Shown piece by piece: positions 1 through 64,000 of a stretch of DNA of 64,000 bases (within the stretch, counting starts at the first letter, position 1; every line of letters begins with the position of its first letter). The notes beneath the pieces are model-generated. The model did not search any database, was not told the DNA's origin, and saw only the letters and a program-made list of their open reading frames with translations. The stretch covers positions 5,872 through 69,871 of the forward strand of contig DAZE01000020.1 in the NCBI GenBank assembly GCA_002507175.1, read 5' to 3'. The stretch comes from Euryarchaeota archaeon UBA558. Lineage in GTDB: Archaea > Thermoplasmatota > Poseidoniia > Poseidoniales > Thalassarchaeaceae. The position numbers and the translations under genes are program-made.

Positions 1-345
1 GTCCTCGGCCATCAGGATAATCCGGTGCAATCCATGGTTTTGGATTTCGACTCTAACTATATCCGCCTCTGAAGGCGACACAATCTGGACTTGCCCCCCC
101 GTTTCAATTTCATACGATATGAAGTCCCGATTAGCATTTGTACTGCTGAAATCGAATTCGAAAATTGCAGGCTCCACCGATATCAGATCACCATCGACGT
201 AATTCTCTCTGATACTCTCATTTGGCTCTAACAGCTCTACATTAAAATCTACATTGCCAGAGTCATCACCAGTCATAATGCAACCTGACATCATCAATGA
301 CGATGTGAGAAATGGTAATAGAAGGTGTAGCACTTGGAAACCCAT
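1..345 (-). CDS. Hypothetical secreted or lipoprotein-like protein, partial (runs off window edge)
   Basis: My own minus-strand translation of 1..345 is open to the window edge. It is absent from the supplied track because there is no in-window stop. The ATG at 345 lies 10 nt after the stop of ORF 356..739. The N-terminus MGFQVLHLLLPFLTSSLMMSGC looks like a signal peptide with a lipobox-like SGC. Confidence 0.45.
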   Translation of the reverse strand, partial: MGFQVLHLLLPFLTSSLMMSGCIMTGDDSGNVDFNVELLEPNESIRENYVDGDLISVEPAIFEFDFSSTNANRDFISYEIETGGQVQIVSPSEADIVRVEIQNHGLHRIILMAED

Positions 346-355
346 AGTTTCCCGC

Positions 356-739
356 TTAATCAAACTCATCACCTTCGATTGAAGAAACCTCTCTTTCCAA
401 GTCAAGCAAGGCCGCAAGCAATACTTCTACGCGCCCCTTCAGCTCACTGACCTCAATGTCAGATGCACCGCTATCCTGAAGACGTATCATGCCTTCCAAC
501 TCCTTGATCCTCTCGGACATTTCCACCTTCGTGGAGGAAACACCCCTCACAGCACTGAGTTTGGCGATCTCAAGCTTTAGATTATTGATTTCAAACACCA
601 TATCCTTCATTGACGCTTCTGCTTCAGCTAAGACATCCCATGTTTTGAGCACCTCCTCAATAAGAGCCTCTTTTTTGAAATTAGACAGTCTCGCTTTGTG
701 ATCCATGGAATCTATCCCGTCTCCCTCCAAGTCGACCAC
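356..739 (-). CDS. Hypothetical acidic coiled-coil protein
   Basis: 127-aa ORF with heptad-like E/K/L-rich sequence (NNLKLEIAKLSA, ERIKELEGMIRL). It is tightly followed by the next minus-strand ORF. No family recognised. Confidence 0.5.
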   Translation of the reverse strand: MVDLEGDGIDSMDHKARLSNFKKEALIEEVLKTWDVLAEAEASMKDMVFEINNLKLEIAKLSAVRGVSSTKVEMSERIKELEGMIRLQDSGASDIEVSELKGRVEVLLAALLDLEREVSSIEGDEFD

Positions 740-1176
740 CAGTGTTAGTTATCCCACAAAGGATCTATGATATGGATTTTACATAATTCAACGATACATC
801 TACTACTATAACTGCCAGTTCAAAAGCCTCATGAAAAGAGCCGCAGTCACAAGTACCGACCGCTAAACTGCGCATATGAGTGGCCAATCGAAGTCCGCTC
901 CAATCCTCACTGCTGGAATAAGCAGCAGACCCTCTCCAATTACGGACGATGTCCTGGAAATCAATGGAGATTGTGTTTACTCTGACAGAATACCCAAACC
1001 AATACATGATGCCGATCACAGTGTAATTGGAACAGATCCTTCAATATATCAAGAAGAGAACACGAAAGTACTGATCTGAGATAGGAGAGCCGTGCCCGTA
1101 TCAAAGGACATCTTGAAATCTCAGGGGATCGCTTGTAATCTAATCATTAAATAATTGAATCGGAGGCTTAGATTTT

Positions 1177-3075
1177 TCACAAAAATACGTTGTTTTCATG
1201 AATTTCTAGAAATACCTCGAGATTGTACAGCATCCAGATTAGCATTGCTTCCTGGCTACTCATCGATTTTAACGATAGCAGTTCCTCTAATCCAGACCTC
1301 ATCACAATTCCATGTTTTACCATACTTCCTGAGAGTATTTTTTTCTTGGCTAAGTCAGAAAATTCTCCATCCATCCAATCTGTTAGGGGGACGGGGAAGC
1401 CCACTTTCTTCCTATTTATCACCGGAGAAGGAAGTAGGCCCACAGATGCCTGTTTTAATACCCATTTTGGAGTATCGTCAACCTCACTTGAGTCGGCCCC
1501 AATTTTTTCTACTGGCCCATCATGCCACCGCAGTTTCAATTCCTTGTCTATCCTAAATGATAGCTCGACGAGCTTGTGATCCACGAATGGAACCCTGGCC
1601 TCAACGCTAGCCCCCATTGTTGTTGTGTCCACTCTTTGCAATAAGCCCGGAAGATGTATCTTCTCAAAAACGTACATGTACTGAGTTGCTGGATCTAAAT
1701 CTTCAACCTCCGAGAAACTATTATGAAAACTAGATATAGATTCTCCCTTGTTAAAATCCTCTAGAACATTCGGAGAAAATAGTTTTTCTAGCCAATGAGT
1801 AGGAGTGTACCGATAGAGGTGCAAGAATCGTTCAACCTCACTTTTGAATTCACCACCATACCTCTCTGAAAGTCTTAGTCCCAAAGTAGAGTCAGTTTCA
1901 AAATTTCCTTCTTTCCAATTTTCGAGGAACCTGGAATCTTCAGCGGAACGGAAAATCCTCCCATACCCACCAAAAATCTCGTCCGCGCCTTCTCCGGATA
2001 GAACTACTGTAATGTCTTGTTTTAGGATCTTTGACATCAAGTAGAGTGGCACTTCATTTGGAACGCCCAATGGCGCATCTTTCAGATATACCAATTCTTG
2101 AAGCTTCTCGAGGTAATCATCCATTCCAATCATTATTTCGGTATGTTTTGTATTGTACTTCTCGGAGACCATTCTAGAATATTCGAATTCATTGAATCCA
2201 GAATTAGGAAATCCTATGGTGTATGTAGAAATTGGAGAGTCTTGCATTCTCGACATAATCGCAGTTATGAGACTAGAGTCAACTCCTCCGGAGAGGTATG
2301 CTCCTACTTTGACATCAGCCACCATTCGAAGACCTATCGATTTTTTCAGATTTTCTAAGACTAGTGAGACGGCCTTTTCCTGGTCCGAGATCTTTGGCAT
2401 ATCAAGAGATGCCTTCAAAGACCAATATTGTCTGATTTCTTTGATATTATGCCTATCTAACTTCATCCAATGGCCCGGTTTCAATGAGTTAATTCCTTCG
2501 AAGAAACTCGCTCCAGAAACTGGATAGCGGAAACAAAGATAAGAAATCACAGAGTCAATATTCAATTTAAAACTTCTATTTAATGATCTTATCAATGATT
2601 TTGGTTCTGAGGAAAACGTAAATCCCGAATCTGATGAATTAAAGAATAGTGGCTTAATACCGAGTCTATCCCTCGCCAAGAAAGTTTGAAGGGACTGATG
2701 GTCAAAAATAGCGAAGGCAAACATTCCATTGAATCTCTCAAGACATCCTTCTTCCCACTCAATGTAAGATAACAAGATTACTTCTGTGTCTCCTTCTGTC
2801 TGGAAAACGTGTCCTAGATCGGCAAGCTCCTTTCTGATGGCTCTATAATTGTAAAGCTCACCATTGTATACGATACTGAATCTTCCATCTGCGGAATGCA
2901 TAGGCTGATTTGACTGATCACTGATGTCGATGATACTCAATCTTCGGTGGCCTATACTAAATGGAGGAGAGAAGTAGGTAGCAGAGGCATCCGGACCCCT
3001 ATGATTCATGAGTTCCAATGCTTCTTCGAAGTCTATTCGGTTAATTTCACCGATATGGCCTAGAATTCCGCACAA
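1177..3075 (-). CDS. asnB: Asparagine synthase (glutamine-hydrolysing), AsnB family
   Basis: N-terminal CGILGH Ntn-amidotransferase motif, SGGVDSS PP-loop and C-terminal synthetase region. The track ORF starts at ATG 3114. The catalytic Cys must be residue 2, which fits the TTG at 3075 sitting 1 nt after the tagD stop. Confidence 0.9.
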   Translation of the reverse strand: MCGILGHIGEINRIDFEEALELMNHRGPDASATYFSPPFSIGHRRLSIIDISDQSNQPMHSADGRFSIVYNGELYNYRAIRKELADLGHVFQTEGDTEVILLSYIEWEEGCLERFNGMFAFAIFDHQSLQTFLARDRLGIKPLFFNSSDSGFTFSSEPKSLIRSLNRSFKLNIDSVISYLCFRYPVSGASFFEGINSLKPGHWMKLDRHNIKEIRQYWSLKASLDMPKISDQEKAVSLVLENLKKSIGLRMVADVKVGAYLSGGVDSSLITAIMSRMQDSPISTYTIGFPNSGFNEFEYSRMVSEKYNTKHTEIMIGMDDYLEKLQELVYLKDAPLGVPNEVPLYLMSKILKQDITVVLSGEGADEIFGGYGRIFRSAEDSRFLENWKEGNFETDSTLGLRLSERYGGEFKSEVERFLHLYRYTPTHWLEKLFSPNVLEDFNKGESISSFHNSFSEVEDLDPATQYMYVFEKIHLPGLLQRVDTTTMGASVEARVPFVDHKLVELSFRIDKELKLRWHDGPVEKIGADSSEVDDTPKWVLKQASVGLLPSPVINRKKVGFPVPLTDWMDGEFSDLAKKKILSGSMVKHGIVMRSGLEELLSLKSMSSQEAMLIWMLYNLEVFLEIHENNVFL

Positions 3076-3076
3076 T

Positions 3077-3505
3077 TTAATTTCCCTCGTTTCGGATTTG
3101 TAGAAGAGTTTCATTTATCAAAGTCGAAGAAGTACCTTTCATGTAGGGAAAGTAAACGATTTCAACATCTACTTCTGCGAACTGCCTTTCATATCCTTTC
3201 CACTTTGGATGCCCTTTCCAGTCGTCGCCGACGAACATGACATGGAATCCCAATCGTCTCCATGCTCCGAGTTTATCCATATCGGCCTGAGGAGTCACTT
3301 CATCGACATACCTTATCGCCTCAACTATCCTAATTCGCTCCTTGAATGGAATGACTGCCTTCTTGTGCTTATACGAAACGAGCTCATCAGTTGTAACTCC
3401 GACTATCAGATGGTCACATTTTTCCTTTGCCTTTCTTAGCAGGTTCAAGTGTCCGACATGAAACAAATCAAAAACACCAGTAGTATAGCCTATCCTTCCT
3501 CCCAT
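3077..3505 (-). CDS. tagD: Glycerol-3-phosphate cytidylyltransferase (TagD-like)
   Basis: GYTTGVFDLFHVGHLNLL (HxGH cytidylyltransferase motif), RYVDEV, GDDW, about 140 aa. GGTG Shine-Dalgarno-like element 7 nt upstream of the ATG. Confidence 0.9.
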   Translation of the reverse strand: MGGRIGYTTGVFDLFHVGHLNLLRKAKEKCDHLIVGVTTDELVSYKHKKAVIPFKERIRIVEAIRYVDEVTPQADMDKLGAWRRLGFHVMFVGDDWKGHPKWKGYERQFAEVDVEIVYFPYMKGTSSTLINETLLQIRNEGN

Positions 3506-3513
3506 ATAAACAC

Positions 3514-3732
3514 CTAATTAGTCGCATTTATCTGCGAGAAGTAAGAATTCACTACACAAACTTCTCTATAGAACCAATTCGAATCTTCGGAGTCGTAAAT
3601 AACTGAACTGTTAGCGAACTCTGAACGATCTACCGAATACTCCCTCTCTCCCCAAACTTCTCCACTAAGGTAATCTCTGAGGGATAAACGGTCGTCCACA
3701 ACGGACCCTTCCTCGAACTCCCCCTCTATCAT
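3514..3732 (-). CDS. Small acidic hypothetical protein (uncertain)
   Basis: 72-aa ORF ending 8 nt upstream of the tagD start, consistent with tagD being an internal operon gene that has its own SD. No motif recognised. Confidence 0.3.
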   Translation of the reverse strand: MIEGEFEEGSVVDDRLSLRDYLSGEVWGEREYSVDRSEFANSSVIYDSEDSNWFYREVCVVNSYFSQINATN

Positions 3733-3880
3733 TAGGTATAAGTCCGTAATAGGGGCGGTTTAAATTGAACCGTTGTCACGGCACAAATAGAATAGTTTGG
3801 ATTAGATCTGGATTAAGTGGATGGAGATCGACAATCATGACGATCCAGAGGCCGATCGTAATTTATGGTGAGGGGGAAAT

Positions 3881-5119
3881 TTGTCAAGTCTAAAGTCACT
3901 TGGAGCACCTCTGATGAAAGGCCATCTGCTTCTGAAGAAGATCCTACCATTCTACAGCCCATGGGGAGTATATTGGGCGCTCTATTTTGGCCCATGGACA
4001 TGGTTATTCAGAGCTTTGAGTTGGCTGGTTCCTAAACAAGATAATCTGTTTATTTTTGGCTCGAACGAAGGCAAGCATTACTCCGACAACTCAAGGTCAT
4101 TGTTCGAATATATTCAAAATAATGATAACTCGATCAGGGCCGTATGGTTCACTAACAACAGGGATGTTTACAGAGAGGTTGAGGAGAAATACCCTGGCAA
4201 GGTCGTCATGTCTCCCAGCCTAAAAGCCTCTTTTCTCTATCTCAGGGCAGGACAGGCTATCATCTCGTTCGGATATCAAGATATGTGTAAGATGCCATGG
4301 ATTCCATCCATAACAGTAAATCAATTATGGCATGGAGTGCCACTGAAGAAAATTGGTCTACTGAGGGCCAAAAATAAAACAGATGAAGACTACGGAGAAA
4401 CAGCAAGGCTTTTTCTGCAATGGTGTGGAAATGTTGACAGATTCTTTGTGACCTCAAGATATGAAAAAGAGTGTCTTAGCGAGGCATTCAACATCCCGCA
4501 AGATCGGTTTGAGATCACGGGTAACCCTAGAAACGACCTTCTGTACTTGAACAAAAACCCTCTGGACTCAGACACTAAAACAATCCTATACACGCCTACA
4601 TTCAGGGAAAGGGGCGAAGGCGAACATTCGAGAGTTCTGTTGCATCCCGATGTATCTGAAGGACAAATGCACGAATTCTTGGAGAAGAATCAAGCTAAGT
4701 TAATAATTAGACCACATTGGATTACTGAGGGCCGAGTATACAAATCAGATAGGATTGAAACTGTGACTCATTTTGATGAGCCACATCTACACAATTTGTT
4801 CATTAAATCTGACGTGTTAGTAACCGACTATTCTAGTGCATACATAGATTGGTTGATCTTAGATAGGCCAGTAGTATTCACCCCCTACGATCTAGAAGAA
4901 TACTCTGAGAAAAATGGTCTTTTGGATGATTATGAAAACCTCGTACCACCACCAATATCTACAACTTTGGAAGACCTATTTATCGATCTAGGGAGCGCAT
5001 TAGAGAATCCCCAAAAATATAGTGAAGAGAGAAACCAAATGAAAATTAAATACCTCGGGCCGTGGGGTTACGGGGCCTCTGAAAGAGTATTGTCAATATT
5101 GAAATCAAAGAATTTCTGA
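3881..5119 (+). CDS. CDP-glycerol glycerophosphotransferase (TagB/TagF family)
   Basis: Family motifs NQLWHGVPLKK, ILYTPTFRE and VTDYSSAYIDWLILDRPVVFTPYD. TTG start preceded by GGTGA 9 nt upstream. Alternative ATG at 3914. Confidence 0.85.
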   Translation: MSSLKSLGAPLMKGHLLLKKILPFYSPWGVYWALYFGPWTWLFRALSWLVPKQDNLFIFGSNEGKHYSDNSRSLFEYIQNNDNSIRAVWFTNNRDVYREVEEKYPGKVVMSPSLKASFLYLRAGQAIISFGYQDMCKMPWIPSITVNQLWHGVPLKKIGLLRAKNKTDEDYGETARLFLQWCGNVDRFFVTSRYEKECLSEAFNIPQDRFEITGNPRNDLLYLNKNPLDSDTKTILYTPTFRERGEGEHSRVLLHPDVSEGQMHEFLEKNQAKLIIRPHWITEGRVYKSDRIETVTHFDEPHLHNLFIKSDVLVTDYSSAYIDWLILDRPVVFTPYDLEEYSEKNGLLDDYENLVPPPISTTLEDLFIDLGSALENPQKYSEERNQMKIKYLGPWGYGASERVLSILKSKNF

Positions 5120-5127
5120 ATGCGGGG

Positions 5128-6171
5128 ATGATAGCTGTGATTGGTTGGATAACTACTTGGGGCATTAAGTGTGGTATTGCAACTTATTCCCGCTTTCTCA
5201 TAGAAGAAATGGACGACGACGTATTGATCCTTTGTCAATCTGAAGAAGGAAATCCAGAAGGGGCAATACCGTGTTGGAAAAGGGACTCAAACCTTTTCAG
5301 CGAGATGATCGATCAATTTGCCCCAAATGAAATAGACACTGTTGTTATTCAACACCAACCAGGGCTTCTAAGATTTTCATATCTCAACCAGTTGTTACTG
5401 AAATTAGCTGAAATGAACATCAAGGTATTCATAACAATGCACAATACACGGGATAAATCAATCTTATTTCGCAGTCGAAGAATCGAGAGAGCTGTTGAGG
5501 GCCTCAAGACCTGTTCAACTGTTATGGTACACTCAAAGGCCGACGTCGAGAATTTAGAAAAATTGGGGATTAAGACTAACGTTGTAATGATTCCTCATGG
5601 AATTTATCCCCCGCCTTCAGAATCAGTAGAAGCATTGCCCCTCAATGGCAGAGTTTTGGGAACCTTTGGATTTTTATTACCGCACAAAGGTCAGATAGAG
5701 TTGGTTGAAGCTTTTGAGCAGCTTTCTGGTTGGGATGAATTATTGTTGTTGTGCGCAACTCGTAAGGACAGTGAGAAAACTGAGAAGAGAATCAACTCAT
5801 TAATTAAAGAAAAAGGACTTGAAGAGCGTGTAAGATTTGTGACAGAATTCCTAGATGATGAAATTGCTATTGCAACCCTCTCAAAGTGTGACCTATTGGC
5901 GTTTCCCTATCAGAGAACGAACGAGTCTGCCTCAGGGGCAGTAAGGATGGGCGTCGCTTCCGGCACACCAATAGCCGTGTCACCGATTCATATTTTCGAT
6001 GATATCAAGGGGGCAATCAAAATGAGGGGAAAATCCGTCGATGACATTGTTGCGAGCATTTCCACACTCTCCGAGAAAGACCTTGAGTCCTCTAGGAAAT
6101 CAATAATTGAATTTCGAGATTCCCTGCAGTGGTCCGAAGTCGCCAAGCGAATTCAAGGGCGACTAAACTAG
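5128..6171 (+). CDS. Glycosyltransferase, GT-B fold (GT4-like)
   Basis: C-terminal half has the GT4-type signature FPYQRTNESASGAVRMGVASGTPIAVS (E-x7-E-like region). 347 aa. Directly follows the TagF-like gene. Confidence 0.75.
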   Translation: MIAVIGWITTWGIKCGIATYSRFLIEEMDDDVLILCQSEEGNPEGAIPCWKRDSNLFSEMIDQFAPNEIDTVVIQHQPGLLRFSYLNQLLLKLAEMNIKVFITMHNTRDKSILFRSRRIERAVEGLKTCSTVMVHSKADVENLEKLGIKTNVVMIPHGIYPPPSESVEALPLNGRVLGTFGFLLPHKGQIELVEAFEQLSGWDELLLLCATRKDSEKTEKRINSLIKEKGLEERVRFVTEFLDDEIAIATLSKCDLLAFPYQRTNESASGAVRMGVASGTPIAVSPIHIFDDIKGAIKMRGKSVDDIVASISTLSEKDLESSRKSIIEFRDSLQWSEVAKRIQGRLN

Positions 6172-6348
6172 TGCAATATTTGGTTGGCTGTATACTCTGT
6201 ATCAAGCCTCGATACCCTTTCTCTCTACGCTATTACAGAGGTTTCTAAGGCAGTGCGTCGATGAATAACTTGTGCAATAAGTATTTATTTTTCCATTATC
6301 CAAGCCCTAATTCTTATCACGATCGAACAAGTTTATGAACGCAAAAAA

Positions 6349-7272
6349 CTATTGTGTGAGATTGTTGAGTCCTGTCAATTCCTCTAGAAGATATTGGTCT
6401 TCCACAAGACTTTGCCTCACCAACTCTCTCTCACTATCCGTGATGATTCTACTTCCCGATGTCCTAGTCGAAAAAAATTTAGTTCTGTATATGTTAATGC
6501 CTCGACTCTGTAATTTTTTCGCAATCATTTCCCTGAGTCCTCGGGGGAGGATTCCCGCGGAATTTTTTACAAATCTACCAACGATATTTATGGTTCTTCT
6601 CTGACTTGTAAGATTGTGATCCTTCACTAGACCTAAATCAAAACTGTATTCCCTTACCCCAATATGGTTGCAAACTTCCTTCAAAACCTCATGTGGGAGA
6701 TTACGCATAACTTTCGTTTCGATAATCAAGAAAGAATCGATAGGGAAAAAAGCCAACCAATTCTTCAACGACTCGCCGTATAAAGAATCACATCTTAATC
6801 TTCCATCTTTCCAAGCTTCAGTGAATTCACTCCAATCCACACCAGCTTTCCTGTCATCACCGTAATCAAGAGCATGGTTCCATTGGGAGACTGCTCTCTC
6901 TACGGGGTCTCTTAAGGAGACAATAAATTTAGCCTCCGGCCAAATTTTTTTAATTCTTGAGGGTGCTTTTGGACAAGAGAAAGCATGGACAGAACAATCT
7001 ACTTTCACACCCTCACCTCGAAAGAATTCACCGTATCCGGATAGATCCAAACTTGAGTCGTCTCGGATAAAAGTCCCCTTGTGTGTCGCTACAATATTCG
7101 GCTCCTTCGGATTCGATATGCATATCTCAGGGTGTTGCGATAGAACATCAGCAAGCCAACTCGTCCCACACTTGGGTGCTCCCAGTAAGAATGATCCAAC
7201 CAGTGGAACGTCCATCATATCGAAACCTTTTGATTTGAATTTTTGCAGGGAATTGAGTTTTATTCTGTTCAA
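6349..7272 (-). CDS. Sulfotransferase family protein
   Basis: 5-prime PAPS-binding loop GAPKCGTSWL and 3-prime phosphate-binding motif SLRDPVERAVSQW. The start overlaps the upstream gene stop (ATGA). Confidence 0.8.
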   Translation of the reverse strand: MNRIKLNSLQKFKSKGFDMMDVPLVGSFLLGAPKCGTSWLADVLSQHPEICISNPKEPNIVATHKGTFIRDDSSLDLSGYGEFFRGEGVKVDCSVHAFSCPKAPSRIKKIWPEAKFIVSLRDPVERAVSQWNHALDYGDDRKAGVDWSEFTEAWKDGRLRCDSLYGESLKNWLAFFPIDSFLIIETKVMRNLPHEVLKEVCNHIGVREYSFDLGLVKDHNLTSQRRTINIVGRFVKNSAGILPRGLREMIAKKLQSRGINIYRTKFFSTRTSGSRIITDSERELVRQSLVEDQYLLEELTGLNNLTQ

Positions 7273-7784
7273 TCGTCATTATTTTCATGTACGTGAAGCA
7301 TGACAGGGTTCTCGTCACCCATAACTTCTGTGAAACCTTCCATCGTTCTTTTCCAGAGCTCCTGATGACCACTCCATTCCAACCATCTGTCCACAAAGTC
7401 AGTGTGATTCTTGATATCTTCATCATCCGAGAGCCTTTTGAGGATTTCATTAGTTTGAGCGAGTACCGCACCTACGGGCCCATTGAGCATGTAGGTTGTG
7501 TAGGGATTCCTCTCTTGGATTACCGACTGATGCGCTCTCCAAAGAGAAAAAATCACATCGTAGAGATATCCTATCATTAGCACACAAAATATCACAAATA
7601 ATCCAATAGAGGCTAAACCCCAATAGGTCATTGATATACCTAGGATATCTGTGTTGGGATCGAACCTCCATTTGACATAGGGCCAAGTCAACAGGGTGAG
7701 GGTCGTTACCCAGAATGCCATTGAGATTAGAGTTTGACTTTGTTGAACCCTCCAGTATTCACGCATTACCGTCTTCTTCAGCAT
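7269..7784 (-). CDS. Hypothetical membrane protein (2 predicted TM helices)
   Basis: Hydrophobic segments LISMAFWVTTLTLLTW and WGLASIGLFVIFCVLMIGYLY. 4-nt overlap with the sulfotransferase start suggests co-translation. Confidence 0.55.
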   Translation of the reverse strand: MLKKTVMREYWRVQQSQTLISMAFWVTTLTLLTWPYVKWRFDPNTDILGISMTYWGLASIGLFVIFCVLMIGYLYDVIFSLWRAHQSVIQERNPYTTYMLNGPVGAVLAQTNEILKRLSDDEDIKNHTDFVDRWLEWSGHQELWKRTMEGFTEVMGDENPVMLHVHENNDD

Positions 7785-7826
7785 AACATCATCTCGGAGG
7801 GTGTGTGTATCACTATTGTGACTTAA

Positions 7827-8063
7827 TCAGTCAGATTGCTCCCTGAATGCAGAGATAACACGAGGTTCCGTCGACTCAGAGGGGTCTATCTCTGTTAGAG
7901 AAGAGATAATCACGAATCTTCGAGGCACTCTGTGCTTGCTCCCGAAATTCGAATATACGTACTCTATCGCACCCTCTTTGTCATCAGCGACCACGTCAAT
8001 CGTGTACGGTTGATCTCGGGAGCCACTGCGGAAAGTACCCATTGCTCTGAATGCTTTTACCAT
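7827..8063 (-). CDS. rplX: Ribosomal protein L18Ae/LX
   Basis: 78 aa. MVKAFRAMGTFRSG...AIEYVYSNFGSKHRVPRRFVII resembles archaeal LX (FRV.G.F....EKVYSELGSKHKV pattern). Neighbourhood with pfdA and ftsY is typical for archaea. Confidence 0.75.
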   Translation of the reverse strand: MVKAFRAMGTFRSGSRDQPYTIDVVADDKEGAIEYVYSNFGSKHRVPRRFVIISSLTEIDPSESTEPRVISAFREQSD

Positions 8064-8180
8064 GGTCCTGCGGAAAGCGACCCCAATTTAATCCGAACGG
8101 ATGCAATTGACCAGTCATCCAAGCGAATTTCCAGGCAAATCTCCCCATCTTTTAGAAAAGTCGACCTACTACAGACCTCC

Positions 8181-8696
8181 ATGAGCATGGAAGAAGCAAG
8201 GCAGCTGACCCGCCTCATTGAAGCAAACCACAAACGGCTTCAGAGCATGAAAAGCCAAGTCGAAAGACTCAACTCACTACTTGAGGAACAGACTAGAGCC
8301 CAAAACACTCTGGAGTCAATTGGGAACAGTGACGGTGGCATGACCATGGTTCCACTTGGCAGTGGCGTCCAGATCCCCGTCCAGTTAGCGCAAGATCTTC
8401 ACCCAGTCATAGACATCGGATCAGGTGTCCAAATAGAAACGGACGTTGAAAAGACTCTCAAGATGCTAAACCAAAGAAACAGGGAACTGGAAGGACTCAT
8501 TCAGAACTTGTTGTTAGAAATAAAGCAAATCGATGAAAGCATCATGGACATGGAGGAGCAAGTGATGGAACTGAACCGAGAAACGAAGACTACCAAAGAG
8601 TCACCCGCCAGATCAAGTTCAGAACCAACGACCACACAGCCCAAGGCCAAGCAAAGAAGGCGGAAAAGGGGAACAGAACTAACATTGGATGACTGA
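8181..8696 (+). CDS. pfdA: Prefoldin alpha subunit
   Basis: Two coiled-coil arms flank a beta-hairpin core (MTMVPLGSGVQIPVQL...VIDIGSGVQIE). I chose the ATG at 8181. The longer track ORF from 7932 overlaps LX antisense. Basic C-terminal tail KAKQRRRKRG. Confidence 0.8.
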   Translation: MSMEEARQLTRLIEANHKRLQSMKSQVERLNSLLEEQTRAQNTLESIGNSDGGMTMVPLGSGVQIPVQLAQDLHPVIDIGSGVQIETDVEKTLKMLNQRNRELEGLIQNLLLEIKQIDESIMDMEEQVMELNRETKTTKESPARSSSEPTTTQPKAKQRRRKRGTELTLDD

Positions 8697-8707
8697 GGTA
8701 ATGTTGC

Positions 8708-9961
8708 ATGGGTTTCCTCAGTCGGTTCCGTCGCTCTGCGAAAACATTGGATGACATTGGATCCATAGCTTCGGAAGAAGACCTTACTATCGTTCCAGAA
8801 AATGTAAATGAGGCCTATGAAGTGAAAACTTCTCCTATCTCAGAACATGAGGTGGAAAGCGAATGGGAATCAACGGAAATGATTGATTCAATTCACTTGG
8901 ATAGGGATAAAAAATCTCAAAAACTAATGGAGAGAAAACAACAATCCCAGAAGATAACGAAAAAAGCCAGCATTGAGAAAAGACGTTTGAAACTTGTTCC
9001 AAGACCATCACAAGGGCTATCAATAGACATCGACCATTTGGTTGACAAGAAGTCTAGAAGAAAAATATCCGCCACACCAACCTTCGCGAAATTGATGTCA
9101 GAACTAGAAATAACACTATTGGAAGCCGATATGGGGCATGCGGCCGTAGACGAAGTTCTGACGGCGATGAGAGCGAGGTTGATCGGCGCCCCGCTACCCA
9201 AGAAAGGGGACCTTGAAAGGATAATCGACTCTGCACTTATCGGAGCTCTTGACTCGTTGTTGAGGGTCTCGTATTGGGATTTCGACCAGACCGTTCAAAG
9301 CCTGATGAAAGACGAGATTCCTATCATAATTATGTTGGTTGGAGTGAATGGAACTGGTAAGACGACCACAGCAGCCAAGATATCACACAGACTAGTCCAA
9401 GAAGGCTTGAGCGTCGTATTAGCAGCTGCAGATACATTCAGGGCGGGCGCAATAGATCAGTTGAATGATCATGCAGAGCGTATTGGTGCCCGGTGCATAC
9501 GGAGTCAACGAGGTGGCGATTCGGCTGCCGTTGCAAGAGATGCGATCGACAGCGCGGTAGCCAAGGGGGACGACGTCGTGATAATAGATACTGCTGGGAG
9601 GATGCAGAACAAGACCAACTTGATGCAGGAACTGAAGAAGGTACACAGAGTCGCCTCGCCTCATATTGTCCTGTTTGTTGGGGATGCACTTGCAGGTAAT
9701 GATGCCGTAGAACAGGCAAAAACCTTCCAATCGTTTTTGAATTTCGACGGTGCAGTCCTTTCAAAGTTGGACACAGATGCTAGGGGTGGTGCTGCACTTT
9801 CTATAGCCCATGCCACAAACAAGCCTATCGTACTGGCTGGGGTCGGACAGGGCTACGACGATCTCATCGACTTTGAGCCATCCAACTTTCTAACACAGCT
9901 TCTTTCGGATGACATGGACCCAATGTCGTTCACAATTGTCGCGAGGGATCAAAATGAATGA
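8708..9961 (+). CDS. ftsY: Signal recognition particle receptor FtsY
   Basis: SRP-GTPase motifs VGVNGTGKTTTAAK, DTAGR and SKLD, plus the NG-domain layout. About 120-aa charged N-terminal A-region. GAGGT upstream of the ATG. Confidence 0.95.
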   Translation: MGFLSRFRRSAKTLDDIGSIASEEDLTIVPENVNEAYEVKTSPISEHEVESEWESTEMIDSIHLDRDKKSQKLMERKQQSQKITKKASIEKRRLKLVPRPSQGLSIDIDHLVDKKSRRKISATPTFAKLMSELEITLLEADMGHAAVDEVLTAMRARLIGAPLPKKGDLERIIDSALIGALDSLLRVSYWDFDQTVQSLMKDEIPIIIMLVGVNGTGKTTTAAKISHRLVQEGLSVVLAAADTFRAGAIDQLNDHAERIGARCIRSQRGGDSAAVARDAIDSAVAKGDDVVIIDTAGRMQNKTNLMQELKKVHRVASPHIVLFVGDALAGNDAVEQAKTFQSFLNFDGAVLSKLDTDARGGAALSIAHATNKPIVLAGVGQGYDDLIDFEPSNFLTQLLSDDMDPMSFTIVARDQNE

Positions 9962-10556
9962 AAGTCCCTCATCGTTGATATCAATGAGGGATTCAATCAC
10001 AGCCGGTAGGATCAATATGATAATGAGACAGAGGGGCTGGCGATCAAAAACAATCCAAGGCAATGATGGGTTAGTTGAGTCATATTTGAAAATTAGACCT
10101 AGAGTGACATTCTTGGGATTTGATACAGGATCGACTTCAGGTGAGTTAGCAGCCTTGAAGATAAGGGATATTGACGATCAAGCACGGATTGTTTTTGTTT
10201 GTTCTAGGTCCAAGTTGGAAGCAGCCAGACAGGCATCTCATTCTGCAGGAGCCGTGGGGGTGATCTCAACGCCTATACTAGCCTCAGATATCGAGGAAGC
10301 ATGGCCCAAAATAATGGGCGTCGTGCCATACGCCCCAGGTCTAGCGACGCTCGAATCAGATATCCCCTCACCCCCAGCCAACTTGCCCCCGCCTCCTGCG
10401 CCAGCAACACCACAAAAACATCCATCTGTCACCAGCCAAGCCAACCTTCCAGTCGATGGCCAGGTCAAGCAGGGAAACCGTGGAAGGGTATGGATAATTA
10501 CCTCGTTAGTCGCCTTGGCCATTTCAGGGTCGATTGCCTATTATCTGACCATCTGA
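9954..10556 (+). CDS. Tail-anchored membrane protein with receiver-like (pseudo-REC) domain
   Basis: The ATG at 9954 overlaps the ftsY stop (ATGAATGA). The middle region aligns by eye to CheY-like receivers (FLGFDTGSTSG, RIVFVCS, GAVGVISTP). Pro-rich linker PPANLPPPPAPATP. C-terminal TM VWIITSLVALAISGSIAYYL. Confidence 0.5.
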   Translation: MNESPSSLISMRDSITAGRINMIMRQRGWRSKTIQGNDGLVESYLKIRPRVTFLGFDTGSTSGELAALKIRDIDDQARIVFVCSRSKLEAARQASHSAGAVGVISTPILASDIEEAWPKIMGVVPYAPGLATLESDIPSPPANLPPPPAPATPQKHPSVTSQANLPVDGQVKQGNRGRVWIITSLVALAISGSIAYYLTI

Positions 10557-10781
10557 AACCTCTTCTTCAAGTGGGACCATTCTCAACGCATTAACCTCGT
10601 GACTACCCTCAGGCCCTTGCGCTATGTTAACGATTTTCACACGACTGTCCTCTAGCAGGCTCTCATCTCCCGTCACCACTCTGAGCCTCATTCGCCATCG
10701 AAACAAAATTTCCCTAGCGACCAAGATCAAGAGTAGGAATACAATTACGATGGCAGAAACGTCAACCAATTCAAGCATCAT
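10524..10781 (-). CDS. Small hypothetical membrane protein
   Basis: 85 aa with N-terminal TM VSAIVIVFLLLILVA. The start overlaps the pyrF stop by 4 nt. Confidence 0.4.
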   Translation of the reverse strand: MMLELVDVSAIVIVFLLLILVAREILFRWRMRLRVVTGDESLLEDSRVKIVNIAQGPEGSHEVNALRMVPLEEEVSDGQIIGNRP

Positions 10782-11536
10782 ATATCATCCATGGTGGCAT
10801 TAGCGTATTGAGCAGCGGCACTAGATATTGAGTCACTACGAATTATGCCCGACCCCACAATAACCGCATCAGCCCCAGATCGTATGGCTTCTGTCGGGTG
10901 ACCGTATCTTTGCCCCATAACAGACTGATTCGGATCAAAATTGATACCCGGTGTTAAAATCAGTTTTTCAGAACCCACTGCATCCCTAAGTGAAGCTATG
11001 GACCTCGGATTACTCCCATTTCCGATAAATCCACACACTCCAGGCATACCCTTGCAAGATGCTACCGTTTTTTCTGTGTAACGGGCGTCGAGAAGATTTT
11101 CGGAACTAGACATCTGTGCGAGCACGAGAACCGACCCTTTACGGCCCACTTCTTCCCAAGCAGAATGGATACCATCAATGACATCCGGACCTGATATTCT
11201 ATGTGCAGTGACTATGTCGGCCCATCTAGCAATTCTCTGGTGGCCCAGCATCTGGATCTTGGAAACGTGCCCGATATCGGCAAATTTTCGATCCTCAAAG
11301 ATTAGAATCCCCATGTCGCGAGCAGGTCGAATAACCTCGTCCATCCAACGAGTATATTCGAAGTCCACCACACCATCCACGTGAGTCTTCAACATGCATA
11401 TGCTTGGTCCGGCCTGTGAAAGCGAATGCGATATTTCAGAAATTGACTTTTGATCTGCAGCAAGTACGACTCTTGTCCTTCTAGAAGCCATGGAGGACCG
11501 AATTTCATCTGCAGACATGAACCCCAAACCAGACAC
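10778..11536 (-). CDS. pyrF: Orotidine 5-prime-phosphate decarboxylase
   Basis: LKTHVD and FEDRKFADIGHV motifs (DxKxxD signature) and the LILTPGI region. The overall pattern resembles URA3-type enzymes. Confidence 0.9.
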   Translation of the reverse strand: MSGLGFMSADEIRSSMASRRTRVVLAADQKSISEISHSLSQAGPSICMLKTHVDGVVDFEYTRWMDEVIRPARDMGILIFEDRKFADIGHVSKIQMLGHQRIARWADIVTAHRISGPDVIDGIHSAWEEVGRKGSVLVLAQMSSSENLLDARYTEKTVASCKGMPGVCGFIGNGSNPRSIASLRDAVGSEKLILTPGINFDPNQSVMGQRYGHPTEAIRSGADAVIVGSGIIRSDSISSAAAQYANATMDDI

Positions 11537-11653
11537 CTTCTAACCTCCACGTGTCGTTAGGTACCTCAACATTGCCGAAGTAAATTGGTAAATATGTTTA
11601 AAGCACCCCCCCATTAGTCAACCTCGGGTTGTATAGCCTAGAGATGGTAACGT

Positions 11654-13605
<1,952 letters not shown>

Positions 13606-13626
13606 GTCCCCAGAAGCGCATCCTTC

Positions 13627-16600
13627 ATGGGCGTCCAGCATTGCATAGACCGCATGGCGCATGACAGTCCACACATTTTGCGCGTGGATGTTCTGCCTAT
13701 CCTCCGATCTGGGTTAGTCGACAGTCGGGCAAACACACTGATAAGTTCGCTACCCAAGCATCTTGCGGGCAAAATAGCTGCTACTAGGACCAGCCTGGGG
13801 TATACTATCAAGGGAGACTTTTCTGAGGAAGAGGCAACCCACGCGGCAACAAACCTATTTTCTGATCCAATCATTGAGACCTTCACAATCGATGGATCGA
13901 TAGGAGCAGGCCAATTGCCAGATGGCAGCTACTCTGATCTGACAGTTCAAGTTGGTTTCAAGCCAGGTGTGACGGATAATCGAGCCATGGCTGCAGAGGA
14001 TGGCCTGGGTACGATTTTCCCGAACAAGTCAAACAAAGTAGCATCGACCATCTCCTACCATTTCTGGTTGCATGATGATCATCTTGAGCTGGAAGAGCTC
14101 GTAGATCACCTCCACAATCCCATGCTTGAAGAATATTCCATTTTGGACGGCAAAAATAGAACTGGCAATTTAATCCGATTCCCAAATTTGAAACCACAGA
14201 ACTATGTTGAACCAAGGATAATCGACCTTGATGTCGACGATGGAGAGTTAGAGCGAATAAGCGATGATGGTCTACTTGCATTAAATTTGGTAGAAATGAA
14301 GGCGATTCAAGGTTATTTCAAACAACAAGACACACAACAAATACGATCACAGCACGACCTCCCTGTCGATTCGCCTACGGATGTAGAGCTTGAGTGTCTG
14401 GCACAGACGTGGTCAGAACATTGTAGTCACAAGATATTCTCAGCTAAGATACGACATACTGACAATCAGAATGGAACCACTTCCACGATCGACTCGCTAT
14501 TCAAAACTCACATTGTGGCCCCAACGAATGCGATATCGAAGGAGGTGGATTGGCTGCTCTCAGTCTTCCACGACAACTCTGGTGTAATCGCATGGACGGA
14601 TGAATGGAGCCTCTGTATGAAAGCTGAAACTCATAACTCACCTTCTGCATTGGACCCTTTCGGCGGAGCCATGACAGGGATTGTCGGCGTCAATCGCGAT
14701 ATCCTGGGAACCGGTCTCGGGGCCAAGCCTATAGCAAATACAGATGTATTCTGTTTCGGTCCTCCTGATTACTCAGGAACCCTCCCAAAGGGATTATTTC
14801 ACCCTTCTCGTATATTCTCCGGAGTGCATTCAGGGGTAAGGGCTGGGGGCAACGAATCAGGAATACCAACTATCAATGGATCGATCGTCTTCGATGATCG
14901 ATACATTGGGAAACCCCTGGTGTATTGCGGTACGGTTGGCTTAATGCCGAGGTACCTGCCAGACGGGCGAGAATCACACGTGAAAACCCCAAGACCTGGC
15001 GATTTAATCTACATGGTCGGAGGAAGAGTTGGAAGCGACGGTATCCATGGCGCGACGTTTTCGAGTCTTGAGCTTACTGAGGATAGCCCCAGTAGCGCGG
15101 TTCAGATCGGCGATCCAATCACACAGAAAAAAATGCTAGACATGATCCTTGAGGCGAGAGATGCGGGCCTGATCCAAGTCATCACTGACAATGGTGCAGG
15201 AGGACTGTCAAGTAGCGTTGGCGAAATGGCAGAATTAACCGGTGGCGCAACCATCGATTTAGGCATGGTTCCATTGAAACAATTAGGATTAAAATCTTGG
15301 GAAATATTGGTATCTGAATCCCAGGAAAGGATGACTGTCGGCATCCGGGGAGATGATTCTGATGAGTTTGAAAGACTAGCCCGGCTACATGAGGTAGAGG
15401 CTACGGCAATTGGTACATTCTCCGACTCTGGATTTTTCCAAATAAACCACAACGAAAAGTGTGTAGGACTGATACCGATACCATTCCTTCACGAAGGGTG
15501 TCCCCAATTACAACTGGAGTCCGAGTGGAATCCACCAACTAATCCTGATGTTGTATTACCAATCCCAACTTTAAGGTCACTTTCGACGGCTCTGGAGAAA
15601 ATTCTTGAAAGACCAAATGTTGCAAGTAAAGAGTGGTGGGTCAGATCCTATGATCATGAGGTCATTGCCCAGACAGTCGTCAAACCGTTTGTGGGACTAG
15701 ATCACGATGCTCCCGGTGATGCCGCTGTCATAGCCCCCTTACCGGGTAGCATCATTGGGGCGGTTATTTCCAATGGAATTGTGCCGAGATATTCAGACAT
15801 AGACGCCTATTCGATGACAGCAGCAGCGATAGACGAGGCAGTAAGGAATGCAGTTTGCGTAGGAGTGGACCTATCCATGATCGCTGGACTAGATAATTTC
15901 TGTTGGCCCGATCCAATAGAGTCTGAAAAAACGCCAGATGGAAAACAGAAACTCGCCCAACTAGTTAGATCAAATCAGGCACTTGATGACGTATGCAGAG
16001 CCTATACACTTCCATGCATAAGTGGCAAAGATTCGATGAAAAATGATGCAGTCATTGAGGGTCAGAAAATAAGCGTTCCACCAACCCTACTGTTCAGCCT
16101 CATTGGACGCCATAAGGACATTACTAAAGCAGTGACGAGTGATTTCAAGAGCTATGACGACCGCATATACCTGCTCGGCTTGACCAAACAGGAAATAGGG
16201 GCTTCCGAACTCGCGTTCATGATTAGAGAAAGCGACAACTCCAGTGGAATTGGTACTAGCGTCCCCATACTCGATCCGGAAAGAAATATCGCTTTGTACA
16301 GGGCCTTAGGCAATGCCATGGAAAATGAGATGATCAGGAGCGCGCATGACTGTAGTGATGGTGGCCTTTCAGTCAGTTTAGCAGAGTCATGCTTCGGATT
16401 TAGTGGAGGAGCTAATATCGATGTATCAGAGATTCTCCTAGGAGACGATGAACTGGATGAATGGGGAGCGCTCTTTGGAGAGTCCCTGGGGAGAATAATC
16501 GTGTCAGTCTCGCCTGAATGTGCCATGGAGTTTGAAAAGAAGATGAAAGGACACGCCATATACAAACTTGGGAGGACAACCTCTAGCCGTGAAATTAAGA

Positions 16601-16686
16601 TATCTGCGCATGGAAAAACGATACTAAATTGCGACGTCGATTCTCTAAAGGCTGCTTGGAAGGGAACTCTGGACAGGAGGGCATGA
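13627..16686 (+). CDS. purL: Phosphoribosylformylglycinamidine synthase, large-type synthetase lacking the glutaminase domain (PurS-like N-domain + PurL)
   Basis: AQTWSEHCSHKIF, AETHNSPSALDPFGGA and GVNRDI motifs. 1019 aa, with about 270 extra N-terminal residues that include a lgPurL-like N-domain (VGFKPGVTDNRAMAAEDG, HNPMLEEYSI). Alternative ATG at 13654. Confidence 0.95.
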   Translation: MGVQHCIDRMAHDSPHILRVDVLPILRSGLVDSRANTLISSLPKHLAGKIAATRTSLGYTIKGDFSEEEATHAATNLFSDPIIETFTIDGSIGAGQLPDGSYSDLTVQVGFKPGVTDNRAMAAEDGLGTIFPNKSNKVASTISYHFWLHDDHLELEELVDHLHNPMLEEYSILDGKNRTGNLIRFPNLKPQNYVEPRIIDLDVDDGELERISDDGLLALNLVEMKAIQGYFKQQDTQQIRSQHDLPVDSPTDVELECLAQTWSEHCSHKIFSAKIRHTDNQNGTTSTIDSLFKTHIVAPTNAISKEVDWLLSVFHDNSGVIAWTDEWSLCMKAETHNSPSALDPFGGAMTGIVGVNRDILGTGLGAKPIANTDVFCFGPPDYSGTLPKGLFHPSRIFSGVHSGVRAGGNESGIPTINGSIVFDDRYIGKPLVYCGTVGLMPRYLPDGRESHVKTPRPGDLIYMVGGRVGSDGIHGATFSSLELTEDSPSSAVQIGDPITQKKMLDMILEARDAGLIQVITDNGAGGLSSSVGEMAELTGGATIDLGMVPLKQLGLKSWEILVSESQERMTVGIRGDDSDEFERLARLHEVEATAIGTFSDSGFFQINHNEKCVGLIPIPFLHEGCPQLQLESEWNPPTNPDVVLPIPTLRSLSTALEKILERPNVASKEWWVRSYDHEVIAQTVVKPFVGLDHDAPGDAAVIAPLPGSIIGAVISNGIVPRYSDIDAYSMTAAAIDEAVRNAVCVGVDLSMIAGLDNFCWPDPIESEKTPDGKQKLAQLVRSNQALDDVCRAYTLPCISGKDSMKNDAVIEGQKISVPPTLLFSLIGRHKDITKAVTSDFKSYDDRIYLLGLTKQEIGASELAFMIRESDNSSGIGTSVPILDPERNIALYRALGNAMENEMIRSAHDCSDGGLSVSLAESCFGFSGGANIDVSEILLGDDELDEWGALFGESLGRIIVSVSPECAMEFEKKMKGHAIYKLGRTTSSREIKISAHGKTILNCDVDSLKAAWKGTLDRRA

Positions 16687-16687
16687 T

Positions 16688-17512
16688 ATGGGTAAACCCA
16701 ATGTTGCGGTTCTCTCGGGTTTTGGGATAAATTGTGAGACTGAGACAATTACCGCGTTTGAAATGGCTGGAGCGACGGCAAAAAGGACCCATGTCAACCG
16801 CTTGGTTGACGGGGAACTCAAACTATCGGACTTTGATATTCTCGCAGTGCCTGGAGGTTTCTCGTTCGGAGATCATTTGGGGAGTGGCAGACTCCTAGGC
16901 AATCGATTGAGATTCTCCTTGAGAGAAGAGGTCAGAGCCTTTGTGGCATCCAAAAAGCCGGTGATTGGTATATGCAATGGATTCCAAGTGCTGGTAAAAA
17001 TGGGCCTTCTACCGGGAGACGAGGATCTTTCCATGAGTCAGACAGCGTCTCTTACGGCAAATGATTGCGGCAGATACGAGGATAGGTGGGTCACGCTTGA
17101 ATTTGATAGAAACAGCCCCTGCATATGGACAAGGGGTATAGAAAGGCTGAGGGTACCTGTACGTCATGGAGAGGGCAAATTTGTCACCAACGATCACAAG
17201 TTGTTGGACAAGTGGGCTCAAAAAGGACAACTTGTGGCAAAATACGTCGATCCAGATAGCACGTACCCCTCCTCCTCGGATGAGATCCTGCCATTTCCGA
17301 TTTCACCAAACCAGTCATGGAGGAATGTGGCCGGCGTCTGTGACCCCACTGGGCTAGTGTTCGGTTTAATGCCACACCCCGAAGCCTACCACTCCACTTG
17401 GCTCTCTCCAGATTGGACAAGAGAGACATCACTCAAACACGGTCCATCTCCAGCCATGTCAATCTTTCGAAATGCGGTTGAGCACTCAAGAAACAATAGA
17501 GAGGTTGCCTGA
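16688..17512 (+). CDS. purQ: Phosphoribosylformylglycinamidine synthase glutaminase subunit
   Basis: Class I amidotransferase triad context GICNGFQVLVKMGLLPG and MPHPE. The start is 1 nt after the purL stop, with GGAGG upstream. Confidence 0.93.
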   Translation: MGKPNVAVLSGFGINCETETITAFEMAGATAKRTHVNRLVDGELKLSDFDILAVPGGFSFGDHLGSGRLLGNRLRFSLREEVRAFVASKKPVIGICNGFQVLVKMGLLPGDEDLSMSQTASLTANDCGRYEDRWVTLEFDRNSPCIWTRGIERLRVPVRHGEGKFVTNDHKLLDKWAQKGQLVAKYVDPDSTYPSSSDEILPFPISPNQSWRNVAGVCDPTGLVFGLMPHPEAYHSTWLSPDWTRETSLKHGPSPAMSIFRNAVEHSRNNREVA

Positions 17513-17515
17513 ATA

Positions 17516-18057
17516 ATGCCTCTGAAAAGCATTTTGCTTTCTCCCGTTGGTAGATACTTTCGAACGAAGAGAATGTTCAAGCAGGCGGCGAAATATGCAG
17601 AAAAGAAACAAAAGCCGTTGATGATGATAGGCGATCCTTGCAGTGGTAGTTACTTTCAACTCATGTCTAATTGGTTCCCGAATTCTGACCACGGAGATAT
17701 AACAATCGACCTTTACGGTTGCGAGAAATGCCACAGGATGGATATCAACGACATGACTCATGGGGGACCTTCGAGGACGACTCGTTCGTGATCATGGAAA
17801 CCGGAGTGCTGGGTTTCTCTGAATATATTGCTTCTGTGGCCTCCCAGATCGCTAGAGTGTCCGGAGGAGAATTCTTCTCCGCTGGAGGGAACAAGGGTTT
17901 TCTCTGGGAATCTATCTTTTACAAAACATACTGTAAGAAATTGAATTACACCATGAATCCCTTTGATTTTAGAGAGAGTATCGCATATACGGGGAGAAGA
18001 CTGGGTAGGAAGGAAAGGATAACCATAGATTTCTGTGACTTGATCGGTGGCGCATAG
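17516..18057 (+). pseudogene. Class-I methyltransferase-like gene split by a frameshift at a G5 run (pseudogene, slippage site or sequencing error)
   Basis: ORFs 17516..17791 and 17719..18057 overlap in adjacent frames. Adding one G to GGGGG (17762..17766) joins them into ...CHRMDINDMTHGGTFEDDSFVIMETGVLGFSEY..., about 180 aa. Weak SAM-MTase-like motifs LMMIGDPCSG and DITIDL. Confidence 0.45.
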
Positions 18058-18092
18058 GAAGGCGCTTTGTACACCCTCCACAACCGAGCCAT

Positions 18093-18728
18093 GTGTACCA
18101 ACTACTCCCGTGTCGTGACAGAGTTGCTCTGAACGCGCCATTGTTCATGCAACCTCTCCCAAAGTCAATACCTTGGGCTGGGTCAATTGCTTACTTGGAT
18201 AGAGATGGGGTCCTGAATAAAGGATCTTCCAATTACATCAACTCGCCATCTGAGCTTGAGATGCTCCCGAACGCAGGAAAATGCATTGCAAAACTCAGGA
18301 AGTCCGGAATGAGGATAGCGGTTGTTACCAACCAATCTCCCGTTGGTAGGGGACTCTGGAACTCAGAGAACCTCGCAATGATACACGAAACCTTGCAAGA
18401 GATGTTGCTACTTGACGATCCTGAGGCGATAATTGACCTCATACTACACAGCCCATACCCGCCATTTTATGATGCCTGGGCAAGAAAACCACGACCTGGA
18501 ATGCTTGAGGCAGCGAGACAACTCCTCGATCATGCCGAATCTGGCGAAGACTGGTCTAAGCTCGATTTGAGGTTTGGATCGGAATGGACGAATCGACCAT
18601 CTGAACAGTCATCAGTAATGGTTGGAGACCGTATATCGGACATGGAGGCAGCGAGATCTTTCAATGTCAATGGCCTATTATGCCCTCCCGATGTTGGGCT
18701 ATCAGGTGTCATCGACCAGATTCTCTGA
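18093..18728 (+). CDS. HAD-IIIA phosphatase (GmhB / histidinol-phosphatase-like)
   Basis: HAD motifs YLDRDGVLNK, VVTNQSPVGRG, RKPRPGML and VGDRISDMEAA. Alternative start ATG at 18147. Confidence 0.8.
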   Translation: MYQLLPCRDRVALNAPLFMQPLPKSIPWAGSIAYLDRDGVLNKGSSNYINSPSELEMLPNAGKCIAKLRKSGMRIAVVTNQSPVGRGLWNSENLAMIHETLQEMLLLDDPEAIIDLILHSPYPPFYDAWARKPRPGMLEAARQLLDHAESGEDWSKLDLRFGSEWTNRPSEQSSVMVGDRISDMEAARSFNVNGLLCPPDVGLSGVIDQIL

Positions 18729-18823
18729 ATGGGGCTATACTCATCAGATAATTTTGCGAGGCTCGTGCAGAATTCTGCCGTATGCGAAAATAAGACCAAT
18801 TTCATTGAAATTTACTATATTTT

Positions 18824-18899
18824 TGGCGCCCCGACCGGGATTTGAACCCGGGTCGCAGCCTCGACAGGGCTGCATGATAGGCCACTACACCATCGGGGC
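18824..18899 (-). tRNA. tRNA-Asp (GUC), CCA encoded
   Basis: Hand-folded. Acceptor GCCCCGA/TCGGGGC, anticodon stem CAGCC/GGCTG, loop CUGUCGA, T-arm CCGGG-TTCAAAT-CCCGG, discriminator G followed by CCA. 76 nt. Confidence 0.9.
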
Positions 18900-19002
18900 T
18901 TACCCTTCGTCCGAATCATTACTTGATTTTCAATCTGCCTCTTCTTTCCTCTCAGTTCTTGGAGGCAATGTATTGATGGCCTGCCTGCTTTAGAGAAGCA
19001 AC

Positions 19003-19647
19003 ATGGGGCAGGGCCGTTTGGTAATTGATGTAATTGATAATGGCGGCCAGTGGACTCACAGGGAATGGCGGATGTTGCGTTATCTAGGTGTGGATACAAA
19101 AATACTGCCAAATGATACTCCTCTCGATCAGCTTAGAGACATGGATGGACTCATACTCTCTGGGGGGGCTGCGCGTGTTGGTTTGACTGGTGAACTGGGC
19201 CGTTGCGCTGAGTACCTGTCGTTAGAAATTCCAATACTGGGCATATGTGCCGGCCTTCAATTCATGGCTGGTCATTATGGCGGACAAGCCACAGAGGCCC
19301 CTCAACCTGAATTCGGTGCGGCGACAATCAGCCTGTCCGAAGATCCTGGGCCTTTGTTTTCAGATACGCCACCTACCCAGACCGTCTGGGAGAGCCACAA
19401 TGACGAAGTTAGTATGATTCCAGAGGATTTCAGAATAACAGCATCGAGCCAGTCATGCAGAGTTCAAGCCATGCAAAATCACACTAATACCAGATTTGGC
19501 GTCCAATTCCACCCAGAAGTGAATGATTCCGAATACGGTGAGGCCATATTCAGGAACTTCGTTGATATTTGCAAAAGAGCACGAATTACCAAACAGGCCA
19601 ATGGGCAAGTTGAAGAAGGCAACCAATCCGTCAAGCACTATGACTAA
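19003..19647 (+). CDS. guaAA: GMP synthase (glutamine-hydrolysing) subunit A
   Basis: VIDVIDNGGQWTHREWRMLRYLGVDTKILPNDTP, GICAGLQ and VQFHPE. A stand-alone GATase subunit is the archaeal split form. Confidence 0.9.
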   Translation: MGQGRLVIDVIDNGGQWTHREWRMLRYLGVDTKILPNDTPLDQLRDMDGLILSGGAARVGLTGELGRCAEYLSLEIPILGICAGLQFMAGHYGGQATEAPQPEFGAATISLSEDPGPLFSDTPPTQTVWESHNDEVSMIPEDFRITASSQSCRVQAMQNHTNTRFGVQFHPEVNDSEYGEAIFRNFVDICKRARITKQANGQVEEGNQSVKHYD

Positions 19648-19906
19648 CCGCATGACCCTATACAAGTGCAGGTCTTGCAATCGAACAGACAGGAAGCCGT
19701 TTGACGCAGATGGCCCTGCCACTTGCAATCATTGCTCCTCCCCCATGGACCCACTGGAGATCAGGTACAGATGTGTTCGATGCGGTCACATCGAATGGAT
19801 AGAAATCGGTACCACGGGGAAATCATGCCACAAATGCGGATATCGTATTTTTGTCAAGCCTCGGAAAGAAGGGCCAGATGGAATAAAGACGCTGCGTGCT
19901 GAGTGA
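19640..19906 (+). CDS. rpoP: DNA-directed RNA polymerase subunit P (Rpo12) with a duplicated zinc ribbon
   Basis: The C-terminal half YRCVRCGHIEW...KSCHKCGYRIFVKPRKEG..IKTLRAE matches the RpoP pattern. An extra N-terminal CxxC-x16-CxxC ribbon is present (YKCRSCN...TCNHCSSP). Start is ATG 19640 (overlapping the guaAA stop) or 19652. Confidence 0.7.
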   Translation: MTNRMTLYKCRSCNRTDRKPFDADGPATCNHCSSPMDPLEIRYRCVRCGHIEWIEIGTTGKSCHKCGYRIFVKPRKEGPDGIKTLRAE

Positions 19907-19943
19907 CGGGCATTTCAAGACCCCCCTCTCGCCAGGCTAATAC

Positions 19944-21068
19944 ATGGCGGGATGGCTGACCGAATACGCTCCTCGGACCTTCGACCAGTTCGCTGCCCCA
20001 TCTAGGGTGTTGAAGCGTATCAGCGCCCTATCTTTATTGCCTCAACCCCCCCATTTGCTCATCACGGGCCCACCGGGCTCAGGGAAAACCGCACTTTGGA
20101 GGTTGTATGCCAGACAAGTCCTTGGCCCTTCATGGACCTCCCGAGTCCACGTTAGGAGTGTCAGGGACATGAAAAGGTCAAGAGGTGCAATGGACTCTTT
20201 CGAGCAGTTTCTGAGGCCTCAGGGAAAGGGATCATCTGACACTCTGGCCGGGATGACATCACTAGCTGCATTTCCCAATGGGGAGAATAAGCCCTCTGAT
20301 ACAGACCCCCCTCCTGCTGGAAGGGAGACAAGCAGCGATGACATCCAATCCCTCAGCCGACTAATTGTTCTAGAAGACGCTGATCATATGTCTCTGAGGT
20401 GGCAATCATATTTGCGGAGGATGATGGAGACTGTGGGCGTTGCCTCGAGATTCATATTCACTGCTAGGGCACCATCGGCAATTATTGATGCCTTGCGGTC
20501 CAGGACTCAGATGATCAGGATCCCAGCATGCAGGGAAGAGGGGATAACGAACGTATTGGACCAAATTATACAAAAGGAGGGTTGCATAATAGAGTCAGGG
20601 ATAATTGAGGACATTAGCTACATGAGCCAAGGTAACTTACGCCGAGCGATCTTCACCTTAGAACTTCTATGGGCACAAAGCGAACTTGGTAAGCGATCTT
20701 CTGTCCACGACTTAATGCAAGCAGCCACCATGCAAGCAGGCCGAGACGCAATCGAAAAGGCATTGAGAGGCCAAGTCGCAGATTCAAAGTGGATCGATCG
20801 CAAGGGGAAAAGAACCAAGATCAGAGTTGGGGCAGTAGCTGAAATAGACGCTCTATTGAACGATCATGGACTAGACCCCGATGACGTGGTAGATCAAATG
20901 CACAGCGCAATCGTCAGTCGACGACTACCCCTCTCGGACCTACTAAGAAATGAGCTGCTTCAAGCATTGGCAGAGTGCAGCAAGAGCCTTCAAACGCATA
21001 CTCATCCCAGAATACATTTCGAGCACTTCCTTCATCAGGTCGCGAGAGCAGGGCAGTTATTTGCATAA
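19944..21068 (+). CDS. rfc: Replication factor C-like clamp-loader subunit (divergent)
   Basis: WLTEYAPRTFDQF (RFC box II-like), Walker A GPPGSGKT, Walker B region LIVLEDADH and sensor region FIFTARAPSAIIDALRSRT (SRC-like). Confidence 0.75.
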   Translation: MAGWLTEYAPRTFDQFAAPSRVLKRISALSLLPQPPHLLITGPPGSGKTALWRLYARQVLGPSWTSRVHVRSVRDMKRSRGAMDSFEQFLRPQGKGSSDTLAGMTSLAAFPNGENKPSDTDPPPAGRETSSDDIQSLSRLIVLEDADHMSLRWQSYLRRMMETVGVASRFIFTARAPSAIIDALRSRTQMIRIPACREEGITNVLDQIIQKEGCIIESGIIEDISYMSQGNLRRAIFTLELLWAQSELGKRSSVHDLMQAATMQAGRDAIEKALRGQVADSKWIDRKGKRTKIRVGAVAEIDALLNDHGLDPDDVVDQMHSAIVSRRLPLSDLLRNELLQALAECSKSLQTHTHPRIHFEHFLHQVARAGQLFA

Positions 21069-21075
21069 TTTTCAG

Positions 21076-21153
21076 TGGCGGGCGCGGCAGGATTCGAACC
21101 CGCGGTCCCCGGCTTAGGAGGCCGGTGCATTATCCAGGCTATGCTACACGCCC
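21076..21153 (-). tRNA. tRNA-Arg (CCU), CCA encoded
   Basis: Hand-folded. Acceptor GGGCGTG/CGCGCCC, D-arm GCAT/ATGC, anticodon stem CCGGC/GCCGG, loop CUCCUAA, T-arm GCGGG-TTCGAAT-CCTGC. 78 nt. Confidence 0.9.
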
Positions 21154-21264
21154 AGCACGGCGAGGAGACTCCACAAAAGAAGCCCTCGCATAGAATTAGC
21201 CTTTTTTCTCTAGAGCGAGCGATGAACTCAAACCTACTGACAGTGAGCGTATGGTGAGGATAGG

Positions 21265-22689
21265 ATGGATCTGCCAACTCCTTACGCCCAGCAAGATGAC
21301 GAGGAGTCAACGCCATCGGCGATGAAAAGCAGGATCGAATCGAGAGACAAATGGCGAGGTCGTTGGACAAAATTAGCAGTAAATCCCCCCTCAGGACTTC
21401 TAAGATATTCCCTCTCGATCACATTACTGGTAGTTATCGTACTCTCTTCGACAACACTTGACCAGACTCTCCTAGACGCATCAAGGTTCATTTGGGCCCT
21501 TTCAGTAATTTCATTCATTCCACCATCAATTGCCGCTACCTATGCCAGAATGACCGCCAAGGATAGATTGGAGCTTAGAAAGAAGGGGTTTTCTCTAAGA
21601 GAGTCTTACGTTGGTGTTGAGAGAATCCTAAATCAACTCGATGAAAACAAGTTAACGGAAAGAACAAGGCTTTCCGCAGCCATCATAGGCTTGATACTAT
21701 CATCAACGATGGCATCAAACACACTCCAGACCGATTTGTCATTGACACTATTGGGGGTAACAGCACTTATGGCCGTCGTCGTCTTGTTAGCGACTATATC
21801 GGTAGAGAGACAAAAGACCATGGAAATGGGAAAGACACCCTTGCTCAAACTACACAACCCATCATTATTTGACACTATAGCAGACCCTCTGTTAGTTGAC
21901 TTGGTGTATGCACACCTCGACCCCGAGACCTCTAGCAAGTGGAATGACTGGATGGAGACGATTACCCTTAACGTTAGGAGAAATCAAAAATCCGAGCATG
22001 CAGTAGAAACCGTCCTCAGGAGCATATACTTCACAATGACAGACAAGATGGACCTTGGTGAGAGACGAAGAATATGCACGCAAGTCCTTAATATGCCAGC
22101 GGTCGAACGGCTAGAGTCACAGGATGAATTTTTTAACTTCGAGGAACTCGAGAATTTCCTCCTACATGTAGTTCAGAGAAAGCCCGGTATATTCAGATTA
22201 CTTTCCAGAACAATACAGAGGGCTGACAGGCTTAGAGCGACAGAGGACTGGACACTAGATGCTGATCTACCGCCCAGAGCCACCCATGGTGAGAGTGACT
22301 TATTCGTCTTGGCAAGCCCTGGAAAGTCATCGGCCGCCCCTTTCGAAATCGACATAATAACAGTCGAGGGGGAGCCTGAAACTCAAGTAATTCGACTGCC
22401 ACCCATAGATCGAATAGAAAGACCAGGGAGAGCCGAGGGTGCCGAAGACTGGCAGACTTTCAATTCGGTCATAGATCGCTCGCATGTACTTTGGATAGGC
22501 ATGGCCTGGAATAAATCGGGGCATGAGGGCCGATCTGTTCAGGTAAACCTCCTTTCCGAAAACTCAAAAACGGTGAAATCTCAAGTGCTTTGGACGATCA
22601 TGGAAGATGGAGACGGCTTACTAGTATCCACAGTGAGAAAATCCTTGAAAGAGGTTTATTCAATGATAACTCGGAGCATAATCCGATAG
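21265..22689 (+). CDS. Hypothetical membrane protein (about 4 TM helices plus a roughly 280-aa soluble domain)
   Basis: 474-aa ORF with hydrophobic helices such as LSITLLVVIVLSSTTL and LTLLGVTALMAVVVLLATI. No family recognised. Confidence 0.6.
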   Translation: MDLPTPYAQQDDEESTPSAMKSRIESRDKWRGRWTKLAVNPPSGLLRYSLSITLLVVIVLSSTTLDQTLLDASRFIWALSVISFIPPSIAATYARMTAKDRLELRKKGFSLRESYVGVERILNQLDENKLTERTRLSAAIIGLILSSTMASNTLQTDLSLTLLGVTALMAVVVLLATISVERQKTMEMGKTPLLKLHNPSLFDTIADPLLVDLVYAHLDPETSSKWNDWMETITLNVRRNQKSEHAVETVLRSIYFTMTDKMDLGERRRICTQVLNMPAVERLESQDEFFNFEELENFLLHVVQRKPGIFRLLSRTIQRADRLRATEDWTLDADLPPRATHGESDLFVLASPGKSSAAPFEIDIITVEGEPETQVIRLPPIDRIERPGRAEGAEDWQTFNSVIDRSHVLWIGMAWNKSGHEGRSVQVNLLSENSKTVKSQVLWTIMEDGDGLLVSTVRKSLKEVYSMITRSIIR

Positions 22690-22731
22690 TTAGGAGCGTC
22701 ATGTTCATTCATAGGGCCTAACTGGCGTGCC

Positions 22732-24147
22732 ATGAGTGCAATGGAGTCATGGGACGTCATCGTCATTGGAGCAGGCCCTTCGGCGCAAAGAGCAGCAATA
22801 GCCTGCCACGATTCTGGGGCAAAAACAGTGATGATCTACCAGACTCCAGGAACTATCACTCCTGCATCAGTAGCCGGCTTGGCGACTTCACTGGGTGAGA
22901 TTTCCCCAGAATCACACATAGAGGATACTTTGGGATTAGGTGACCTAGGGTTGAATGAGGCGACTGTTAGGAGAATATGCTCATCCGCTGAAGAGATTGT
23001 CGCTGAATTTGAGCAATGGGGAATGATATTCCGAAGGGATGAGAGTGGTATGCCACATTTGGCCGAAGCCCCCGGACACAAGTCATCCAGATTATCAGGG
23101 GCAGGCGACTCCACTAATCGATATGTCAGCAAGATATTAGATGAACAACTATTGAAGCGAGCCCTTCAAAGAAGACAGAACAACGTGCCCCTGTCCTTGA
23201 TCATGGACAACGGACAGGTACGCGGTCTTGTCACATTCGACCTCATGGACGGCGAAGTCAAAGCATTTCAGTGTAAGAGCGTTATACTTGCATGTGAGGG
23301 ATATCAGGGTCTTTGGACGAGCGTATCCGAGGGCTCAGGAAATGCGATCGCATTGGCAATTAGAGCAGGGATAGAGCCCCAAAGGATAACCGACATCCCA
23401 TTCCACCCTATGGTGATCAGGGGCACGTCAATACCCATACCATACGAGGTACTGTCGGCTGGGGGAAGATACAGATCAGAGTCTGGCGACGATATAGACC
23501 CACTTGCGAACGAGGGCGATGCTGTCATAGATCTCAGGTTCATAGAAAAAGATGAATTGACCTGGTTGGAATCAATACGAAAAGTGATATTAGACTCAAC
23601 CGGTTTGAATATCAGCGTGGATGTCGTTCCTGTGACGTCTGGAGTGATCTACACAACAGGGGGGCTCCCGGTCGACCAATTGGGCAGAGTCACGATGGAG
23701 GATGGGAAGATGTGGGCCACCGGGGTATTCGCCGCCGGACCCTCTGCTAACACAGGCTTTCACGGTTCCAAAATCCTGCCTGGGAACCTTCTGCTTGCAA
23801 ACCTCTCAACAGGGGCCACAACTGGACATGAGGCAGGAACCTGGGCCAAAAACTGCCAGTTTGGTGGCACGAAACTGATCCTAGAAGGATTAGAAGACTC
23901 AAGGAAAATGATCGGGAACCTCAACAGAGAAGACGGAATAAGCGTGGGATCAGCAGAGGCTAGAATAACTAATCAAGCGAAATCCTTCTTGTCCGGTGAG
24001 ATAACGACAGAATCATTCGTGGAGACTGGGAAAGAAGTATCCAATTCAGTTCGGACGAGCTCGCCAGCTGGTGTAATGAATCAAGAGTTTGCGGCAGCCC
24101 TCAGGATCATAGACCTCGGCACTATTGTTTCATCAATACCTCTGTGA
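22732..24147 (+). CDS. FAD-dependent oxidoreductase, SdhA/FrdA/NadB-like flavoprotein (divergent)
   Basis: N-terminal dinucleotide fold WDVIVIGAGPSAQRAA and late motif ATGVFAAGPSANTGFHGSKILPGNLL (compare GLYAAGE..HGANRLGGNSL). 471 aa is shorter than typical family members. Confidence 0.7.
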   Translation: MSAMESWDVIVIGAGPSAQRAAIACHDSGAKTVMIYQTPGTITPASVAGLATSLGEISPESHIEDTLGLGDLGLNEATVRRICSSAEEIVAEFEQWGMIFRRDESGMPHLAEAPGHKSSRLSGAGDSTNRYVSKILDEQLLKRALQRRQNNVPLSLIMDNGQVRGLVTFDLMDGEVKAFQCKSVILACEGYQGLWTSVSEGSGNAIALAIRAGIEPQRITDIPFHPMVIRGTSIPIPYEVLSAGGRYRSESGDDIDPLANEGDAVIDLRFIEKDELTWLESIRKVILDSTGLNISVDVVPVTSGVIYTTGGLPVDQLGRVTMEDGKMWATGVFAAGPSANTGFHGSKILPGNLLLANLSTGATTGHEAGTWAKNCQFGGTKLILEGLEDSRKMIGNLNREDGISVGSAEARITNQAKSFLSGEITTESFVETGKEVSNSVRTSSPAGVMNQEFAAALRIIDLGTIVSSIPL

Positions 24148-24152
24148 TAAAA

Positions 24153-24566
24153 ATGAAAACCATATTTACAGAGATAATTGAGGGACGTATACCTTGCAAC
24201 TTAGTTTATGAGAATGATAGCGTAATCGCCTTTCTTGATATCAATCCAGCCTCGAGGGGGCATACGTTGCTCGTACCGAAGGAGCCCGTTGAGAGAATAG
24301 ACCAACTGAGCAGAGATGCCGCTGCCGAACTCGGAGCTGCCATCCCAAAGGTATGTCGAGGGGTCATGAAAGCAACAGGGGCCATCGCCTACAATCTGAT
24401 ACAGAATAATGGTCGAGAGGCAGGAATGACGGTTCCGCACGTCCATATCCACATTATTCCACGGTACCCCGAATCTTGTCACAATTTCACTTGGGATCAT
24501 GGGTCATTGGAACAAACCGAAGCAGTCGAACTCGCAAAGAGCATCAAAGACAGTATCGTGGACTGA
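24153..24566 (+). CDS. HIT family (histidine triad) nucleotide hydrolase/transferase
   Basis: HVHIHIIPR histidine triad and FLDINPASRGHTLLVPK. ATG 24153 preferred over the GTG at 24144 that overlaps the upstream stop. Confidence 0.9.
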   Translation: MKTIFTEIIEGRIPCNLVYENDSVIAFLDINPASRGHTLLVPKEPVERIDQLSRDAAAELGAAIPKVCRGVMKATGAIAYNLIQNNGREAGMTVPHVHIHIIPRYPESCHNFTWDHGSLEQTEAVELAKSIKDSIVD

Positions 24567-24602
24567 ATCCTTACAAGTCTTGAGTTCTCTCGTGAAAATA
24601 TC

Positions 24603-26084
24603 ATGAGCGAGCAAATGGAGGCTTTGACCCCCGAGTTGTCCAGAAGCGCCATGCGACTGAACAAGGAAAAGCTCCAGGCAGTCCCTTGGAACCACCAGGG
24701 GAATCATCCTGGCTCCTTGATTATATGGAAATTGTTCAGAACCATGGTGACCTTCGGCCACAAGGCCATATTTCGAAGATCAAAGTCAGACAATGCACCA
24801 GAAATCGACGGAGGAAGGATATCCGTTTCCACTCACATAAACGGGTTGGTTGATCCGCTGGTAATCGTAAATAGTCAAGAAAGGCGCTTCACCGCACTTG
24901 GAAGACATGATCTGGTCACACGCCCTCTTCTTGGATGGTGGTGCAGAGGGCTGGGTATCCAACCGATCCTGAGAAGGGTTGAGATGTCTGAAGGCGTGAC
25001 GGACTCTGAGTTTGCCAGATTCATCAACCAAAGGAGTATGCTCACAGTATCAAATTGCATATCTACAGGACATTCCGCCGTGGTTTTCCCGGAAGGAACA
25101 TCCCACCAAGATTCTTTGCTTCATGGCTTCAAAACAGGCCCTTTCAGGACTGTTTTCGCAGCTTCAGCCATAGCAGAACTTCGTAATTTGCCTCTACCAC
25201 ACCTCCAACCAACGGGATTGCATTGGCGAAATCATACCCAGTTTAGAACCGACCACTATGTTGAGTACCTGGACCCGATACCCATACCAAATCCCTACAA
25301 CGAGAAAGAGGCTAAGGAACTGATCTTGGGGAAATGGGTTGAACCACCAGAGAAAGCAGTCATATCCATGAGAGACAGGGTTTACCAGATCCTAAAGGAA
25401 ATAACCCCTGATGCACCGGATTGGGATACGTACCGGTCATGGACACTGATCGCCAACAGAAGTCGAAAGGAGGAAGAATTGGATCTTCATCAAGAGCTGA
25501 TTGAAACTAGGAAAGTGCGAGAGATTTGGAGGCAAGGAAAACTTAACGAGGACCTTATGGACAATGCGAGAATATCCTCAAAATTGCTTTTCGAGAATGG
25601 CTTGGACGGGAGGGACCTCGACCAAAACGGTCAGTTGAAGCGGGAAGACGGGGCGTTCCTGAACTTAGTTCTTGGAACATTCATCATACTCCTTTCATCA
25701 CCTCTATTTGTCTTGGGCACTTTCCCACAGGCATTCATGGCATGGTGGCTTGGTGATCGTACCGATGAAGGAATAGATGCAAGAACTACCTATCATCTTC
25801 TGGCAGCAATGTTTTCTATTCCCATATTCTGGCCCTTTTTCTCTATTATCTGGACCTTGCTCGCCATCAATGTGGTGGGAATTGAGGCAATTTATGCTCC
25901 AATTATCTTCATAATTCTACTGCCTTCATTCTACATAGCCACCCTTACGACAGCATACGGATATGATTTGACTCAAGATTTTCTACGCAATCGAAGGAGG
26001 GTTAAACTGTCAAGAAAAGATGATTCGGTGAAGCTGCAAAATTCAATAATCCGAGTCGACAAACACTTAGTTGACCTCATATAG
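24603..26084 (+). CDS. Phospholipid/glycerol acyltransferase family protein (PlsC/GPAT-like) with a C-terminal membrane domain
   Basis: STHINGLVDPLVI (H-x5-D variant of the acyltransferase HxxxxD block) and VVFPEGTSH (FPEGT block). Three or four C-terminal TM helices. Confidence 0.65.
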   Translation: MSEQMEALTPELSRSAMRLNKEKLQAVPWNHQGNHPGSLIIWKLFRTMVTFGHKAIFRRSKSDNAPEIDGGRISVSTHINGLVDPLVIVNSQERRFTALGRHDLVTRPLLGWWCRGLGIQPILRRVEMSEGVTDSEFARFINQRSMLTVSNCISTGHSAVVFPEGTSHQDSLLHGFKTGPFRTVFAASAIAELRNLPLPHLQPTGLHWRNHTQFRTDHYVEYLDPIPIPNPYNEKEAKELILGKWVEPPEKAVISMRDRVYQILKEITPDAPDWDTYRSWTLIANRSRKEEELDLHQELIETRKVREIWRQGKLNEDLMDNARISSKLLFENGLDGRDLDQNGQLKREDGAFLNLVLGTFIILLSSPLFVLGTFPQAFMAWWLGDRTDEGIDARTTYHLLAAMFSIPIFWPFFSIIWTLLAINVVGIEAIYAPIIFIILLPSFYIATLTTAYGYDLTQDFLRNRRRVKLSRKDDSVKLQNSIIRVDKHLVDLI

Positions 26085-26104
26085 GTCACGTATCATGACA
26101 TTCC

Positions 26105-26743
26105 GTGGACGCCAAAGCTGCAGCCGACTCTATCCGCCGATGGCTTGGCAATGAGAAGCTCGAAACAAGACAAGTCGAAGATGGCAAAGCACTATTGCAT
26201 CTGCACGTCAAGTACCCCCCGACAAAAGACGGTCATATATTCAACATAGTGATTCCAAAGGAGCGTTCACTGGTCCTGATTTATTCGGTAACAAGGGTTG
26301 ATCAAGGACAGCAGAATGAGATGACTGAATTTAGAAATGAAGACTTAATTGGATGGAAGGGGTGGCTCCACGAGACTAGAATGAACCTGACTCGATCCAA
26401 ATTAGATTGGGTACTCCACGTAGGAAAGGAGGATGACAAAAAGCTTCCAGGCCCATTACAGGCATTCAATATATCAAAACCCATATGGTTTGATGGACTC
26501 ACCCAGAACGAACTCATGCAGACCATGCGAGCCGTTTGGCTCACGAAACTTTCAATCATCCACCAAATAAAATTCGATTACGGCAAGGGCGTCGGCAAAC
26601 CCGGCCCCGTCGACGATTGGAAGGGAAGGAAGAGAAGCAGTCCAGTTAGATCCAGCCAAAACTCAGCAGTAGAATCACCAGAGGTCAATTTTGACGACGA
26701 TGCAGGATTCGGTCAGGGTTTTGACCCCACTGAATGGGCTTGA
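26105..26743 (+). CDS. Hypothetical protein
   Basis: 212-aa ORF with a GTG start and compact spacing to its neighbours. No confident family assignment. Confidence 0.6.
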   Translation: MDAKAAADSIRRWLGNEKLETRQVEDGKALLHLHVKYPPTKDGHIFNIVIPKERSLVLIYSVTRVDQGQQNEMTEFRNEDLIGWKGWLHETRMNLTRSKLDWVLHVGKEDDKKLPGPLQAFNISKPIWFDGLTQNELMQTMRAVWLTKLSIIHQIKFDYGKGVGKPGPVDDWKGRKRSSPVRSSQNSAVESPEVNFDDDAGFGQGFDPTEWA

Positions 26744-26783
26744 TCAAAACTGACCTGAATGGGTTGACATTAAGTATGCAAAA

Positions 26784-29700
26784 ATGAACATCCAATTCCC
26801 AGAGGGTATTGCAGTGGACTCCAAGAAGAAAAAAAACAGCTTTTTGATGACTTTCCTCATGCTATCCAGCCTGATCGCTGTGATGGCGGTTCCAGCTCCC
26901 GTTCAAGCGAGTGAAATTGTACTAACCGATGCCATAAACGTCGTGAATAGTGGCCCTAACTCAGACAACATGGTCGCAGTGAATGCTGACTCCGAGGGGA
27001 ATGTTCACTTTGTATGGAGTAGAAATACACAACACTTGTATTACAAGATGCTAGGCCCTGCGGGCGAGACACTGATCTCAGAGACCCAGATTTCAAATCC
27101 TGGGGCACATCAAGCATGGCATCCCGACATTGCGATTGACTCAGAGGATCGGGTGCACATTGTATGGGCAGACAGGTCAGGTCAGTGGACCATTTGGTAC
27201 CAGATGCTGGACCCAGAAATGCATGAACAGGACGGAACTACTGCAGTTGACGGGCTAAATGGAATATCAATAATCGACGATTACGAAATAAAAACCGCAT
27301 CTCAGGACCGGGACTGGCCAGCAATTGCGATCGACTCCCTTGATAATGCCCACATCGTATGGCAAGACAATCATGACCCGTTGGACTTGTACTACTCCCA
27401 GACTCAGATTTACTACGAAATGATTGAGATTGACGTGTCGAGTAGGGAGGCGCAGACCAAGATAGACGCCACTCTACTCACACCGATAATCGGAATGAAA
27501 GGACATCCGGATATTACCATTGATAGCGAGGATTTCGTCCAAGTTGTATGGGACGACACCAGAGGCGGCAAGGTCGAGATGGTTGTACCCATCGATACCT
27601 CAGGGTCTATGGGCACTGAGTGGGCAGACATGTGCACCGTGTTTTATGGGGGGCAGTTCTCTTCAGGTGGCAATTTTATCGGATTGAAGCCGATGTTGGA
27701 ACAAGCCAACATGACAGTCTTCGAGACACTTTATGGAATAGGAGGTGTCCAGCAAGTTGCAGCCGCCACATCTGGCTATTGCACAACAGCCTATCAGACG
27801 GGAGGATCTGGTAGTCAGGGGCCAAGGGCGAATCATCTAGGTCAGACACCAACAGATACATCAGGAGGTATCAGGAAACTCACTGGCGCTGTGTTAGGCG
27901 GTTCAGCCATATCTCTGAGCTACGATGGTGGTGGCCAAGGTTCAGAGGCATGGGGACCATCTTCAACTTGGTCGTGCCTCTCATGGAGAGATGCCCAGGG
28001 CAGGCTGGGTAACCTGGCGAACCCTCCTACAACGGAAGATCATAGATGGAACCCCAACGCTACGAAAATCATCATACCCATCTCTGATGAGAATGCTAAC
28101 GATGGAAGCCCTGAGGATGCCACAGACCGTGAATCAGTGGATGAGGCCCATGACGCATGTGTGTTAGCTGGCATATCCCCCGTGCCCCTCTGGGCAGGGT
28201 CTGACAATTCCGTAGGATCTCAAATGAGGGACTTAGCGGAATGTCCGAACAATCAACCCGGGACACCATCAGTCACACGATATTGTCCTGGTGGAACACC
28301 AAGAACCTCTCATGCACAAGGGGCTGTATATGCATTCCCAACGGGCCAATCTGCAGCAACGGAACTTCAATTCATGGTTGAAGCCCTAATCTACCTTGCC
28401 ACCAACGCCTCTAGAGAAATTTTCCTGACAGTGCTCGATCCATATGCTCTCCTGGATAATCCATGGGTTGGGTTCACCCCCGGCCAACCAGCCACGCAAT
28501 GTTTCCCACAATGTTCAGCTACCAGCGGCTCAAGGTACTACATCGAGGACGTCGGTCCATCACTGGATCTCGAAGGTTACGGGCATCTGGTCGTCGTCAA
28601 TGACACACGTGTCACCCTTCAGGATGCGTATAGCCTGCACCCAAGCATAGCCTTGGATAGCCAAGGCAATACCCACATAGCCTGGATGGATGGACGTCCC
28701 TACGGCTTCGACCTGGAGGTTAACTACGAGGTCTTCTACACTAGATTGAAACTCAAAGGGGCTGGTATATGGGACGGCGCCAGCGACGGTTTGCCGTCCT
28801 TCGGGATAAAACAGATAATGGATTCTGCAATATCTAACGTCGAGGGATTGGATTGGTTTGACGATAACCCCGATCGTGGTCTTTATGATGCGACTTCCTA
28901 CCTACCAGAGATATTAGTCGATGATTTTGACAACGTACACATCGCTTGGTTGGACAACAGTAACTTAAGCCAAGGCGAGTCAATAATGTATACCCGATTG
29001 AATAGTACTACCGATGAGTATCCAAATGGGTTCCCGACGCTCAATAATCTAGCCCTCGCTGTTCTGGATCAATGGGAAATATTTGAGGTCTCGTCATGGA
29101 AATCTGGTAAACTAGGCCCCAACTCGGGTCGAAACCCACAACTCGGCACACCTCCCGCTTTTGCCAACGACCTAGGAAGTGGAGCTCATGTCGCATGGTC
29201 CGACTCGACAAAATGCGGGGAGAGCAACAGTGCTAAGGAAACCCTCTGCTATGTACACGTTCTTACAGGTTTGGTGGATGTAGCGCTTGCTCCATCCGAG
29301 ACTTACTATCACGTAATCGAACCAGGGGAGAGCACGATTTACAACCTGACGATAGACAACCCTACCCCAGGCCCCTCCGATCTAGTGGCTGACACATTCC
29401 GCCTGACCGTCGAAAACGTACCGATGAATTGGAGCGCTACCCTGTATTACGCGTCGAATCACACTCCAATTTTTGACTCGACCCCCATCTACCTAAAAGG
29501 CAATTCAGACGGTCAAAACCTTGTGCCATTGTACCTGAGGGTCAGAGCCCCAACGATATACCAAGCTGAAGGAGACCAACTTGCTGAGATCAATGTGCGA
29601 GCGGTTTCTTACAAGGATCCGGCAATTGATGATGATCGACAACTTGTCGTGTTGATGGATGTAGTCCATGGAATAGATCTCTCCACCATCAACAAAAACA

Positions 29701-31949
29701 TCGATGTAGAGCAAGGGGGATCTGGGACCTTTTCAGTGATTATCAGAAACACTGGCAATGTTTACGACACATTCGCATTCCACGATCCGACGACATTGGA
29801 TGGCCAAATGGAATGGGGCCTGCAATTTGGATGGGGTATCGATTTCCCTACGGAGGTGTCTTTGGATCCCGGCCAGGCTGTGACAAAGAATCTGAGGGTC
29901 ACGATACCCACATCTCAAACCCCTGGAACCTACATCATATATCTCAAGGGCTGGTCCACAGGTGAACCAATATTCTCTATTGACCATGGTACATATGATG
30001 TACTTGGTTTGTGGATAAACGTCTCAGTAAAGACCTCTGGTAATATCGTATTCAAGATACCCGATGGTACAAACATGAACGTACTTCCTGGTGATTGCGC
30101 AGAGTTTGACATTGAAGTGACCAAGAACTACTCTCCAGGCTCGCTGATTTTTACAACTCCGGGGGGCCCACAGGATCGCCCATCTGACATATCTCAGAGC
30201 GTTTGGAGATATGACCACTGGACGGTCGATTTGGATTTCTCATCTGCGCCCGGAGGCAATGGGATCCCAGATTCGGCCCCACGATATTTTGCCATGGTTG
30301 GCAGTCCGTACATCGTGACAGCCAAAATGTGCGCTCCTTACAATGCCACCGCTGGATTTGGCGAGTCAGTTGTAGTAAGGGCCCATCTTGAAGGAACACC
30401 CGAGGTTAGAGATTCAGTCCTCCTCCTCACCGATGTAATGCAAGTTTATGAGCTGGAGGCAGTAGTTGATACAACGCTATTAGAATTATACCCAGGGCAA
30501 TCATTCCCACTCTCTACCGAGATCACGAACACAGGAAACGGTCCCGACAGATTCGACATCACTGTGGAATCCATAACTGGGCCGGAAGGATCCTACATCT
30601 GGGATATCGATATCCCTAGAGCGAACTTTGGAGAACTCCTTAGAGATCAATCCAAAGAATTCGATCTAATAATCAACGTACCTGAGAGAACGCTTGCTGG
30701 GACCTATAATGTCGTCCTCAATGTTCTCAGCGAAGAGGAATTCGAGGAAACCAAAATCAGGGATACAATTGACCTACAAGTTCAAATCGGTGAGTTTCAT
30801 GATTTGAGAATCACACTTGACCCATCAATGGAATCAAAGATCAAGACGAGCGCCCCAGGAAGAACCGTCAGATTCCTAATGAATCTGACTAACGCTGGGA
30901 ATGTACCAGACACCCCAATGTTGCACAACCACACCAAGTTAGAAAATGGAGGAGGTTGGGATGCCGTACCTGGTATGAACACCCTTTCGAAATGGGTGAT
31001 TTCATATGCATTGGTGGAGAATTTTGATACTGAATTCCCCCAGGAAATTCCCTGCCTTGCTGCTGATCCTAGCTTAGAGACCGACCAGGGTCAATGCTAC
31101 CTATCAACGACAAACACAGTCACGTTCCCAGAGATGGCAGCATTCACGACTATCCAGTTCGTCGCAATTATATCAATCAGTGATGAGGCATCGTTAAGCG
31201 ATCGTATGATTGGAATAAAAACGACATCATCTTATGGCTCCGCCGCAGATGGAGGTGACTTCGATGAAACTCCACAATGGGACGACTCGTGTGCACTCGA
31301 TGAGAACAAGGACGGCCTCCCTGACAACTTCCTTCCAAACTGTGATACTAATGAGCAGGTACTCCAACTGATGCTGAGGGCACCAGACCTCAAGATTCTA
31401 ACAGCAGAAGCCTCCAAGCCTAGGGCTGCTGTTGGAGAAATGATATCCGTGACCGTGAAATTGCAAAATGTTGGGAACATCCACGCAACTGACGTAAGCG
31501 TCATTTTGTGTTCAGATCAGACACCTTCACATATTCGAAAGAACGGTTGTGAGGAAGACAACATAGTATACAGACAGATGATCGAGGCCGTGATGCCGAT
31601 CTCCCAATCCAACAACCAAGAACTCTTGGAGATCTCCTTGCTCTACATAGTTGAGGCGGGGTCCCAAGACATCGTTGTCTATGTCGATCCTGACAATGAT
31701 ATCATTGAGTCGGAGGAGTCGAACAATTACTACAGCATGGAAGAGAAGATGGGATCCAACAATCGCTACCTCGACCCGCTTCTGCAAGCAGTTGCAACCT
31801 ACTCCGTGCCAGTGATCATCATAGGCGCTACCATTGCCTTAGGAGCAGTGGCGGCGGTTGTCATATGGGGTCGCAGGATCGAGGCTATGAGAGAGTATGC
31901 CGAGAAGAAGAGCATGATGACTTACACAGACGACGATATGGAGTTCTAG
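26784..31949 (+). CDS. Giant surface protein: signal peptide, 7 propeller-like repeats with a nested vWA domain, multiple CARDB/NEW3-like beta-sandwich modules, C-terminal TM anchor
   Basis: Signal/TM FLMTFLMLSSLIAVMAVPAPVQA. Repeats carry the HxxW(x)D core. MIDAS VVPIDTSGSMG at 27594..27608. Repeated N(T/A/V)GN..D..F modules (IRNTGNVYDTFAF, ITNTGNGPDRFDI, LTNAGNVPDT, LQNVGNIHATDV). C-terminal helix VPVIIIGATIALGAVAAVVIW. Confidence 0.85.
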   Translation: MNIQFPEGIAVDSKKKKNSFLMTFLMLSSLIAVMAVPAPVQASEIVLTDAINVVNSGPNSDNMVAVNADSEGNVHFVWSRNTQHLYYKMLGPAGETLISETQISNPGAHQAWHPDIAIDSEDRVHIVWADRSGQWTIWYQMLDPEMHEQDGTTAVDGLNGISIIDDYEIKTASQDRDWPAIAIDSLDNAHIVWQDNHDPLDLYYSQTQIYYEMIEIDVSSREAQTKIDATLLTPIIGMKGHPDITIDSEDFVQVVWDDTRGGKVEMVVPIDTSGSMGTEWADMCTVFYGGQFSSGGNFIGLKPMLEQANMTVFETLYGIGGVQQVAAATSGYCTTAYQTGGSGSQGPRANHLGQTPTDTSGGIRKLTGAVLGGSAISLSYDGGGQGSEAWGPSSTWSCLSWRDAQGRLGNLANPPTTEDHRWNPNATKIIIPISDENANDGSPEDATDRESVDEAHDACVLAGISPVPLWAGSDNSVGSQMRDLAECPNNQPGTPSVTRYCPGGTPRTSHAQGAVYAFPTGQSAATELQFMVEALIYLATNASREIFLTVLDPYALLDNPWVGFTPGQPATQCFPQCSATSGSRYYIEDVGPSLDLEGYGHLVVVNDTRVTLQDAYSLHPSIALDSQGNTHIAWMDGRPYGFDLEVNYEVFYTRLKLKGAGIWDGASDGLPSFGIKQIMDSAISNVEGLDWFDDNPDRGLYDATSYLPEILVDDFDNVHIAWLDNSNLSQGESIMYTRLNSTTDEYPNGFPTLNNLALAVLDQWEIFEVSSWKSGKLGPNSGRNPQLGTPPAFANDLGSGAHVAWSDSTKCGESNSAKETLCYVHVLTGLVDVALAPSETYYHVIEPGESTIYNLTIDNPTPGPSDLVADTFRLTVENVPMNWSATLYYASNHTPIFDSTPIYLKGNSDGQNLVPLYLRVRAPTIYQAEGDQLAEINVRAVSYKDPAIDDDRQLVVLMDVVHGIDLSTINKNIDVEQGGSGTFSVIIRNTGNVYDTFAFHDPTTLDGQMEWGLQFGWGIDFPTEVSLDPGQAVTKNLRVTIPTSQTPGTYIIYLKGWSTGEPIFSIDHGTYDVLGLWINVSVKTSGNIVFKIPDGTNMNVLPGDCAEFDIEVTKNYSPGSLIFTTPGGPQDRPSDISQSVWRYDHWTVDLDFSSAPGGNGIPDSAPRYFAMVGSPYIVTAKMCAPYNATAGFGESVVVRAHLEGTPEVRDSVLLLTDVMQVYELEAVVDTTLLELYPGQSFPLSTEITNTGNGPDRFDITVESITGPEGSYIWDIDIPRANFGELLRDQSKEFDLIINVPERTLAGTYNVVLNVLSEEEFEETKIRDTIDLQVQIGEFHDLRITLDPSMESKIKTSAPGRTVRFLMNLTNAGNVPDTPMLHNHTKLENGGGWDAVPGMNTLSKWVISYALVENFDTEFPQEIPCLAADPSLETDQGQCYLSTTNTVTFPEMAAFTTIQFVAIISISDEASLSDRMIGIKTTSSYGSAADGGDFDETPQWDDSCALDENKDGLPDNFLPNCDTNEQVLQLMLRAPDLKILTAEASKPRAAVGEMISVTVKLQNVGNIHATDVSVILCSDQTPSHIRKNGCEEDNIVYRQMIEAVMPISQSNNQELLEISLLYIVEAGSQDIVVYVDPDNDIIESEESNNYYSMEEKMGSNNRYLDPLLQAVATYSVPVIIIGATIALGAVAAVVIWGRRIEAMREYAEKKSMMTYTDDDMEF

Positions 31950-32692
31950 CGTACTAGCCACCAGGGTAGGGGAGACCCCTCACCTCCCGCGATCACATTC
32001 CCTTTGCCTTTGGCTAAGTCTCTGATCAATCTGTCACGCAGGCCCGCCATTATTTTCTCTGCATGTGAAGACTGAATTCTGATACTCTGCGAGAACAGGT
32101 CCAAATCAACCGGCCTCCTTGGCTGATCTAACATTGCGTGAGCCAACTGCCTCTCTTCATAATTGTCAGTTAACTCATCTATGCTCGGGGCCACCTTCAT
32201 CATGACTTGTTGGTGAAGCGCAACCAATGCGTCACGTTGCTCATCTATCTGCTCAAGCCTTGTCTGGAGTTCCGTCATGATTGACATGGCTTCAGTTAGG
32301 GGGATGGTCCTGCGTGTACCCATCTTGTCAATTACTTCCTCTAACCCATCGGGGAGTTTGGATGATAGGCGCATTGGTCCCCCAGATGGCATCATTCTGC
32401 CACTAGCCTTGAACAGACTTGGCCCTAAATCTAATCTCAAACAATATGATTCGGTCACCTTGTAGATCTTCCTTGGAGGCCCACCTTTCTCCGATGGGAC
32501 CTTCTCAATAGAAACAAAACCCGCAGCTTCCAGAATATCTAGGTGTTTGACGACAGCCTGTTGACTTATGTGCAATAGTTCTGAAATTTGTAGAGCGTAA
32601 TGAGGCTCTTTTGTCAATAACTCAAGTATATCTCTTCTCGATTTATTTTCTAGTATTGACAGGAATTCATCGAACCCGACCACACTAACCAA
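31946..32692 (-). CDS. ArsR-type winged-helix transcriptional regulator with a long C-terminal helical extension
   Basis: N-terminal RRDILELLTKEPHYALQISELLHISQQAVVKHLDILEAAGFV. 248 aa. Confidence 0.75.
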   Translation of the reverse strand: MVSVVGFDEFLSILENKSRRDILELLTKEPHYALQISELLHISQQAVVKHLDILEAAGFVSIEKVPSEKGGPPRKIYKVTESYCLRLDLGPSLFKASGRMMPSGGPMRLSSKLPDGLEEVIDKMGTRRTIPLTEAMSIMTELQTRLEQIDEQRDALVALHQQVMMKVAPSIDELTDNYEERQLAHAMLDQPRRPVDLDLFSQSIRIQSSHAEKIMAGLRDRLIRDLAKGKGNVIAGGEGSPLPWWLVR

Positions 32693-32737
32693 CTGATGGT
32701 TGGGTAGTGGACCCTCGGATAAACCATGCGAAGGATG

Positions 32738-33520
32738 TTAACCCTCATCCCAGCCTTTCCAATCATCATCCTGATCTGAATTCTTTTGATCTGTTGGGCT
32801 GGTGATCTCAAATGATGGGGGAACATTCAGCATTGGATCAAGTTGATTATCTTCGATCCATGGATCTGGAGCAGTGTGCTGAACACCACTCTTTTTCTCT
32901 ATTTGGTTTAGCGAGTTATACAGCTCCTCTGTGGTGGGAACTCCTCCTGGTCCGAATACCAGAATCTTTGGTTTGGATTCTGCTCGTTCAGTTCCCCTGA
33001 TCACACCGATCATTCCAATCAGCGCGAATACTGGCCCCAAGCAACAGAAAGCGGCCATGAACTGTACGGATGGTTGATCCCAAAGACCCTCGCCCATCAT
33101 AACCATATCCACTAGGTAAAGGGTGGGCTGACCGTTGTTTTCGATGAGCAGATCACCCTCGAATCCTGGACCTATTTTCACTGAGGGAGAGTAGAACCTA
33201 GTACCATCTTCGCTGATCAAAGTGGTATCGAGGAAGTTGGGTTCCGTGCCGGAGTAACCCTCTCCTTCTGTTGACATGGCAAAGTCGACATCCGTCAAAT
33301 TGTCTTGAGGAACATATACCCAAACTTGGTCTGTTTTTTCGAAAGAACCCACAAAAGCTTCCCCACTCTTGATAATAGCAAGATTGTTCTGCTCAGGATC
33401 TAGGTCCTCATAACTTTCAAAATTATAGTACGCGGAAATAAAACCTACGACACAAAGAAGACACGCGACCAAAGCAAATGTCGCATATCTCTTGCGTGCC
33501 ATGACACCAAGAACCGACAC
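32738..33520 (-). CDS. Hypothetical membrane protein (2 TM helices, extracytoplasmic domain, acidic C-tail)
   Basis: TM helices FALVACLLCVVGFISAYY and FMAAFCCLGPVFALIGMIGVI. Located downstream of top6A on the same strand. Confidence 0.6.
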   Translation of the reverse strand: MSVLGVMARKRYATFALVACLLCVVGFISAYYNFESYEDLDPEQNNLAIIKSGEAFVGSFEKTDQVWVYVPQDNLTDVDFAMSTEGEGYSGTEPNFLDTTLISEDGTRFYSPSVKIGPGFEGDLLIENNGQPTLYLVDMVMMGEGLWDQPSVQFMAAFCCLGPVFALIGMIGVIRGTERAESKPKILVFGPGGVPTTEELYNSLNQIEKKSGVQHTAPDPWIEDNQLDPMLNVPPSFEITSPTDQKNSDQDDDWKGWDEG

Positions 33521-33533
33521 TATGTTTTGGAGT

Positions 33534-34652
33534 TTAGCCGATTTGGATACCTAATTTCTGACGGAGCTTCTCTGGAAGATACGTATCGGTAACAAAATCA
33601 AGCCCATATTTCGCCAAAGACTGCTGCTCCGCTTTTTCTCCCAATTCTAACATCAAATCAATTTGGTCAGCCCACTCCTGATTTTGGAATCGAGGATCAC
33701 TCTTTTCCGCCTTTAGAGCCTCAATGTCCCTGGACGTTAACTCATCAGAAGGCAAATCATACGCTTTAATGTCATCAGAATCAATCCCAAGGTAAATTGC
33801 ACTTGGAGTAGCCAAGTACTCCGATATATGTGCAGTCTTAATCGCCCCGTAAGCTATGGATGCGAATATTCTGAATGACCATGGATCACAGTCCGTGAAA
33901 ACGACGATCGGCAACCCCCATTCTTCATTTATCCTTTTCATTATCCTGCGAGTTGAGCGAGCAGGCTGACCCTTTAGATGAATAAGTCCACATCTCGCAG
34001 ATTCATCAAACCCATTCTCAACTAGTCTGTCGAACATCCCACCCGTTTCAATAGCCATCATGAAATCAATATCATGGCTAATTAATCGCAATTTTTCTGA
34101 CTCAACATTATACGGGACGCCATATCCAGAATCGCCGACATCATCTCTGCAGTTTATTCTCATCCATTCACCACGCCTGTTTTTTTCCTCAAACGTGAGG
34201 TTGCCAATAATCCTAGCACCGTCCTCCTCCGGCCTCAGTTTGAAGTCCTCGCGTAAACAACCAGTTACAATTTCTAGGTCTTCTGCGAGATTGTTACTTT
34301 CGTTCTGGGATCCGAACTTCCCATATCCCCAGCCCTCAGAAATATAGTACATCTCCCTCAACGTCGATGATTTTTGACCCTCAATCATTTCTTCCATAAA
34401 TTCTGTGACGAACAGGGCTCTGAGTAACTGATGCGCAGATCCAAGACTGGTAGCATCCCTAATCGTTTTCTTTTTTCCGTACTTGTACACATTCAACCTC
34501 TCATCGAAATTTATGTTCTTCTTTGATCTTACAGGGAGCGTCATTCTCGGAGGCTCACCCCTCATCATTCTATCATGCATTTCCGCTGCTACGGCGTGCA
34601 ATGCTTCTATTGTGTCTTCTTTACTGCGGATTCTTTCCTTCATGATCATCAC
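33534..34652 (-). CDS. top6A: DNA topoisomerase VI subunit A (Spo11 family)
   Basis: Toprim motifs [12 protein letters not shown] and [12 protein letters not shown]. The winged-helix region contains the REMYY catalytic Tyr context. Confidence 0.95.
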
Positions 34653-34653
34653 C

Positions 34654-36867
34654 TCAAAACAATTTGTCTCCAGCTTCCCATACTTCTGAACTCACAATAT
34701 TCGAGTCCAAAGAGAATGTATCTTTTTCGTGAGATGACGTGGAGGCACCGGGTACGACAAATTCTTCGACTACCTCTTGCAGGCGCTCCTGCTTCCTAGC
34801 TTCCTCAAGCAGAGTCTCGTCTATCTTCTCAGACCCGATCATCTCCCCATTCCCTCTGTAGAAGACTTCTGCCTCCTTCCAATCGCCTTTATTCAATCCA
34901 CTCACTGTGAAATCAATCGATGCCATGCTCCCTGGATCAATTGCATCTAACCTCCATGCCCACAAGCCTCGTGCTTCTTTTCTTCCTCCTTTTTCATTCT
35001 TCACTATGGAGGTTGAATCACTCTCAGGCCACTTGGCGATAATCGTGTAAGCCCTGGCTCTTGCTGTGTAGTTGTATATCCTAATGGAGCATTTCGCAAG
35101 CTTCTCCTTTGGCTCCCAAATTACCTGCTCCTCGCAAAATACTGCATTCATAATCTTCGTGATTATGGGAGATAGATCAGGAGCTTCTCTTCCCAGCATT
35201 GAGGATGATTTTGAGGCTATTTCTGGTAGAATTTTGTTAATTAGGTCAAATTTCTCCCGTGATTTCTCTCTTTGTCCAACTCGTTTCCGGTGACTTTGCA
35301 AACCTCTACCCACCTCGAAGAGCGCCCTTCGCAGCTCGTCATGGACCTCCTCGTTGTCTGATACCGCCTCTTTAGCTTCACTTGTGAATTGAACATTTGT
35401 TGAGGCAAGATGAACTAGAATTGCCGCTGGTCCTTTGGGGACGCCTTTCCCCCCCGGCTGTTCAAGGCCATATCTACGCCAGTCTATTGACTCTATAGCC
35501 TTCGTCAAGAGGCAACCCCCTTGCTGGTACATCAAAGGTACGCGATTGGCAAAACGGAGGAGTTCCACAGCTCCATCTGACGGCAGGTCACCACCGAAGA
35601 CCAATCCAACTTCTACTTGGAAGGGATTCCCTTGGCTAACTGATGGATTCCGAGTTACCGTGGCAGCGTATCGTGAATCAATAGCCTTCTCTAGCCCCTT
35701 CTTTATCAACAAGTCTTCTATTGGCGATAGGCAATCAACCGGAGGTGATTGAATCTTCACCTCCATGAAGGCGGCGAGTAGACTCTGTATACCCTCTACA
35801 GAAAGCCCGGCAGGCCGTCTTTTTTCGTCTAACTCAGCATGCTCAAGAATTTTTTTTGCGACTAGTGGGGACACTTTCTCGAACTCTTTTCTCAAAAAGG
35901 ACTTCACTGTCCGCTCTTTCGTATTCTTCAACATTCTTTGCAATGTTCCAAACTGCATGCCATGCGGGTGTGGTTTTATTTCGACTACAGTCCTAGGTAA
36001 CTTACTTGTTGATCTTACCCACTCTCCCTCATCTACTATTTCACCCTCTTTCCCAATCACCTTCAGTCGTATAGTAGCGTGAGGATTCACGATAGATGTC
36101 ATCCTGAGATACTGGTGTACGGATTGGCGTCCGCGTTGGTACTTCGCGCTCATTACGGTTTTTATCCGCAATCCATGAAGCGTTTGCATTCCACTTTCCT
36201 CAAACCATTCTTCCATTGGAATCCGCTCTTCGTTGGATTTCAATGCTCGATTATTTTTCGTGTCCAGAGCTAGATCGACCTTGACTGCTGTAGATTCAGC
36301 CTCAATTTTTGATAATACTGTAGTCGAAGATCCTGTCGTGAGTTGAGAATACATTACCACGCCAGTTATGCCTATTCCTTGCTGCCCTCTCGTTTGCCTG
36401 ATGGCATGAAAGCGGGAACCTAAAAGGAATTTTCCAAATACATTCGCGATTGAATCCCTAGGTATCCCTGGGCCGTTATCCTGAATTATGAGTTCTAATT
36501 TCCCCCCCTCAATGCGTTTGATATATACGTGAATATCTGGAAGAATTCGACTTTCCTCGCACGCATCTAGAGAGTTATCTACAGCTTCCTTGACCGCCGT
36601 GATAATCGCCCTCTGATGTGTATCAAAACCAAGGAAGTGCTTGTTTTTCTCGAAGAACTCACTTATTGAAATCTGCTTTTGTTTGTTCGCAATTCTTTGA
36701 GCCTTATCCATTCCAATCACCATTCCACTAGGTCCTCCCAATGTCCCGATGACATGGGGCCTGCTGTCGGTATGGAGTTGATCACCAAAGATAGCACTTA
36801 GAGCATGCCCTCTAAATTTTTGATTCAGTATCGAATTGACAGGCTCAAAGCGGATCGGGGAGTTCAA
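34654..36867 (-). CDS. top6B: DNA topoisomerase VI subunit B (GHKL ATPase), long form
   Basis: Bergerat fold motifs EAVDNSLDAC, IQDNGPGIP and RGQQGIGITG, plus a transducer domain. About 190 extra C-terminal residues. Confidence 0.95.
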   Translation of the reverse strand: MNSPIRFEPVNSILNQKFRGHALSAIFGDQLHTDSRPHVIGTLGGPSGMVIGMDKAQRIANKQKQISISEFFEKNKHFLGFDTHQRAIITAVKEAVDNSLDACEESRILPDIHVYIKRIEGGKLELIIQDNGPGIPRDSIANVFGKFLLGSRFHAIRQTRGQQGIGITGVVMYSQLTTGSSTTVLSKIEAESTAVKVDLALDTKNNRALKSNEERIPMEEWFEESGMQTLHGLRIKTVMSAKYQRGRQSVHQYLRMTSIVNPHATIRLKVIGKEGEIVDEGEWVRSTSKLPRTVVEIKPHPHGMQFGTLQRMLKNTKERTVKSFLRKEFEKVSPLVAKKILEHAELDEKRRPAGLSVEGIQSLLAAFMEVKIQSPPVDCLSPIEDLLIKKGLEKAIDSRYAATVTRNPSVSQGNPFQVEVGLVFGGDLPSDGAVELLRFANRVPLMYQQGGCLLTKAIESIDWRRYGLEQPGGKGVPKGPAAILVHLASTNVQFTSEAKEAVSDNEEVHDELRRALFEVGRGLQSHRKRVGQREKSREKFDLINKILPEIASKSSSMLGREAPDLSPIITKIMNAVFCEEQVIWEPKEKLAKCSIRIYNYTARARAYTIIAKWPESDSTSIVKNEKGGRKEARGLWAWRLDAIDPGSMASIDFTVSGLNKGDWKEAEVFYRGNGEMIGSEKIDETLLEEARKQERLQEVVEEFVVPGASTSSHEKDTFSLDSNIVSSEVWEAGDKLF

Positions 36868-38864
36868 TCAAAAAGATCAGGCCGCCATGCCGAAATCTTT
36901 CCGGTAAATGCACTGGCCATCACTGTCAACGGGCTAGCCAAATATAGCCTTCCCGGGCCAGACCGGCCCTGAAAATTTCTGTTTATGGCGGATACCGTGA
37001 CTTCTTCGGAGTCACTCGAAATTCCGGGGCCTGCTCCTATGCATGCCCCACAACCGGGATCGATCAATTTCACTCCCGCCCTCTCAAACATTTCAGACCA
37101 ACCGTTTCTCTCCGACAACTGCTTCACAGCCTTTGATCCAAATTGTATGTAGCAATCCACTCCGTCTGAGATCGTAATTCCAGCGTTCAATGCAGCCTCT
37201 GTGACCCTGGCATAATAAGCAAAGTCATCGTCTTTTCCAGCCGTACAAGAACCCGCATATGCGATGTCTATGGGTACTTCTCCTAAGTCTTCGATATAGG
37301 CACCATTCGTTGGGTCAGATGGAATCCCTTCATCTGGGTTCCCCGGGTGAGCAACCATTGGTCTAATGTCGTTTAGGTGGATTTGATGGACGCCCCCATG
37401 ATAATGTGCGTCTGGGTCTGGTAAAACGAAGGAAGATCTAATCTCATCTTCAATAAGTCCTTCCCTTCGCCCCATTATCCACTCAACTGTGGCTTCATCA
37501 GGTTCACAGATACCAGTTTTTGCACTGCATTCTGTAGCCATATTGCACAATGTCGCTCTCTCGTCCATGGATAGGGATTTCAACCCCTCCCCCCCGAATT
37601 CCATCGACCGATCTAGTGTATCGGAGTTCTTAGCATAGTTCCAGAGAATATGTAAGATCACATCTTTAGCTGTGCAGCCTGGATCTAATTCTCCCGTCAA
37701 TTCAAATCGTATGCTTTCGGGGACTTTGACGAATGCAAATTGATTGTGAACAAGGTTGGCATACTCAGTCGAGCCGACTCCATATGTGAGGGCATTGGAG
37801 GCCCCACCCATACAAGTGTGGCTATCTGTCGCTTGGATGAAATCTCCGATATCAATAAATTCCTCTCTAGCTACTTGATGGCAAATACCAGGGCTTATGC
37901 CATTATCAGCAGAATAATCCCTCACGCCCGTATGCTCTTGGAATTTTTTCTGTAAGCCCCTAAGAGTTTCTATCTTTGATACAAAGGGACCATACCTTGG
38001 AATGTCAGTAGCGTAGAGGAGATGATCTTCGAACACTGCAAATTTTGAGGGGTTGGGTATTTGGTAATCACTTCCATATTCTGCAGACAGGAAAGAATGA
38101 ACCTGAGCAGTTGTGTATTCATGGGAGTAGCCCCCATCTACCGAAGCTAGGACAGCATCACCCGGGGAAACATAGCAGTCTTTTTCTCCCTTGCCAATCA
38201 ATTTCCTCGCGACGATTTTTTCGACCATCGTCATCGGCTTCGGCTTTTGTGAAACAGCTGGCAGATCGATCAACCCCTCTCGCATCTTTTTAGCAAAGGG
38301 GAGGATCCCTCCATTTTCCAAAATTAACCTCGTCACAGGATCATATTTTTTTGTGAATTCTGATAGAGGTATGTCCTCCCCTGCTTGCAGTCTTGAAAGA
38401 AGGGCATGGTCTCCCATGACCTGACCGAGATTTATGTTGTTCCTTTCGTGTATAGGAGCGAATGATGCGGCAATAACAATACGTATACCAGACCACCTTT
38501 CACATTGCGCCGCAGTTTCCCTACTACTACCCGTCCCCTTTCTATGTCCACTCACTATGACCTCAAAACCGCCACTCTTCAGGGCCCCAGGCCTGAAGAT
38601 CCTCTCTCCCTCATGCAATAAGCCCGCATAGGCATTTTCTGCTATCTCTGACGGCTCATGGTCGAAACACACCCATGCAGGTGTCATGACATCAGTGTTG
38701 ATGTCGTCCAGTAAATCATCAACACTCATGTCGCTCATCGATAGATTTAGTCCGTCATAGAGTTGTGCTCGAATGAGGGACAGATCCTTTGTGAGGAACA
38801 AGATCCTAGCTTCTGAGGACAGTGAAATCATCTTCGGTGGCCATTCATCCATGCGTCTCCCCAT
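36864..38864 (-). CDS. Aconitase-family Fe-S hydro-lyase with an N-terminal swivel domain (permuted domain order)
   Basis: The swivel-type motif GHRKGTGSSRE lies near the N-terminus. It is followed by catalytic motifs ATDSHTCMGG, YAGSCTAG, PGCGACIG and AINRNFQGRSG. The stop overlaps the top6B start by 4 nt. Confidence 0.85.
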   Translation of the reverse strand: MGRRMDEWPPKMISLSSEARILFLTKDLSLIRAQLYDGLNLSMSDMSVDDLLDDINTDVMTPAWVCFDHEPSEIAENAYAGLLHEGERIFRPGALKSGGFEVIVSGHRKGTGSSRETAAQCERWSGIRIVIAASFAPIHERNNINLGQVMGDHALLSRLQAGEDIPLSEFTKKYDPVTRLILENGGILPFAKKMREGLIDLPAVSQKPKPMTMVEKIVARKLIGKGEKDCYVSPGDAVLASVDGGYSHEYTTAQVHSFLSAEYGSDYQIPNPSKFAVFEDHLLYATDIPRYGPFVSKIETLRGLQKKFQEHTGVRDYSADNGISPGICHQVAREEFIDIGDFIQATDSHTCMGGASNALTYGVGSTEYANLVHNQFAFVKVPESIRFELTGELDPGCTAKDVILHILWNYAKNSDTLDRSMEFGGEGLKSLSMDERATLCNMATECSAKTGICEPDEATVEWIMGRREGLIEDEIRSSFVLPDPDAHYHGGVHQIHLNDIRPMVAHPGNPDEGIPSDPTNGAYIEDLGEVPIDIAYAGSCTAGKDDDFAYYARVTEAALNAGITISDGVDCYIQFGSKAVKQLSERNGWSEMFERAGVKLIDPGCGACIGAGPGISSDSEEVTVSAINRNFQGRSGPGRLYLASPLTVMASAFTGKISAWRPDLFD

Positions 38865-38937
38865 GAGTCGACTGAGGAAGGAGGGTTATGATGCCAACGG
38901 GGAATTAATAAAAAAAAATAATATTAAGTGAGTCACC

Positions 38938-38945
38938 TTTATAAG
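38938..38945 (+). promoter_or_regulatory. Candidate archaeal TATA box for tfb
   Basis: TTTATAAG sits in an AT-rich divergent spacer about 45 nt upstream of ATG 38986. GGTGG lies just upstream of the start. Confidence 0.4.
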
Positions 38946-38985
38946 AGTTGGAAAAACAAGAATATAATGCTTCCCTTTGGTGGTT

Positions 38986-39915
38986 ATGATGTCAGATTAC
39001 TTAGTTGAAGACATAGTGAAATGTGATGAATGCAGCAGTAGAAACTTAACTCGTGATGAGACGCGTGGAGAAGTTGTCTGCGACGATTGCGGTTTGGTTC
39101 TGGAAGACAAGGTAATCGACCAAGGTGCAGAATGGCGTGTTTTCAGTCCCGAGCAAGGAGATCAAAGGGCTAGGACCGGAGCACCAATGACGGTCATGTT
39201 GCATGACAAGGGACTATCCACTGACATAGATTGGCAGAACAAAGACTACTCTGGTAAGACAATCTCCAGCAGATACAGATCCCAGTTCTACCGCATGAGA
39301 AAGTGGCAGAAGAGATCCAGGGTCTCGAATGCCACAGAGAGAAACCTCGCGATGGCACTTGCTGAGTTGGATAGGATGGCCAGTCGATTGGACTTACCAA
39401 AAACAATCCGAGAAACTGCTGCTGTGAACTACAAGAAAGCCGTAGAGAAGAGGCTAATTCGAGGCCGTTCGATTGAGGGTGTTGCGGCAGCCTCTCTCTA
39501 TGCAGCATGCCGTCAATGTAACAATCCGCGGACCCTAGACGAAATAGGCGAGGCTAGTAGGACTGGCAGAAAAGAGATCGGACGGACTTACAGGTTCATG
39601 GTCCGAGAACTAAAAATGAAGATTCCTCCTACCAAGCCGGAAGACTACATCCCGAGATTCTGCTCCGGATTGGACTTGGACGCAGAAGTACAATCGAAAG
39701 CGTATGAACTCATCCAAAAAGCGCAAGAGAAAGAACTCACAAGCGGTCGGGGACCGACCGGCATTGCCGCATCGATAATTTACATCTCAAGCGTTTTATG
39801 TGGAAAGAGAAGGACACAGAGAGAGGTCGCTGAGGTAGCTGGGGTCACTGAGGTGACAATTAGAAACCGATACAAGGAGCTCATCCAAAACCTAAACATC
39901 GAATTAGAGATATGA
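38986..39915 (+). CDS. tfb: Transcription initiation factor IIB (TFB)
   Basis: N-terminal zinc ribbon CDECSS...[13 protein letters not shown]-finger/linker region and two cyclin folds ([33 protein letters not shown]). The track ORF starts at TTG 38977. ATG 38986 or 38989 is more likely. Confidence 0.95.
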
Positions 39916-41177
39916 GTGCCGGTGCCAGAATGCGCCTGAGAGACCCAGAGAATGTAATCTATGAGGAAGTAGGAAAGTCAATTGAGGCATCGATAATCCT
40001 TGCATGGTCGACATTTAATATTCCTGATCCCATCTATGAGTTACCTGAATTTCCGGCAATCCGTCCTAATGGGCCCCTAGCCCTGACGCAACAGGCACTC
40101 GGACTCCATTCTGCGGACAAAACGGGATTCAGGTTGAGACTTGAAGAAAGCGTCAGGAACCACTATCGACCCGTGCCCGGCTATTTTGATGAAGAGGAGA
40201 GGCGTACTAATTGGATGGCAAACAATGTAGGTCTACTAACTGATGATGTCTGCACCAAAACAGCATGTGTTTGGTTGGAACAGGCATTGGACGAGGAACA
40301 CCCAGATACAGACAGGTGGTACCTTGGCTATTCCCTGCTTGCAGGTAGGGTATTGAGCGGTTCCGAGTCTGCGTCATTGAGCCAATCAATACCAATCATG
40401 CTCGTTTTCGGCGGTCTTGATAGAGACTACTCGTCAGATGCACCTCATCCATCGGGAGTCAATGCTCTAAATTGCCTTCTCGATGCATCAGAGCAATTTA
40501 GTGACTCACCCTCCTTAGGATCTTGGATTTCCATACTTTCAATGCATCGATCTACATCTAGGATGTTAAGCATATCAGACCGCGCCGCGAGTCGTATAAT
40601 TCGGGAACAAAAAAGGATACCCAGCGGATGCATGGAGGCCTTGATCAATCTGATTTCTCATGACTTAGAGTCTGCTGAGAATGGGCTAAATCGTGTGGTT
40701 CTAGAGGGTAGTGGCTCAGCACGGATGATATTGGCAGGTAATCTCGACTCAATTGCTGGCAGAGATAGGAAACTCGCGTTAGATCTGTACGATGAGCTGT
40801 CTCAGAATTCTGATACTGGTGTCTTACTTGTTCTTTCATCATCGCTTTATTCTCTGTGCTATGACGATCCCGTGGCATTTCGGGTTAGGGCAATGAGACT
40901 GATCGAAACGGAGGATGATAAGGTAATCAGGAGACTGATTGAGTCGGGCTTTAGAGGATATCTCGATAGGGACCCCCAAGATAAATCATCATTGTTGGTG
41001 ATGGCTTGGAAGTATGGTGGCTCTCTATCCAAATCACGATTGAAAGGATTGATTTTCCAACAGAAGCAATCATCGGAGCAAAGCTTTCTCAAGACACTGT
41101 CTGGAATTCAGAAGTTCTCGGAGACTGAGGCTCTTGGCCTGCTTGAGTACATAGAGGGGCGCGAAGCCCCCCGATGA
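39912..41177 (+). CDS. Hypothetical protein translationally coupled to tfb
   Basis: 421-aa ORF whose ATG overlaps the tfb stop (ATGA). Mostly helical-looking sequence. No family recognised. Confidence 0.6.
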
Positions 41178-44100
41178 TCAGGAGCACCCTGTTGTTGAAC
41201 CACAGGCATTGCACTTCAGACAAGTTCCATTTCGCACCATCTGACTGCTCCCACACTCATCGCAGATGTCTCCAGTAAAACCTCTCTCCCTGGCCAATCT
41301 CCTCGTTTTCGTGACCTCATCTTCATCAGTTTCTAGAGTCGAGGAGGTCAGGGTCATTTGCACTTCTCTCTTCTCCCCCTGATGCCTGAGCAGACCATCA
41401 TCTGTAGGGACTGGCCTGCTGATCGAGGTGGTTTCCAGATCCTCTTCAGATACGTGAGCCAAGTCATTCCTGTCTAGATATTGAATCGCGAGTTCTCTGA
41501 AAATGTAGTCTACGATGCTTGTGGACATCTTCACTCTTCCACTACCACCCTGAACCATTCCACTCGGTTCGAATTTTTGGAATGTGAAGGACTTCACGAA
41601 GGCATCTAGCGGCACTCCGTACTGCAAACCAATTGATACGGCAATGGCAAATTGATTCAACATGGACCTCCAGGCTGCGCCCTCCTTCGAGGTCGTTATC
41701 ATAATCTCCCCTAGTCTGCCATCTTCATACTCGCTGGATGTGAGGTAGACTGTGTGTCCTCCAACACGTGATTTTGTGGTTTTTGATGAGCGTACGTCTG
41801 GAAGGGCCTTCCTCGCTGCTATGAAGCTCTGAACAACATTCTCCGCGATAGGCCGAGCTAGATCATCTGGGACAGGTATCGCCTTGACAGCATCCTCGAC
41901 CATGGTCTGTACTGCTCCAGACGAGTCTTCCTCCTCGAGTATGGAGGTATCAACTATCTGACTCATCAAGGGTTGGGACAGTTTACTTCCATCTCGATAG
42001 ACTGCACAGGCTTTGTTCATTGTGCTGTGACTTAGCTCATATGCCTCACGTATATCATCGATTGAAGCTGAGGCGGGCATGTTGATTGTTTTGGAAATCG
42101 CGCCTGAGATGAATGGCTGGGCAGCCGCCATCATTAGAACGTGGGCTTGCCAATCAATGGACCTCGTACCGTGCTTGCCGCATGGTGTGGCGCAATCGAA
42201 TACAGCTAAGTGTTCTTCTTTTAGTCCGGGGGCCCCCTCGATACTCCCATATCCGAAGATTACGTCATTTGCCCGCTCGATGTCTTCGGGAGAAAGGCCG
42301 ATGTGAGCCAGGGTATCGAAGAATACGTTCTGACAATCTTCATCCGACATAGTCAAGACAGTCTTGCAGAAATCATCTCCCAACACCGATGGAGAAAAGG
42401 CCGATCTAATGTCAAAAACATCTGGCATCGAGGACTCTATGTTTGATAGAACCTCGTCTGTGAACCCCTTTTCTTTCAAAATTCGGGGATCGAGGCCGGG
42501 GCTGCCTGAAAGTCGTCCAGTCCCCATGATGTGGTCTACGATCGAAGTGACCTCTGAATCCGTGTAGCCTAATCGCTTCAGTGCACTCGGGACCCCTCTG
42601 TTGATTATTCTGAGCGTCCCACCTCCTGCTAGTTGCTTGTACTGCACCAGTGAGAATTGTGGCTCGACCCCAGTTGTATCAGCAGCCATAACCAGGCCTA
42701 TGGTTCCAGTTGGAGCGATGACGGTGGTCTGAGCATTTCTGTAACCGTATTCCTCCCCCCCTTGCACCGCTCGATCCCAAGCAGATTTTGCGGCATCCAA
42801 GAGATCGCTGGGACATCGTTTTGCGTCTATTCCCATGGGGGTTATGGTTAGACCCTCGTATTCGCTTCCTTTCGCATCATAAGCCGCTCTCCTGTGGTTC
42901 CTCATCACTTTGAGCATGTGATCAGCATTCTCGTGATATTTCGGGAACGGCCCTAACGAACCTGCGAGTTCTGCCGATGTGGCATAGGACTCACCACACA
43001 TGATCGATGATAATGCTCCACACACTGCGTAAGCTCGGTCATCCGCATATGGCAACCCCATGTGCATTAGAAGAGACCCCAAGTTGCAGTACCCGAGACC
43101 TAATGTCCTGTATTCGTATGATTTCCTGGCAATCTCTTCAGAAGGAAACTGAGCCATCAGGACACTGATCTCTAGCGTCATCGTCCATAGCCTCACGCTG
43201 TGTTGGAATGATGGAATGTCGAACTTTTGAGCATCGGTGTCGAAGTAGTGCAACAGGTTGATGCTCGCGAGATTACATGCTGTATCATCTAAAAACATGT
43301 ATTCTGAACATGGGTTTGACCCATTGATTCGTCCACCCTCTGGGCACGTATGCCACTCGTTTATGGTAGTATCAAATTGTACGCCTGGGTCAGCACATGC
43401 CCAAGCAGTGTAGGCAACCTTGTCCCAGAGTTCTTTGGCAGGCATGGACCTACAGGGCGTGGGTTCCCTGCCACTCTCATTGGCGTTCTTCAGCTCAGTT
43501 CTATGATAAAGGTTCCAAGTCCCATCGTTTTCCAGAGCATCCATGAATGAGTTTGGTACACGGACCGAGTTGTTGGAGTTCTGCCCAGAGACGGTGCCAT
43601 AACCTTCACCCTGCCAGTCTGTATCCATCTTATCGAAATGGATCGATTTCCATCCCTGTTCTGCAAGGTCCAAGAATCTCTTGACGTGAGAATTGGGAAC
43701 ATGGTTCTTTATCGCCTTAGCGGCAGCCTTCTTCAATTCTAGATTGTCATTCATGTCAAGCTTGTTACCTTTGCCGTCGAAGCTCCATATTGCATCCATG
43801 ATTGCGTCGGCATGACCCTGTAGCAGATTAGATCCAATAACCAAGGCAGAAACCTTCTCTTCCTCGGATAACTTCCAATCTATGTATTCCTCGATATCGG
43901 GATGGTCCAGATCTAATGTGACCATCTTTGCAGCTCTTCTCGTGGTGCCACCGGATTTTATAGCACCAGCAGCCCTATCTCCAATTTTTAGGAATGAAAT
44001 TAATCCACTTGAGGTGCCACCTCCTGAGAGTGGCTCCCCTGAACCCCTTATGTTTGAGAAGTTTGAACCTGTTCCTGATCCGTATTTGAACAATAGTGCT

Positions 44101-44879
44101 TCCCGGTTCCAGAGCCCCATTATTGAGTCTGTGCCACCAACCAGCGAGTCTGAGACAGATTGAATGAAGCAGGCATGTGGCTGGGGGTGTTCATATGCAT
44201 TCGTAGAGGTCATCAGTTCTCCGGTTGACGGGTCGATGTATCGATGACCCTGGGCAGGTCCCTCTATCCCGTAGGCCCAATGCAATCCTGTGTTGAACCA
44301 TTGAGGGCTGTTTGGCGCTGATCGCTGGCTGGCGATCAAGTAGCACATTTCGTCAAAGTAGGCCCTTGCGTCTGCTTCGGCTGCGAAGTAGCCATGCTTC
44401 CATCCCCAATATGTCCACGTTCCAGCCAAGCGACGGAATAGCTCTCTACCGTGACTTTCACCAATGAACCTTTTTTCGGGATCCAGAGATTGTAGTTTCT
44501 CATGATCTGGTTCGCTCCTCTGTAACCATGTTGGTACTCCCTTCTCTTTCACCCTGCGTAGTATCGCTGGAACCCCAGCTTTTCTGAGGTACTTCTGGGC
44601 AAGCACCTTCCCTGCCACCCCAGAGAAGCCCGAAGGCAATCTGACGTCATCTATCCTGTGTGCGAGAGACCCATCAGCATTCCGAATCTCGACGTCCATC
44701 TCTATCCAATCGAATTGATCGAAGGGGTCTTCCCCGACCGTCGTGAACCGTCTTTCAATGACTAATCCGGTTTCAATCGGCCCTTCTGAATTCTTGCCTC
44801 CTTTTTCAGTTCTGGTCTGCATAGTATCGTCTTCCTTGTCACCCTCCGCCCCGATAACCCAGAGCGAGGGATTCAACAT
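41178..44879 (-). CDS. nrdJ: Adenosylcobalamin-dependent ribonucleotide reductase (class II, NrdJ)
   Basis: TACNLASINL, NPCSEY and C-terminal zinc ribbon CDECGSSQMVRNGTCLKCNACGSTTGCS. Alternative start ATG at 44822. Confidence 0.95.
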   Translation of the reverse strand: MLNPSLWVIGAEGDKEDDTMQTRTEKGGKNSEGPIETGLVIERRFTTVGEDPFDQFDWIEMDVEIRNADGSLAHRIDDVRLPSGFSGVAGKVLAQKYLRKAGVPAILRRVKEKGVPTWLQRSEPDHEKLQSLDPEKRFIGESHGRELFRRLAGTWTYWGWKHGYFAAEADARAYFDEMCYLIASQRSAPNSPQWFNTGLHWAYGIEGPAQGHRYIDPSTGELMTSTNAYEHPQPHACFIQSVSDSLVGGTDSIMGLWNREALLFKYGSGTGSNFSNIRGSGEPLSGGGTSSGLISFLKIGDRAAGAIKSGGTTRRAAKMVTLDLDHPDIEEYIDWKLSEEEKVSALVIGSNLLQGHADAIMDAIWSFDGKGNKLDMNDNLELKKAAAKAIKNHVPNSHVKRFLDLAEQGWKSIHFDKMDTDWQGEGYGTVSGQNSNNSVRVPNSFMDALENDGTWNLYHRTELKNANESGREPTPCRSMPAKELWDKVAYTAWACADPGVQFDTTINEWHTCPEGGRINGSNPCSEYMFLDDTACNLASINLLHYFDTDAQKFDIPSFQHSVRLWTMTLEISVLMAQFPSEEIARKSYEYRTLGLGYCNLGSLLMHMGLPYADDRAYAVCGALSSIMCGESYATSAELAGSLGPFPKYHENADHMLKVMRNHRRAAYDAKGSEYEGLTITPMGIDAKRCPSDLLDAAKSAWDRAVQGGEEYGYRNAQTTVIAPTGTIGLVMAADTTGVEPQFSLVQYKQLAGGGTLRIINRGVPSALKRLGYTDSEVTSIVDHIMGTGRLSGSPGLDPRILKEKGFTDEVLSNIESSMPDVFDIRSAFSPSVLGDDFCKTVLTMSDEDCQNVFFDTLAHIGLSPEDIERANDVIFGYGSIEGAPGLKEEHLAVFDCATPCGKHGTRSIDWQAHVLMMAAAQPFISGAISKTINMPASASIDDIREAYELSHSTMNKACAVYRDGSKLSQPLMSQIVDTSILEEEDSSGAVQTMVEDAVKAIPVPDDLARPIAENVVQSFIAARKALPDVRSSKTTKSRVGGHTVYLTSSEYEDGRLGEIMITTSKEGAAWRSMLNQFAIAVSIGLQYGVPLDAFVKSFTFQKFEPSGMVQGGSGRVKMSTSIVDYIFRELAIQYLDRNDLAHVSEEDLETTSISRPVPTDDGLLRHQGEKREVQMTLTSSTLETDEDEVTKTRRLARERGFTGDICDECGSSQMVRNGTCLKCNACGSTTGCS

Positions 44880-44977
44880 CGACGCTGGAGGGTGTTTAAT
44901 GGTTCTCTAAGGGAAACCTAGGTAGACTACAATTGTGCTGGGTTCTTTTCCAGTAGAAAATCATGTAATTGTAAAAT

Positions 44978-45421
44978 CTAAGCTTTGAAATCCAGCTCCC
45001 ACGTGAGATTCACTCCACCTCGAGTTAACATGATGCCAACTGAACATAGCTTTTCGTGAGATTGATGGATTATGCGATCGAGGAGTGCTACTGGGACATC
45101 CCCCCTTACCACATATACGAAGTGGATCTTCTCGAAGACCCTTGGTGATTCTGAAGCCCTTGACGAGTCTATTTCTATTCGAGCTTCCCTGAGGTTTCCT
45201 CGTCTATCTTTGAGCCCTCCAATCACGTCGATCAATGAACAGGTAGCATGGGCATGCAGAACCATCTCCATTGGACTGGGAGAATCTTGATCATAAATTG
45301 AGAACCGTTTGCCACCTTCAGTTTGTCCATCAAAACCATTGCCATTCCATGTCACCGAGCCTCGCATGGCGTTTCCTGCCAGAGCCCCATCAAGAGGGTT
45401 GGCTTCATGAGGGGGATCCAT
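44978..45421 (-). CDS. OsmC/Ohr family protein
   Basis: [22 protein letters not shown] and the later conserved CSV context. 147 aa. Confidence 0.75.
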
Positions 45422-45444
45422 GTGAGGTTCATAGGGACGGTACC

Positions 45445-46668
45445 ATGGGATCGACGATTCAAAATCTAAACACGGAAATTTCCGTGCCTAACGATCCAAT
45501 AATCAACTATATCGAGGGCGACGGAATCGGGGTTGACATCACTCCGGTTATGATCAAGGTGGTAAACGAGAGTGTCAAAAAGGCCTATTCCGGGGCTAGG
45601 ATCATAACGTGGAATGAAGTTCTCGCAGGGCAGAAAGCATTCGATTTGACCGGCGAGTGGCTGCCGGAGGAAACACTGCAATCGATGAAGCAAGGACTGA
45701 TATCCATCAAAGGCCCACTAACGACGCCAGTAGGCGGGGGCATTAGAAGTCTGAACGTTGCACTAAGACAAAAACTCGACCTTTATGCTTGTGTCAGGCC
45801 AGTCAGATGGTATGTAGGAACCCCAAGTCCTGTAAAGCAGCCTGAGGCAGTTGACATGGTGATCTTCAGGGAGAATAGTGAAGACGTGTACGCAGGGATC
45901 GAGTGGGAGTCCGGGAGTGAGGGTGCCAAGCGAGTCATAGAATTCCTCCAAAAGGAAATGGGGGTGGATAAGATAAGATTCCCAGAAACCTCTGGGATCG
46001 GAATCAAACCCGTTAGTAAAGAAGGCACTGCCCGCATAGTTAGGGCAGCAATCAATCATGCGATAACAGAGGATAAGTCCAGTGTCACACTCGTACACAA
46101 GGGGAACATCATGAAATTCACTGAGGGGGGATTTCGAGATTGGGGCTATCAACTGGCTCGCGAAGAATTCGGAGCCAAAAAAATAGGCGAAGGACCCTGG
46201 TGCGAGCTTGAAAATCCAACTACGGGAAATAAAATAGTAATCAAGGACGTGATTGCTGACGCAATGCTGCAGCAGGTTCTCACCAGGCCCAGGGAATACA
46301 GTGTCCTCGCAACTATGAACCTCAACGGTGATTACATCTCAGACGCATTGGCAGCACAAGTGGGGGGGATAGGGATCGCCCCAGGTGCGAACATCAACTA
46401 TGACACTGGAATAGCAATATTCGAAGCAACTCATGGGACGGCACCAAAATACACCGGCCAAGACAAAGTGAACCCTGGCTCCATCATATTGTCAGCTGAG
46501 ATGATGCTGCGCCACATGGGCTGGATCGAGGCAGCCGATCTCATAGTAAGAGGCGTAGAAGGCGCCATCTCATCAAAGACAGTGACTTATGACTTTGAGA
46601 GGCTTATGCCAGGCGCGAAATTGCTAAGATGTAGTGAGTTTGGGGATGCAATAATCTCTCATATGTGA
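45445..46668 (+). CDS. icd: Isocitrate dehydrogenase (NADP-type, prokaryotic homodimeric)
   Basis: [37 protein letters not shown] and [20 protein letters not shown] 45445 chosen. The upstream part of track ORF 45271 overlaps osmC. Confidence 0.95.
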
Positions 46669-46733
46669 ATATTCATCTTGACATTTGACTAGCGATCTGC
46701 CAGATCACAGAATCGATCATGAAGTGGGACCTT

Positions 46734-46778
46734 GAAAAATAAAAAATGGCGGGAGGGCCCGGTTGGGCCCCCACCGCC
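46734..46778 (-). terminator. GC-rich hairpin plus T-tract downstream of the rhodopsin gene
   Basis: GGCGG-GA-GGGCCC-GGTT-GGGCCC-CCA-CCGCC (46748..46778). On the minus strand it is followed by ATTTTTTATTTTTC. It lies 40 nt after the rhodopsin stop. Confidence 0.5.
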
Positions 46779-46818
46779 TTGTTGCGTATTACTTGGGTAA
46801 TTGACTCAGTTCACTGAA

Positions 46819-47688
46819 TCAAGCCATGGCTGCGGTAGCCTTCTTGGCTCCCATCCATGCTACTACACCGAAACCGATCTTGTTGATCATGTCAGCGATG
46901 TTGTATAGAACGCCCATTAGCTCCTGGTTGCCGTCTAGTAGATTGGCCTCAGGGCTGTACAAGTAGCCGATTGGGTAGATGACCCACCCTACGACTATGA
47001 ACATCCTTAGTGCGTTAAGGCTCCACTCTAGTTCGGCCTTCACCTTGCTGTTGTCGATACCCTTTGGCTCCATCATTCCGAATGGATCTCCGACTGCAAC
47101 AATGATCATTGCCCAGCCCACACCGCTCAATATCAAGCAGATTAGACCAGCGGAGTCACCGAATGTGCCATCCATGAGGCCTGTCTCGCCGGCGAATCCC
47201 CAGCCAATCATCCAAACTGCACCGAAGAAACACACGTTTGCGAATCCTCCGATTCCTGGGATCTTAGCGTCGGTGATAGCATCCTTCCCCACCAAGCTTG
47301 GGAACTTGAGAGCCATCAGCGGGACTGTGATGAGCCAGTCCATGTATCTGTAGTGGACGCTAACTATTCCATCCTCGACATAGGCGCCACGCATGTAGTA
47401 GTAGTGGAACGCTGCGATACCCACAATTAGTGCGGAAATCGTCATTGTTGTCCTGTACTCTTCAGCAACGCTGTTTCGCTCCATGACGAAGAAGATGAAC
47501 GCCGCTCCCATCGAAATGTACCCGACGAAGAAGAGGAAGAAGGTCAATAGAGCCATTCCCTCGTAGTCGTTTGGGTTTGCGTATTCCGATGCGGATGCAG
47601 TGGACAGTCCCAGTACTCCCAGCGTCATCAGGGCGAGTATTGGGGCACTCATTCTCAGGCCATTTTTGTAGGATGGATTAAGATCCAT
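46819..47688 (-). CDS. Proteorhodopsin-family microbial rhodopsin (DTK motif)
   Basis: Helix C RYMDWLITVPLMALKF, FHYYYMRG (PR-type His), helix G YNIADMINKIGFG with the Schiff-base Lys, and seven hydrophobic helices. Confidence 0.95.
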   Translation of the reverse strand: MDLNPSYKNGLRMSAPILALMTLGVLGLSTASASEYANPNDYEGMALLTFFLFFVGYISMGAAFIFFVMERNSVAEEYRTTMTISALIVGIAAFHYYYMRGAYVEDGIVSVHYRYMDWLITVPLMALKFPSLVGKDAITDAKIPGIGGFANVCFFGAVWMIGWGFAGETGLMDGTFGDSAGLICLILSGVGWAMIIVAVGDPFGMMEPKGIDNSKVKAELEWSLNALRMFIVVGWVIYPIGYLYSPEANLLDGNQELMGVLYNIADMINKIGFGVVAWMGAKKATAAMA

Positions 47689-47709
47689 GGGGGAACCCTA
47701 AAATTACCT

Positions 47710-47717
47710 TATATAAA
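47710..47717 (-). promoter_or_regulatory. Candidate TATA box for the rhodopsin gene (near-leaderless transcript)
   Basis: Minus-strand TTTATATA is centred about 26 nt upstream of ATG 47688. Confidence 0.4.
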
Positions 47718-47763
47718 TACCTGTCACTAGTCTAATTTAAACAATACGCTTCATAGGCCCTTT

Positions 47764-48444
47764 TTGCCTCGCTCGGCCATGGACAACCCAAGGGAACTAC
47801 TCCTGTCACTTTCTGATGCTGCCGCTGGAACTGACAATCCACTTTCTTGGTTTGAAGACCTTTATTCCAGAGCAAATAGGGATGATAGCTGGATTCCATG
47901 GTCTGATGGAAATCCCAATCCACTGTTGGTTGACTGGGTGATCGGGCAACCTGCGGGGAAAGCATTAGTTGTTGGCTCAGGACTAGGGGAAGATGCTGCG
48001 TTTCTAGAAAAAAAGGGATGGCAGGTAACGGCTTTCGACATCTCAGAAACTGCGATAAAATGGTCTTCGGACAGGTACAGTCACACGTCTGTTTCTTGGA
48101 TGGTAGCTGACCTGCTGAACCTTCCTCCAGAGTTGTGCGGTGACTTTGATTTGGTACTTGAAGTCCACATCTTACAGGCCATGCCCGTCGAACTAAGGAA
48201 AATAGCCTCACAAAAACTAGCCCCCCTGGTATCAGAAAACGGTTTCTTGGTCTGTATTGGACGCTATGCTACAGAGGACGATCTTACTATCGGGCCACCA
48301 TGGCCATTGAGCTATTCATTTATTGAGTCCATAGGCGCGAGTCTCGGTGAAATGAGCTTGAAGAAAATCAGGCTTGAGTCCGATGATAGTTCCGTTTCCC
48401 GCTACAGGGCTATTTGGAGACGAACGAAAATTAAGAACGATTGA
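47764..48444 (+). CDS. SAM-dependent methyltransferase (TPMT-like class I)
   Basis: ALVVGSGLGEDAAFL (motif I), VTAFDISETAI (acidic post-beta2) and a Trp-rich N-terminus as in thiopurine-MTase-like proteins. Alternative ATG at 47779. Confidence 0.75.
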   Translation: MPRSAMDNPRELLLSLSDAAAGTDNPLSWFEDLYSRANRDDSWIPWSDGNPNPLLVDWVIGQPAGKALVVGSGLGEDAAFLEKKGWQVTAFDISETAIKWSSDRYSHTSVSWMVADLLNLPPELCGDFDLVLEVHILQAMPVELRKIASQKLAPLVSENGFLVCIGRYATEDDLTIGPPWPLSYSFIESIGASLGEMSLKKIRLESDDSSVSRYRAIWRRTKIKND

Positions 48445-51400
48445 TGGACTTGGTAATCTGGTCGGCATTTTCGACCACCACAAATCCGTATTGTTCCTCG
48501 AGCGACCTTCTTATCATACGAAAATCTGAATCTCTCGTGGCCACCAATACAGAACCGACGTCCCGGAGCTTCGGCGATATGCTGCTCGAATAAGAAGCCA
48601 AACTAGCTGCATCGATGATTATCTGTCGATCCCCCTCCTCGGGGTAGATCGCCTTACCATTAATCACGGATCTTGATGGCTCGTCATCTCTTCTTTGCCG
48701 CTTGCTTTCATCTATTTTCGCAAAGATGTTTGAGTGGCTTTCGAGGAAGTTGCTAAGACTACTAATGATCGAATTGTCCTGCTCGAATGCAAGATTGACC
48801 CCACTGAATACCTCAATGACATAATTTCGAATTTCCTCTATCCCTGCATTTTCTATAGATGACCATAAGCCTTGGTCTTGGTATTCGCCGTGAAAAAGCC
48901 TCTTTGAGGTAGAGACGTCGCGTGTTCTATTGGAAAACTCCTTCATAACTGATTCTGGTAAGTAGGTTTTGATCGACCCTGCGTCTTTCTGTCTTCTCAA
49001 TGCCCATTGAAACGCTCTTTCCAGGGACCAATCCAGATTACCCAAACCATAAGGTGAACCCCGCTTGATCAATTCGTCTTTGAATGCGTCAATTAGCAAG
49101 TTGGTGTCTACAATGACAAGCGGTTTCAAACTTGTTATGTTGAAGGTTCTTCGGTCCTTGATAGGTATGGAAGACTCCAATGTGGTGAACATAGACCTTT
49201 GAGATCGCCGAAGTCTTCTGACTCCCTCCTCATCGAAACCCCCGTGATTAATTGCAGATTGGAACATTCTCAATCCAGAAAGTGGCTTTCTCTCAGCCTG
49301 TTCTTGTGCAATTAAGGATATTTCAAGCACGTCCCTCCCCTTCTGCAATTCCTCTTTTAGTCGCCTCTCAAGTCTATCTTCATTCCTGCGCCCTGGCCTA
49401 TCAAGCCTCTTTAATGCCGCCTTTACCCGGCCTTCGAAAGGATCACTCGGAAGTCCTAACTCATCTGGATAAGTCCTCAATCCGTTAATTTCCTGGGTCT
49501 TTTCTTCTTGATCCATATCCGAAGCATATCCCAACACTAGATTGGTCGCAACGTCGCTTCTGCCCTTGTCGTATTCACTACAAACTCTGAGAAATAATTG
49601 AAACCTTCGGGTTATCGCAGCCATCAATTCGGCATTTCGATCAATTAGGTCAACAGCCTGTTTCCATGCTTTGGCGTGTGCGAAGTGAATCAGTGCCATC
49701 CGCCGAAGTTGTGTAGTTCTCTCAAACCTTTGAGGCTCCAATCGCCTCGCAGCCTCTAGGAAACATCTTCCTGCATTCAGATGGTCTCCTTTACCGATCG
49801 AGATAGCGGCTCTCACTATCTGTGAACCAGATGAATCGGGAGCATGTTCTCGATACCATTCTTCCATTACGGGGAGGGCTATATGGTATTCTTCTATCAT
49901 TTCAGAGATTGATATCACCAATTGTATGGATAACCGTCCTTCATTGACAATCGAAACGAGAGTATCGGTCGCGGACCTCTTTTTGTCTTCGTCTTGCATT
50001 TGTAATTCAATTCTCGCTCTGTTCAGCCGTAGCAAGGTGATCAAGGAATCAAAAAGGGAAGACTCAATGTCACCTAGGCTTGAATTATCGGCAGCGGTAA
50101 TCAATTGCTCTATGCTATTTTCCCTCACTATGCCCGTTCCGTCCTCCAATAGGGCCCTTCTAGTTTGATTCAAGGCCTTGATTCCAGTCGTGCCAAGCCT
50201 ATCATGAAGGGCATTGAGGTCATGGGAGAATCCGTTTATTACAGCTAGCAATGCCACAGAAACCTCGGAAAGACAAGGATCCTCAATCCTTTCTAAGGCC
50301 TCTATCGATTTCTTTCTGAGGTCGACCATCCTGTCCATTTTGTTGATCCCGATTCTTGCCGACAAAAGGTGCCATACGAGCAACCCCCGCATTGGGTTTC
50401 TAACAACCGCTTCTCCGACAAGAATTTCGGATAGCAGCTTTATTTCATTTCCTTCGGTTGCTATGTCGGACAAGACTTCCAAATGGCCTGCTTTCAGACC
50501 TCTGGCAATGACCTCTTTAGCCACTATAGTCCTGATTTTTACCGATTTTGAACCATCATATAGTATCTCGATCAACCCTGATGAGTCTATTTTTTTTGCA
50601 CTTTCGGAAGCCATTTCCATCAAATCCTTATCATTCCCAGAAAATCTTCCCACTGCAATTAGCACGTCGATCGGCCACATTGGACGGCCAAGAATGACTT
50701 CTCGAGCCCCATCAAGTCGATTTCCGTCAATCAGTTTCGATGCAATCATGAAACTCAACTTAGCCGGCCAAGCCGAACCGTGACTGTCCAACAAGTCCCC
50801 ACCTCCCGTAAGTGCATCTAGGTCTAGATCTAAATCTGGGAGACTCACGGCCCGCCAGGCCTCAATTATCACAGCGTAGGATAGCCTACTCTCAGGCTCT
50901 TTTTTGATCCACGAGGCCACGTCTTCTTCACTTTTGGAATGTCGGAACGAGTTTAGAGTCAGATACAGTGTTGCTATCTTCTTGAGATCCGGGTCGCTAG
51001 AAGCAGTTCTGAATAACGCTTCGGCGTCCTCGCCAATCGATGCCATCATTATGCCGACAAAGAGGGATCCTACACCCGTATCCGTACCAAAATCTCCAAT
51101 TTGCTTCTTGACCCTGCGCGAGTCCACTTTCGTTGAATACTCACGCCTCAACATGAGAAGTGATTTTCTCTGTTTCTGGGATAGCTTCATTGGAGGATCG
51201 ATTGATAGCCAATCATGCAATGCGGAATGGTCGATTGGATCAAAATTGGCCTTTTCCAACCATGTTTCGATATTCGACTCCGCATTTGAGACTTCCAGTA
51301 CCGGGAACCTACTCAATTCAGCGAAGATCGGAGCCTCTCTGGCCAACCTCTCCCAAGCTGGATGAACACCCTCATCGCACCTCTTTCTGACATCAGAGGC

Positions 51401-51739
51401 GTCTCTTGTGTCTTTCATTACATCGGATTGTAATAATATGTATCTGCAGAGACGAAAAGCAGGGTTGTCTTCTTCCTCGTCTCCAATAATCGCTTCCCTT
51501 GGATCTGAGGTCGATCGGCGAACCCTTCTGCCGGCACGTCGAGAGGATTTCTTGGATTCAGATCCATTATCGTCTTGACGCTCAGGACTGGTTTTCGCCG
51601 CAGCGATCCTCACTAGAGCCCTCCACGATTTCGGCAACTCCTCATATCCAACCGTACGAGAAACCTTCCTCAATCGCGCTCTCTCATCATCACCTGCAGA
51701 GGACAGTGCCTCCAGGCATTCAAGGAGTTGAGATTCCAT
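48431..51739 (-). CDS. Large helical-repeat protein with a C-terminal PIN-like nuclease domain
   Basis: The last 231 aa (48434..49126) carry the four PIN acidic positions in order: LVIVDTNLLID, PESVMKEF, IIIDAASLA, VATRDSDF. The preceding roughly 870 aa are alpha-helical-looking with no recognised motif. Confidence 0.75.
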   Translation of the reverse strand: MESQLLECLEALSSAGDDERARLRKVSRTVGYEELPKSWRALVRIAAAKTSPERQDDNGSESKKSSRRAGRRVRRSTSDPREAIIGDEEEDNPAFRLCRYILLQSDVMKDTRDASDVRKRCDEGVHPAWERLAREAPIFAELSRFPVLEVSNAESNIETWLEKANFDPIDHSALHDWLSIDPPMKLSQKQRKSLLMLRREYSTKVDSRRVKKQIGDFGTDTGVGSLFVGIMMASIGEDAEALFRTASSDPDLKKIATLYLTLNSFRHSKSEEDVASWIKKEPESRLSYAVIIEAWRAVSLPDLDLDLDALTGGGDLLDSHGSAWPAKLSFMIASKLIDGNRLDGAREVILGRPMWPIDVLIAVGRFSGNDKDLMEMASESAKKIDSSGLIEILYDGSKSVKIRTIVAKEVIARGLKAGHLEVLSDIATEGNEIKLLSEILVGEAVVRNPMRGLLVWHLLSARIGINKMDRMVDLRKKSIEALERIEDPCLSEVSVALLAVINGFSHDLNALHDRLGTTGIKALNQTRRALLEDGTGIVRENSIEQLITAADNSSLGDIESSLFDSLITLLRLNRARIELQMQDEDKKRSATDTLVSIVNEGRLSIQLVISISEMIEEYHIALPVMEEWYREHAPDSSGSQIVRAAISIGKGDHLNAGRCFLEAARRLEPQRFERTTQLRRMALIHFAHAKAWKQAVDLIDRNAELMAAITRRFQLFLRVCSEYDKGRSDVATNLVLGYASDMDQEEKTQEINGLRTYPDELGLPSDPFEGRVKAALKRLDRPGRRNEDRLERRLKEELQKGRDVLEISLIAQEQAERKPLSGLRMFQSAINHGGFDEEGVRRLRRSQRSMFTTLESSIPIKDRRTFNITSLKPLVIVDTNLLIDAFKDELIKRGSPYGLGNLDWSLERAFQWALRRQKDAGSIKTYLPESVMKEFSNRTRDVSTSKRLFHGEYQDQGLWSSIENAGIEEIRNYVIEVFSGVNLAFEQDNSIISSLSNFLESHSNIFAKIDESKRQRRDDEPSRSVINGKAIYPEEGDRQIIIDAASLASYSSSISPKLRDVGSVLVATRDSDFRMIRRSLEEQYGFVVVENADQITKSINRS

Positions 51740-51776
51740 GTTGTGATGCTCCGCAAACTTGCTCCGGAGATGAGGC

Positions 51777-52778
51777 CTACATCAACACATCGTCGTCATC
51801 GACAATCCTGGCATTCCACATCTTGAGCCATTCGCTAATGTTTTGCTCGATGTCATGTTGTTCAATTCGCCTCTCAACCGGCAGACCGTTTTCTAGGGGC
51901 TTAATTCTACAGCCACAGGCATCTCGATGTCCACCCCCATCTACATCAAATCTTGTGGCCAATTTCGTGAGGTCGAATAGGCCACCATTCTTATGAAGAA
52001 ACGAGTTTGTGTAAAATGAGGCCGAGACGGGATAATCCAGACCGTTGTCGAAGGAACCATCTAATGAGCCATGTATGATCATGCATGCATCACAATCATC
52101 ACCAGCAAACGCAGTGATTGCGTAGCCGTTTGATCTCATTCCAAGGTCATTCATCTTCACTATTGCCATTCGGTCGATGATCTCAACTCTACCCTCTATC
52201 TCCCTCGCGAGGATCTCATTTTCTGTTTTCCTTGTGGATATCGCATCTGAAACAAGCACATCGCTAACGATGTCAACAATACTGTATCCCTCAGTAAAAA
52301 GCTCCAGGACTCTCAAGGCCACACCCTCTGAGACACCCAAACAACGGCCTATCCAAACCATCGGTTCATCAGACAGATATTCGTTTCTTGTGATATCACC
52401 GCTGTCCAGTTTATCCGTCCAATACAATGCGCTTTCTAGATCACTCAGATCTATTCTATCTTTGAATAAATTAGCCGCAACCCTTGCCGCAGATGGTGAG
52501 GACCCCCAGATTCTATTAGCAGGCCATTCATTTTCCGAAGGCTTATTCGATAGGTGATGATCAATTGAAAGCCCACAACTTGGGTGATAAGGAAGATCAC
52601 AAATAGCAGTTGATGAGTCTATCCAATAGTCGAGCATTCCGTCTTTTAGTGCACCGGGATGTCCAAACTTAACCTTTGCATCTGGAAATGCCCTTAGGAG
52701 GATCGCTCCGCACAAAACTCCGTCGAGATCACCATCTGTGAGGATTTTCTCCACCTTGAGTTCTGATAACCAGCTCAT
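51777..52778 (-). CDS. DHH/DHHA1 family phosphoesterase (nanoRNase/pAp-phosphatase-like)
   Basis: TDGDLDG (motif I), ICDL, SIDHH (DHH motif) and DVDGGGH (DHHA1 GGGH). 333 aa. Confidence 0.8.
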   Translation of the reverse strand: MSWLSELKVEKILTDGDLDGVLCGAILLRAFPDAKVKFGHPGALKDGMLDYWIDSSTAICDLPYHPSCGLSIDHHLSNKPSENEWPANRIWGSSPSAARVAANLFKDRIDLSDLESALYWTDKLDSGDITRNEYLSDEPMVWIGRCLGVSEGVALRVLELFTEGYSIVDIVSDVLVSDAISTRKTENEILAREIEGRVEIIDRMAIVKMNDLGMRSNGYAITAFAGDDCDACMIIHGSLDGSFDNGLDYPVSASFYTNSFLHKNGGLFDLTKLATRFDVDGGGHRDACGCRIKPLENGLPVERRIEQHDIEQNISEWLKMWNARIVDDDDVLM

Positions 52779-52855
52779 GCACTCCGGGCCTCACCATAGG
52801 ATGTATTGGTTCCGCTTCCGAAGAGTTTTATCCTTGAAGAATCATCGGATAAAAC

Positions 52856-53263
52856 ATGGAAACCTCATGCGGTTTTGTTTTACTGAATCACAGCAGCATA
52901 CTTCTGTTGCAATACCCCCAAGGGCACTGGAGCTTTCCCAAGGGGCACGTCGAAGATGGAGAGGACCACCACACAACTGCTAGAAGGGAGTTGCTAGAAG
53001 AGACAGGAATCAGTGAACTGACCATAGTCCCTGGATGGACTAGGCGAACCGAATACACCTATTCCCGCCGTGGCTCACCCATGAAGAAGCAAGTGTTCTG
53101 GTATCTTGCAACAACTGAAGAGTTCATGGTCAAGTTGTCACATGAGCACACAAACTTCCTCTGGCTGGATCTAAACAGGGCAAAGGAACAGCTCACATTC
53201 GATCAAGAGAAGGTCATATTGAGTGAAGCAGGCCAATTTGTCGCTGAGATTGGTTTGATGTGA
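52856..53263 (+). CDS. Nudix hydrolase (Ap4A hydrolase / RppH-like size class)
   Basis: Nudix box GHWSFPKGHVEDGEDHHTTARRELLEETGI. 135 aa. TTTTATCC about 25 nt upstream of the ATG. Confidence 0.9.
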   Translation: METSCGFVLLNHSSILLLQYPQGHWSFPKGHVEDGEDHHTTARRELLEETGISELTIVPGWTRRTEYTYSRRGSPMKKQVFWYLATTEEFMVKLSHEHTNFLWLDLNRAKEQLTFDQEKVILSEAGQFVAEIGLM

Positions 53264-53265
53264 GC

Positions 53266-53898
53266 TCAAGCATTCCGCTTTCCAAGAGGAACCCAGAGCG
53301 TTTCATCTTCTCCTTGTTTCAGTGTGAACCACCTAGCCAAAACAAAAAGCCAATCTGAGAGTCTGTTTAGATACATAACCACTGTATCGCGCAGGCCATT
53401 GGGATCCTCTTGGATTATGGAACAGGCATATCTTTCTGCTCTTCTTACGATAGTACGTGAAAGGTGACATGCGGATACAACAGCAGTTCCTGTGGGAAGT
53501 ATGAAGCTCTCGAGAGGCTCCAGTTCAACAAGCATTTCGTCCATTTCCCGCAAGAGCAATTCACAGGCCTCGTCAGTCAACAAAGCCATGGCCTTTGGAA
53601 GCGAATCTGGTGGGCATGAGCATTCGCCCCCTAGGTCGAAGAGCTCTTGTTGCACCCTTCCCAGCATAGCCTCACCACGATCTCTGGATGTCAGGAATGT
53701 GGTGAGTGGGCCCCCATCTGGAGCCTCAGTTGGCGCCCTCATTAATTCACTTCGAATCATCCCAATGAATGAGTTTGCCTCATCGATAGTTCCGTACAAT
53801 TCAACCCTTGGATTTGATTTGGATACTCGAGAACCATCAAGAAGATGTGTCTCTCCACCATCTCCTCCGCCCGTATGCACTCTGTTAATTCTGACCAT
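53266..53898 (-). CDS. pduO: ATP:cob(I)alamin adenosyltransferase, PduO type
   Basis: HTGGGDGGETHLLDGSRVSKSNPRVELYGTIDEANSFIG matches the PduO-type N-terminal signature. Confidence 0.9.
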   Translation of the reverse strand: MVRINRVHTGGGDGGETHLLDGSRVSKSNPRVELYGTIDEANSFIGMIRSELMRAPTEAPDGGPLTTFLTSRDRGEAMLGRVQQELFDLGGECSCPPDSLPKAMALLTDEACELLLREMDEMLVELEPLESFILPTGTAVVSACHLSRTIVRRAERYACSIIQEDPNGLRDTVVMYLNRLSDWLFVLARWFTLKQGEDETLWVPLGKRNA

Positions 53899-53917
53899 GA
53901 GTTCTGGGAAATGCTAC

Positions 53918-54646
53918 TCACATATCATCAGTCGGTTTGGACCATGAGGAATTTTTCAAACTATGAAGAGCATTATCAACAGCCTCGTTCCATGCTGAAT
54001 CAACAGCACCCCATCCCCCGAGCTCGTTCAGCTTGTCCTCATTCTGATCCGCGAGATCGGTCCGACCGAGATGTCTGTAGATTTTTGTGATTGCGGCATA
54101 ACTCATCGCTCCAAGCCAATCTTCCTCTGCGTCCCAAGAATTTTCAAAGTACGCCAATGCGCCAGAAGGACCCTCTAGAAGCCCCCTTTGGATCTGTCTT
54201 AGCCCAGCTTTGGACCACGCTATACCCGGCACCCCGATTATTAGACCCTTGAAAATGAGATAGATTTCCATTAGAATCAAAACCGAAGCCAGTATAAACG
54301 AAGAGAGATGTTCTTGCATACCCCCATTGTCCCAATAACCTACCATGAGCGAAATACTACCCACAGTCAAAAGGCAGCCGCCAAATGGACCCACAATGAA
54401 ATCTTTTGAGGTTCTAGACATATCCCATGATCCGCGGAGTGTTCCATACGCCCCGAGCACAAGGGCGATTATCGCGGGCACCTCTGGACTTGTATCCCTG
54501 GGCCCCTGCTCAGAAATTATCAAGAAGGCACCAGAAATCAATACAAAGTAAGAAAACCGTCTGGAAATCTCGGGAAACGGCTGGTAACCGGACAGGTAAA
54601 AACAAGCACCTCCCAACGCGATCAAAAAGGCTATCCATGCGATCAT
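53918..54646 (-). CDS. Hypothetical polytopic membrane protein
   Basis: 242 aa with about 6 hydrophobic helices. The start overlaps the upstream ORF stop. Confidence 0.55.
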   Translation of the reverse strand: MIAWIAFLIALGGACFYLSGYQPFPEISRRFSYFVLISGAFLIISEQGPRDTSPEVPAIIALVLGAYGTLRGSWDMSRTSKDFIVGPFGGCLLTVGSISLMVGYWDNGGMQEHLSSFILASVLILMEIYLIFKGLIIGVPGIAWSKAGLRQIQRGLLEGPSGALAYFENSWDAEEDWLGAMSYAAITKIYRHLGRTDLADQNEDKLNELGGWGAVDSAWNEAVDNALHSLKNSSWSKPTDDM

Positions 54647-54969
54647 ACACTATCCCCTTTCCATCCCGGCATCCAGAAACGATCGTTATCCAGCCATTCT
54701 GACCACTCTCTGTCAGTCGCCCTCAACAACCTCAGAGCCCGCCTGTCCAGGCCTTGTTTGAGAGCATCATCTACCTCCTCCCTTTTCCATGAATCCTCCC
54801 ATTCTATCTGGAGCTCCCTCACAAACCGCTGCCCTTCAGGCCGATTGTCAAAGTGCCGCTCACAGATTTCCCTAAGCTCCTGCAGCCAAACTCTGGTACC
54901 AAGCATCTGGGGGTCATTATCCATGTGGCCAGTTCCCTTTTTGCGAAACAGCCAATCCCAGAACATCAC
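54643..54969 (-). CDS. Hypothetical Trp/charged-rich small protein
   Basis: 108-aa ORF with a 4-nt overlap with the downstream membrane protein gene. Confidence 0.5.
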   Translation of the reverse strand: MMFWDWLFRKKGTGHMDNDPQMLGTRVWLQELREICERHFDNRPEGQRFVRELQIEWEDSWKREEVDDALKQGLDRRALRLLRATDREWSEWLDNDRFWMPGWKGDSV

Positions 54970-55027
54970 GCCACCGTATCACGCGTCTTGACAAACGGCT
55001 ATAGTCACTTGTTGAAGTATTTGTGTT

Positions 55028-55462
55028 ATGGGAAGGGTAGTTGTTCACCTTCACGGACGGGCAAAAGACGCTTCTTTCAGGGCTTCCATATCAGATTATG
55101 CGAACAGGCTGTCAACCTCAGGTGTCACACTTGTGGAGCACAGGAATCAAACAGAACCAGATGTTTACCTAAGGGAAATAGCTGATAAAAATCCCGACCA
55201 CAACATCATACTTCTTGAAGAGAATGGCGAACAATTGGATAGTCTTCAGTACGCTGAGAAGCTCAAGCAGTGGTCATTAGATCGCTGTGATACCCACCTG
55301 GTAGTGGGACCACCCGGTGGTTTTGGACCATCCAGCAATCCACATACATCGATTTCCCTTGGTATGATTACTTTGCCACATGAGCTTGCAGCGGTGGTAC
55401 TCTTGGAACAGTTATATCGGGCGTCAACAATAAACAAAGGGTTGCCTTATCATCGAAGGTGA
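55028..55462 (+). CDS. rlmH: 23S rRNA (pseudouridine-N3)-methyltransferase RlmH (SPOUT)
   Basis: C-terminal HLVVGPPGGF...SLGMITLPHELAAVVLLEQLYRASTINKGLPYHR matches the RlmH signature (IGG..G...LS...T..H...R..L.EQ.YRA....G.PYH). Confidence 0.85.
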   Translation: MGRVVVHLHGRAKDASFRASISDYANRLSTSGVTLVEHRNQTEPDVYLREIADKNPDHNIILLEENGEQLDSLQYAEKLKQWSLDRCDTHLVVGPPGGFGPSSNPHTSISLGMITLPHELAAVVLLEQLYRASTINKGLPYHRR

Positions 55463-55474
55463 CTACGTATCGGA

Positions 55475-55852
55475 TCATAGGTTCCCTTCATCTTCGCTGA
55501 CGCTGGCTATCTCGTTGTTTTCATTCACGATGACGATCTTGGGTTTATGCTCATGGACAGAATCGACATCCACGTGCAGAAAAGAAAGAATGATTACCAG
55601 ATCACCTGGTTTCACAAGGTGTGCAGCGGCCCCGTTTATGCATATCTCCCGAGATCCCCGGGGCGCCTTGATCGCGTAAGTCTCGAGCCTTTCCCCATTA
55701 GTCACATCCAATATCGCGACTTTTTCCCATTCGATGATGTCAGCGGCCTCCATCAGGTCTACGTCTATCGATACGGAACCAACATAATTCAAATCAGCTT
55801 GGGTCACTGTTGCTCGATGAATTTTGCCGTTCAGTAGCACTTTCGACGCCAT
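55475..55852 (-). CDS. panD: Aspartate 1-decarboxylase, pyruvoyl-dependent
   Basis: KIHRATVTQADLNYVGSVSID contains the Gly-Ser self-cleavage site. 125 aa. Confidence 0.92.
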   Translation of the reverse strand: MASKVLLNGKIHRATVTQADLNYVGSVSIDVDLMEAADIIEWEKVAILDVTNGERLETYAIKAPRGSREICINGAAAHLVKPGDLVIILSFLHVDVDSVHEHKPKIVIVNENNEIASVSEDEGNL

Positions 55853-55982
55853 AAGATACTACCTCCTGAAACTATTCAATCCAAGTGGGCCAGATTTGAT
55901 ACTCCGACTCCCTCCATGATACCCACATGCAGCCTTTCCGGGTGCGATTCAAATATGTGTCTGAGGTAAGGGGCAACCCGGT

Positions 55983-58900
55983 GTGGGTATGATAGCAGAT
56001 TTTGGTAGAAGGAGAGAAGTGAGTAGATCCCTGTTCCTTGTTGTTCTGATGGTAGCAAGTTTACAGACGCCGACCTTGGCCGCAACAACCACAGGTACCT
56101 CTGATAATCACAGTCCATACGAGTCTCCGCCCCAGATCCAAATTCAATCTGAGGATATCGACACTACGACAAATTATGCCCCCAATTTTGCGATGCTTCC
56201 TGACCATCCAGCCTTCAAAGACGCATCATGGTCTGACCCAGGCTTACTTTACGGGAGAATAACTGACATCTCCTTCTTGGACGAGGGATACAGATTCATG
56301 GTTGAAGAGACCGAAACGGAGGACCATGATAATGACGGAATCAACGACCTTGATGATTTGGATGATGACAACGATGGGATTTCAGACCTCATAGAGCGGT
56401 TTGATGGATGCTTCGGAACAGACCCATATGACCATGACAATGACGGTTTGAAAGATGAGTTTGACTTTGATGACGATAATGACGGTATTTTGGAGGGGCC
56501 TATCGACTATTCACAGGGCACAGATCCTTGGAATGTCAGCACTGATCGATACGTGGACCCCCAGACTACCCATCCCTGGACGGGCCTCCCAGTGGGAACT
56601 GGATACTTGGTAGATCAGGATCCATACGACCACGACAACGACGGGGTCCCTGACGAGGATATAGATGGGTCAGGAAAAGGGTCCTATGACGAAGATGATG
56701 ATAATGACGCCAGAATTGACCAATTCGTCTGGCCCTGTGACTTTGATGGCGATGGCCTTCAGGACTACTGGGATGCAGATGACGATAATGATGGCGTGAT
56801 CGATATCTGGGACACACATCCATGGAACAGTTCTGAAACTCGGAACATAACTGCTACCGCGCAGAACTGGAGCGCCGCTGAATCATGGGCATCTAGCAAA
56901 ACTCACCAGGTATCCATAACCGAAAACGGGTACTCAACACCTAATTTGGCCATAGAGATCGGAGACTCGGTTAGGTGGACAAATGACGATATCGAGAACC
57001 GTACTGTGACGGCAGCAGACGGCTCATTCGACAGCGGCATAATCCCCCCCGGCGGATTCTTCGTCCACTTGTTTGAAAATGAGGGCCAGACAAGATATTC
57101 CGAAACAGCAGGAACAGGTGTTGGAGATGGAACAATTACTACAAATGCTGCAACTGGCTTGCCCTTCCCAGACGCATTCAACCTCGACTTCGATACATAT
57201 GGTAAAGAGAAGCTCGACTTCGCCTTCAAGGAGCAAAATCTATGGCATCCTCGGAATCCTGCATTCGATCAGATTGTTGACGGAGATCTGGATGGCGACG
57301 GATTACCCAATTTCATCGATCCCGATAATGACAATGACGGAACACCTGATTCCGCGGACACTGATGACGATAACGATGGCTTGCTGGACATGTGGGACAT
57401 AGACGATGACAACGATGGCATCCCAGATAACTGTCTGAATGTCCTTGGCCCACAAGATAACATGGAGGGCTTCTCAGAATACTTTGGCCAAACTCCTGGA
57501 GTTGATTGTGAGATCGACTATGACAGGGACGCCGACGACGATGCCTACAGAGCGATCGATTCGGACTATGATTTGGTTTGGGATTGGAAGGACACAGATC
57601 TTGGCGCAGCAGATCCTGCAGATAACCTACTCGGAAATCCATCCTTAGATCCGAACGACCTGCCTTATGATTTGGACAATGATGGAATTTTGAATCAGGA
57701 CGATCCATATCCCATGGTGCATTCCGATGTAATTGATACCTGGAACTGCGAGTCGCTGCAGAACCCGAATCCAGTGAACCCAGACCCTAGGTGCTTAACA
57801 GAGCGAAAATCGTACACAGGAAACAACGATTGGGACGGCGACGGCTTCTCTAACTGGGAGGACGTCGATGATGACAATGACGGCGTTCTGGACTGGCTGG
57901 ACATAGATGAGAACTGCGATCTTGATGACGATAACGATCTTCATCTCCTAAACGGTTCCAGATACCGGGACGATGGTCCCAACGCCATTGATACTGACAT
58001 TGATGGCGATGGCCTGTCAAATGATGAGGATTGGGATGATGACAATGACGGAATATCCGACCTGTACGACCCAGACGACGGGAATTGCGGTGTAGTGGAC
58101 ATTGATTCCACCGATCAATTTGACAACTCGTATTCTCACCAAGACGGCGACATCATAGACGGTAGCGCCGATAGTCAAATCTATGTCGGCACAGGGACAC
58201 TGCAATGGGATATGTTCTGGCACTTTAGCCCATTTTTCGTAGATCATGGATTCGTTCTTCCATACAATGGATACCAAGATGACTTCACATTTGGACCTCC
58301 TACGATCGTTTCCAATGGAAATGTCCCAGAGATGTATTGGCATGTCATGATGAAATGGAGCCCATGGAATGGCAACAACTACTTTGACCTCGATATGGAT
58401 GGAGACTCTTTGATCAATGGTATCGATGTTGACATAGACGCTGATGGCGTCCCAAATTGGTGGGACAGGGATGAGGGCTCCGACGGAAGACTGGATGTGA
58501 ACGATCCAGCATATGGTGGCTCATTGGATGACGGAGAATGCGACTTGTCCATGTCTTTCCTGTTGGGTCTGGACGACGATCAAATTAGCTGTGGCATAGC
58601 CTTGGCATGGCTCTATGGATTCCCACTCAGTCAGGCTAGATCCAGTAATGGTGTCCCATTCGTCCTACCATATTCCTCTAGGCCAGATCCACTCTACACT
58701 GATGGCCCATACAACGGAGAGAATTCTGCTGGTATTAATGACTTCACCTGTGAAACCAACTGCTTTCACTTCGATTTCCTCGGCCCTGCAGACGCAGGCC
58801 CTTCCGCTGCCGTGACATTTGATGACATGATCAACAACAGGGACCTGTGGACGGCCTACGTTGGAATTAATTTTGGCATGTTCCAATGGGTCTCCGACGG

Positions 58901-61900
58901 GAACGGGAACCTCTTCCCAGATGAATTCGCGGACCTGTTGAATAACAATGAAGATCCTGATGACGATTGTGGAGCCCCCGTCACAGGAACTCCAAATCCA
59001 TCATGCATGGTTAACGATACAGCCGATCTAGATGACGATTTCGACGGCGTTTTCGACCATTGGGACGTTGACGATGACAACAATGGCGTTTGGGATTTCT
59101 TCGAGGTTGACGTCAACGATGACTTGGATGATGATACCAACACGGAACCCCTGGGGAACTTTTTCACCGGATACAACTGCGATGATCAGGACGATGACGG
59201 TACGGATACAGATCCCGATGGGGATGGTTGGTACCAATCGGTTTGGGATCGAGGCAGATTAGGACAGGGATTGCTCTTCCCCCAATATTACGACGTCGAC
59301 AATGACAACGATGGCGTCCCGGACGGGGAGGACCCCGATGACGACAACAACGGAGTCTTGGACACCGACCAGGAATTGATTTGCTTCCAAGGGGAAGAAC
59401 AGAGCCCATGGGACCACGACAATGACGGTATTCCAGATTGGGCAGACACGGATTGGGATGGCGACGGCTTATCCAATACCATCGAGCTTGCTGGTGGGGG
59501 AGCCTCCCATCCAATCGCCCCATGGGACCACGACAACGATGGCCTTCGTGATGACATTGATCTCGATGATGATGAAGATGGCATGAACGATGAAGACGAG
59601 GTGATGCTTTGGCCAACGAGGTTCAACTCCAATTCAACAAATCCCTGGGATCATGATGATTACGGAACCGGGTCAGGAATTTATGATCCAACAAACGCAT
59701 CCACGGGTCCAGACGCTCAGGATGAAGATGACGACTCAGATGGCATACCAGATATCGATTGGGACCACTTGGAGGAGAACGAACTATGCACCGACTCAAG
59801 CGGAGCTCTATACCCTGCAAGTGATTGGGACAATGACAACGATTGCATATTAGATGCAGACGACAAACCACCCACCAGAATTACGCTCAATCCAATCCAA
59901 ACTGTCTGGTTAGACGCCCAATTCCCTGCAGTATTTACCGGTCGCGTGGATGTTCTCGATATGGAGACCGGAGCATTTGTTCCCGGAACAGACCTACCCG
60001 TTAGAATAGTGATTGAATACGCAAGGAACTCGACTGAGGCCCTACGAACAGTGGAGGTTCTTACGAACGAAATGGGGAATTTCACAGTAGGACAATACCT
60101 CTATCCAGAGGATATTGAAGTAGGTCCATCCTCTATGTACAACCTTCGTGCTGATGTGATAGAGATGTTTGCCCACGACGGGTCGTCTTCAACCCCCGTC
60201 CCCCTACAGGTCAGGGGAAACACGACCGTCGATTACGTATCCTGGACTTATTTCAGGAGTGACGAACAACCCCTCTTTGTGGATTTCAAGGTGCATTATG
60301 ACGCAGATTGGCAGAGGGGTATATTTGACAATAGAATAAAACACGCTCCAGTCTCATTCACAGTCGCCGGAGGTCCATTCGGAAACCGCACGGAACCTAC
60401 TATGTTTGATGGATACGGATTCGGATACAGGGCCGACTCAAACGGTTGGGTGTCCCTCACTTTCGTCCAACAACAGGGTGCTCAAGGTTTCTGGAAACAG
60501 GTTCGATGGAACTCCACCATGGACAACGGTGTGGGGCAACCCAGCGGCGGATACGAGGAAATTGTGTGGGACGACAACGCAAAGGAACATCAATACGTGT
60601 CAAGATACGAATATACGAACACATCTTTGCCAGTCGGAGATTATGAGTTCATAGGCTTCTCGAAACCAGATTTGGGAGCTGAGTGGCCCTTCCCATACCT
60701 CAACGGCAGCGAATCAGAGACATTCTACATACGCTCAATGCACAGAATGTACATCGAGGCCGTCATACACACGACCTCATTGAGACCCGTTTACTTCTGG
60801 GATGCCACCCAATTTATCGGATCGTCTTTCGGCGCATGGAGGGCTCTATTCCACGCTCCATCACTTCAAGCAGCAGACATATCCTTTGAGAATGCCAGCA
60901 TTGGCAAGCCATACCCCATCCTTTGGGATGGAACATCGGCAGGGCTTACTGGTGAGGCTGCTAAGCTGAGGCCCTTCCTTTCGGCCAATCTGACTCATTG
61001 GTCTATAGCAATGCAAAATGGAGGAGACTTCAACGCCCCACCATGTGGACCCGCAAACCCAGCGGATCCATTCAGTCAAACTCGTTGTGAGATTATGCCA
61101 GAATTATTTACTGGTGAGTCACTCAGGGTGGTAGGGGAAGTTTACAATCGAACCTTTGTACCATGGTCTAGCGACCCGATTGCCTTGCAGGTCGATCTCG
61201 ATCAAAACCTAATATTCTCTGGCGCCCAAGAAACTGGTTTCGCCAGGGTGCCAAACATGATTGATGGCAAAGCAAAGTTTGACTACAACTGGACATGGTA
61301 CTCACAGTATGCAGCGGGCACATACGGCATCAAGGCAGATTTCACGAACTCCAATTTCTACTTCACGGGCAATCAATCATCCGTTTTGTCCGCCACTGGA
61401 GCCTACGTCAACGTTTCAGTAATCGGAACGAGCCAATTTTTACCGATTGAGGACTCCCGTCTATATCGCGGAGTAAACAGAACCGTGGAAGTGAGGCTGG
61501 TGGATAACTCCCTGCAACCACTGAGGGAGGTCCCAGTCACATATTCGTGGAACGCAGACGGCACCAATGGACTGACATCAACCGACAAAAATGGAATATT
61601 CAGGGTCAATCTCTCAACCGGACAGAATCACCCTCTAGGTGCATTCACACTCAGCTATGAATACACAGGAGACGCTTTCCACCAATCCTCGACAGGTCAG
61701 ACGGAACTATGGGTCGTTTCTCGAACCTTCATCGACCTACAATCCAGCGTCTCTGGAGCATTAGTGAGCGGTCAAGACTGGTTCTTCACAGCCCAGGTGA
61801 CCGATGACAATCGAACTGCATTTACGAAGGACTCAGGACAGGCATTGGATGGGTGCGAGGAAAACGGAGGAAATATCACTTTGATTCTGGAAGGATTAGA

Positions 61901-63971
61901 CTTCGAGGACAGAGTTCACAGAAAAATCGTGGAGACTCTGTGCCCGAGTGCCGGTGCCATCACGCACCAACTTACCTTGGATCCCGAGATACTCACCTCT
62001 GATGCTGAATCATTCCTCCCAGATGGTTTTGGACCAGTAAATGTAATTCTCAGATTTAATGAAAACCTTCCCCACGAGGGATGCGGCCCACTAGGCCCCG
62101 ACGCCTTGGAGATCGCTGGAGCATGGGACGAATGTACTCTCGATATCTACAACGACCATTACAGGAGAGTACTTCAGTTCCAAGAAGAGGGATTCTATCT
62201 CCTCGGAGGGACATCGTTGAGTGTTGATGAGCAAACAGTCTACACTTCCGAGGCCGATCCCATAACAGGTGAATCTATTCAAAAGCCAATGTCTGTTACT
62301 GGTCAATTGGTAGATGAACTTGGTAGGAACCTAAGCTTCCGAAATGTGAAGGTGACCTATGAGATGCTGGGAAGTCAGCTCGGAATACGAACATGCCTTC
62401 CGGGTACCACCGATGCCAACGGATTCTTTGAGATACTATGCTCACTTGACGGCGTTCAAGCAGGTCAAGCAAAAGTACAGGTGATGTACAACTCATGGGA
62501 AAATGCAGATCGTTATCGATATCTGAATGCAACAAAAACCATGTTATTCCCAGTATACTCCAATTCTACATTGCAGATGATCGAAATCGGCCCATTCAGG
62601 AATGACGTCGACACGTACACGTTTGCAAATGGCAGCACATTCCCAGTTCTTTACCTAAAGGAATCGTTCCACCTCGATGCAAGACTTACCCAGGTGAATG
62701 GAAATCCAGTTGGTGGCAAGTGCCTGAACATCTATCTCGATCCCGAGACCAATACTAGACCTTTCGCAACAGCAAGGACAAACGACGGAACAGGCTCAGT
62801 TGAGTGGTTTTCAGGTGACAAGGAGGATAATCCAAGCCAAAGAGGAGTAGACCCAAGCGGCGACCAGCTCGAGGGCTTCAGAACCGTGAGAGTCGCCTAT
62901 GAACCCACAAGATCTGTCCCTGGGGGATGTGAGATAGAAAACAGCCCAGTGATTAATGGCTCTTTCGTGGACGTTGAAGTTCTAGTACAGAGCAGAGTCG
63001 ATATTCTACTGAGCCAGCAATGGGCACGCCCCGAGGGGTATCAAGTTGGTGAGATTGTCGAGGGTTCGGTCGCAATACTCCGAGATAGGATCGATTTGGC
63101 AGTGGAAGGGCAGACCGTCATATTCTCCCAGTACTACAACAACGGAACCGGTTGGGAGCTCTTCAAGGTCTATATCACTACCACTAACGAGCAGGGTACA
63201 GCCAATTTCAGTTTCGAATACACAGGCCGTGATCTCCCAGGGGAACAATCCGCCATCCTCGGAGGCCCTGAAGCAGTAAACGGGGAATGGAAAATAGAGG
63301 TAGAGTTCCAGGGTGATTATCGATTCGTAAGCTCGGAACTGAGCAACACTCCCAGGATAAAACTTGCAGATCCCGTCGACCCAGACCAACAGAGCTTCTT
63401 TACGGCCAGGGTCATGACAGTTTTGGCCCTCATCCTGGTCTCGACACTACTACTAGCTGCCTACATGTACAGGAATTACGTAGAAAGAAGGAGAATAGAG
63501 GTACTCAGGGGCATACTGACAGATTCGTTGTGGGCTTTGCAAGGACGAAATTCGTATATTGAGACCATTTTCAACTGCTATAAGGACTTAGTCAAGTTCT
63601 TCAGACAGAGAGGAGCAATGAAGAAAGTTTACGAAACCACTAGAGAATTCGAGTACGCAGTAGATAAGATGCTTGGCGGAATAGCGCCCCCGGAGGACCT
63701 ATCAGAATTCTTCAGCATATTTGAGGAAGCAAGATATTCAGATCATGAGATCGGAGCAGACCAGAGAGATAGAGCCATAGCGGCACTTCAAAACATCATC
63801 ACCCATCTATCAAAATCATTGGGAGAGAGCATGCTCAGCCGAATACGCTCCGAGGGCTTAGAGATGTATGGCGCATCGACCAAAGCTGGTACCTTTGTGG
63901 ACTCCGAAGGCCAGGTCAGAATTGCTGGAGAACAGGACGACTCAGACGAGAAGACGGGATTCAACATATGA
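55983..63971 (+). CDS. Giant Ca-binding surface protein: signal peptide, about 30 TSP3-like DxDxDG repeats, cupredoxin-like module, about 1100-aa beta-rich region, TM anchor, cytoplasmic DUF4129-like domain
   Basis: Signal LFLVVLMVASLQTPTLAA. Many DHDNDG/DDDNDG units. TM helix VMTVLALILVSTLLLAAYMY (63395..63470). C-terminal TREFEYAV...FEEARYSDHEI. GTG at 55983 or ATG at 55989. Confidence 0.9.
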   Translation: MGMIADFGRRREVSRSLFLVVLMVASLQTPTLAATTTGTSDNHSPYESPPQIQIQSEDIDTTTNYAPNFAMLPDHPAFKDASWSDPGLLYGRITDISFLDEGYRFMVEETETEDHDNDGINDLDDLDDDNDGISDLIERFDGCFGTDPYDHDNDGLKDEFDFDDDNDGILEGPIDYSQGTDPWNVSTDRYVDPQTTHPWTGLPVGTGYLVDQDPYDHDNDGVPDEDIDGSGKGSYDEDDDNDARIDQFVWPCDFDGDGLQDYWDADDDNDGVIDIWDTHPWNSSETRNITATAQNWSAAESWASSKTHQVSITENGYSTPNLAIEIGDSVRWTNDDIENRTVTAADGSFDSGIIPPGGFFVHLFENEGQTRYSETAGTGVGDGTITTNAATGLPFPDAFNLDFDTYGKEKLDFAFKEQNLWHPRNPAFDQIVDGDLDGDGLPNFIDPDNDNDGTPDSADTDDDNDGLLDMWDIDDDNDGIPDNCLNVLGPQDNMEGFSEYFGQTPGVDCEIDYDRDADDDAYRAIDSDYDLVWDWKDTDLGAADPADNLLGNPSLDPNDLPYDLDNDGILNQDDPYPMVHSDVIDTWNCESLQNPNPVNPDPRCLTERKSYTGNNDWDGDGFSNWEDVDDDNDGVLDWLDIDENCDLDDDNDLHLLNGSRYRDDGPNAIDTDIDGDGLSNDEDWDDDNDGISDLYDPDDGNCGVVDIDSTDQFDNSYSHQDGDIIDGSADSQIYVGTGTLQWDMFWHFSPFFVDHGFVLPYNGYQDDFTFGPPTIVSNGNVPEMYWHVMMKWSPWNGNNYFDLDMDGDSLINGIDVDIDADGVPNWWDRDEGSDGRLDVNDPAYGGSLDDGECDLSMSFLLGLDDDQISCGIALAWLYGFPLSQARSSNGVPFVLPYSSRPDPLYTDGPYNGENSAGINDFTCETNCFHFDFLGPADAGPSAAVTFDDMINNRDLWTAYVGINFGMFQWVSDGNGNLFPDEFADLLNNNEDPDDDCGAPVTGTPNPSCMVNDTADLDDDFDGVFDHWDVDDDNNGVWDFFEVDVNDDLDDDTNTEPLGNFFTGYNCDDQDDDGTDTDPDGDGWYQSVWDRGRLGQGLLFPQYYDVDNDNDGVPDGEDPDDDNNGVLDTDQELICFQGEEQSPWDHDNDGIPDWADTDWDGDGLSNTIELAGGGASHPIAPWDHDNDGLRDDIDLDDDEDGMNDEDEVMLWPTRFNSNSTNPWDHDDYGTGSGIYDPTNASTGPDAQDEDDDSDGIPDIDWDHLEENELCTDSSGALYPASDWDNDNDCILDADDKPPTRITLNPIQTVWLDAQFPAVFTGRVDVLDMETGAFVPGTDLPVRIVIEYARNSTEALRTVEVLTNEMGNFTVGQYLYPEDIEVGPSSMYNLRADVIEMFAHDGSSSTPVPLQVRGNTTVDYVSWTYFRSDEQPLFVDFKVHYDADWQRGIFDNRIKHAPVSFTVAGGPFGNRTEPTMFDGYGFGYRADSNGWVSLTFVQQQGAQGFWKQVRWNSTMDNGVGQPSGGYEEIVWDDNAKEHQYVSRYEYTNTSLPVGDYEFIGFSKPDLGAEWPFPYLNGSESETFYIRSMHRMYIEAVIHTTSLRPVYFWDATQFIGSSFGAWRALFHAPSLQAADISFENASIGKPYPILWDGTSAGLTGEAAKLRPFLSANLTHWSIAMQNGGDFNAPPCGPANPADPFSQTRCEIMPELFTGESLRVVGEVYNRTFVPWSSDPIALQVDLDQNLIFSGAQETGFARVPNMIDGKAKFDYNWTWYSQYAAGTYGIKADFTNSNFYFTGNQSSVLSATGAYVNVSVIGTSQFLPIEDSRLYRGVNRTVEVRLVDNSLQPLREVPVTYSWNADGTNGLTSTDKNGIFRVNLSTGQNHPLGAFTLSYEYTGDAFHQSSTGQTELWVVSRTFIDLQSSVSGALVSGQDWFFTAQVTDDNRTAFTKDSGQALDGCEENGGNITLILEGLDFEDRVHRKIVETLCPSAGAITHQLTLDPEILTSDAESFLPDGFGPVNVILRFNENLPHEGCGPLGPDALEIAGAWDECTLDIYNDHYRRVLQFQEEGFYLLGGTSLSVDEQTVYTSEADPITGESIQKPMSVTGQLVDELGRNLSFRNVKVTYEMLGSQLGIRTCLPGTTDANGFFEILCSLDGVQAGQAKVQVMYNSWENADRYRYLNATKTMLFPVYSNSTLQMIEIGPFRNDVDTYTFANGSTFPVLYLKESFHLDARLTQVNGNPVGGKCLNIYLDPETNTRPFATARTNDGTGSVEWFSGDKEDNPSQRGVDPSGDQLEGFRTVRVAYEPTRSVPGGCEIENSPVINGSFVDVEVLVQSRVDILLSQQWARPEGYQVGEIVEGSVAILRDRIDLAVEGQTVIFSQYYNNGTGWELFKVYITTTNEQGTANFSFEYTGRDLPGEQSAILGGPEAVNGEWKIEVEFQGDYRFVSSELSNTPRIKLADPVDPDQQSFFTARVMTVLALILVSTLLLAAYMYRNYVERRRIEVLRGILTDSLWALQGRNSYIETIFNCYKDLVKFFRQRGAMKKVYETTREFEYAVDKMLGGIAPPEDLSEFFSIFEEARYSDHEIGADQRDRAIAALQNIITHLSKSLGESMLSRIRSEGLEMYGASTKAGTFVDSEGQVRIAGEQDDSDEKTGFNI
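56322..59866 (+). repeat. Coding region rich in degenerate tandem thrombospondin-type-3-like repeats (D-x-D-x-D-G-x-x-D)
   Basis: By manual reading, about 30 copies of D[HDWNL]D[NG]DG-type loops. The recurring DNA core is gatgacgataatgacgg. The block is interrupted at 56904..57110 by a non-repeat module. Confidence 0.8.
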
Positions 63972-64000
63972 AGGGGCTGAAGTGCCCATGGGGACCCAAA

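Follow-up and report, generated by a model that had tools for sequence, protein, structure and literature searches.

The gene cluster at positions 1177-7784 raises the question of what an archaeon might build with enzymes of the TagD and TagF families, which the first-pass annotation had taken for a teichoic-acid-like cluster in a laterally acquired or flexible island. The window, i.e., the whole stretch of DNA analysed, is 64 kb long. All open reading frames and motif strings named in that annotation are found where it placed them, the family-level assignments of its proteins hold in Pfam and NCBIfam searches, and the neighboring L18Ae/LX, prefoldin and SRP54-type FtsY genes are confirmed. 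Together with a gene for a two-transmembrane (2-TM) protein, these neighbors form the right flank of the slot, and the GGGP-synthase/small-ORF side forms its left flank. We consider it probable that the cluster is a variable surface-glycan tailoring island at a fixed slot, which places a phospho-alcohol, a hexose, sulfate and an amide on a surface glycan. The host is an uncultured euryarchaeon of the marine plankton, most likely a member of Marine Group II. As a variable surface-coat island the cluster is real, if fairly commonplace, and it gives no proof of a teichoic acid of the bacterial kind.

The base composition of the island is not flat relative to its surroundings. The G+C content is 41.7% in 1177-7272 and 48.35% in 7785-64000 (about 48.3% if all of the window outside the island is taken), which places the island below all 502 equal-sized windows outside it (minimum 45.8%, sd 0.96 points). 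Mean G+C per 60-nt line is 25.1 inside and 29.0 outside the island (Mann-Whitney p = 2e-20), and its tetranucleotide usage is the most deviant of the whole window. Seven spot counts reported earlier proved exact on recounting but overstated this contrast. The slot is also low in G+C in 8 of the 9 sibling loci measured, and low G+C is thus a standing property of the slot rather than a mark of recent arrival.

The siblings comprise eight species-representative MAGs together with L093 and L094, that is, ten related marine archaeal loci at the same slot. The TagF-like gene (3881..5119, plus strand), the conserved anchor of the island, occupies this chromosomal slot in all ten (57-77% identity) and is therefore old there, not a recent arrival. 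The 2-TM gene (7269..7784, minus strand, 171 aa) is likewise always present (74-84% identity), whereas AsnB, TagD and GT4 genes never are. Siblings carry instead NTP_transferase, GT2, Sulfotransfer_2, pyruvyl transferase or Gly_transf_sug genes, and their TagF-like gene is paired with a LicC/PntC-type cytidylyltransferase. Enzymes of the kinds found at the sibling slots all decorate glycans, and sulfo- and pyruvyltransferases add negative charge. Lateral acquisition or flexibility is thus borne out by gene content that varies at a fixed slot and by the 76-79% identity of the TagD-like protein to Bacteroidales proteins, but does not extend to the TagF-like gene.

The TagD-like and AsnB genes lie with a truncated DUF2206 gene in an inserted 2.6-kb module (1130..3825). 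In blastn searches, window positions 1130-3696 match positions 12377-9809 of another archaeal glycan island, L087 (89.5% over 2569 nt) and 3690-3825, which holds the upstream promoter/5' piece of the DUF2206 gene, matches L087 7595-7460 (84.7%). Residues 753-812 of the 812-aa L087 DUF2206 protein are found by tblastn at 3696-3517 (75%), within a remnant open reading frame (3514..3732, minus strand) that is what remains, at the 3' end, of a membrane-protein gene with an internal deletion. A search for flanking repeats around the module found none. With the intact protein of locus L009 as query, tblastn recovers residues 1-41 at 831-953 (76% identity) and residues 119-181 at 939-1127 (71%), both with in-frame stops and with residues 42-118 deleted, as well as residues 225-257 at 3764..3868 with two in-frame stops; blastn agrees for the 831..1127 fragments and aligns window positions 3815-4958 with L009 7418-8567. 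The dead gene (5' and middle fragments at 831..1127, 3' fragment at 3764..3868, both plus strand) is an NTP_transferase of LicC/PntC type (COG1213-like), with which the TagF-like gene was originally paired. The TagF-like gene is ancestral to the slot, the TagD-like and AsnB module split and destroyed its partner in place on insertion, and the GT4 and sulfotransferase genes took the place of an ancestral GT2. The module itself probably came from another archaeal glycan island and, further back, from bacteria. Two pseudogene remnants in this region had not been noted in the first-pass annotation.

Such remnants, and an AsnB score well above the asparagine synthase cutoff (TIGR01536, 434 bits, cutoff 267), could also point to unrelated housekeeping or decaying genes, with AsnB making asparagine, the nucleotidyltransferase acting as an FAD synthetase of RibL type and no activity left in the other products; the annotation TagD is often wrongly given to RibL proteins of archaea. 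However, all five open reading frames are intact, AsnB and TagD move together as an accessory module that is missing at the slot in all siblings, and the nucleotidyltransferase has the RYVDEV and GDDW motifs common to TagD, ECT and CCT. At least 24 ocean contigs encode an identical TagF protein, with the same gene order in the eight places listed, and dN/dS is 0.06-0.10 across the three genes tested (TagD, AsnB and TagF-like). Decay or housekeeping is thus very improbable, and the substitution pattern indicates functional genes under purifying selection.

Returning to a glycan-tailoring island, the inserted module encodes an AsnB-type glutamine-dependent amidotransferase (1177..3075, minus strand, 632 aa) with Asn_synthase (7.9e-81) and GATase domains, which is 91% identical to the L087 copy (dN/dS 0.09) and finds its best PDB matches in 7YLZ (1.3e-52) and E. 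coli AsnB (1e-42). Its start, first set at 3114, is instead TTG 3075, one base past the TagD stop, which exposes an N-terminal Met-Cys-Gly-Ile-Leu-Gly. The preceding gene (3077..3505, minus strand) encodes a TagD-like HxGH cytidylyltransferase of 142 aa (Pfam CTP_transf_like, 9.2e-20) with B. subtilis TagD as best full-length PDB match (1.5e-20; about 40% identity). Identity is 94% to the L087 copy and 61-68% to proteins of Flavobacterium, Clostridium and a further bacterial MAG (L098). The name TagD-type holds at the family level, but the protein scores 95.4 bits against the TagD equivalog TIGR01518 (cutoff 165.4) and its RTEGISTT signature is altered, with the Arg missing in the alignment; hence its substrate may not be glycerol phosphate. 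The subfamily also departs from TagD around the Glu71/Trp74 region following RYVDEV, and retains two lysines that we take to be TagD Lys44/Lys46. Across archaea, Bacteroidota and Clostridia (61-79% identity), an Asn-synthase-domain enzyme adjoins it in every locus examined, even where this is a different, synthetase-only enzyme and LicD is the transferase, whereas AsnB adjoins none of 21 other nearby TagD genes (30-41% identical) from 70 non-sibling TagF-like loci. The TagD-like protein belongs to a distinct AsnB-linked subfamily.

This linkage and the altered signature are grounds for a CDP-glycerate donor in place of CDP-glycerol, in which case the TagD-like enzyme would activate 2- or 3-phosphoglycerate, the TagF-like enzyme would transfer it and AsnB would amidate it to glyceramide-phosphate. 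CDP-glycerate is a real metabolite, although CpgD, known as a phosphoglycerate cytidylyltransferase, is a member of another fold family (PMC12275187). Phospho-glycerate is present on the S-layer glycan of Paenibacillus alvei, whose glycosylation cluster contains tagD, an AsnB homologue (wsfA) and a TagF-like domain (WsfC; PMC2943079), and D-glyceramide 2-phosphate is cited as a component of the Providencia alcalifaciens O22 O-antigen (in PMC6222762). On the other hand, among characterised proteins the nearest full-length relatives are still TagD and TarD, both of them G3P cytidylyltransferases, the pair of lysines is kept, and the AsnB link could be due to one inherited cassette, with a uronic acid as the substrate that AsnB amidates. 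Overall, a glycerate donor appears unlikely. CDP-glycerol and its sn-G3P stereochemistry are presumed here. Use of G3P had been set against the archaeal G1P, but would not be unusual for this group: Marine Group II archaea reportedly have PlsC homologues and no G1P dehydrogenase (PMC6962369), and the window includes a gene of PlsC type.

The 412-aa TagF-like protein matches Pfam Glyphos_transf (4.1e-65), and both catalytic histidines, whose loss had been named as a point against the teichoic-acid reading, are present: H151 and H279 correspond in the alignment to TagF H444 and H584 and are invariant in 23 family members. An AlphaFold2 model (pLDDT 83.7) has S. epidermidis TagF, a polymerase and the closest solved structure, as best fold match (TM 0.74), followed by TarL, Cps3D and Bcs3. 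By family, residues and predicted fold this is a true TagF-family CDP-alcohol phosphotransferase. Such enzymes of about 400 aa can polymerise, and a chain product is thus possible. The gene for a GT4-like (GT-B) glycosyltransferase (5128..6171, plus strand, 347 aa) starts 8 nt downstream, and the pair fits a two-enzyme poly(glycosyl-glycerol-phosphate) synthase. A polymer of glycerol phosphate, or one of glycosyl-glycerol phosphate made by alternation of the two enzymes, then sulfated and amidated, would also agree with the retention in every sibling of one gene each for a cytidylyltransferase, a TagF-like enzyme and a glycosyltransferase, and with a layout mirrored by the TagF-like/GT-B capsule polymerases Cps3D and Cps7D and by C. 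jejuni HS1.09 with the cytidylyltransferase HS1.11, all of which make poly(galactosyl-glycerol phosphate) (PMC5974469, PMC11924219). Yet the TagF-like protein falls far short of the cutoffs of the TarF, TarB and TarL equivalogs (score/cutoff 124/550, 48/500 and 59/1000), and the glycosyltransferase partner is a GT2 in siblings. The GT4 match to Pfam Glycos_transf_1 is weak (30.7 bits, cutoff 26.4; PDB match to MshA, 2e-4), and its 566 representative homologues (E<1e-30) are mostly modules of multi-GT4 proteins rather than TagF fusions; those at 33-39% identity each form one module of a protein 800-1800 aa long that comprises two to three GT4 modules. Moreover, the island and the 64-kb window contain no linkage-unit enzymes (TagO/TagA/TagB-type), TagGH-type ABC exporter or ligase, and because of this absence a poly-glycerol-phosphate teichoic acid, which goes beyond the gene content, is possible but unsupported. 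We therefore regard either kind of polymer as doubtful, if somewhat less so than the glycerate donor.

The remaining enzyme of the proposed tailoring island is a PAPS-type carbohydrate sulfotransferase (6349..7218, minus strand; Sulfotransfer_1, 3.5e-14), whose PAPS-binding 5'-PSB and 3'-PB motifs line up with those of sulfotransferases of known structure, with 3RNL as best PDB match followed by heparan-sulfate 3-O- and N-sulfotransferases. Among the siblings, orthologues occur only in L010 (55%) and L011 (83%). Its start is probably ATG 7218 (289 aa, the sibling length) rather than TTG 7272, which makes the overlap behind its proposed co-translation with the 2-TM gene uncertain. The 2-TM gene is the first of a leftward operon, its product is without a family match in Pfam and NCBIfam, and in siblings the next gene encodes a 263-aa GT2, not the sulfotransferase; it is thus a conserved gene of the island's right edge and not a sulfotransferase-specific partner.

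None of the five enzymes has transmembrane segments, and they should thus act at the cytoplasmic face, on a lipid-linked glycan. There, the TagD-like enzyme would use CTP to activate a small phospho-alcohol, most likely glycerol phosphate, and the TagF-family enzyme would transfer it from the CDP donor to a sugar hydroxyl, forming a phosphodiester. The adjacent GT4 may add a hexose, the sulfotransferase sulfate from PAPS, and AsnB may convert a carboxylate to an amide. The finished anionic glycan would be flipped across the membrane and either be carried by surface proteins or form a repeat-unit polysaccharide. The 64-kb window holds no flippase, oligosaccharyltransferase, initiating phosphoglycosyltransferase or PAPS-synthesis gene, and thus we can only infer a tie to a particular glycan pathway.

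The closest bacterial counterparts of the TagD-AsnB-TagF-like triad belong to repeat-unit polysaccharide loci of Wzx/Wzy type. The triad is part of such loci in Flavobacterium sp. 245 (TagD-AsnB-Wzx-TagF-GT4-Wzy-GT4), Clostridium cavendishii (GT2x3-Wzy-Wzx-TagF-AsnB-TagD-LCP) and the bacterial MAG L098, and in the archaeal locus L095 it stands beside a Wzx-type gene. At Wzx/Wzy loci each repeat would receive a single unit from the TagF-like enzyme, which argues against the teichoic-acid reading. WsfC is predicted to add a single phospho-glycerate to the glycan adaptor of P. alvei (PMC2943079).

All open reading frames named in the first-pass annotation, and all motifs it quoted, are present in the window. 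Pfam and NCBIfam searches place an AsnB-type amidotransferase (1177-3114 as listed, minus strand) and an HxGH cytidylyltransferase of 142 aa, here termed TagD-like (3077-3505, minus strand), at the left end of the island. A Glyphos_transf/TagF-family protein (TagF-like; 3881-5119, plus strand, E = 4e-65) is followed, according to Pfam, by a GT4-like protein with a weak family match (5128-6171, plus strand) and a Sulfotransfer_1 protein (6349-7272, minus strand). None of these five enzymes has a TM segment. The right edge is formed by a membrane protein of 171 aa with two TM segments and no family match in Pfam or NCBIfam (7269-7784, minus strand), and L18Ae/LX, prefoldin and FtsY genes lie beyond it. 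The exact window proteins also occur in a MAG labeled 'Euryarchaeota archaeon' (MBK38017-MBK38038) and on many TARA and other ocean contigs; two of them already bear automatic GenBank labels, glycerol-3-phosphate cytidylyltransferase and asparagine synthase.

The seven 60-nt GC counts on which a low-GC island had been proposed are exact on recount but were chosen at the extremes. The full profile is nevertheless not flat: the island has a GC content of 41.7% vs 48.35% in the remainder of the window, where no equal-sized window falls below 45.8%. The mean G+C per 60-nt line is 25.1 inside and 29.0 outside the island (p = 2e-20), and tetranucleotide usage is the most deviant within the window. 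Deviant composition is thus combined with differing gene content at one conserved slot among relatives, as in a flexible island. The TagD-like, AsnB and TagF-like genes have dN/dS values of 0.06-0.10, the same as FtsY, and these tested genes are under purifying selection; that the island consists of housekeeping genes or decaying leftovers is very unlikely. An identical TagF protein is found on at least 24 ocean contigs and the gene arrangement is the same in the eight contig places shown, which argues that this island version is fixed in an abundant population.

By profile, catalytic histidines and predicted fold, the TagF-like protein is a true member of the TagF/Glyphos_transf family, and phosphotransfer is its predicted activity. 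It scores 220.6 bits against PF04464 (cutoff 22.1) and covers profile positions 3-363 of 367. Both catalytic histidines expected of the glycerophosphotransferase proposed in the first-pass annotation are kept: H151 (in WHG) and H279 (in RPH) align with His444 and His584 of Staphylococcus epidermidis TagF and are invariant across the 23-member archaeal family. An AlphaFold2 model (pLDDT 83.7) has S. epidermidis TagF (3L7I) as its top Foldseek match (TM 0.74, E = 2e-24), followed by TarL, Cps3D and Bcs3. Sequence identity to TagF is ~24%, and the scores stay below the equivalog cutoffs (in brackets) for TarF with 124 bits (550), TarL with 59 (1000) and TarB with 48 (500). A scan of species-representative genomes returned eight archaeal MAGs with relatives of 57-71% identity and then marine Flavobacteriaceae at ~30%. 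Two metagenome contigs, L093 and L094, carry closer relatives (76-77%), and Methanoculleus, Methanobrevibacter and Halomarina are also among the matches. TagF-like genes had already been annotated in archaea, for instance mru_1079 of Methanobrevibacter ruminantium, which appears under 'teichoic acid biosynthesis' (PMC5816558); our literature search found no paper linking Marine Group II to teichoic acids or TagF.

The eight MAGs together with L093 and L094 constitute ten sibling loci, and all ten hold the TagF-like gene at the same position. The shared order on the left is PRT, xanthine permease, beta-CASP, ferredoxin, GGGP synthase and small ORFs; to the right of the island follow the 2-TM gene, L18Ae, prefoldin, FtsY, OMP decarboxylase, GroES/EL and PurL. 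The bacterial-type GroES/GroEL genes (11654-13605, plus strand) are the most conserved of the neighborhood, with 92-100% identity across siblings. The TagF-like tree broadly tracks the core-gene clades, with at least one allele replacement (in sibling L011), and the protein diverges much faster than the core, e.g., 73% vs 97% for FtsY inside one clade. The GC content of the slot is 5-9 points under that of its flanks in eight of the nine sibling loci measured. Because sibling slots share it, low GC is a long-standing property of the slot and not a sign of recent arrival of the TagF-like gene. Recent acquisition of the whole cluster was therefore rejected. The proposal of a laterally acquired or flexible island holds insofar as content varies at a fixed slot and the TagD-like gene has bacterial affinity, but not for the TagF-like gene, which is old in the slot.

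The partners of the TagF-like gene are exchanged. The AsnB, TagD-like and GT4 genes of the window are absent from all ten sibling loci, and its sulfotransferase is present in only two of them. Siblings instead carry an NTP_transferase/NTP_transf_3 protein (240-277 aa) beside the TagF-like gene, mostly directly upstream on the same strand and divergent in two cases. Among solved structures, PntC, LicC and inositol-phosphate cytidylyltransferases are its best relatives, and this class acts on small phospho-alcohols. A GT2 of 263 aa follows directly after the 2-TM gene, and Sulfotransfer_2, polysaccharide pyruvyl transferase or Gly_transf_sug genes occur variably. The 2-TM protein itself (7269-7784) is 74-84% conserved in 10/10 sibling loci and always encoded by the first gene of its operon, which continues with the 263-aa GT2 in siblings and with the sulfotransferase in the window. 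Its similarities track the island and not the core genes, the L011 copy grouping with the window's clade.

Scars of an exchange are preserved in the left part of the island. Positions 1130-3696 are 89.5% identical at the DNA level to contig L087, another glycan island of marine archaeal origin, in which DUF2206, TagD, AsnB and a TagF-like gene (38% identical) follow one another in that order. Positions 3690-3825 match the promoter and 5' end of the L087 DUF2206 gene, and the ORF at 3514-3732 (72 codons) represents the 3' end of a DUF2206 gene that has suffered an internal deletion. The ancestral NTP_transferase gene survives on either side of this 2.6-kb insert as three pieces (831-953, 939-1127, and 3764-3868), which contain stop codons and are 57-76% identical to the intact protein of sibling L009. 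Hence, the original cytidylyltransferase was destroyed in place when a different one arrived. A mobile-element insertion was rejected, as the junctions have no notable direct or inverted flanking repeats and no tRNA nearby. The apparent source of the module is an island of the type found in L087, L095 and L096. These three contigs carry a second, larger archaeal glycan island beside AdoHcyase and DUF1616 genes, in all cases with TagD-like, AsnB and TagF-like (36-41% identical) genes; DUF2206, NTP_transferase and rhamnose-pathway genes are found in L087 and L096, and a Wzx-type gene in L095. In the right part of the island, the closest sibling has nothing that corresponds to the TagF end, the GT4 gene or the sulfotransferase, and L011 carries an inverted copy of the sulfotransferase and 2-TM genes at 81% identity.

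The incoming cytidylyltransferase aligns at full length with TagD/TarD, including RYVDEV and GDDW, so that a RibL or FAD-synthetase identity was rejected. Its motifs FHVGH and KHKK align with HWGH and KQKK of TagD, and the two lysines that correspond to TagD Lys44 and Lys46 are retained. The TagD RTEGISTT signature is absent: TagD has PRTEGISTT, the window protein PYMKGTSST and the rest of its subfamily PYTKGTSST, with Arg replaced by Tyr. The Met of the window protein, at the position of TagD Thr114, stands against Thr in every other subfamily member and is fixed on 32 contigs. Alignment further reveals the subfamily signature GYTTGVFDLFHxGH, a 7-residue insertion after GDDW and changes in the Glu71/Trp74 region. 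Against TIGR01518, the TagD equivalog model with a cutoff of 165.4 bits, the protein scores 95.4 bits and other members 86-108; the cutoff does not discriminate substrates, given that neither TagD paralog of Flavobacterium sp. 245 exceeds it and the AsnB-linked one scores higher. Thus, the 'TagD-type' label of the first-pass annotation is apt for fold and nearest relative but does not extend to a G3P-cytidylyltransferase equivalog.

The TagD-like protein is 94, 79, and 71% identical to the copies of L087, L096 and L095, respectively; beyond archaea, it is most similar to Bacteroidales proteins, thousands of which reach 70-79%. Compared with ~40% identity to Bacillus subtilis TagD, this is strong sequence evidence for movement of the gene between domains. 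The conserved Bacteroidales operon (L089-L092, ~3200-10350) encodes YfhO, GT4, a protein with only the Asn-synthase domain (346 aa), TagD-like (76-79% identical to the archaeal copy), LicD and GT4; in L089 and L090 it adjoins an F-type ATPase operon. The closest bacterial relatives of the window's AsnB (45-48%) belong to Flavobacterium sp. 245 and the bacterial MAG L098, where AsnB directly follows the TagD-like gene (66 and 61%, respectively) and precedes Wzx, TagF-like and glycosyltransferase genes (GT4 and Wzy in Flavobacterium). Clostridium cavendishii has the order GT2 (three genes), Wzy, Wzx, TagF-like, AsnB, TagD-like (68%) and LCP. Outside the siblings, 70 TagF-like loci were compared, all from bacteria except for a few of methanogens. 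A TagD gene lies close by in 22 of them. AsnB and the high-identity type of TagD are confined to the Clostridium locus; the other 21 TagD proteins are 30-41% identical. Four marine Flavobacteriaceae loci (L017, L019, L020, and L025) encode, ~1.4 kb ahead of the TagF-like match, a canonical TagD fused to an N-terminal domain of ~320 aa (454-457 aa in total); the TagF-like gene follows directly downstream. Judged by its N-terminal sequence, the fused domain resembles a GpsA-type glycerol-3-phosphate dehydrogenase, in which case a single protein would convert DHAP to CDP-glycerol.

The true start of AsnB is TTG 3075, one base past the TagD stop, yielding Met-Cys-Gly-Ile-Leu-Gly and thereby exposing the Met-Cys N-terminus required for the predicted glutamine hydrolysis. 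The protein has GATase and Asn_synthase domains (TIGR01536, 434 vs a cutoff of 267) and is closer to long AsnB paralogs of polysaccharide loci and to the hydroxyamidotransferase 7YLZ than to E. coli AsnB. The sulfotransferase (Sulfotransfer_1, 53.3 bits, cutoff 22) carries the PAPS-binding 5'-PSB and 3'-PB motifs PKCGTSWL and RDPVERAVSQW, which align with AKCGTSSL and RNPVDRAFSAY of the bacterial sulfotransferase 3RNL; heparan-sulfate 3-O- and N-sulfotransferases are the next matches. Clear relatives of the GT4-like protein number in the hundreds and mostly form a single module within proteins of 800-1800 aa that consist of two or three GT4 modules. Fusion of these relatives to TagF-like domains was considered and rejected, as they are multi-GT4 proteins.

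The set recurring at the slot comprises a cytidylyltransferase, the TagF-like transferase, one glycosyltransferase and enzymes adding charged groups; the small island that holds it lacks genes for initiation, export and ligation. From this gene set and the bacterial Wzx/Wzy counterparts, we consider it probable that the soluble island enzymes tailor a lipid-linked glycan. Tailoring would take place on the cytoplasmic side and add a phospho-alcohol (most simply glycerol phosphate), hexose, sulfate and amide, after which the glycan would be flipped and displayed. Genes for PAPS synthesis, a flippase and AglB were not found within the 64-kb window. The first-pass annotation had instead proposed a teichoic-acid-like polymer. 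A chain of poly-GroP, or of poly(glycosyl-GroP) as made by Cps3D, Cps7D and C. jejuni HS1.09, is possible but doubtful: TagF-family enzymes of this size can polymerize and the GT4 gene is adjacent to the TagF-like gene, but no other gene content supports it. A wall-teichoic-acid pathway in the strict sense is not supported by the gene content, as TagO, TagA, TagB, the TagGH exporter and an LCP ligase were not found among the island genes and the other window ORFs scanned, and the find is no demonstration of an archaeal teichoic acid.

Within the tailoring model, the donor might also be CDP-glycerate, a variant we regard as unlikely. It would account for the strict AsnB linkage, the metabolite exists (CpgD; PMC12275187) and phospho-glycerate substituents are known (PMC2943079), as is glyceramide 2-phosphate in Providencia O22 (cited in PMC6222762). 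In a broader and still tentative form, which we think rather improbable, TagD-like and AsnB would be a dedicated two-enzyme unit of MGII-like archaea, Bacteroidota and Clostridia that makes CDP-glycerate and its amide, from which TagF-like or LicD transferases would place glycerate or glyceramide phosphate, and not glycerol phosphate, on surface glycans. If true, the TagD fold would gain a new cytidylyltransferase specificity, and a first specific chemical feature would be predicted for the planktonic marine euryarchaeal cell surface. As the AsnB-linked subfamily also occurs widely among Bacteroidales and in other bacteria, the lead reaches beyond archaea, and this subfamily is the part of the find most worth following.

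The G3P stereochemistry proposed for the polymer is predicted from homology. TagF-like polymerases accepted both CDP-glycerol enantiomers in vitro (PMC5974469), and therefore the cytidylyltransferase would set the stereochemistry. According to PMC6962369, Marine Group II archaea carry PlsC homologs but no G1P dehydrogenase; thus, G3P chemistry would not be out of character for the group. The window encodes a PlsC-type acyltransferase (PF01553, 493 aa; 24603-26084, plus strand) in an archaeal genome, and immediately to the left of the window there is a gene for GGGP synthase (PcrB; 4905-5699 of locus L001), which fits the mixed lipid gene set reported for this group.

Topoisomerase VI A and B, TFIIB, RFC-like, L18Ae and prefoldin genes are also carried by the window; together with its rhodopsin, PlsC-type and GroES/GroEL genes, they would fit a probable placement in Marine Group II (Poseidoniales). 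Three very large ORFs (26784-31949, 48431-51739, and 55983-63971; 1721, 1102, and 2662 aa) have CARDB, Big_1 or DUF4129 matches or none; these are probably surface proteins and might carry the island-made glycans. A microbial rhodopsin of 289 aa (46819-47688, minus strand; Bac_rhodopsin, 4.8e-31) and a class II ribonucleotide reductase of 1233 aa (41178-44879, minus strand) are further present. The latter has a TSCPD domain and barrel domain matches in two separate stretches, and an insertion, for instance an intein, could explain its extra length.

Planktonic marine euryarchaea of this group are abundant in the surface ocean and, to our knowledge, have never been cultured, so that their cell envelope is chemically uncharacterized. 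The island offers a concrete prediction, namely surface glycans with phosphodiester-linked glycerol-type groups and sulfate. It also illustrates coat diversification, in which a fixed slot retains one phosphotransferase while partners are exchanged, some of them from bacteria; in-place replacement and cross-domain transfer are well documented here. Variable anionic coats are the usual targets of viruses and grazers.

With TagD/TarD and TagF/TarF/TarL of Bacillus and Staphylococcus, the island shares an HxGH cytidylyltransferase and a TagF-family phosphotransferase that agrees in both catalytic histidines and in fold (TM 0.74 to S. epidermidis TagF). However, its proteins are only ~24% identical to TagF and ~40% to TagD and miss all NCBIfam equivalog cutoffs, its cytidylyltransferase belongs to a separate AsnB-linked subfamily, TagO/A/B, TagGH and LCP are lacking, and the archaeon has no peptidoglycan for attachment. 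In the capsule systems of Actinobacillus pleuropneumoniae (Cps3D, Cps7D) and C. jejuni (HS1.09 with HS1.11), poly(glycosyl-glycerol phosphate) is built by a TagF-like domain and a retaining GT-B glycosyltransferase together with a G3P cytidylyltransferase (PMC5974469, PMC11924219). In the island, the TagF-like and GT4 genes adjoin, 8 nt apart. In contrast to the capsule systems, the activities reside on separate proteins, a TPR domain and KpsMT-type export genes are absent, the GT4 relatives are multi-GT4 proteins and not TagF fusions, and the GT partner is not conserved, GT4 being absent in all siblings. The cassettes of Flavobacterium sp. 245, L098 and C. cavendishii share a TagD-like gene (61-68%) adjoining AsnB (42-48%), TagF-like (27-30%) and GT4 or GT2 genes, but these are bacterial loci with Wzx and Wzy (and an LCP ligase in Clostridium), none of which lies near the archaeal island. 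Caulobacter CpgD, a CTP:phosphoglycerate cytidylyltransferase whose CDP-activated glycerate serves phospho-glycerate transfer (PMC12275187), is of the same COG1213/NTP_transferase class as the ancestral cytidylyltransferase kept in sibling loci; its fold is unlike that of the window's TagD-like protein and its acceptor is a sphingolipid, not a glycan. Likened by description and not by sequence, the closest described analog is the S-layer slg cluster of Paenibacillus alvei, with tagD, wsfA (an AsnB homolog) and wsfC; transfer of one phospho-glycerate onto the glycan adaptor is the predicted role of the TagF-like domain of WsfC (PMC2943079). While P. alvei is a Gram-positive bacterium with an O-linked glycan on tyrosine and a TagF-like domain embedded in a three-domain protein, the same three-family set is found there in a surface-protein glycan cluster.

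Follow-up and report, generated by a model that had tools for sequence, protein, structure and literature searches.

The closest described systems are the alpha subunits of I-domain integrins (alpha-L, alpha-M, alpha-X, alpha-2 and alpha-E). Their head is a seven-bladed FG-GAP propeller, in which a vWA/MIDAS domain sits in a propeller loop and returns to the propeller through its C-terminal helix. Below the head, beta-sandwich domains form a stalk, and one transmembrane helix near the C-terminus leads into a short cytoplasmic tail. The I domain is inserted between blades 2 and 3, and alpha-I domains are a chordate acquisition from collagen-VI-like vWA domains (PMC12422189). The I-like domain of integrin beta is also an enlarged vWA with inserted loops which is nested in another domain, but its host is an Ig-like hybrid domain and not a propeller. 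In bacteria, surface adhesins with a MIDAS vWA include the Gram-positive pilus tip adhesins of the SpaC and RrgA type, in which a beta-sandwich domain hosts the vWA, and Myxococcus CglB and CglD, which have been described as integrin-like. Seven-bladed propellers are furthermore found in enzymes of the GH145/PL42 (BNR_4), PL24 and PL25 families. To our knowledge, no member of these families, of the SBBP family or of NF053835 has a nested domain. A literature search for propeller-nested vWA domains in archaea and other prokaryotes returned only papers on integrins, bacterial FG-GAP propellers, PilY1 and CglB/CglD. The only other proteins for which we know, or found in the literature searched, a description of a membrane-anchored stalk that bears a seven-bladed propeller with a nested vWA are the chordate integrin alpha subunits.

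The gene reported here, from an archaeon of the Poseidoniales (Marine Group II, MGII), appears to encode such an arrangement. It was studied within a 64-kb window, i.e., the whole stretch of 64,000 nucleotides that was analysed. The protein is predicted to run from a signal-like N-terminus through a propeller with a nested vWA and a beta-sandwich stalk to a transmembrane anchor and a short tail, as follows:

26784..31949, + strand: whole gene, for a predicted type-I surface protein of 1721 aa (open reading frame list, homologues)
26784..26909, + strand: signal-peptide-like N-terminus with KKKK, a hydrophobic stretch at aa 20-38 and VQA|SE (hydropathy scan and direct reading)
26910..27569, + strand: N-terminal part of the predicted propeller, with the closing strand (aa 42-47), blades 1-3 and strands 1-2 of blade 4 (DSSP of the AF2 model, motif regex, Foldseek matches to GH145/BNR_4)
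27570..28412, + strand: predicted nested vWA domain, aa 263-543 (AF2, Foldseek, hhalign)
28413..29288, + strand: C-terminal part of the predicted propeller, which completes blade 4 (strand 3, REIFLTVL; a long loop; strand 4) and adds blades 5-7 (DSSP of the AF2 model)
29289..31778, + strand: predicted stalk, about 830 aa of beta-sandwich modules (Pfam/NCBIfam matches, regex)
31806..31871, + strand: predicted C-terminal transmembrane helix, aa 1675-1696 (hydropathy peak 2.62)
31872..31946, + strand: predicted cytoplasmic tail of 25 aa, GRRIEAMREYAEKKSMMTYTDDDMEF, without GFFKR (sequence, regex)

Homologues in Poseidoniales MAGs are 1400-1766 aa long. The N-terminal region, aa 16-135, is matched at 50 bits by the PDIAV_lipo model (NCBIfam NF053835, 'PDIAV motif-containing lipoprotein'). 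In the stalk, Pfam and NCBIfam recognize a NEW3/Ig_VWA7-like module (aa 1237-1313) and CARDB (aa 1533-1651), and a regex search found a single TSP3-like DENKDGLPD at aa 1506. Both termini are hydrophobic, the insert has six conserved cysteines and N-x-S/T sequons are numerous, which together fit an extracellular location. The protein is probably a type-I membrane-anchored glycoprotein exposed at the cell surface.

The head is built from repeats. A regex for the unit motif PxIAxDSxxxxH(I/V)xW gave exactly seven matches, at aa 64, 114, 179, 242, 620, 708 and 791, and these are the same seven strings which the first-pass annotation had quoted as related units. When the residues of the protein were shuffled 20,000 times, 19,994 of the resulting sequences contained no match and six contained one. 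The blade repeats are real and non-random. In all six frames of the 64-kb window, no other stop-free segment of at least 80 aa had two or more motif matches, and no further vWA copy was found in the window. The first four motif matches precede the insert, and the last three come after it. Unit 4 reads PDITIDSEDFVQVVWDDTRGGK and is directly followed by VEMVVPIDTSGSMG; KIIIPISDENANDG is found at aa 428-441 and REIFLTVLDPYAL at aa 544-556. The break of unit 4 after VWDDTRGGK had been noticed from the sequence alone, and it is indeed followed by an insert of about 281 aa (aa 263-543), after which the chain resumes with REIFLTVLD. The insert had been placed at 27573..28412 (aa 264-543), within one residue of the boundaries of the structure model. 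The annotation had also asked whether versions without the insert exist. They do: in the relatives P0047, P0056 and P0057, for instance, this blade motif recurs at even intervals of about 55 aa with no insert in between.

Structure prediction and fold comparison support the view that the seven units form one closed propeller. The alignments supplied to AF2 were shallow (31 and 15 sequences). The head model reached a pLDDT of 77 and a pTM of 0.80 and has seven times four strands. These 28 propeller strands include an N-terminal strand able to close blade 7. The best Foldseek matches of the head are 4irt, 5mum and 5mvh (E 9e-6 to 2e-5; TM(target) 0.59-0.60), all of them seven-bladed GH145/PL42 BNR_4 propellers. 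Their alignments extend over 801-810 columns and cover both halves of the head, with the insert left as a gap. The single propeller proposed earlier is thus favoured by the model statistics and by superposition over about 806 columns on single GH145/BNR_4 propellers, from which closure of the ring may be deduced.

The propeller is not of the FG-GAP type and is probably of the SBBP/BNR_4-like type, and in this protein any match to BNR_4, SBBP or NF053835 lies below the curated cut-off. BNR_4 (PF15892) gave no Pfam match here, and it appeared at E up to 0.01 in four of 31 homologues (best E 3.5e-5; P0006 at 23.7 bits against a cut-off of 27.3). Only the insert-free relative P0051 exceeded this cut-off, with 31.1 bits. 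The SBBP repeat (PF06739) scored 16.0 bits in this protein against a cut-off of 20.5, and 39.2 bits in the insert-free P0056, which has the same blade motif.

How the insert would be accommodated can be read from the model. In repeat 4, a complete vWA domain would stand in place of the hairpin that follows strand 2. At K263 the chain would exit the blade, build a Rossmann-like vWA and close it with a C-terminal helix (aa 524-539), after which it would re-enter blade 4 as the strand REIFLTVL. This strand is confidently modelled in the full head (its larger part falls within model residues 501-510, with a mean pLDDT of 83) and unformed in the insert-only AF2 model. The nesting suggested by the first-pass annotation is borne out, since motif positions and DSSP of the AF2 model both place the insert after the second strand of repeat 4. 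Judged by blade topology, the vWA would lie on the same propeller face as the B-C and D-A loops.

This position bears on the function of the propeller, which might instead be an enzymatic core. According to this explanation, the head would be a PL24-, PL25- or PL42(GH145)-like lyase or hydrolase acting on uronic-acid algal polysaccharides such as ulvan, and the vWA would be an accessory substrate-binding or cation-holding module. In addition to the GH145/PL42 proteins, the structural matches of the head comprise the ulvan lyases 6byx and 7drq and FoRham1 (7esl), and all these enzymes are seven-bladed propellers acting on acidic sugars. Moreover, MGII archaea have been linked to algal organic matter (PMC8821943). 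However, the identity of the head to the matched enzymes is 6-12%, no curated model reaches its threshold, and the non-catalytic lectin propellers PLL, PHL and CV39L match almost equally well in Foldseek. The most conserved part of the protein is the insert (mean identity 53%) and not the propeller (36-42%). Furthermore, propeller enzymes usually act through the B-C/D-A loop face, which the vWA could cover in this protein. An enzymatic head is consequently regarded as unlikely.

The insert is best described as a divergent, loop-expanded and cysteine-rich vWA domain, an assignment supported by a two-step profile chain and by the predicted fold. The first-pass annotation had recognized a vWA in this 280-aa segment and had put forward hmmscan as a check for VWA, but this search gave no direct Pfam vWA match. 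Indeed, no curated vWA model of Pfam or NCBIfam matched the whole protein, the insert alone (E up to 10) or 31 family members. Likewise, phmmer and hmmsearch comparisons of the protein and of the alignments A1 and A2 with PDB sequences returned only TSP3 repeats, from the tails of homologues, and chance matches. A direct hhalign comparison of A2 with one canonical VWA sequence aligned the 15-residue MIDAS strand alone (probability 13%) and was replaced by a bridge through a third alignment, A3.

This bridge, between the insert and the PDB, is an alignment of a compact prokaryotic vWA subfamily. The insert profile retrieved 313 proteins, more than 100 of which are compact vWA-like domains; several of these have weak Pfam VWA or Integrin_beta matches at the same place, e.g., a weak Integrin_beta match in P0117. 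Compared by hhalign, A2 and A3 align over the whole compact domain, from beta1 to the last helix, with a probability of 99.96 and an E of 3.7e-39. When the A3 profile was in turn run against the PDB, all 60 matches listed were vWA-domain proteins, with the DxSxS and the beta4 Asp aligned; collagen VI (5.6e-6), the integrin alpha-L I domain (2.5e-4) and SpaC were among them. The vWA assignment made from the sequence alone is thus sustained by this chain, in which the PDB matches listed are exclusively vWA proteins, and by the fold matches.

By sequence, the insert belongs directly to this compact subfamily, of which the Thermoplasmata 'VWA domain-containing protein' MCD6448388.1 is an example. 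The compact domains are about 190 aa long, carry the motifs DTSGSM...EDWGP...PISDEGP and occur alone or in tandem in other multidomain proteins. The insert shares the three motifs and the first Cys pair with them and is larger, owing to four extra loops in the Poseidoniales version which together add about 90 aa. No compact-subfamily vWA with flanking blades was found outside the Poseidoniales family. The comparison also exposes a sizeable vWA subfamily (DTSGSM...EDWGP...SDEGP) which current Pfam models largely miss.

At the level of fold, the insert-only AF2 model has alternating strands and helices (pTM 0.83), with a pLDDT of 50-65 in the extra loops. Its top Foldseek matches are the I-like domains of integrin beta8, beta2, beta3 and beta7 (probability up to 0.99, identity 8-11%), and the best entries for such domains include 6om1, 8tcf, 5e6s and 3v4p. 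Together with the vWA of Rpn10 and the A domain of integrin alpha2 (TM 0.55), they dominate the top 50. The Foldseek figures as such are marginal (best E 1.3e-3, TM 0.35-0.55, large rmsd).

These weak statistics, and the absence of a vWA match in direct domain searches, would be expected if the nesting were unreal, i.e., if two half-propellers flanked an unrelated cysteine-rich linker or if the gene were a chimera of assembly or gene calling. Nevertheless, the uninterrupted architecture, with the insert at the same position, recurs in dozens of independent assemblies and in 80 genome loci. The whole-head pTM of 0.80, a one-propeller superposition that covers both halves and the hhalign link to a demonstrably vWA family also speak against such an artefact, which is very unlikely.

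As for integrins, the first-pass annotation had claimed an integrin-alpha-like architecture. The topology holds, while homology does not. True kinship with integrin alpha, through an ancestor in archaea or through horizontal acquisition of an integrin, would account for the common order of parts (propeller with nested vWA, beta-sandwich legs, transmembrane helix and short tail) and for the integrin domains at the top of the fold matches of the insert. However, FG-GAP had no Pfam match at E up to 10, and no FG...GAP pattern was found by regex. Calcium loops of the form Dx[DN]xDGxxD are absent from aa 43-835 by regex, with one in the stalk at aa 1506, and the GFFKR or GFF tail motif is missing despite the transmembrane helix. 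No integrin alpha chain was among the top 50 Foldseek matches of the head. Moreover, the archaeal protein has its insertion inside repeat 4, after strand 2, and not between blades 2 and 3. Unlike integrin alpha-I, the archaeal vWA of about 280 aa has additional loops and cysteines, and its metal site probably uses a Glu for the Thr; the domain belongs to a prokaryotic subfamily and looks more beta-I-like than alpha-I-like. Its nearest relatives are prokaryotic compact vWA domains, some of them from Thermoplasmata, whereas alpha-I arose in chordates from collagen-VI-like vWA domains. Common descent with integrin alpha is therefore extremely improbable. The protein is not an integrin homologue, and its resemblance to integrin alpha is convergent and of independent origin. 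It also differs from the pilus tip adhesins, with their sortase pilus, and from the outer-membrane lipoproteins CglB and CglD in host domain, anchoring and taxonomy, and neither of those groups has a propeller.

Within the insert, three motifs outline a putative metal site:

27594..27608, + strand: predicted MIDAS DxSxS loop, D271-T-S273-G-S275, then M276 (conservation, A3 alignment to alpha-L)
27945..27959, + strand: E388-A-W-G-P, candidate fourth MIDAS ligand (position of the vWA alpha3-alpha4 loop)
28083..28091, + strand: S434-D435-E436 at the end of beta4 (KIIIPISDE), with the predicted MIDAS Asp (TDG equivalent of I domains)

The DxSxS loop is at least 90% conserved in A1 and aligns to D137/S139/S141 of alpha-L through the A3 profile, in which PISD435E likewise aligns to IITD239GE of alpha-L. 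The MIDAS strand and motifs claimed by the first-pass annotation were thereby recovered. D271, S273, S275 and D435 are the predicted metal site. A conserved counterpart of the canonical MIDAS Thr of the alpha3-alpha4 loop was not found in the insert family. The Glu equivalent to E388 is invariant in A2 and A3 and adjoins T206 in the A3-to-alpha-L alignment; it probably takes the place of this Thr, as in integrin beta I-like domains. A Glu contribution to the MIDAS is characteristic of integrin beta-I domains. DTSGSM, ExWGP and SDE do not vary among the 80 Poseidoniales genome loci examined. The homologue P0022 is without DxSxS, and metal binding is therefore not obligatory in every family member.

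In species-representative genomes, 495 matching stretches were found. The best 80 of them are all from uncultured archaeal MAGs, whose titles name Poseidoniales, Thalassarchaeaceae, Marine Group II or, more broadly, a Euryarchaeota, Methanobacteriota or Thermoplasmatota archaeon. The family is present in both MGIIa and MGIIb. The stalk varies greatly in composition among family members. TSP_3 repeats occur in seven of 31, and others have extra nested domains; the extra segment nested within the vWA of P0033 had no Pfam match. Adhesion genes annotated as 'thrombospondin' have been reported to be widespread in Poseidoniales (PMC6461757). Gene neighbourhoods differ, and no conserved operon partner or beta-subunit-like gene was found across the window, L001 and L003. 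At L003, the gene lies among other giant surface proteins.

Such a distribution would also suit a structural envelope protein of the S-layer type, with the MIDAS bridging neighbouring subunits through cations instead of binding an external ligand. The protein is large and rich in sequons, has beta-sandwich repeats and a predicted transmembrane anchor at its C-terminus, and is apparently near-universal across Poseidoniales, judged by the 495 stretches in species representatives. Archaeal S-layers, for their part, commonly depend on divalent cations. Nonetheless, such great variability of the stalk is more usual for adhesins than for lattice proteins, and the setting of the L003 gene among other giant surface proteins also argues against a lattice role, which seems improbable.

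The function that we consider probable is that of a cation-dependent cell-surface adhesin or receptor of Poseidoniales. In this proposal, the head would be a single seven-bladed propeller of SBBP/BNR_4-like 'PDIA(I/V)DS...H(I/V)VW' blades with its nested vWA, carried by the stalk of about 830 aa, after which come one transmembrane helix and a 25-aa tail. Through Mg2+ or Ca2+, the vWA may bind acidic ligands, whether carboxylates of proteins or acidic polysaccharides of algae or particles. Binding could result in attachment of the cell to particles or phytoplankton, or in capture of a polymeric substrate.

A further-reaching version of the adhesin proposal can be put forward, with only a slim chance of being right. 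The family might be the main cation-dependent adhesion receptor of Poseidoniales and a functional analogue of the I-domain integrins, in which a MIDAS ligand shifts the C-terminal helix of the vWA and the movement is passed on to the propeller and stalk, possibly across the membrane. Such a receptor might also dock viruses. If this is true, archaea would have an independently evolved, allosterically regulated propeller-plus-vWA receptor.

Marine Group II are the most abundant planktonic archaea of the surface ocean, and they are uncultured. Their attachment to particles and phytoplankton is known only from gene-content guesses, e.g., archaella and 'thrombospondin' genes (PMC6461757). For attachment to particles or algae, the present surface protein is a candidate: it occurs across the family, and its putative metal-binding motifs are strictly conserved. 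A specific construct (aa 43-835) and point mutants of D271, S273, S275, E388 and D435 can now be defined for testing. An independent second origin suggests, moreover, that the propeller-nested vWA is a favoured solution and not a historical accident.

The surface protein is encoded by a single ORF which holds the whole region described in the first-pass annotation. The gene and its immediate neighbours are arranged as follows:

26784..31949, + strand: surface-protein gene, 1721 aa
26105..26743, + strand: DUF2299 protein, immediate upstream neighbour
31946..32692, - strand: ArsR/HTH_20-type regulator (248 aa), downstream and convergent, its 3' end overlapping the surface-protein stop codon

Seven related units had been reported in this protein. 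A regular expression built from the reported pattern (PxIAxDSxxxxH(I/V)xW) gives exactly seven matches, at aa 64, 114, 179, 242, 620, 708 and 791, in the same sequences as quoted before. Residue shuffling of the protein (n=20,000) yielded no match in 19,994 cases and one match in six. Among the stop-free segments on both strands of the 64-kb window, no second ORF has two or more matches. Unit 4, PDITIDSEDFVQVVWDDTRGGK, runs straight into VEMVVPIDTSGSMG; KIIIPISDENANDG is located at aa 428-441 and REIFLTVLDPYAL at aa 544-556. The described order of a unit that is interrupted and then resumed is thereby recovered, and the boundaries derived here for the insert (aa 263-543) differ by one codon at most from the proposed 27573..28412.

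The head (aa 41-872) was modelled with AlphaFold2 from a shallow family alignment of 31 sequences (mean pLDDT 77, pTM 0.80). DSSP assigned four strands each to repeats 1-3, 5 and 6 and three to repeat 7. In repeat 4, the insert comes after the strands at aa 239-246 and 252-258, and a third strand, REIFLTVL (aa 544-551), comes after the insert. With an extra N-terminal strand (aa 42-47), which in the model would be available to close the last blade, the total is 28, as for a seven-bladed propeller. The top Foldseek PDB matches of the head were 4irt, 5mum and 5mvh (E 9e-6 to 2e-5, probability 1.0), with alignments over 801-810 columns of the 832-residue query and TM-scores of 0.59-0.60, normalised on the ~395-residue targets. 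A closed ring predicts one rigid superposition over both repeat sets with the insert skipped, as Foldseek gave; the model thus suggests that the seven blades close. These three structures come from GH145, now called PL42 and assigned to Pfam BNR_4; GH145/PL42, ulvan lyases of PL24 and PL25, and FoRham1 are all seven-bladed propellers (PMC8377490). Both lyase families and FoRham1 are also found among the matches of the head.

At the sequence level, the tie to SBBP and BNR_4 is weak. The SBBP and NCBIfam 'PDIAV motif-containing lipoprotein' matches of the surface protein are below threshold, and BNR_4 matches at E up to 0.01 occur in 4 of 31 family members, the best (P0006) reaching 23.7 bits against a cut-off of 27.3. 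Both the SBBP and BNR_4 cut-offs are attained by insert-free relatives carrying the same blade motif. Homologues without the insert, for which a survey had been suggested, exist; P0047, P0056 and P0057, for instance, have regular IAIDSxDNxH(I/V)VW blades every ~55 aa. The propeller belongs to an SBBP/BNR_4-like group.

REIFLTVL has a mean pLDDT of 83 in the full head model (model residues 501-510, most of the strand), and is unformed (pLDDT <50) in a model of the insert alone. As it is ordered only together with the blades, the strand is part of the blade and not of the vWA domain, which terminates in a C-terminal helix (aa 524-539). In the simplest register, with the N-terminal strand closing blade 7, the vWA takes the place of the hairpin that would join strands 2 and 3 in blade 4. 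In propellers, the 2-3 and 4-1 loops share one face, so that on topological grounds the vWA should project from the type of face that also bears the integrin I domain. The insertion site itself differs, as the integrin alpha I domain is located in the 4-1 connection from blade 2 to blade 3 (PMC12422189).

Direct searches gave no support for the vWA identity of the insert. The VWA domain search proposed in the first-pass annotation returned no Pfam match to the isolated segment, even at E up to 10, nor was there an NCBIfam match. Against PDB sequences, no vWA was found by phmmer or by family-profile searches. Because the curated searches failed, the insert was examined in two independent, indirect ways: by its fold and by sequence through an intermediate family. 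The AlphaFold2 model of aa 256-562, from a shallow alignment (A2, 15 sequences), has a pTM of 0.83 and alternating strands and helices. Its best PDB fold matches are the I-like domains of integrin beta8, beta2, beta3, beta7 and beta6 (best E 1.3e-3, probability 0.99), followed by the Rpn10 vWA (TM 0.48) and the integrin alpha2 A domain (TM 0.55). Taken alone, these statistics are marginal for a vWA fold; the match list is nearly uniform.

With the A2 profile, exhaustive HMMER searching retrieved 313 proteins, of which about 20-30 have the complete architecture and more than 100 are distant two-segment matches, namely compact ~190-aa domains with the motifs DTSGSM...EDWGP...P(I)SDEGP. Several of these have weak Pfam VWA or Integrin_beta matches at the corresponding position, and one is labelled 'VWA domain-containing protein [Thermoplasmata archaeon]' by NCBI. 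Alignment of A2 to 22 compact domains (A3) with hhalign gave a probability of 99.96% (E 3.7e-39) over the entire compact domain, the Poseidoniales insert being the compact form plus four extra loops. The 60 best PDB matches listed for the A3 profile are all vWA proteins, including collagen VI alpha3 (E 5.6e-6), the integrin alpha-L I domain (E 2.5e-4, ~120 aligned positions), integrins alpha-M, alpha-X, beta6, beta8 and beta3, PTMP1, BatB, SpaC, Mfa5, anthrax toxin receptor 2 and the vWF A domain. Fold and profile chain agree: the insert is homologous to vWA domains, as had been claimed, and belongs to the superfamily via a poorly modelled prokaryotic subfamily. This compact subfamily (P0101-P0201), which lies outside the window, is sizeable (over 100 representatives when clustered at 50%) and carries the motifs DTSGSM...EDWGP...PISDEGP, its members being mostly under the Pfam VWA gathering threshold or matched in fragments. 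It includes Thermoplasmata and Thermoproteota MAG proteins, some with tandem pairs.

In the A3-profile alignment, DTSGS aligns with D137/S139/S141 of alpha-L and PISDE with ITD239GE. Nothing in this alignment corresponds to the usual MIDAS Thr; the invariant Glu of ExWGP (E388) adjoins alpha-L T206. Integrin beta I-like domains use Glu at the corresponding MIDAS position. E388 may hence be a metal ligand in place of Thr, which would agree with the beta I-like fold ranking. Not every family member is expected from its sequence to bind metal in the same way. P0022 (loci L001 8001-12206 and L002 1054-5259), a homologue found at full length in TARA contigs, shows a degenerate site (VVSAGGTM vs (I/V)DTSGSM; SDAGP vs SDEGP).

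The integrin-alpha-like character reported earlier holds for the order of parts, which resembles that of I-domain integrin alpha subunits. Pfam and pattern searches gave no FG-GAP signal in the surface protein, regex found no integrin-type calcium loops in the propeller, and no integrin alpha chain is among the top 50 Foldseek PDB matches of the head. The vWA resembles integrin beta I-like domains, and the protein is a member of neither family. These negative results, together with the affinity of the insert to prokaryotic domains, effectively exclude true integrin ancestry.

All close homologues align uninterrupted across the insert, and their source names are Candidatus Poseidoniales, Poseidoniaceae or Euryarchaeota archaeon MAGs. 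At the protein level, the insert is 98% identical to its counterparts in MAGs UBA182 and UBA487, and the window is accordingly assigned to a Marine Group II archaeon. One genome per GTDB species was scanned, which gave 495 matching stretches. Of these, the best 80 all belong to MAGs of uncultured archaea, with titles that read Poseidoniales, Thalassarchaeaceae or Marine Group II or, less specifically, Euryarchaeota, Methanobacteriota or Thermoplasmatota archaeon. All 80 loci keep DTSGSM, ExWGP and SDE intact and have the insert start at one position, and nearly all of them have blade motifs to either side. The insert is better conserved than the surrounding propeller, with a mean identity to the query of 53%, compared with 42% (N-terminal part) and 36% (C-terminal part). 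No blades were found flanking the distant compact relatives, so the nesting is specific to this family; across the order Poseidoniales, the architecture is old and widespread. P0033, P0038 and P0063 carry an extra ~130-270 aa inside the vWA, between its last strand and C-terminal helix (e.g., P0063 aa 558-808). The extra segment makes a third level of nesting (propeller, vWA, extra domain) and has no counterpart in the window protein; Pfam matched nothing in the P0033 segment.

Signal peptide and membrane topology were called by simple hydropathy. The N-terminus is lysine-rich, then hydrophobic (aa 20-38) up to a VQA/SE boundary, and one strongly hydrophobic C-terminal helix (aa 1675-1696) precedes a 25-aa tail. 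The insert has six conserved cysteines, and N-x-S/T sequons are numerous. Together, these features suggest a type-I membrane-anchored surface protein. Over residues 836-1665, Pfam/NCBIfam return CARDB, NEW3/NPCBM_assoc, Ig_VWA7, DUF11-type and 'choice-of-anchor T' signals, which amount to a stalk of beta-sandwich modules. A single TSP3-like calcium motif was found in it by regex, and some homologues have TSP_3 repeat runs. The latter may be the 'thrombospondin' adhesion genes that are reported to be widespread in Poseidoniales (PMC6461757). That such a protein is structural, of the S-layer type with MIDAS contacts joining subunits, is unlikely.

The other neighbours of the gene encode archaeal housekeeping functions (topoisomerase VI A and B, TFIIB, aconitase, FAD oxidoreductase, acyltransferase), and no gene neighbourhood is conserved across the window, L001 and L003. 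On one MAG contig (L003, 3-6029 and 10490-17488), the homologue is flanked by a 2008-aa protein and a 2332-aa RCC1/WD40_RLD-repeat protein, a giant-surface-protein cluster; at L001, an unannotated 673-aa protein (12255-14276) comes next after it. Three further ORFs of the window were recorded:

41178..44879, - strand: class II (B12-dependent) ribonucleotide reductase, 1233 aa, C-terminal TSCPD domain; its barrel is matched in two stretches, which could reflect an intein or other insertion
48431..51739, - strand: 1102-aa ORF, no Pfam match at E up to 1e-4
55983..63971, + strand: 2662-aa ORF ending 29 nt short of the window end, weak Big_1/CarboxypepD_reg and DUF4129 matches; probably another giant surface protein

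The most economical reading of the surface protein is a cation-dependent adhesin or receptor. A strictly conserved metal-ion-dependent adhesion site would be displayed atop the propeller, ~830 stalk residues out from the membrane, where D271/S273/S275/(E388)/D435 would hold Mg2+ or Ca2+ from seawater. The coordination sphere would then be completed by an acidic ligand group, in the manner of other vWA adhesins. Plausible ligands are a protein carboxylate and an acidic polysaccharide of algae or particles, and the predicted kinship in fold between the propeller and both lectins and uronate-acting lyases hints at a glycan. With such lyases among its fold matches, the propeller might itself be an enzyme and the vWA an accessory module, which is improbable next to an adhesin or receptor. 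In the incompletely covered literature, no account was found of a propeller-nested vWA other than in integrins, nor of the Poseidoniales family, which is absence of evidence only. The propeller head with an inserted vWA is a convergent, lineage-wide re-invention.

Follow-up and report, generated by a model that had tools for sequence, protein, structure and literature searches.

An archaeal clade B (DTK/Met) rhodopsin, most likely an outward proton pump, in a Marine Group II archaeon

The gene at 46819-47688 of the window, by which we mean the whole 64,000-nucleotide stretch of Euryarchaeota archaeon UBA558 DNA that was analysed, codes for a DTK-type rhodopsin that belongs to Archaea clade B (ACB). 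Its host is a Marine Group II (Poseidoniales) archaeon, probably of the family Thalassarchaeaceae (MGIIb), and we consider it very probable that its product is a green-absorbing outward H+ pump in which a Lys assists reprotonation. The DTK/Met feature itself is not new: the very pair of residues that first drew attention here is given by Rinke 2019, Tully 2019 and the later ACB papers. Rhodopsins of this type have been in the Marine Group II literature since 2012-2019 and are among the most abundant archaeal light-harvesting proteins of the surface ocean. The observations that follow concern the residues, the descent, the genomic setting and the likely function of this member of the clade, and the manner in which its chromosomal slot has been filled.

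The rhodopsin gene and all of its features given below lie on the minus strand. Its open reading frame is uninterrupted over 289 codons, from the ATG at 47686-47688 to the TGA at 46819-46821, and the product (289 aa including a signal peptide) matched Pfam Bac_rhodopsin PF01036 at 4.8e-31. It has a 7-TM fold, a Schiff-base Lys in helix G and a helix-C RYxDW motif, and is by these marks a type 1 rhodopsin. The first-pass annotation had quoted three strings, RYMDWLITVPLMALKF, FHYYYMRG and ADMINK, and all of them were present in the reading frame. The helix C motif RYMDWLITVPLMALKF occupies 47302-47349 (residues 114-129, codons verified), with Asp117 at 47338-47340, Thr121 at 47326-47328, Met125 at 47314-47316 and Lys128 at 47305-47307. 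His95, within FHYYYMRG, lies at 47404-47406; it is the equivalent of proteorhodopsin (PR) His75, the partner of the counter-ion Asp, and does not vary in the family. In helix G the residues D266-M-I-N-K270 of ADMINK (46879-46893) supply the second counter-ion Asp and the Schiff-base Lys, matching BR D212 and K216.

The position of the Lys was the point on which the original assignment depended, and three independent alignments, to Exiguobacterium sibiricum rhodopsin (ESR), to PR and to BR, all placed it on the proton-donor site. In a gap-free phmmer alignment to ESR (PDB 4HYJ, E 1.1e-34) Lys128 fell on ESR Lys96, with ...LMALKFP opposite ...LLLVKFP, and in a MAFFT alignment it fell on E108 of blue proteorhodopsin. 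An L-INS-i alignment anchored on bacteriorhodopsin (BR), whose residue numbering was checked, carried BR D85/T89/L93/D96/W138/D212/K216 onto D117/T121/M125/K128/L185/D266/K270. The Asp and Thr said to be kept at PR positions 97 and 101 were confirmed as D117 and T121 by the alignments to ESR, PR and BR; the Met said to stand at position 105 proved to be Met125, by the BR-anchored alignment and a check of its codon; and the equivalents claimed for His75, Asp227 and Lys231 were found as His95, Asp266 and Lys270. Since the pump residues all map onto BR D85/T89/D96/D212/K216, the protein is predicted, as the first reading had it, to belong to the retinal-binding, ion-pump-type rhodopsins. H95, D117, T121, M125, K128, L185, D266 and K270 were invariant in a 48-sequence alignment of the family. 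Of these, Leu185 in helix E (47134-47136) stands at the BR W138 position of the BR-anchored alignment, which we take to be the xanthorhodopsin G156 "fenestration" site of Luecke 2008; given this equivalence, drawn from the literature, Leu185 is the Leu found at the fenestration site of the ACB type.

In an AlphaFold2 model (pLDDT 81.9) seven TM helices, with helix C at residues 111-133, came after an N-terminal helix of low confidence; the model superimposed on PR, ESR and xanthorhodopsin structures with target-normalised TM scores of 0.80-0.87. The signal-like N-terminus that had been noticed from the start was borne out as a hydrophobic stretch in residues 1-33 that ends in ASA. This putative leader, MDLNPSYKNGLRMSAPILALMTLGVLGLSTASA (47590-47688), would be cut after ASA; its region contains a hydrophobic segment at residues 10-36 and, in the low-confidence part of the model, an N-terminal helix at residues 7-26 ahead of the 7-TM core. 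Directly after the Lys donor comes the cytoplasmic C-D loop, PSLVGKDAITDAK, which is near-invariant across the whole ACB family; it spans 47284-47301 (residues 130-135) and 47266-47283 (residues 136-141), where the model has a small beta-hairpin.

The descent of the gene was examined in a 91-row ML tree of the order's rhodopsins, representatives of 50%-identity clusters and three PDB sequences. The query fell in an all-DTK clade of 16 rows (SH-aLRT 99), to which both families of the order contribute. ESR and numerous further DTK clusters lie in the same half of the tree as this clade, and a split with support 99 divides that half from the PR half, which contains blue PR (4KLY), PsPR (9R22) and the DTE/Gln archaeal (MGII clade-A) proteins. 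ESR groups with other clusters rather than as the sister of ACB, and the deep branches of the tree are poorly resolved. At the end of helix C the query has the Lys and KFPSLVG, to be set beside the FPLLxG-type end of the ESR-like DTK pumps (PMC10519204). The question left standing by the first-pass annotation, whether the protein matches one of the published archaeal clades, is hereby answered: the tree, run with PR, ESR and the MGII types, placed it in Archaea clade B. No paper was found in the literature search for an "Archaea clade C".

That the protein is instead a true PR-clade proteorhodopsin, in which the donor Glu108 was recently and atypically exchanged for Lys, would agree with its 33-36% identity and common fold with blue and green PR, and with the His75 and RYxDWxxTVPL framework that it has in common with PR. 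We nevertheless regard that origin as highly improbable, as it is contradicted by the well-supported split from the half holding 4KLY, 9R22 and the clade-A proteins, by the invariance of the Lys throughout the clade, and by the DTK state of many neighbouring 50%-identity clusters, ESR included. From the split we concluded that the protein is not a proteorhodopsin deprived of its Glu, but a member of a distinct family whose ancestral residue at this site is Lys. The original statement that Glu108 is replaced by Lys was thus correct as to the residue at the 108 site and incorrect as to an exchange, and with its Lys at 108 and its place outside the PR clade the protein is not a member of the PR family in the strict sense.

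The DTK/Met type proved to be common. A large protein search returned 1328 homologues, the top ones 99, 91, 88 and 83% identical to the query, followed by a dense mass at 61-75% whose named members were assigned to Candidatus Thalassarchaeaceae, Poseidonia sp. or "Euryarchaeota archaeon", the last being also the name of the 88%-identical cluster. The 90%-identity cluster that contains the query has 118 members, and one member sequence occurs on 217 contigs (NCBI, JGI, ENA, Logan, Tara). Of 142 proteins (the 120 listed among the 1328 homologues, with 22 cluster members added), 138 had the pattern RYMDW[IL][IV]TVPLMALKF, and so did every one of 30 relatives from the order's genomes; FHYYYM accompanied the DTK/Met helix C in both sets. 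Of 301 genomes sampled from the order to which the window belongs, 190 had a rhodopsin of the A or B type. Identity to the query was bimodal across the order, with about 127 genomes (~42% of the 301) matching at 61-100% and the rest of the 190 at 33-39%. Three kinds of rhodopsin could be distinguished there: DTK/Met with His75, which is the kind of the query; DTE/Gln with His75; and, less often, DTT/Met or DTC/Met, in which Gln takes the place of His75. The description of the gene as an atypical variant was therefore not upheld, as a large clade already in the literature, found in ~42% of the sampled genomes of the order, has DTK with Met without variation. Selection on the gene is strongly purifying, with dN/dS of 0.027 against the congener G009 and 0.079 against the congener G207; these values, and a helix-C motif conserved in hundreds of homologues, take the feature far beyond chance.

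The name Clade-B was used by Pinhassi 2016 and by Tully 2019. Rinke 2019 (PMC6461757) described two Poseidoniales rhodopsin clades, "DP" with Gln and a Glu donor and "SP" with Met and a Lys donor, and named ESR as the precedent. Tully 2019 (PMC6336850) scored Archaea Clade-A and Clade-B on positions 97, 105 and 108, with Clade-B having D97, K108 and M105, and the MGII "SP"/Clade-B rhodopsins are predicted H+ pumps in both reports (PMC6461757; PMC6336850). Clade-B genes were among the most transcribed genes in Thalassarchaeaceae MAGs (Damashek et al. 2021, PMC9723583). In a 2025 Nature Microbiology paper the "ACB rhodopsins" are called proton-pumping, and the site of xanthorhodopsin G156 is described as occupied in most of them by Leu, which is unusual; one of them, ACB-G35, was isolated as a retinal-containing pigment and did not bind carotenoids (PMC12137139). 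In the literature searched we found no pH-change assay, transport or photocycle report for any ACB member, pumping being asserted in PMC12137139 and predicted elsewhere. The present gene has little weight as a discovery, and belongs to a family seemingly without a published photocycle or transport study of its Lys donor.

The rhodopsin gene stands alone between two housekeeping genes, the isocitrate dehydrogenase gene (icd), which is convergent with it, and a divergent TPMT-like methyltransferase gene. Upstream of the ATG, and centred ~25 nt from it, is a TATA-box-like sequence, TTTATATA (47710-47717), read from the sequence as a candidate promoter element; its spacing suggests a leaderless or near-leaderless archaeal transcript. 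On the other side, 41 nt past the stop codon, is a terminator-like element at 46735-46778, consisting of a 31-nt GC-rich hairpin, GGCGGTGGGGGCCCAACCGGGCCCTCCCGCC, followed by ATTTTTTATTTTT. The RNA of 46725-46820 on this strand folded at -39.1 kcal/mol (z = -4.97 versus shuffles), and a simple consensus terminator scan did not list the hairpin and T-tract at 46735-46778. The hairpin and T-tract lie between the convergent rhodopsin and icd genes, and the hairpin might terminate both.

The closest congener, G287, has a DTE/Gln (clade-A) rhodopsin at exactly this place, with icd on one side and the methyltransferase on the other. Gene order is the same in the two genomes, running NrdJ, a 147-aa ORF, icd, rhodopsin, methyltransferase and a 1102-aa PIN protein, and the flanking genes are 85-92% identical. 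When the window was compared by blastn with the G287 locus (L035, G287:C9), the flanks aligned over 39595-46798 at 89.7% and over 47606-55652 at 87.7%, and between them only a 108-nt helix-C stretch aligned, at 71%. The segment at 46799-47605, which covers the coding sequence of the mature opsin and 20 nt of 3' UTR, has no continuous nucleotide homology to G287, where its counterpart is L035 positions 7199-7951. Homology resumes at 47606, so that the first 27 leader codons, the TATA box and the terminator, whose hairpin falls within the common flank, are shared by both. The G287 clade-A leader, MDISPSYKRSLKMSAPLLGVFTLGILGLTTVSA, matches MDLNPSYKNGLRMSAPILALMTLGVLGLSTASA of the query, with the mature parts only ~36% identical. 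The leader of the query is kept within its genus; the clade-A congeners G095 and G271 have a different one, and in genera g4 and g5 the start of the leader likewise varies with the genus of the host rather than with the clade of the rhodopsin. Given that DTK is the state of three other congeners in which the leader of the query occurs, the overwritten gene is probably that of G287.

The rhodopsin slot may accordingly be a defined exchange cassette, in which clade-A and clade-B mature opsins are swapped by recombination with the 5' junction in the signal-peptide coding part and the 3' junction just before the terminator hairpin; in our judgement the case for and against such a cassette is evenly balanced. 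If it is true, promoter, leader peptide and terminator would remain those of the host, and only colour and donor chemistry would change. Replacement by "overwrite" was described at the level of gene neighbourhoods by Rinke 2019, and the clade-A gene found at precisely the same place in a 90%-identical congener provides a clear case of it in nature. A junction inside the leader is a finer and possibly unreported detail, and the exact placement of the junctions is the only mildly new point here. Against G009 and G207, the rhodopsin was the most conserved gene of the neighbourhood (86% and 83% nucleotide identity, with flanks at 66-82%). As NrdJ is nearly as conserved and dS is ~0.9, this comparison gave no evidence for a recent transfer of the rhodopsin among these genomes.

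These features of the locus also bear on whether the protein is a photosensor instead of an energy-conserving pump. A non-carboxylate at the donor site is a classic trait of sensory rhodopsins, and the sister DTT/DTC clade of the same order looks sensor-like and has a dedicated partner gene. In the query genome, however, the rhodopsin has no partner or transducer gene beside it; both neighbours, icd and the methyltransferase, are on the opposite strand and the gene has a TATA box and terminator of its own; it also retains the Asp/His counter-ion pair and is the sole rhodopsin of the genome (1.44 Mb, 89% complete). The in-place swap with a canonical DTE pump in a congener implies that the two are functionally equivalent, and a Lys donor is found in proteins that do pump, namely ESR and HeimdallR1 (PMC12137139). 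Taken together, these points make a sensory rhodopsin very unlikely, and an outward proton pump the preferred reading. Besides the sensory role, a different ion specificity and a pseudogene had been entertained and were likewise set aside: the protein has none of the motifs NDQ, NTQ and TSA, the frame is undisrupted, and the gene lacks a partner.

The DTT/DTC rhodopsins occur as a second rhodopsin in some genomes of the order's other family. They have Met105 and a Gln at the His75 site, and form a long-branch sister to ACB. Their loci are L073 (G014:C3, 5083-7121), L074 (G190:C34, 4712-6756) and L075 (G192:C46, 5032-6909). In G014 and G190 the rhodopsin gene is directly preceded by a gene for a conserved ~340-aa protein without a Pfam match, 71% identical between the two; in G192 a similar ~340-aa-like protein is encoded upstream of the rhodopsin, and the stretch between them is masked.

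The supply of retinal was addressed by the search of the genome for blh and crt genes that had been proposed at the outset, and its two parts came out differently. No blh was found in the 89%-complete genome with PF15461 and TIGR03753, a result that is weak for PF15461 alone, as this model matched no control genome. The lycopene-cyclase domain PF18916 likewise had no match in this genome, and PF05834 matches that were considered as lycopene cyclases turned out to be geranylgeranyl reductases. The crt part gave a positive result: a crtI-family phytoene desaturase gene adjoins a phytoene/squalene-synthase-like gene, outside the window (G000, contig C6:24832-27456). Two more SQS_PSY genes lie elsewhere in the genome, also outside the window (G000, contig C13:148923-150896). 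From the missing blh and PF18916 matches, and the reassignment of the PF05834 ones, it could be argued that the host is unable to make retinal and that the apoprotein, although made, is largely non-functional here. We find this scarcely credible, given the strong purifying selection on every pump residue, the presence of the crtI-family and synthase-like pair, the incompleteness of the genome, and the ability of organisms that lack blh to form retinal all the same or to scavenge it (PMC7734400). Where MGII without blh obtain their retinal is an already recognised puzzle, and most MGIIb are without an annotated beta-carotene 15,15'-monooxygenase (Tully 2019, PMC6336850).

We propose, by analogy with relatives and with the literature, that the protein functions as an outward proton pump as follows. 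It would be made with a Sec-type leader, be inserted as a 7-TM bundle, and bind all-trans retinal at Lys270. Photoisomerisation would then move the Schiff-base proton to the Asp117/His95 complex, and a proton from the cytoplasmic side would then return to the Schiff base, assisted by Lys128 as it is by Lys96 in ESR. Met125, at the PR-105 site, would presumably tune absorption to green, and the resulting proton-motive force could sustain a photoheterotrophic lifestyle.

Among known systems the closest are the other ACB rhodopsins (ACB-G35, "SP", Clade-B), which are of the same clade and host order and have the same helix C (DTK, Met105), the same equivalents of His75, Asp227 and Lys231, a signal peptide and the fenestration Leu. 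The query genome, in which no blh was found, is in this respect like most MGIIb (PMC6336850). Nothing in the query differs in kind from these proteins; together with three congeners it forms a sub-branch with a genus-specific leader and 61-75% identity to the rest of ACB. ESR, a characterised DTK pump with Lys96 as donor, was the best match of solved structure and is an apt mechanistic precedent, the role in which it had first been cited. The His, Asp and Thr are conserved between the two, an FPxLxG-like motif follows the Lys in both, and both lie in the same half of the tree. In contrast, identity is only ~36%; ESR has Leu at the 105 site and Tyr at the BR W138 site where the query has Met and Leu, there is no signal peptide in its aligned chain, its host is bacterial and non-marine, and in the tree it is not the sister of ACB. 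The PRs proper (clade A DTE/Gln105; 4KLY, 4JQ6, 2L6X) have the same fold (TM 0.80-0.87), His75 and the same presumed function, and in G287 it is an MGII clade-A protein that occupies the chromosomal slot of the query; they are, however, 33-39% identical to it and form a separate well-supported clade with a Glu donor and Gln as tuning residue. HeimdallR1 (PDB 9JTQ; match at 5.3e-27), an Asgard DTK-type protein with K92 as putative donor, resembles the query in being a marine archaeal outward proton pump with a Lys donor (PMC12137139). It differs in having Gly at the fenestration site and in binding xanthophyll antennas, whereas ACB-G35 bound no carotenoids, and it represents a separate family.

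Follow-up and report, generated by a model that had tools for sequence, protein, structure and literature searches.

A Poseidoniales protein family with an all-helical scaffold and a predicted VapC-type PIN nuclease domain

A complete gene at positions 48431..51739 (minus strand) of a 64,000-nucleotide stretch of Euryarchaeota archaeon UBA558, referred to here as the window, encodes a protein of 1102 aa that is probably a lineage-specific (Poseidoniales) housekeeping enzyme, a scaffold-guided, metal-dependent endoribonuclease with a divergent VapC-type PIN domain. The open reading frame list and the translation confirm the gene, from its ATG start through the stop codon that the coordinates include. 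The gene is real: full-length orthologues are present in at least 80 Poseidoniales genomes, and dN/dS against close orthologues is 0.12-0.14 over the whole protein, which indicates purifying selection. The exact protein sequence is already in public collections, where its sole label is 'hypothetical protein'. An earlier note on this DNA described a helical scaffold with a C-terminal PIN-type nuclease domain that carries a large insertion, in an architecture that it could not place, and that core reading holds.

The C-terminal domain and its acidic residues

The C-terminal domain (residues 861-1102; 48434..49159, minus strand) is best read, from the model and the sequence, as a highly divergent VapC-type PIN domain. 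AlphaFold2 modeled the C-terminal 240 aa with a pLDDT of 84.3 and a pTM of 0.84, and the secondary structure of this domain model gives five strand segments that alternate with helices along the chain in PIN order. Members of the PIN-like superfamily have a Rossmann-like alpha/beta/alpha fold built around five parallel strands in a central sheet; their core strands carry conserved acids at the C-terminal ends, which together form a metal-binding site, and the placement of the acidic residues here agrees (PMC5499597). Foldseek comparison of the domain model with the PDB listed VapC11, HARP, Exo1, and NYN on top, all non-significant, and the best match was VapC11 (E=0.15, probability 0.87, target-normalised TM 0.59). 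Two viral proteins named as PIN topped the BFVD list with weak matches (E=0.018 and 0.053). A Pfam scan of the 1102-aa protein returned no hits, even at E<=1. Pfam PIN (PF01850) has a gathering threshold of 23.6 bits, and it was the commonest match among 20 C-terminal domains (8 of the 20, all below threshold, best E=0.023). In silico deletion of the insert (residues 949-1020) gave a best Pfam PIN score of 20.5 bits (E=7.7e-4) that covered profile positions 1-118 of 120 and is below 23.6 bits; the insert-deleted construct of the present protein had no Pfam PIN match. No PIN protein was recovered when profiles were run against PDB sequences, and in an hhalign comparison with a plasmid VapC profile the alignment was confined to the DTN motif. 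PIN identity was thus not significant in any of the sequence or structure searches (Pfam, Foldseek against the PDB and BFVD, PDB profile searches, and hhalign). The PIN fold is assigned because the acidic residues lie at strand ends, PIN-like proteins top the Foldseek lists, and the sub-threshold Pfam PIN matches are consistent.

The acidic residues were scored in an alignment of 28 family members that extends down to 23% identity, and their codons were checked on the minus strand. The first predicted catalytic Asp, D878 (49106..49108), ends strand 1 in an invariant D-T-N motif. The predicted catalytic Glu, E934 (48938..48940), is on helix 929-938, directly after strand 2. The third, D1037 (48629..48631), is a predicted catalytic Asp in an invariant I-Y-P-E-x-G-D motif, where the helix that follows strand 3 begins. 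D1070 and D1072 supply the fourth and fifth acids; the triplet D1070-S-D1072 (48524..48532) belongs to an A-T-R-D-S-D-F motif that directly follows strand 4. D878, D1037, D1070, and D1072 are invariant in the 28 sequences, and E934 is kept in at least 90% of them, with one Gln (P0028). P1033 and E1034 are likewise invariant, whereas D1043 is variable. Each acidic residue is modeled at a strand end or helix start, as in PIN domains. All of the strings quoted in the earlier note are present, namely LVIVDTNLLID (874-884), PESVMKEF (928-935), IIIDAASLA (1040-1048), VATRDSDF (1066-1073), and KKSSRRAGRRVRRSTS (63-78). Its four ordered acidic positions stand for D878, E934, and D1070, but the third, D1043 within IIIDAASLA, gives way to the invariant D1037 six residues upstream. 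The note had made its reading depend on conservation of the acidic residues in homologues and on a PIN-like fold prediction; with D1037 in place of D1043, the acids are invariant or, for E934, nearly so, and the model has the strands and helices of a PIN domain in order, with PIN-like proteins at the top of the Foldseek lists, so that neither of the note's grounds for refutation arose.

A helical insertion (residues 942-1020; 48680..48916, minus strand) separates the Glu helix from strand 3 and forms five helices in the model. It is the least conserved part of the PIN domain, with a mean identity to distant members of 0.22. The acid-to-acid intervals are 56, 103, and 33 residues here compared to 35, 56, and 18-21 in plasmid VapC, so that all three are longer. 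The E934-to-D1037 spacing of 103 against 56 residues corresponds to a net insertion of ~50 residues, or ~75 if it is counted as the extra helices 942-1020. An insertion between the second and third acids therefore exists, but it is smaller than the ~100 residues first proposed.

Two marks set the VapC-like group apart (PMC5499597): its catalytic Glu is carried by the helical element that follows strand 2, in place of an Asp closing that strand, and it lacks an H3TH module. Both marks are present in this domain. In the 28-sequence alignment and the domain model, strand 2 does not end in a conserved Asp, the model has no H3TH-like element after the PIN domain, and the protein ends ~13 residues past strand 5, with strand 5 followed by one helix. 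The domain shares its strand and helix order with VapC-type PIN domains (PF01850) and has the same motif contexts: hhhhDTNhhI after strand 1, Glu on the post-strand-2 helix, Asp starting the post-strand-3 helix, and T-x-D-x-D-F after strand 4. It differs in being ~240 aa rather than ~130 aa, in its ~75-aa helical insert, in its score below the Pfam threshold, and in its fusion to an 860-aa helical scaffold encoded on the chromosome, in the same gene order across Poseidoniales and without an antitoxin gene.

The position of the insert, between strands 2 and 3, is also the site of the helical arch in FEN-type nucleases (PMC5499597), and Exo1 and T5 5'-exonuclease are among the weak Foldseek matches. 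The protein might then be a structure-specific DNA nuclease of replication or repair, a FEN/Exo1-like 5' nuclease with the insert as its arch; an RNase H gene located two genes upstream in one clade would suit such a role. The Exo1 and T5 matches have probabilities of 0.09-0.21 and a TM of ~0.2, below those of VapC11, and a Glu on the post-strand-2 helix as the second acid is a VapC-type arrangement, not a FEN-type one. These features, along with the chain end that leaves out an H3TH-like element, make a DNA nuclease improbable.

The helical scaffold and the N-terminal region

The remainder of the protein is a helical scaffold that accounts for 78% of its length. In the AlphaFold2 model residues 1-865 are all-helical, and the first beta structure does not appear before residue 871. 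An all-alpha solenoid is assigned from the AlphaFold2 secondary structure to residues 156-860 (49160..51274, minus strand), with ~45 TPR-like helices of 9-20 residues and a pLDDT of 80-92 across residues 160-450. The solenoid blocks with the highest conservation are residues 691-720 and 751-780. Foldseek matches the helical region best to TPR scaffolds, Ctr9 and Ski3 among them, with E ~1e-4 but a TM of ~0.15, and weak TPR-type HMM matches cover residues 621-718. TPR membership is judged by recognisable 34-residue TPR motifs at the Pfam or NCBIfam threshold, and no TPR model from either library reached it; the only matches were noise from TIGR02917 (E=0.0086, 14 bits against a cut-off of 312), TPR_16 (E=0.36), and HrpB1_HrpK (E>=0.016). 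Residues ~156-860 thus resemble TPR solenoids only generically, and the model gives them an alpha-solenoid character rather than a demonstrated place in the TPR family. The helical part of the earlier 'TPR/HEAT-like' description is retained, with its general likeness to TPR solenoids, but the family name is not. The full-length model has a pTM of 0.36, and it does not fix the arrangement of the scaffold relative to the nuclease.

The N-terminal region (residues 1-155; 51275..51739, minus strand) is conserved in sequence and contains short helices in a low-confidence model, with a pLDDT <50 over most of residues 1-153. It is probably flexible, judging from the model. A near-invariant motif, C121-x4-H126-P-x-W129, is located in this region, as is the Arg-rich basic patch KKSSRRAGRRVRRSTS (residues 63-78; 51506..51553, minus strand), identified from the translation and an alignment. 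The patch core R67 R68 x G70 does not vary among 10 aligned sequences with identities down to 26%, and the patch may bind RNA or a partner.

The likeness of the scaffold to the assembly platforms Ski3 and Ctr9, and its share of the protein, raise the idea that the whole protein organises a complex and that the PIN-like domain, whose activity is predicted here, serves for binding, like the pseudo-nuclease domain of SMG5. Pseudo-PIN domains such as that of SMG5 have lost the acidic residues that this family keeps down to 23% identity. By conservation and by dN/dS alike, the 1102-aa protein is most constrained in its PIN core; dN/dS is 0.03-0.055 in the C-terminal domain compared to 0.2-0.33 in residues 1-155. 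A non-catalytic scaffold is therefore highly improbable.

Long helical regions joined to a PIN or PIN-like domain are known from other systems. SMG6, SMG5, and Est1 are eukaryotic nonsense-mediated decay and telomerase factors that, going by their described architecture, presumably share the layout of a long N-terminal TPR-like or 14-3-3-like helical region and then a C-terminal PIN endonuclease. The present protein has no Pfam EST1, EST1_DNA_bind, or PIN_4 match, and SMG6 is absent from the Foldseek lists. These proteins differ in being eukaryotic, and an independent origin is the likelier source of the likeness. Protein-only RNase P enzymes offer a second comparison. In PRORP, too, helical repeats that bind RNA (PPR repeats) precede a PIN-like metallonuclease (a NYN domain) at the C-terminus. 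HARP (7e8j, 8ssf), a minimal PIN-like RNase P, has a helical excursion from its PIN core like the insert here and is among the best fold matches, although these are weak (E 0.2-0.7, target-normalised TM 0.4). The present protein differs from PRORP and HARP in having neither PPR motifs nor a zinc-binding linker and in an acidic pattern that is VapC-type, not NYN-type, and nothing here suggests that Poseidoniales lack RNase P RNA.

The family and its gene neighborhood

An exhaustive HMM search returned ~30 full-length representatives with a single architecture, and they form a closed family of ~1090-1170 aa that can be aligned from residue 1 to the end. All 80 of the 80 genome loci kept belong to Poseidoniales, and the family was found only there, in both MGIIa and MGIIb. 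The gene occurs as one copy per locus at the same position in a conserved gene order in both Poseidoniales families, and the pattern of protein identity tracks the MGIIa/MGIIb split. Between MGIIa and MGIIb the PIN protein is 30-36% identical, whereas flanking genes are 50-80% identical, which shows that it evolves faster than its neighbors. Its GC content is the same as that of its surroundings. The gene is vertically inherited.

The upstream neighbor (51777..52778, minus strand), 37 bp from the PIN gene, encodes a 333-aa protein without existing annotation that motifs and profile matching identify as a DHH/DHHA1 phosphoesterase, nanoRNase-like (PggH/NrnA-like). The motifs DGDLDG, IDHH, and GGGH are present, and D15/D17/D19, D61, D73-H74-H75, and G281-G-G-H284 are invariant in 10 orthologues. 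The Pfam DHH and DHHA1 matches are below threshold, and a profile of the orthologues matches PDB 7d62 (PggH) with E=1.6e-19 over residues 9-307, its full length. The protein thus has motifs I-IV, the GGGH motif, and the homology to a solved member by which DHH/DHHA1 enzymes are defined. The two genes adjoin in 59 of 82 loci, and the pairing is broken in some clades. This adjacency is not specific, because a block of ~12 genes keeps its order as a whole, and a functional link between the DHH enzyme and the PIN protein is a possibility. A NUDIX hydrolase gene adjoins the DHH gene, and the conserved housekeeping neighbors include RNR, IDH, cobalamin adenosyltransferase, TFB, and Topo VI.

These loci bear on a role in conflict. 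A VapC-like PIN domain could be restrained by a helical sensor and freed on infection or stress, as in toxin-antitoxin or TPR-GreA/B-C-PIN systems. The latter are built on a described conflict core of TPR and a rapidly evolving, previously undetected C-terminal PIN, reported as sporadic in archaea (Kaur, Iyer, Burroughs and Aravind 2021, PMC8195603). The present protein has VapC-type PIN motifs, TPR-like repeats followed by a divergent C-terminal PIN, and a sequence that outpaces its neighbors. It has no beta-rich GreA/B-C domain, which in those systems sits between the TPRs and the PIN, residues 1-870 being all-helical here, and no interchangeable N-terminal effector, and the members align end to end. 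A VapBC module consists of a small antitoxin gene directly upstream in one operon and a ~130-aa toxin; here the upstream gene is the DHH/DHHA1 enzyme and the protein is 1102 aa. The loci contain neither a small antitoxin-like gene upstream nor a conserved small partner gene. PADLOC gave no match for the PIN protein or the two neighbors scanned alongside, and no Pfam conflict-system family matched even at E<=10. The GC content, the fixed single-copy position, and the identity pattern that follows the family split likewise count against a toxin or defense effector. The gene is passed on vertically and keeps its place in the gene order throughout Poseidoniales, unlike a sporadic system. We give such a role little credence, and the defense option of the earlier note is disfavored.

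Proposed function and its meaning

In the endoribonuclease that we favor, D878, E934, D1037, and D1070, together with D1072, would coordinate Mg2+ or Mn2+ for the hydrolysis of phosphodiester bonds. VapC-type enzymes are RNases, and single-stranded RNA would be the likeliest target. The ~700-residue TPR-like solenoid, together with the conserved but flexible residues 1-155 and the Arg-rich patch that they contain, would form a substrate-selecting platform that picks an RNA, RNP, or partner protein and hands it to the active site. Next to this site, the helical insert would help to shape substrate access.

A bolder and rather doubtful extension, drawn by analogy, is that an enzyme of RNA processing or surveillance, built as a 'helical repeat scaffold plus PIN', arose independently in Poseidoniales, analogous to SMG6 or PRORP/HARP. 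The solenoid would dock on a structured RNA or RNP (pre-tRNA, pre-rRNA, or the ribosome), and the insert-bearing PIN domain would cut site-specifically. The nanoRNase-like DHH enzyme encoded next door could then clear away the products, and the PIN protein might stand in for, or work alongside, a canonical archaeal RNase in the lineage.

Few planktonic archaea of the surface ocean are as abundant as Marine Group II (Poseidoniales); they remain uncultured, and their biology is read almost wholly from genomes. The gene described here is large and strongly constrained across both Poseidoniales families, and its catalytic domain was missed by domain libraries. The family amounts to a PIN subfamily beyond the reach of current HMMs, and the residues to mutate in any test now include D1037 instead of D1043. 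If the protein is a scaffold-guided RNA endonuclease, it would be one more independent case of the design seen in SMG6 and PRORP, as well as a lineage-specific addition to archaeal RNA metabolism.

The PIN gene and its C-terminal domain

The PIN gene was identified from the ORF list and its translation as a 1102-codon open reading frame with an ATG start on the minus strand (48431..51739). All of the strings quoted in an earlier note made from the sequence alone are found in this translation, each where it was said to be. The gene is real and constrained. Overall dN/dS is 0.14 against a 93%-identity orthologue and 0.12 against an 88%-identity orthologue; by region, the ratio is 0.03–0.055 in the C-terminal domain (residues 861–1102), 0.14–0.16 in the helical body, and 0.2–0.33 in the first 155 residues. 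GC content does not vary between the gene and the sequence on either side. The surrounding window is a housekeeping part of an archaeal chromosome that also encodes TFB, topoisomerase VI B, a thermosome subunit, PurL, aconitase, class II ribonucleotide reductase, isocitrate dehydrogenase, and a rhodopsin. An identical protein is already in public collections, where its sole name is 'hypothetical protein', and a relative from fosmid HF70_19B12 carries the automatic UniRef label 'PIN domain-containing protein'.

Conservation was assessed in a 28-member alignment with identities down to 23%. The invariant residues include D878-T879-N880, then P1033, E1034, and D1037 of an IYPExGD motif, and finally A1067, D1070, D1072, and F1073. 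E934 is kept in at least 90% of the members, and one has Gln. The earlier note had assigned four acidic PIN positions and made their conservation a check on the idea. Three of them, D878, E934, and D1070, are conserved, but its third acid, D1043, is not; the acidic set retained by the family is D878, E934, D1037, D1070, and D1072. A non-catalytic scaffold, in which the domain would have lost its nuclease function, is less likely given the conservation of these acidic residues and the location of the strongest selection in the PIN core.

A 20-sequence alignment gave a confident AlphaFold2 model of residues 836–1102 (pLDDT 84.3, pTM 0.84). The model starts with a strand (872–877) followed by D878, two helices, a second strand (924–926), and a helix (929–938) bearing E934. 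Five helices in a row (about 942–1016) and a short hairpin ending I-Y-P lead to a helix from D1037 (1035–1049), a strand (1061–1067) followed by T-R-D1070-S-D1072, a strand (1087–1089), and the last helix. This order of elements, with acidic residues at strand ends, defines the PIN superfamily, and the VapC type is marked by a Glu on the helix that follows strand 2 (PMC5499597). The fold prediction, the second check that had been proposed, is PIN-like in the order of its elements. A FEN-like DNA nuclease is a less likely reading of the domain, as the VapC-type Glu is present and the H3TH element is absent. The acidic residues are spaced 56/103/33 in the window protein compared to 35/56/18–21 in plasmid VapC, so all intervals are longer. 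The comparison puts the main insertion at about 50 residues net instead of the roughly 100 originally estimated.

Strength of the PIN assignment

The C-terminal domain very probably has the PIN fold, and the PIN signal is consistent, never significant. Scans of Pfam, NCBIfam, and PADLOC with the full protein and with its C-terminal 239 residues gave nothing usable, and the PIN-family HMM search that the earlier note had recommended found no Pfam match for the window protein. Pfam PIN was the commonest sub-threshold family, appearing in 8 of 20 C-terminal domains (best E=0.023). Residues 949–1020 were deleted in silico from ten members. Six of these constructs match Pfam PIN, in four cases across almost all of the profile (positions 1–116/118 of 120). 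The top score, 20.5 bits (E=7.7e-4), is under the 23.6-bit cut-off. The window protein's own insert-deleted construct had no Pfam PIN match.

Structure comparisons point the same way. Foldseek with the C-terminal model detected no PDB match below E=1e-3. The best PDB match was VapC11 (E=0.15, probability 0.87, target-normalised TM 0.59), and the matches lower in the list include HARP RNase P, Exo1, T5 exonuclease, and an NYN protein, each with a PIN-like fold. The best two BFVD matches, at E=0.018 (probability 0.95) and E=0.053 (probability 0.90), have PIN-like or PIN domain-containing in their names. The DxD motif was also considered as Toprim, a reading that was rejected, as Toprim proteins appear in BFVD at a probability of just 0.01. 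When PDB sequences were searched with profiles from the full-length, C-terminal, and insert-deleted alignments, no PIN protein was returned, only noise such as FIH. Alignment of the family profiles to Shigella VapC by hhalign covered only the 12-residue DTN motif, and against an 8-sequence plasmid VapC profile it covered 14 residues at a probability of 5–8%, with both profiles shallow (Neff 2.2–2.9). The family is very probably a PIN subfamily missed by current HMMs.

The helical region and family distribution

The full-length model (pLDDT 71, pTM 0.36) is all helix to residue 865, with high confidence at 160–450 and moderate confidence at 510–860. Foldseek with this model retrieved TPR scaffolds such as Ctr9 and Ski3 (E about 1e-4, TM about 0.15), and TPR-type HMMs matched the N-terminal region only at noise level. 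The modelled likeness to Ctr9 and Ski3 is only a generic solenoid resemblance. The helical character attributed to the upstream 870 or so residues in the earlier note therefore holds in the model, but the suggested TPR/HEAT kinship goes no further than this generic likeness. Residues 1–155 are conserved though poorly modelled, which suggests a flexible interaction region; they include R67-R68-x-G70 in the basic patch and a C121-x4-H126-P-x-W129 block. In the model the helical scaffold leads to the PIN domain with no beta-rich domain in between. The absence of this intermediate domain, the lack of a Pfam match, and the constant N terminus exclude the protein from the TPR-GreA/B-C-PIN conflict systems (PMC8195603).

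A word-indexed homologue search found only 11 clusters, each about 1100 residues and full length. A repeat with the 28-sequence profile gave the same 11 proteins, and use of the distant member P0012 as the query widened the diversity. Among 1.84 billion representatives, an exhaustive search by HMM gave 142 matches, about 30 of them full length (1091–1169 residues) and the remainder fragments. No other architecture was found among the 142; the short proteins in the tail of this search (P0125–P0148), considered as stand-alone PINs, proved to be pieces of the same family, either chimeric or frameshifted. The combination of a helical scaffold with a C-terminal PIN-like domain, which had not been placeable from the sequence, is the only architecture found in the family. 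Genomes were scanned, one per GTDB species, using a 10-sequence alignment as the query. Relatives were found in 134 stretches, and all 80 loci kept belong to Poseidoniales/Marine Group II, span Poseidoniaceae-type and Thalassarchaeaceae genomes, and have one match each. Identity to the window protein is 48–94% in the closer clade and 30–36% in Thalassarchaeaceae, a pattern that fits vertical descent.

Gene neighbourhood and proposed function

The window and 59 of 82 related loci share a gene of about 330 codons that precedes the PIN gene on the same strand. In the window this DHH gene (51777..52778, minus strand, 333 residues) is separated from the PIN gene by 37 bp and has DGDLDG, IDHH, and GGGH motifs. 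Alone it was assigned to no Pfam or NCBIfam family. Its orthologues, combined in a profile, matched PggH, a solved DHH/DHHA1 phosphodiesterase (PDB 7d62), over its full length with E=1.6e-19, which identifies it by sequence as a DHH/DHHA1 phosphoesterase. PggH is a pGpG-specific NrnA-like enzyme. The DHH gene is more conserved than the PIN gene, at 48–62% identity across Poseidoniales with the three closest genomes excepted. A NUDIX hydrolase adjoins it on the opposite strand.

The PIN endonuclease, the nanoRNase-like DHH protein, and the NUDIX hydrolase could form an RNA-turnover cluster. The evidence is weak because gene order is maintained throughout the block of about 12 genes and the DHH–PIN pairing is broken elsewhere. 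The conserved order is PanD, an RlmH-like SPOUT methyltransferase, two unknown genes, cobalamin adenosyltransferase, NUDIX, DHH, the PIN gene, a TPMT-like methyltransferase, rhodopsin, IDH, OsmC, and RNR. An obligate DHH–PIN operon was rejected: an opposite-strand gene splits the pair in locus L084, and no DHH gene adjoins the PIN gene in L083 or in the L053-type clade, where the PIN gene neighbours RNase H, NTPase, and fatty-acid oxidation genes. In L053 the RNase H gene (4873..5424, plus strand, Pfam E=1.8e-19) lies two genes upstream of the PIN gene on the same strand, with an opposite-strand DUF4079 membrane protein gene between them.

Other genes of the window were also compared. The TPMT-like SAM methyltransferase gene (47764..48444, plus strand, Pfam E=3.5e-11) is convergent with the PIN gene, and 14 nt of it overlap the 3' end of the latter. 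A TPMT-like gene is the one called at this site in related contigs, so the 159-codon ORF inside it (47732..48211, minus strand) is probably spurious. The rhodopsin gene (46819..47688, minus strand) and the matching sites in loci L001–L008 encode rhodopsins of two highly dissimilar types, and the type does not follow the relatedness of the flanking genes. In L003 the PIN gene is 88% identical to that of the window and the rhodopsin only 34%; in L004 the values are 70% and 96%. These sequences suggest that the rhodopsin was replaced at a fixed locus. ORFs 53918..54646 (242 residues) and 54643..54969 (108 residues), both on the minus strand, overlap by 4 nt and are flanked by the cobalamin adenosyltransferase and RlmH-like methyltransferase genes. 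For these two and ORF 39912..41177 (plus strand, 421 residues), related loci contain homologues in the corresponding places, and Pfam gave no match; the 242-residue protein has no PADLOC match, and its sole NCBIfam match is noise (E=0.079). A giant plus-strand ORF (55983..63971, more than 2662 residues) runs beyond the window end and is conserved beside the PIN-gene block in related loci. It has only weak Big_1 and DUF4129 matches, and none in its first 1000 residues. Together with ORF 26784..31949 (plus strand, 1721 residues; CARDB and NPCBM-associated domains), it looks like a large surface or adhesion protein. Rfam and ARAGORN found tRNA-Asp(GTC) (18824..18899, minus strand) and tRNA-Arg(CCT) (21076..21153, minus strand) and nothing else in the 64 kb.

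We did not detect an antitoxin-like, defence, or mobile-element gene associated with the PIN gene in the loci compared or in a PADLOC scan of the protein and two of its neighbours. A toxin, or the defence effector entertained in the earlier note, is less likely because gene order is conserved and inheritance is vertical. The reading with the best support is a housekeeping endonuclease specific to this lineage, in which a large helical platform would direct a divergent, catalytically intact VapC-type PIN domain to its substrate. VapC-type PINs cut RNA, and RNA is by this analogy the most likely substrate. Less probably, the protein may be a site-specific processing or surveillance enzyme like SMG6 or PRORP.

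PIN-domain fusions are common, and the domain types here are familiar. No publication on this family was found in the literature searched, where the scaffold-plus-PIN architecture is not described for archaea. Matelska et al. (PMC5499597) give PIN_18 and PIN_27 as tiny clusters of VapC-like proteins from Euryarchaeota with no assigned function, and these may include this family. Its gene order is kept across Poseidoniales, an abundant uncultured order. Given its size, its conservation, its restriction to a single lineage, and the fact that it is wholly uncharacterised, the family is a reasonable target for experiments.
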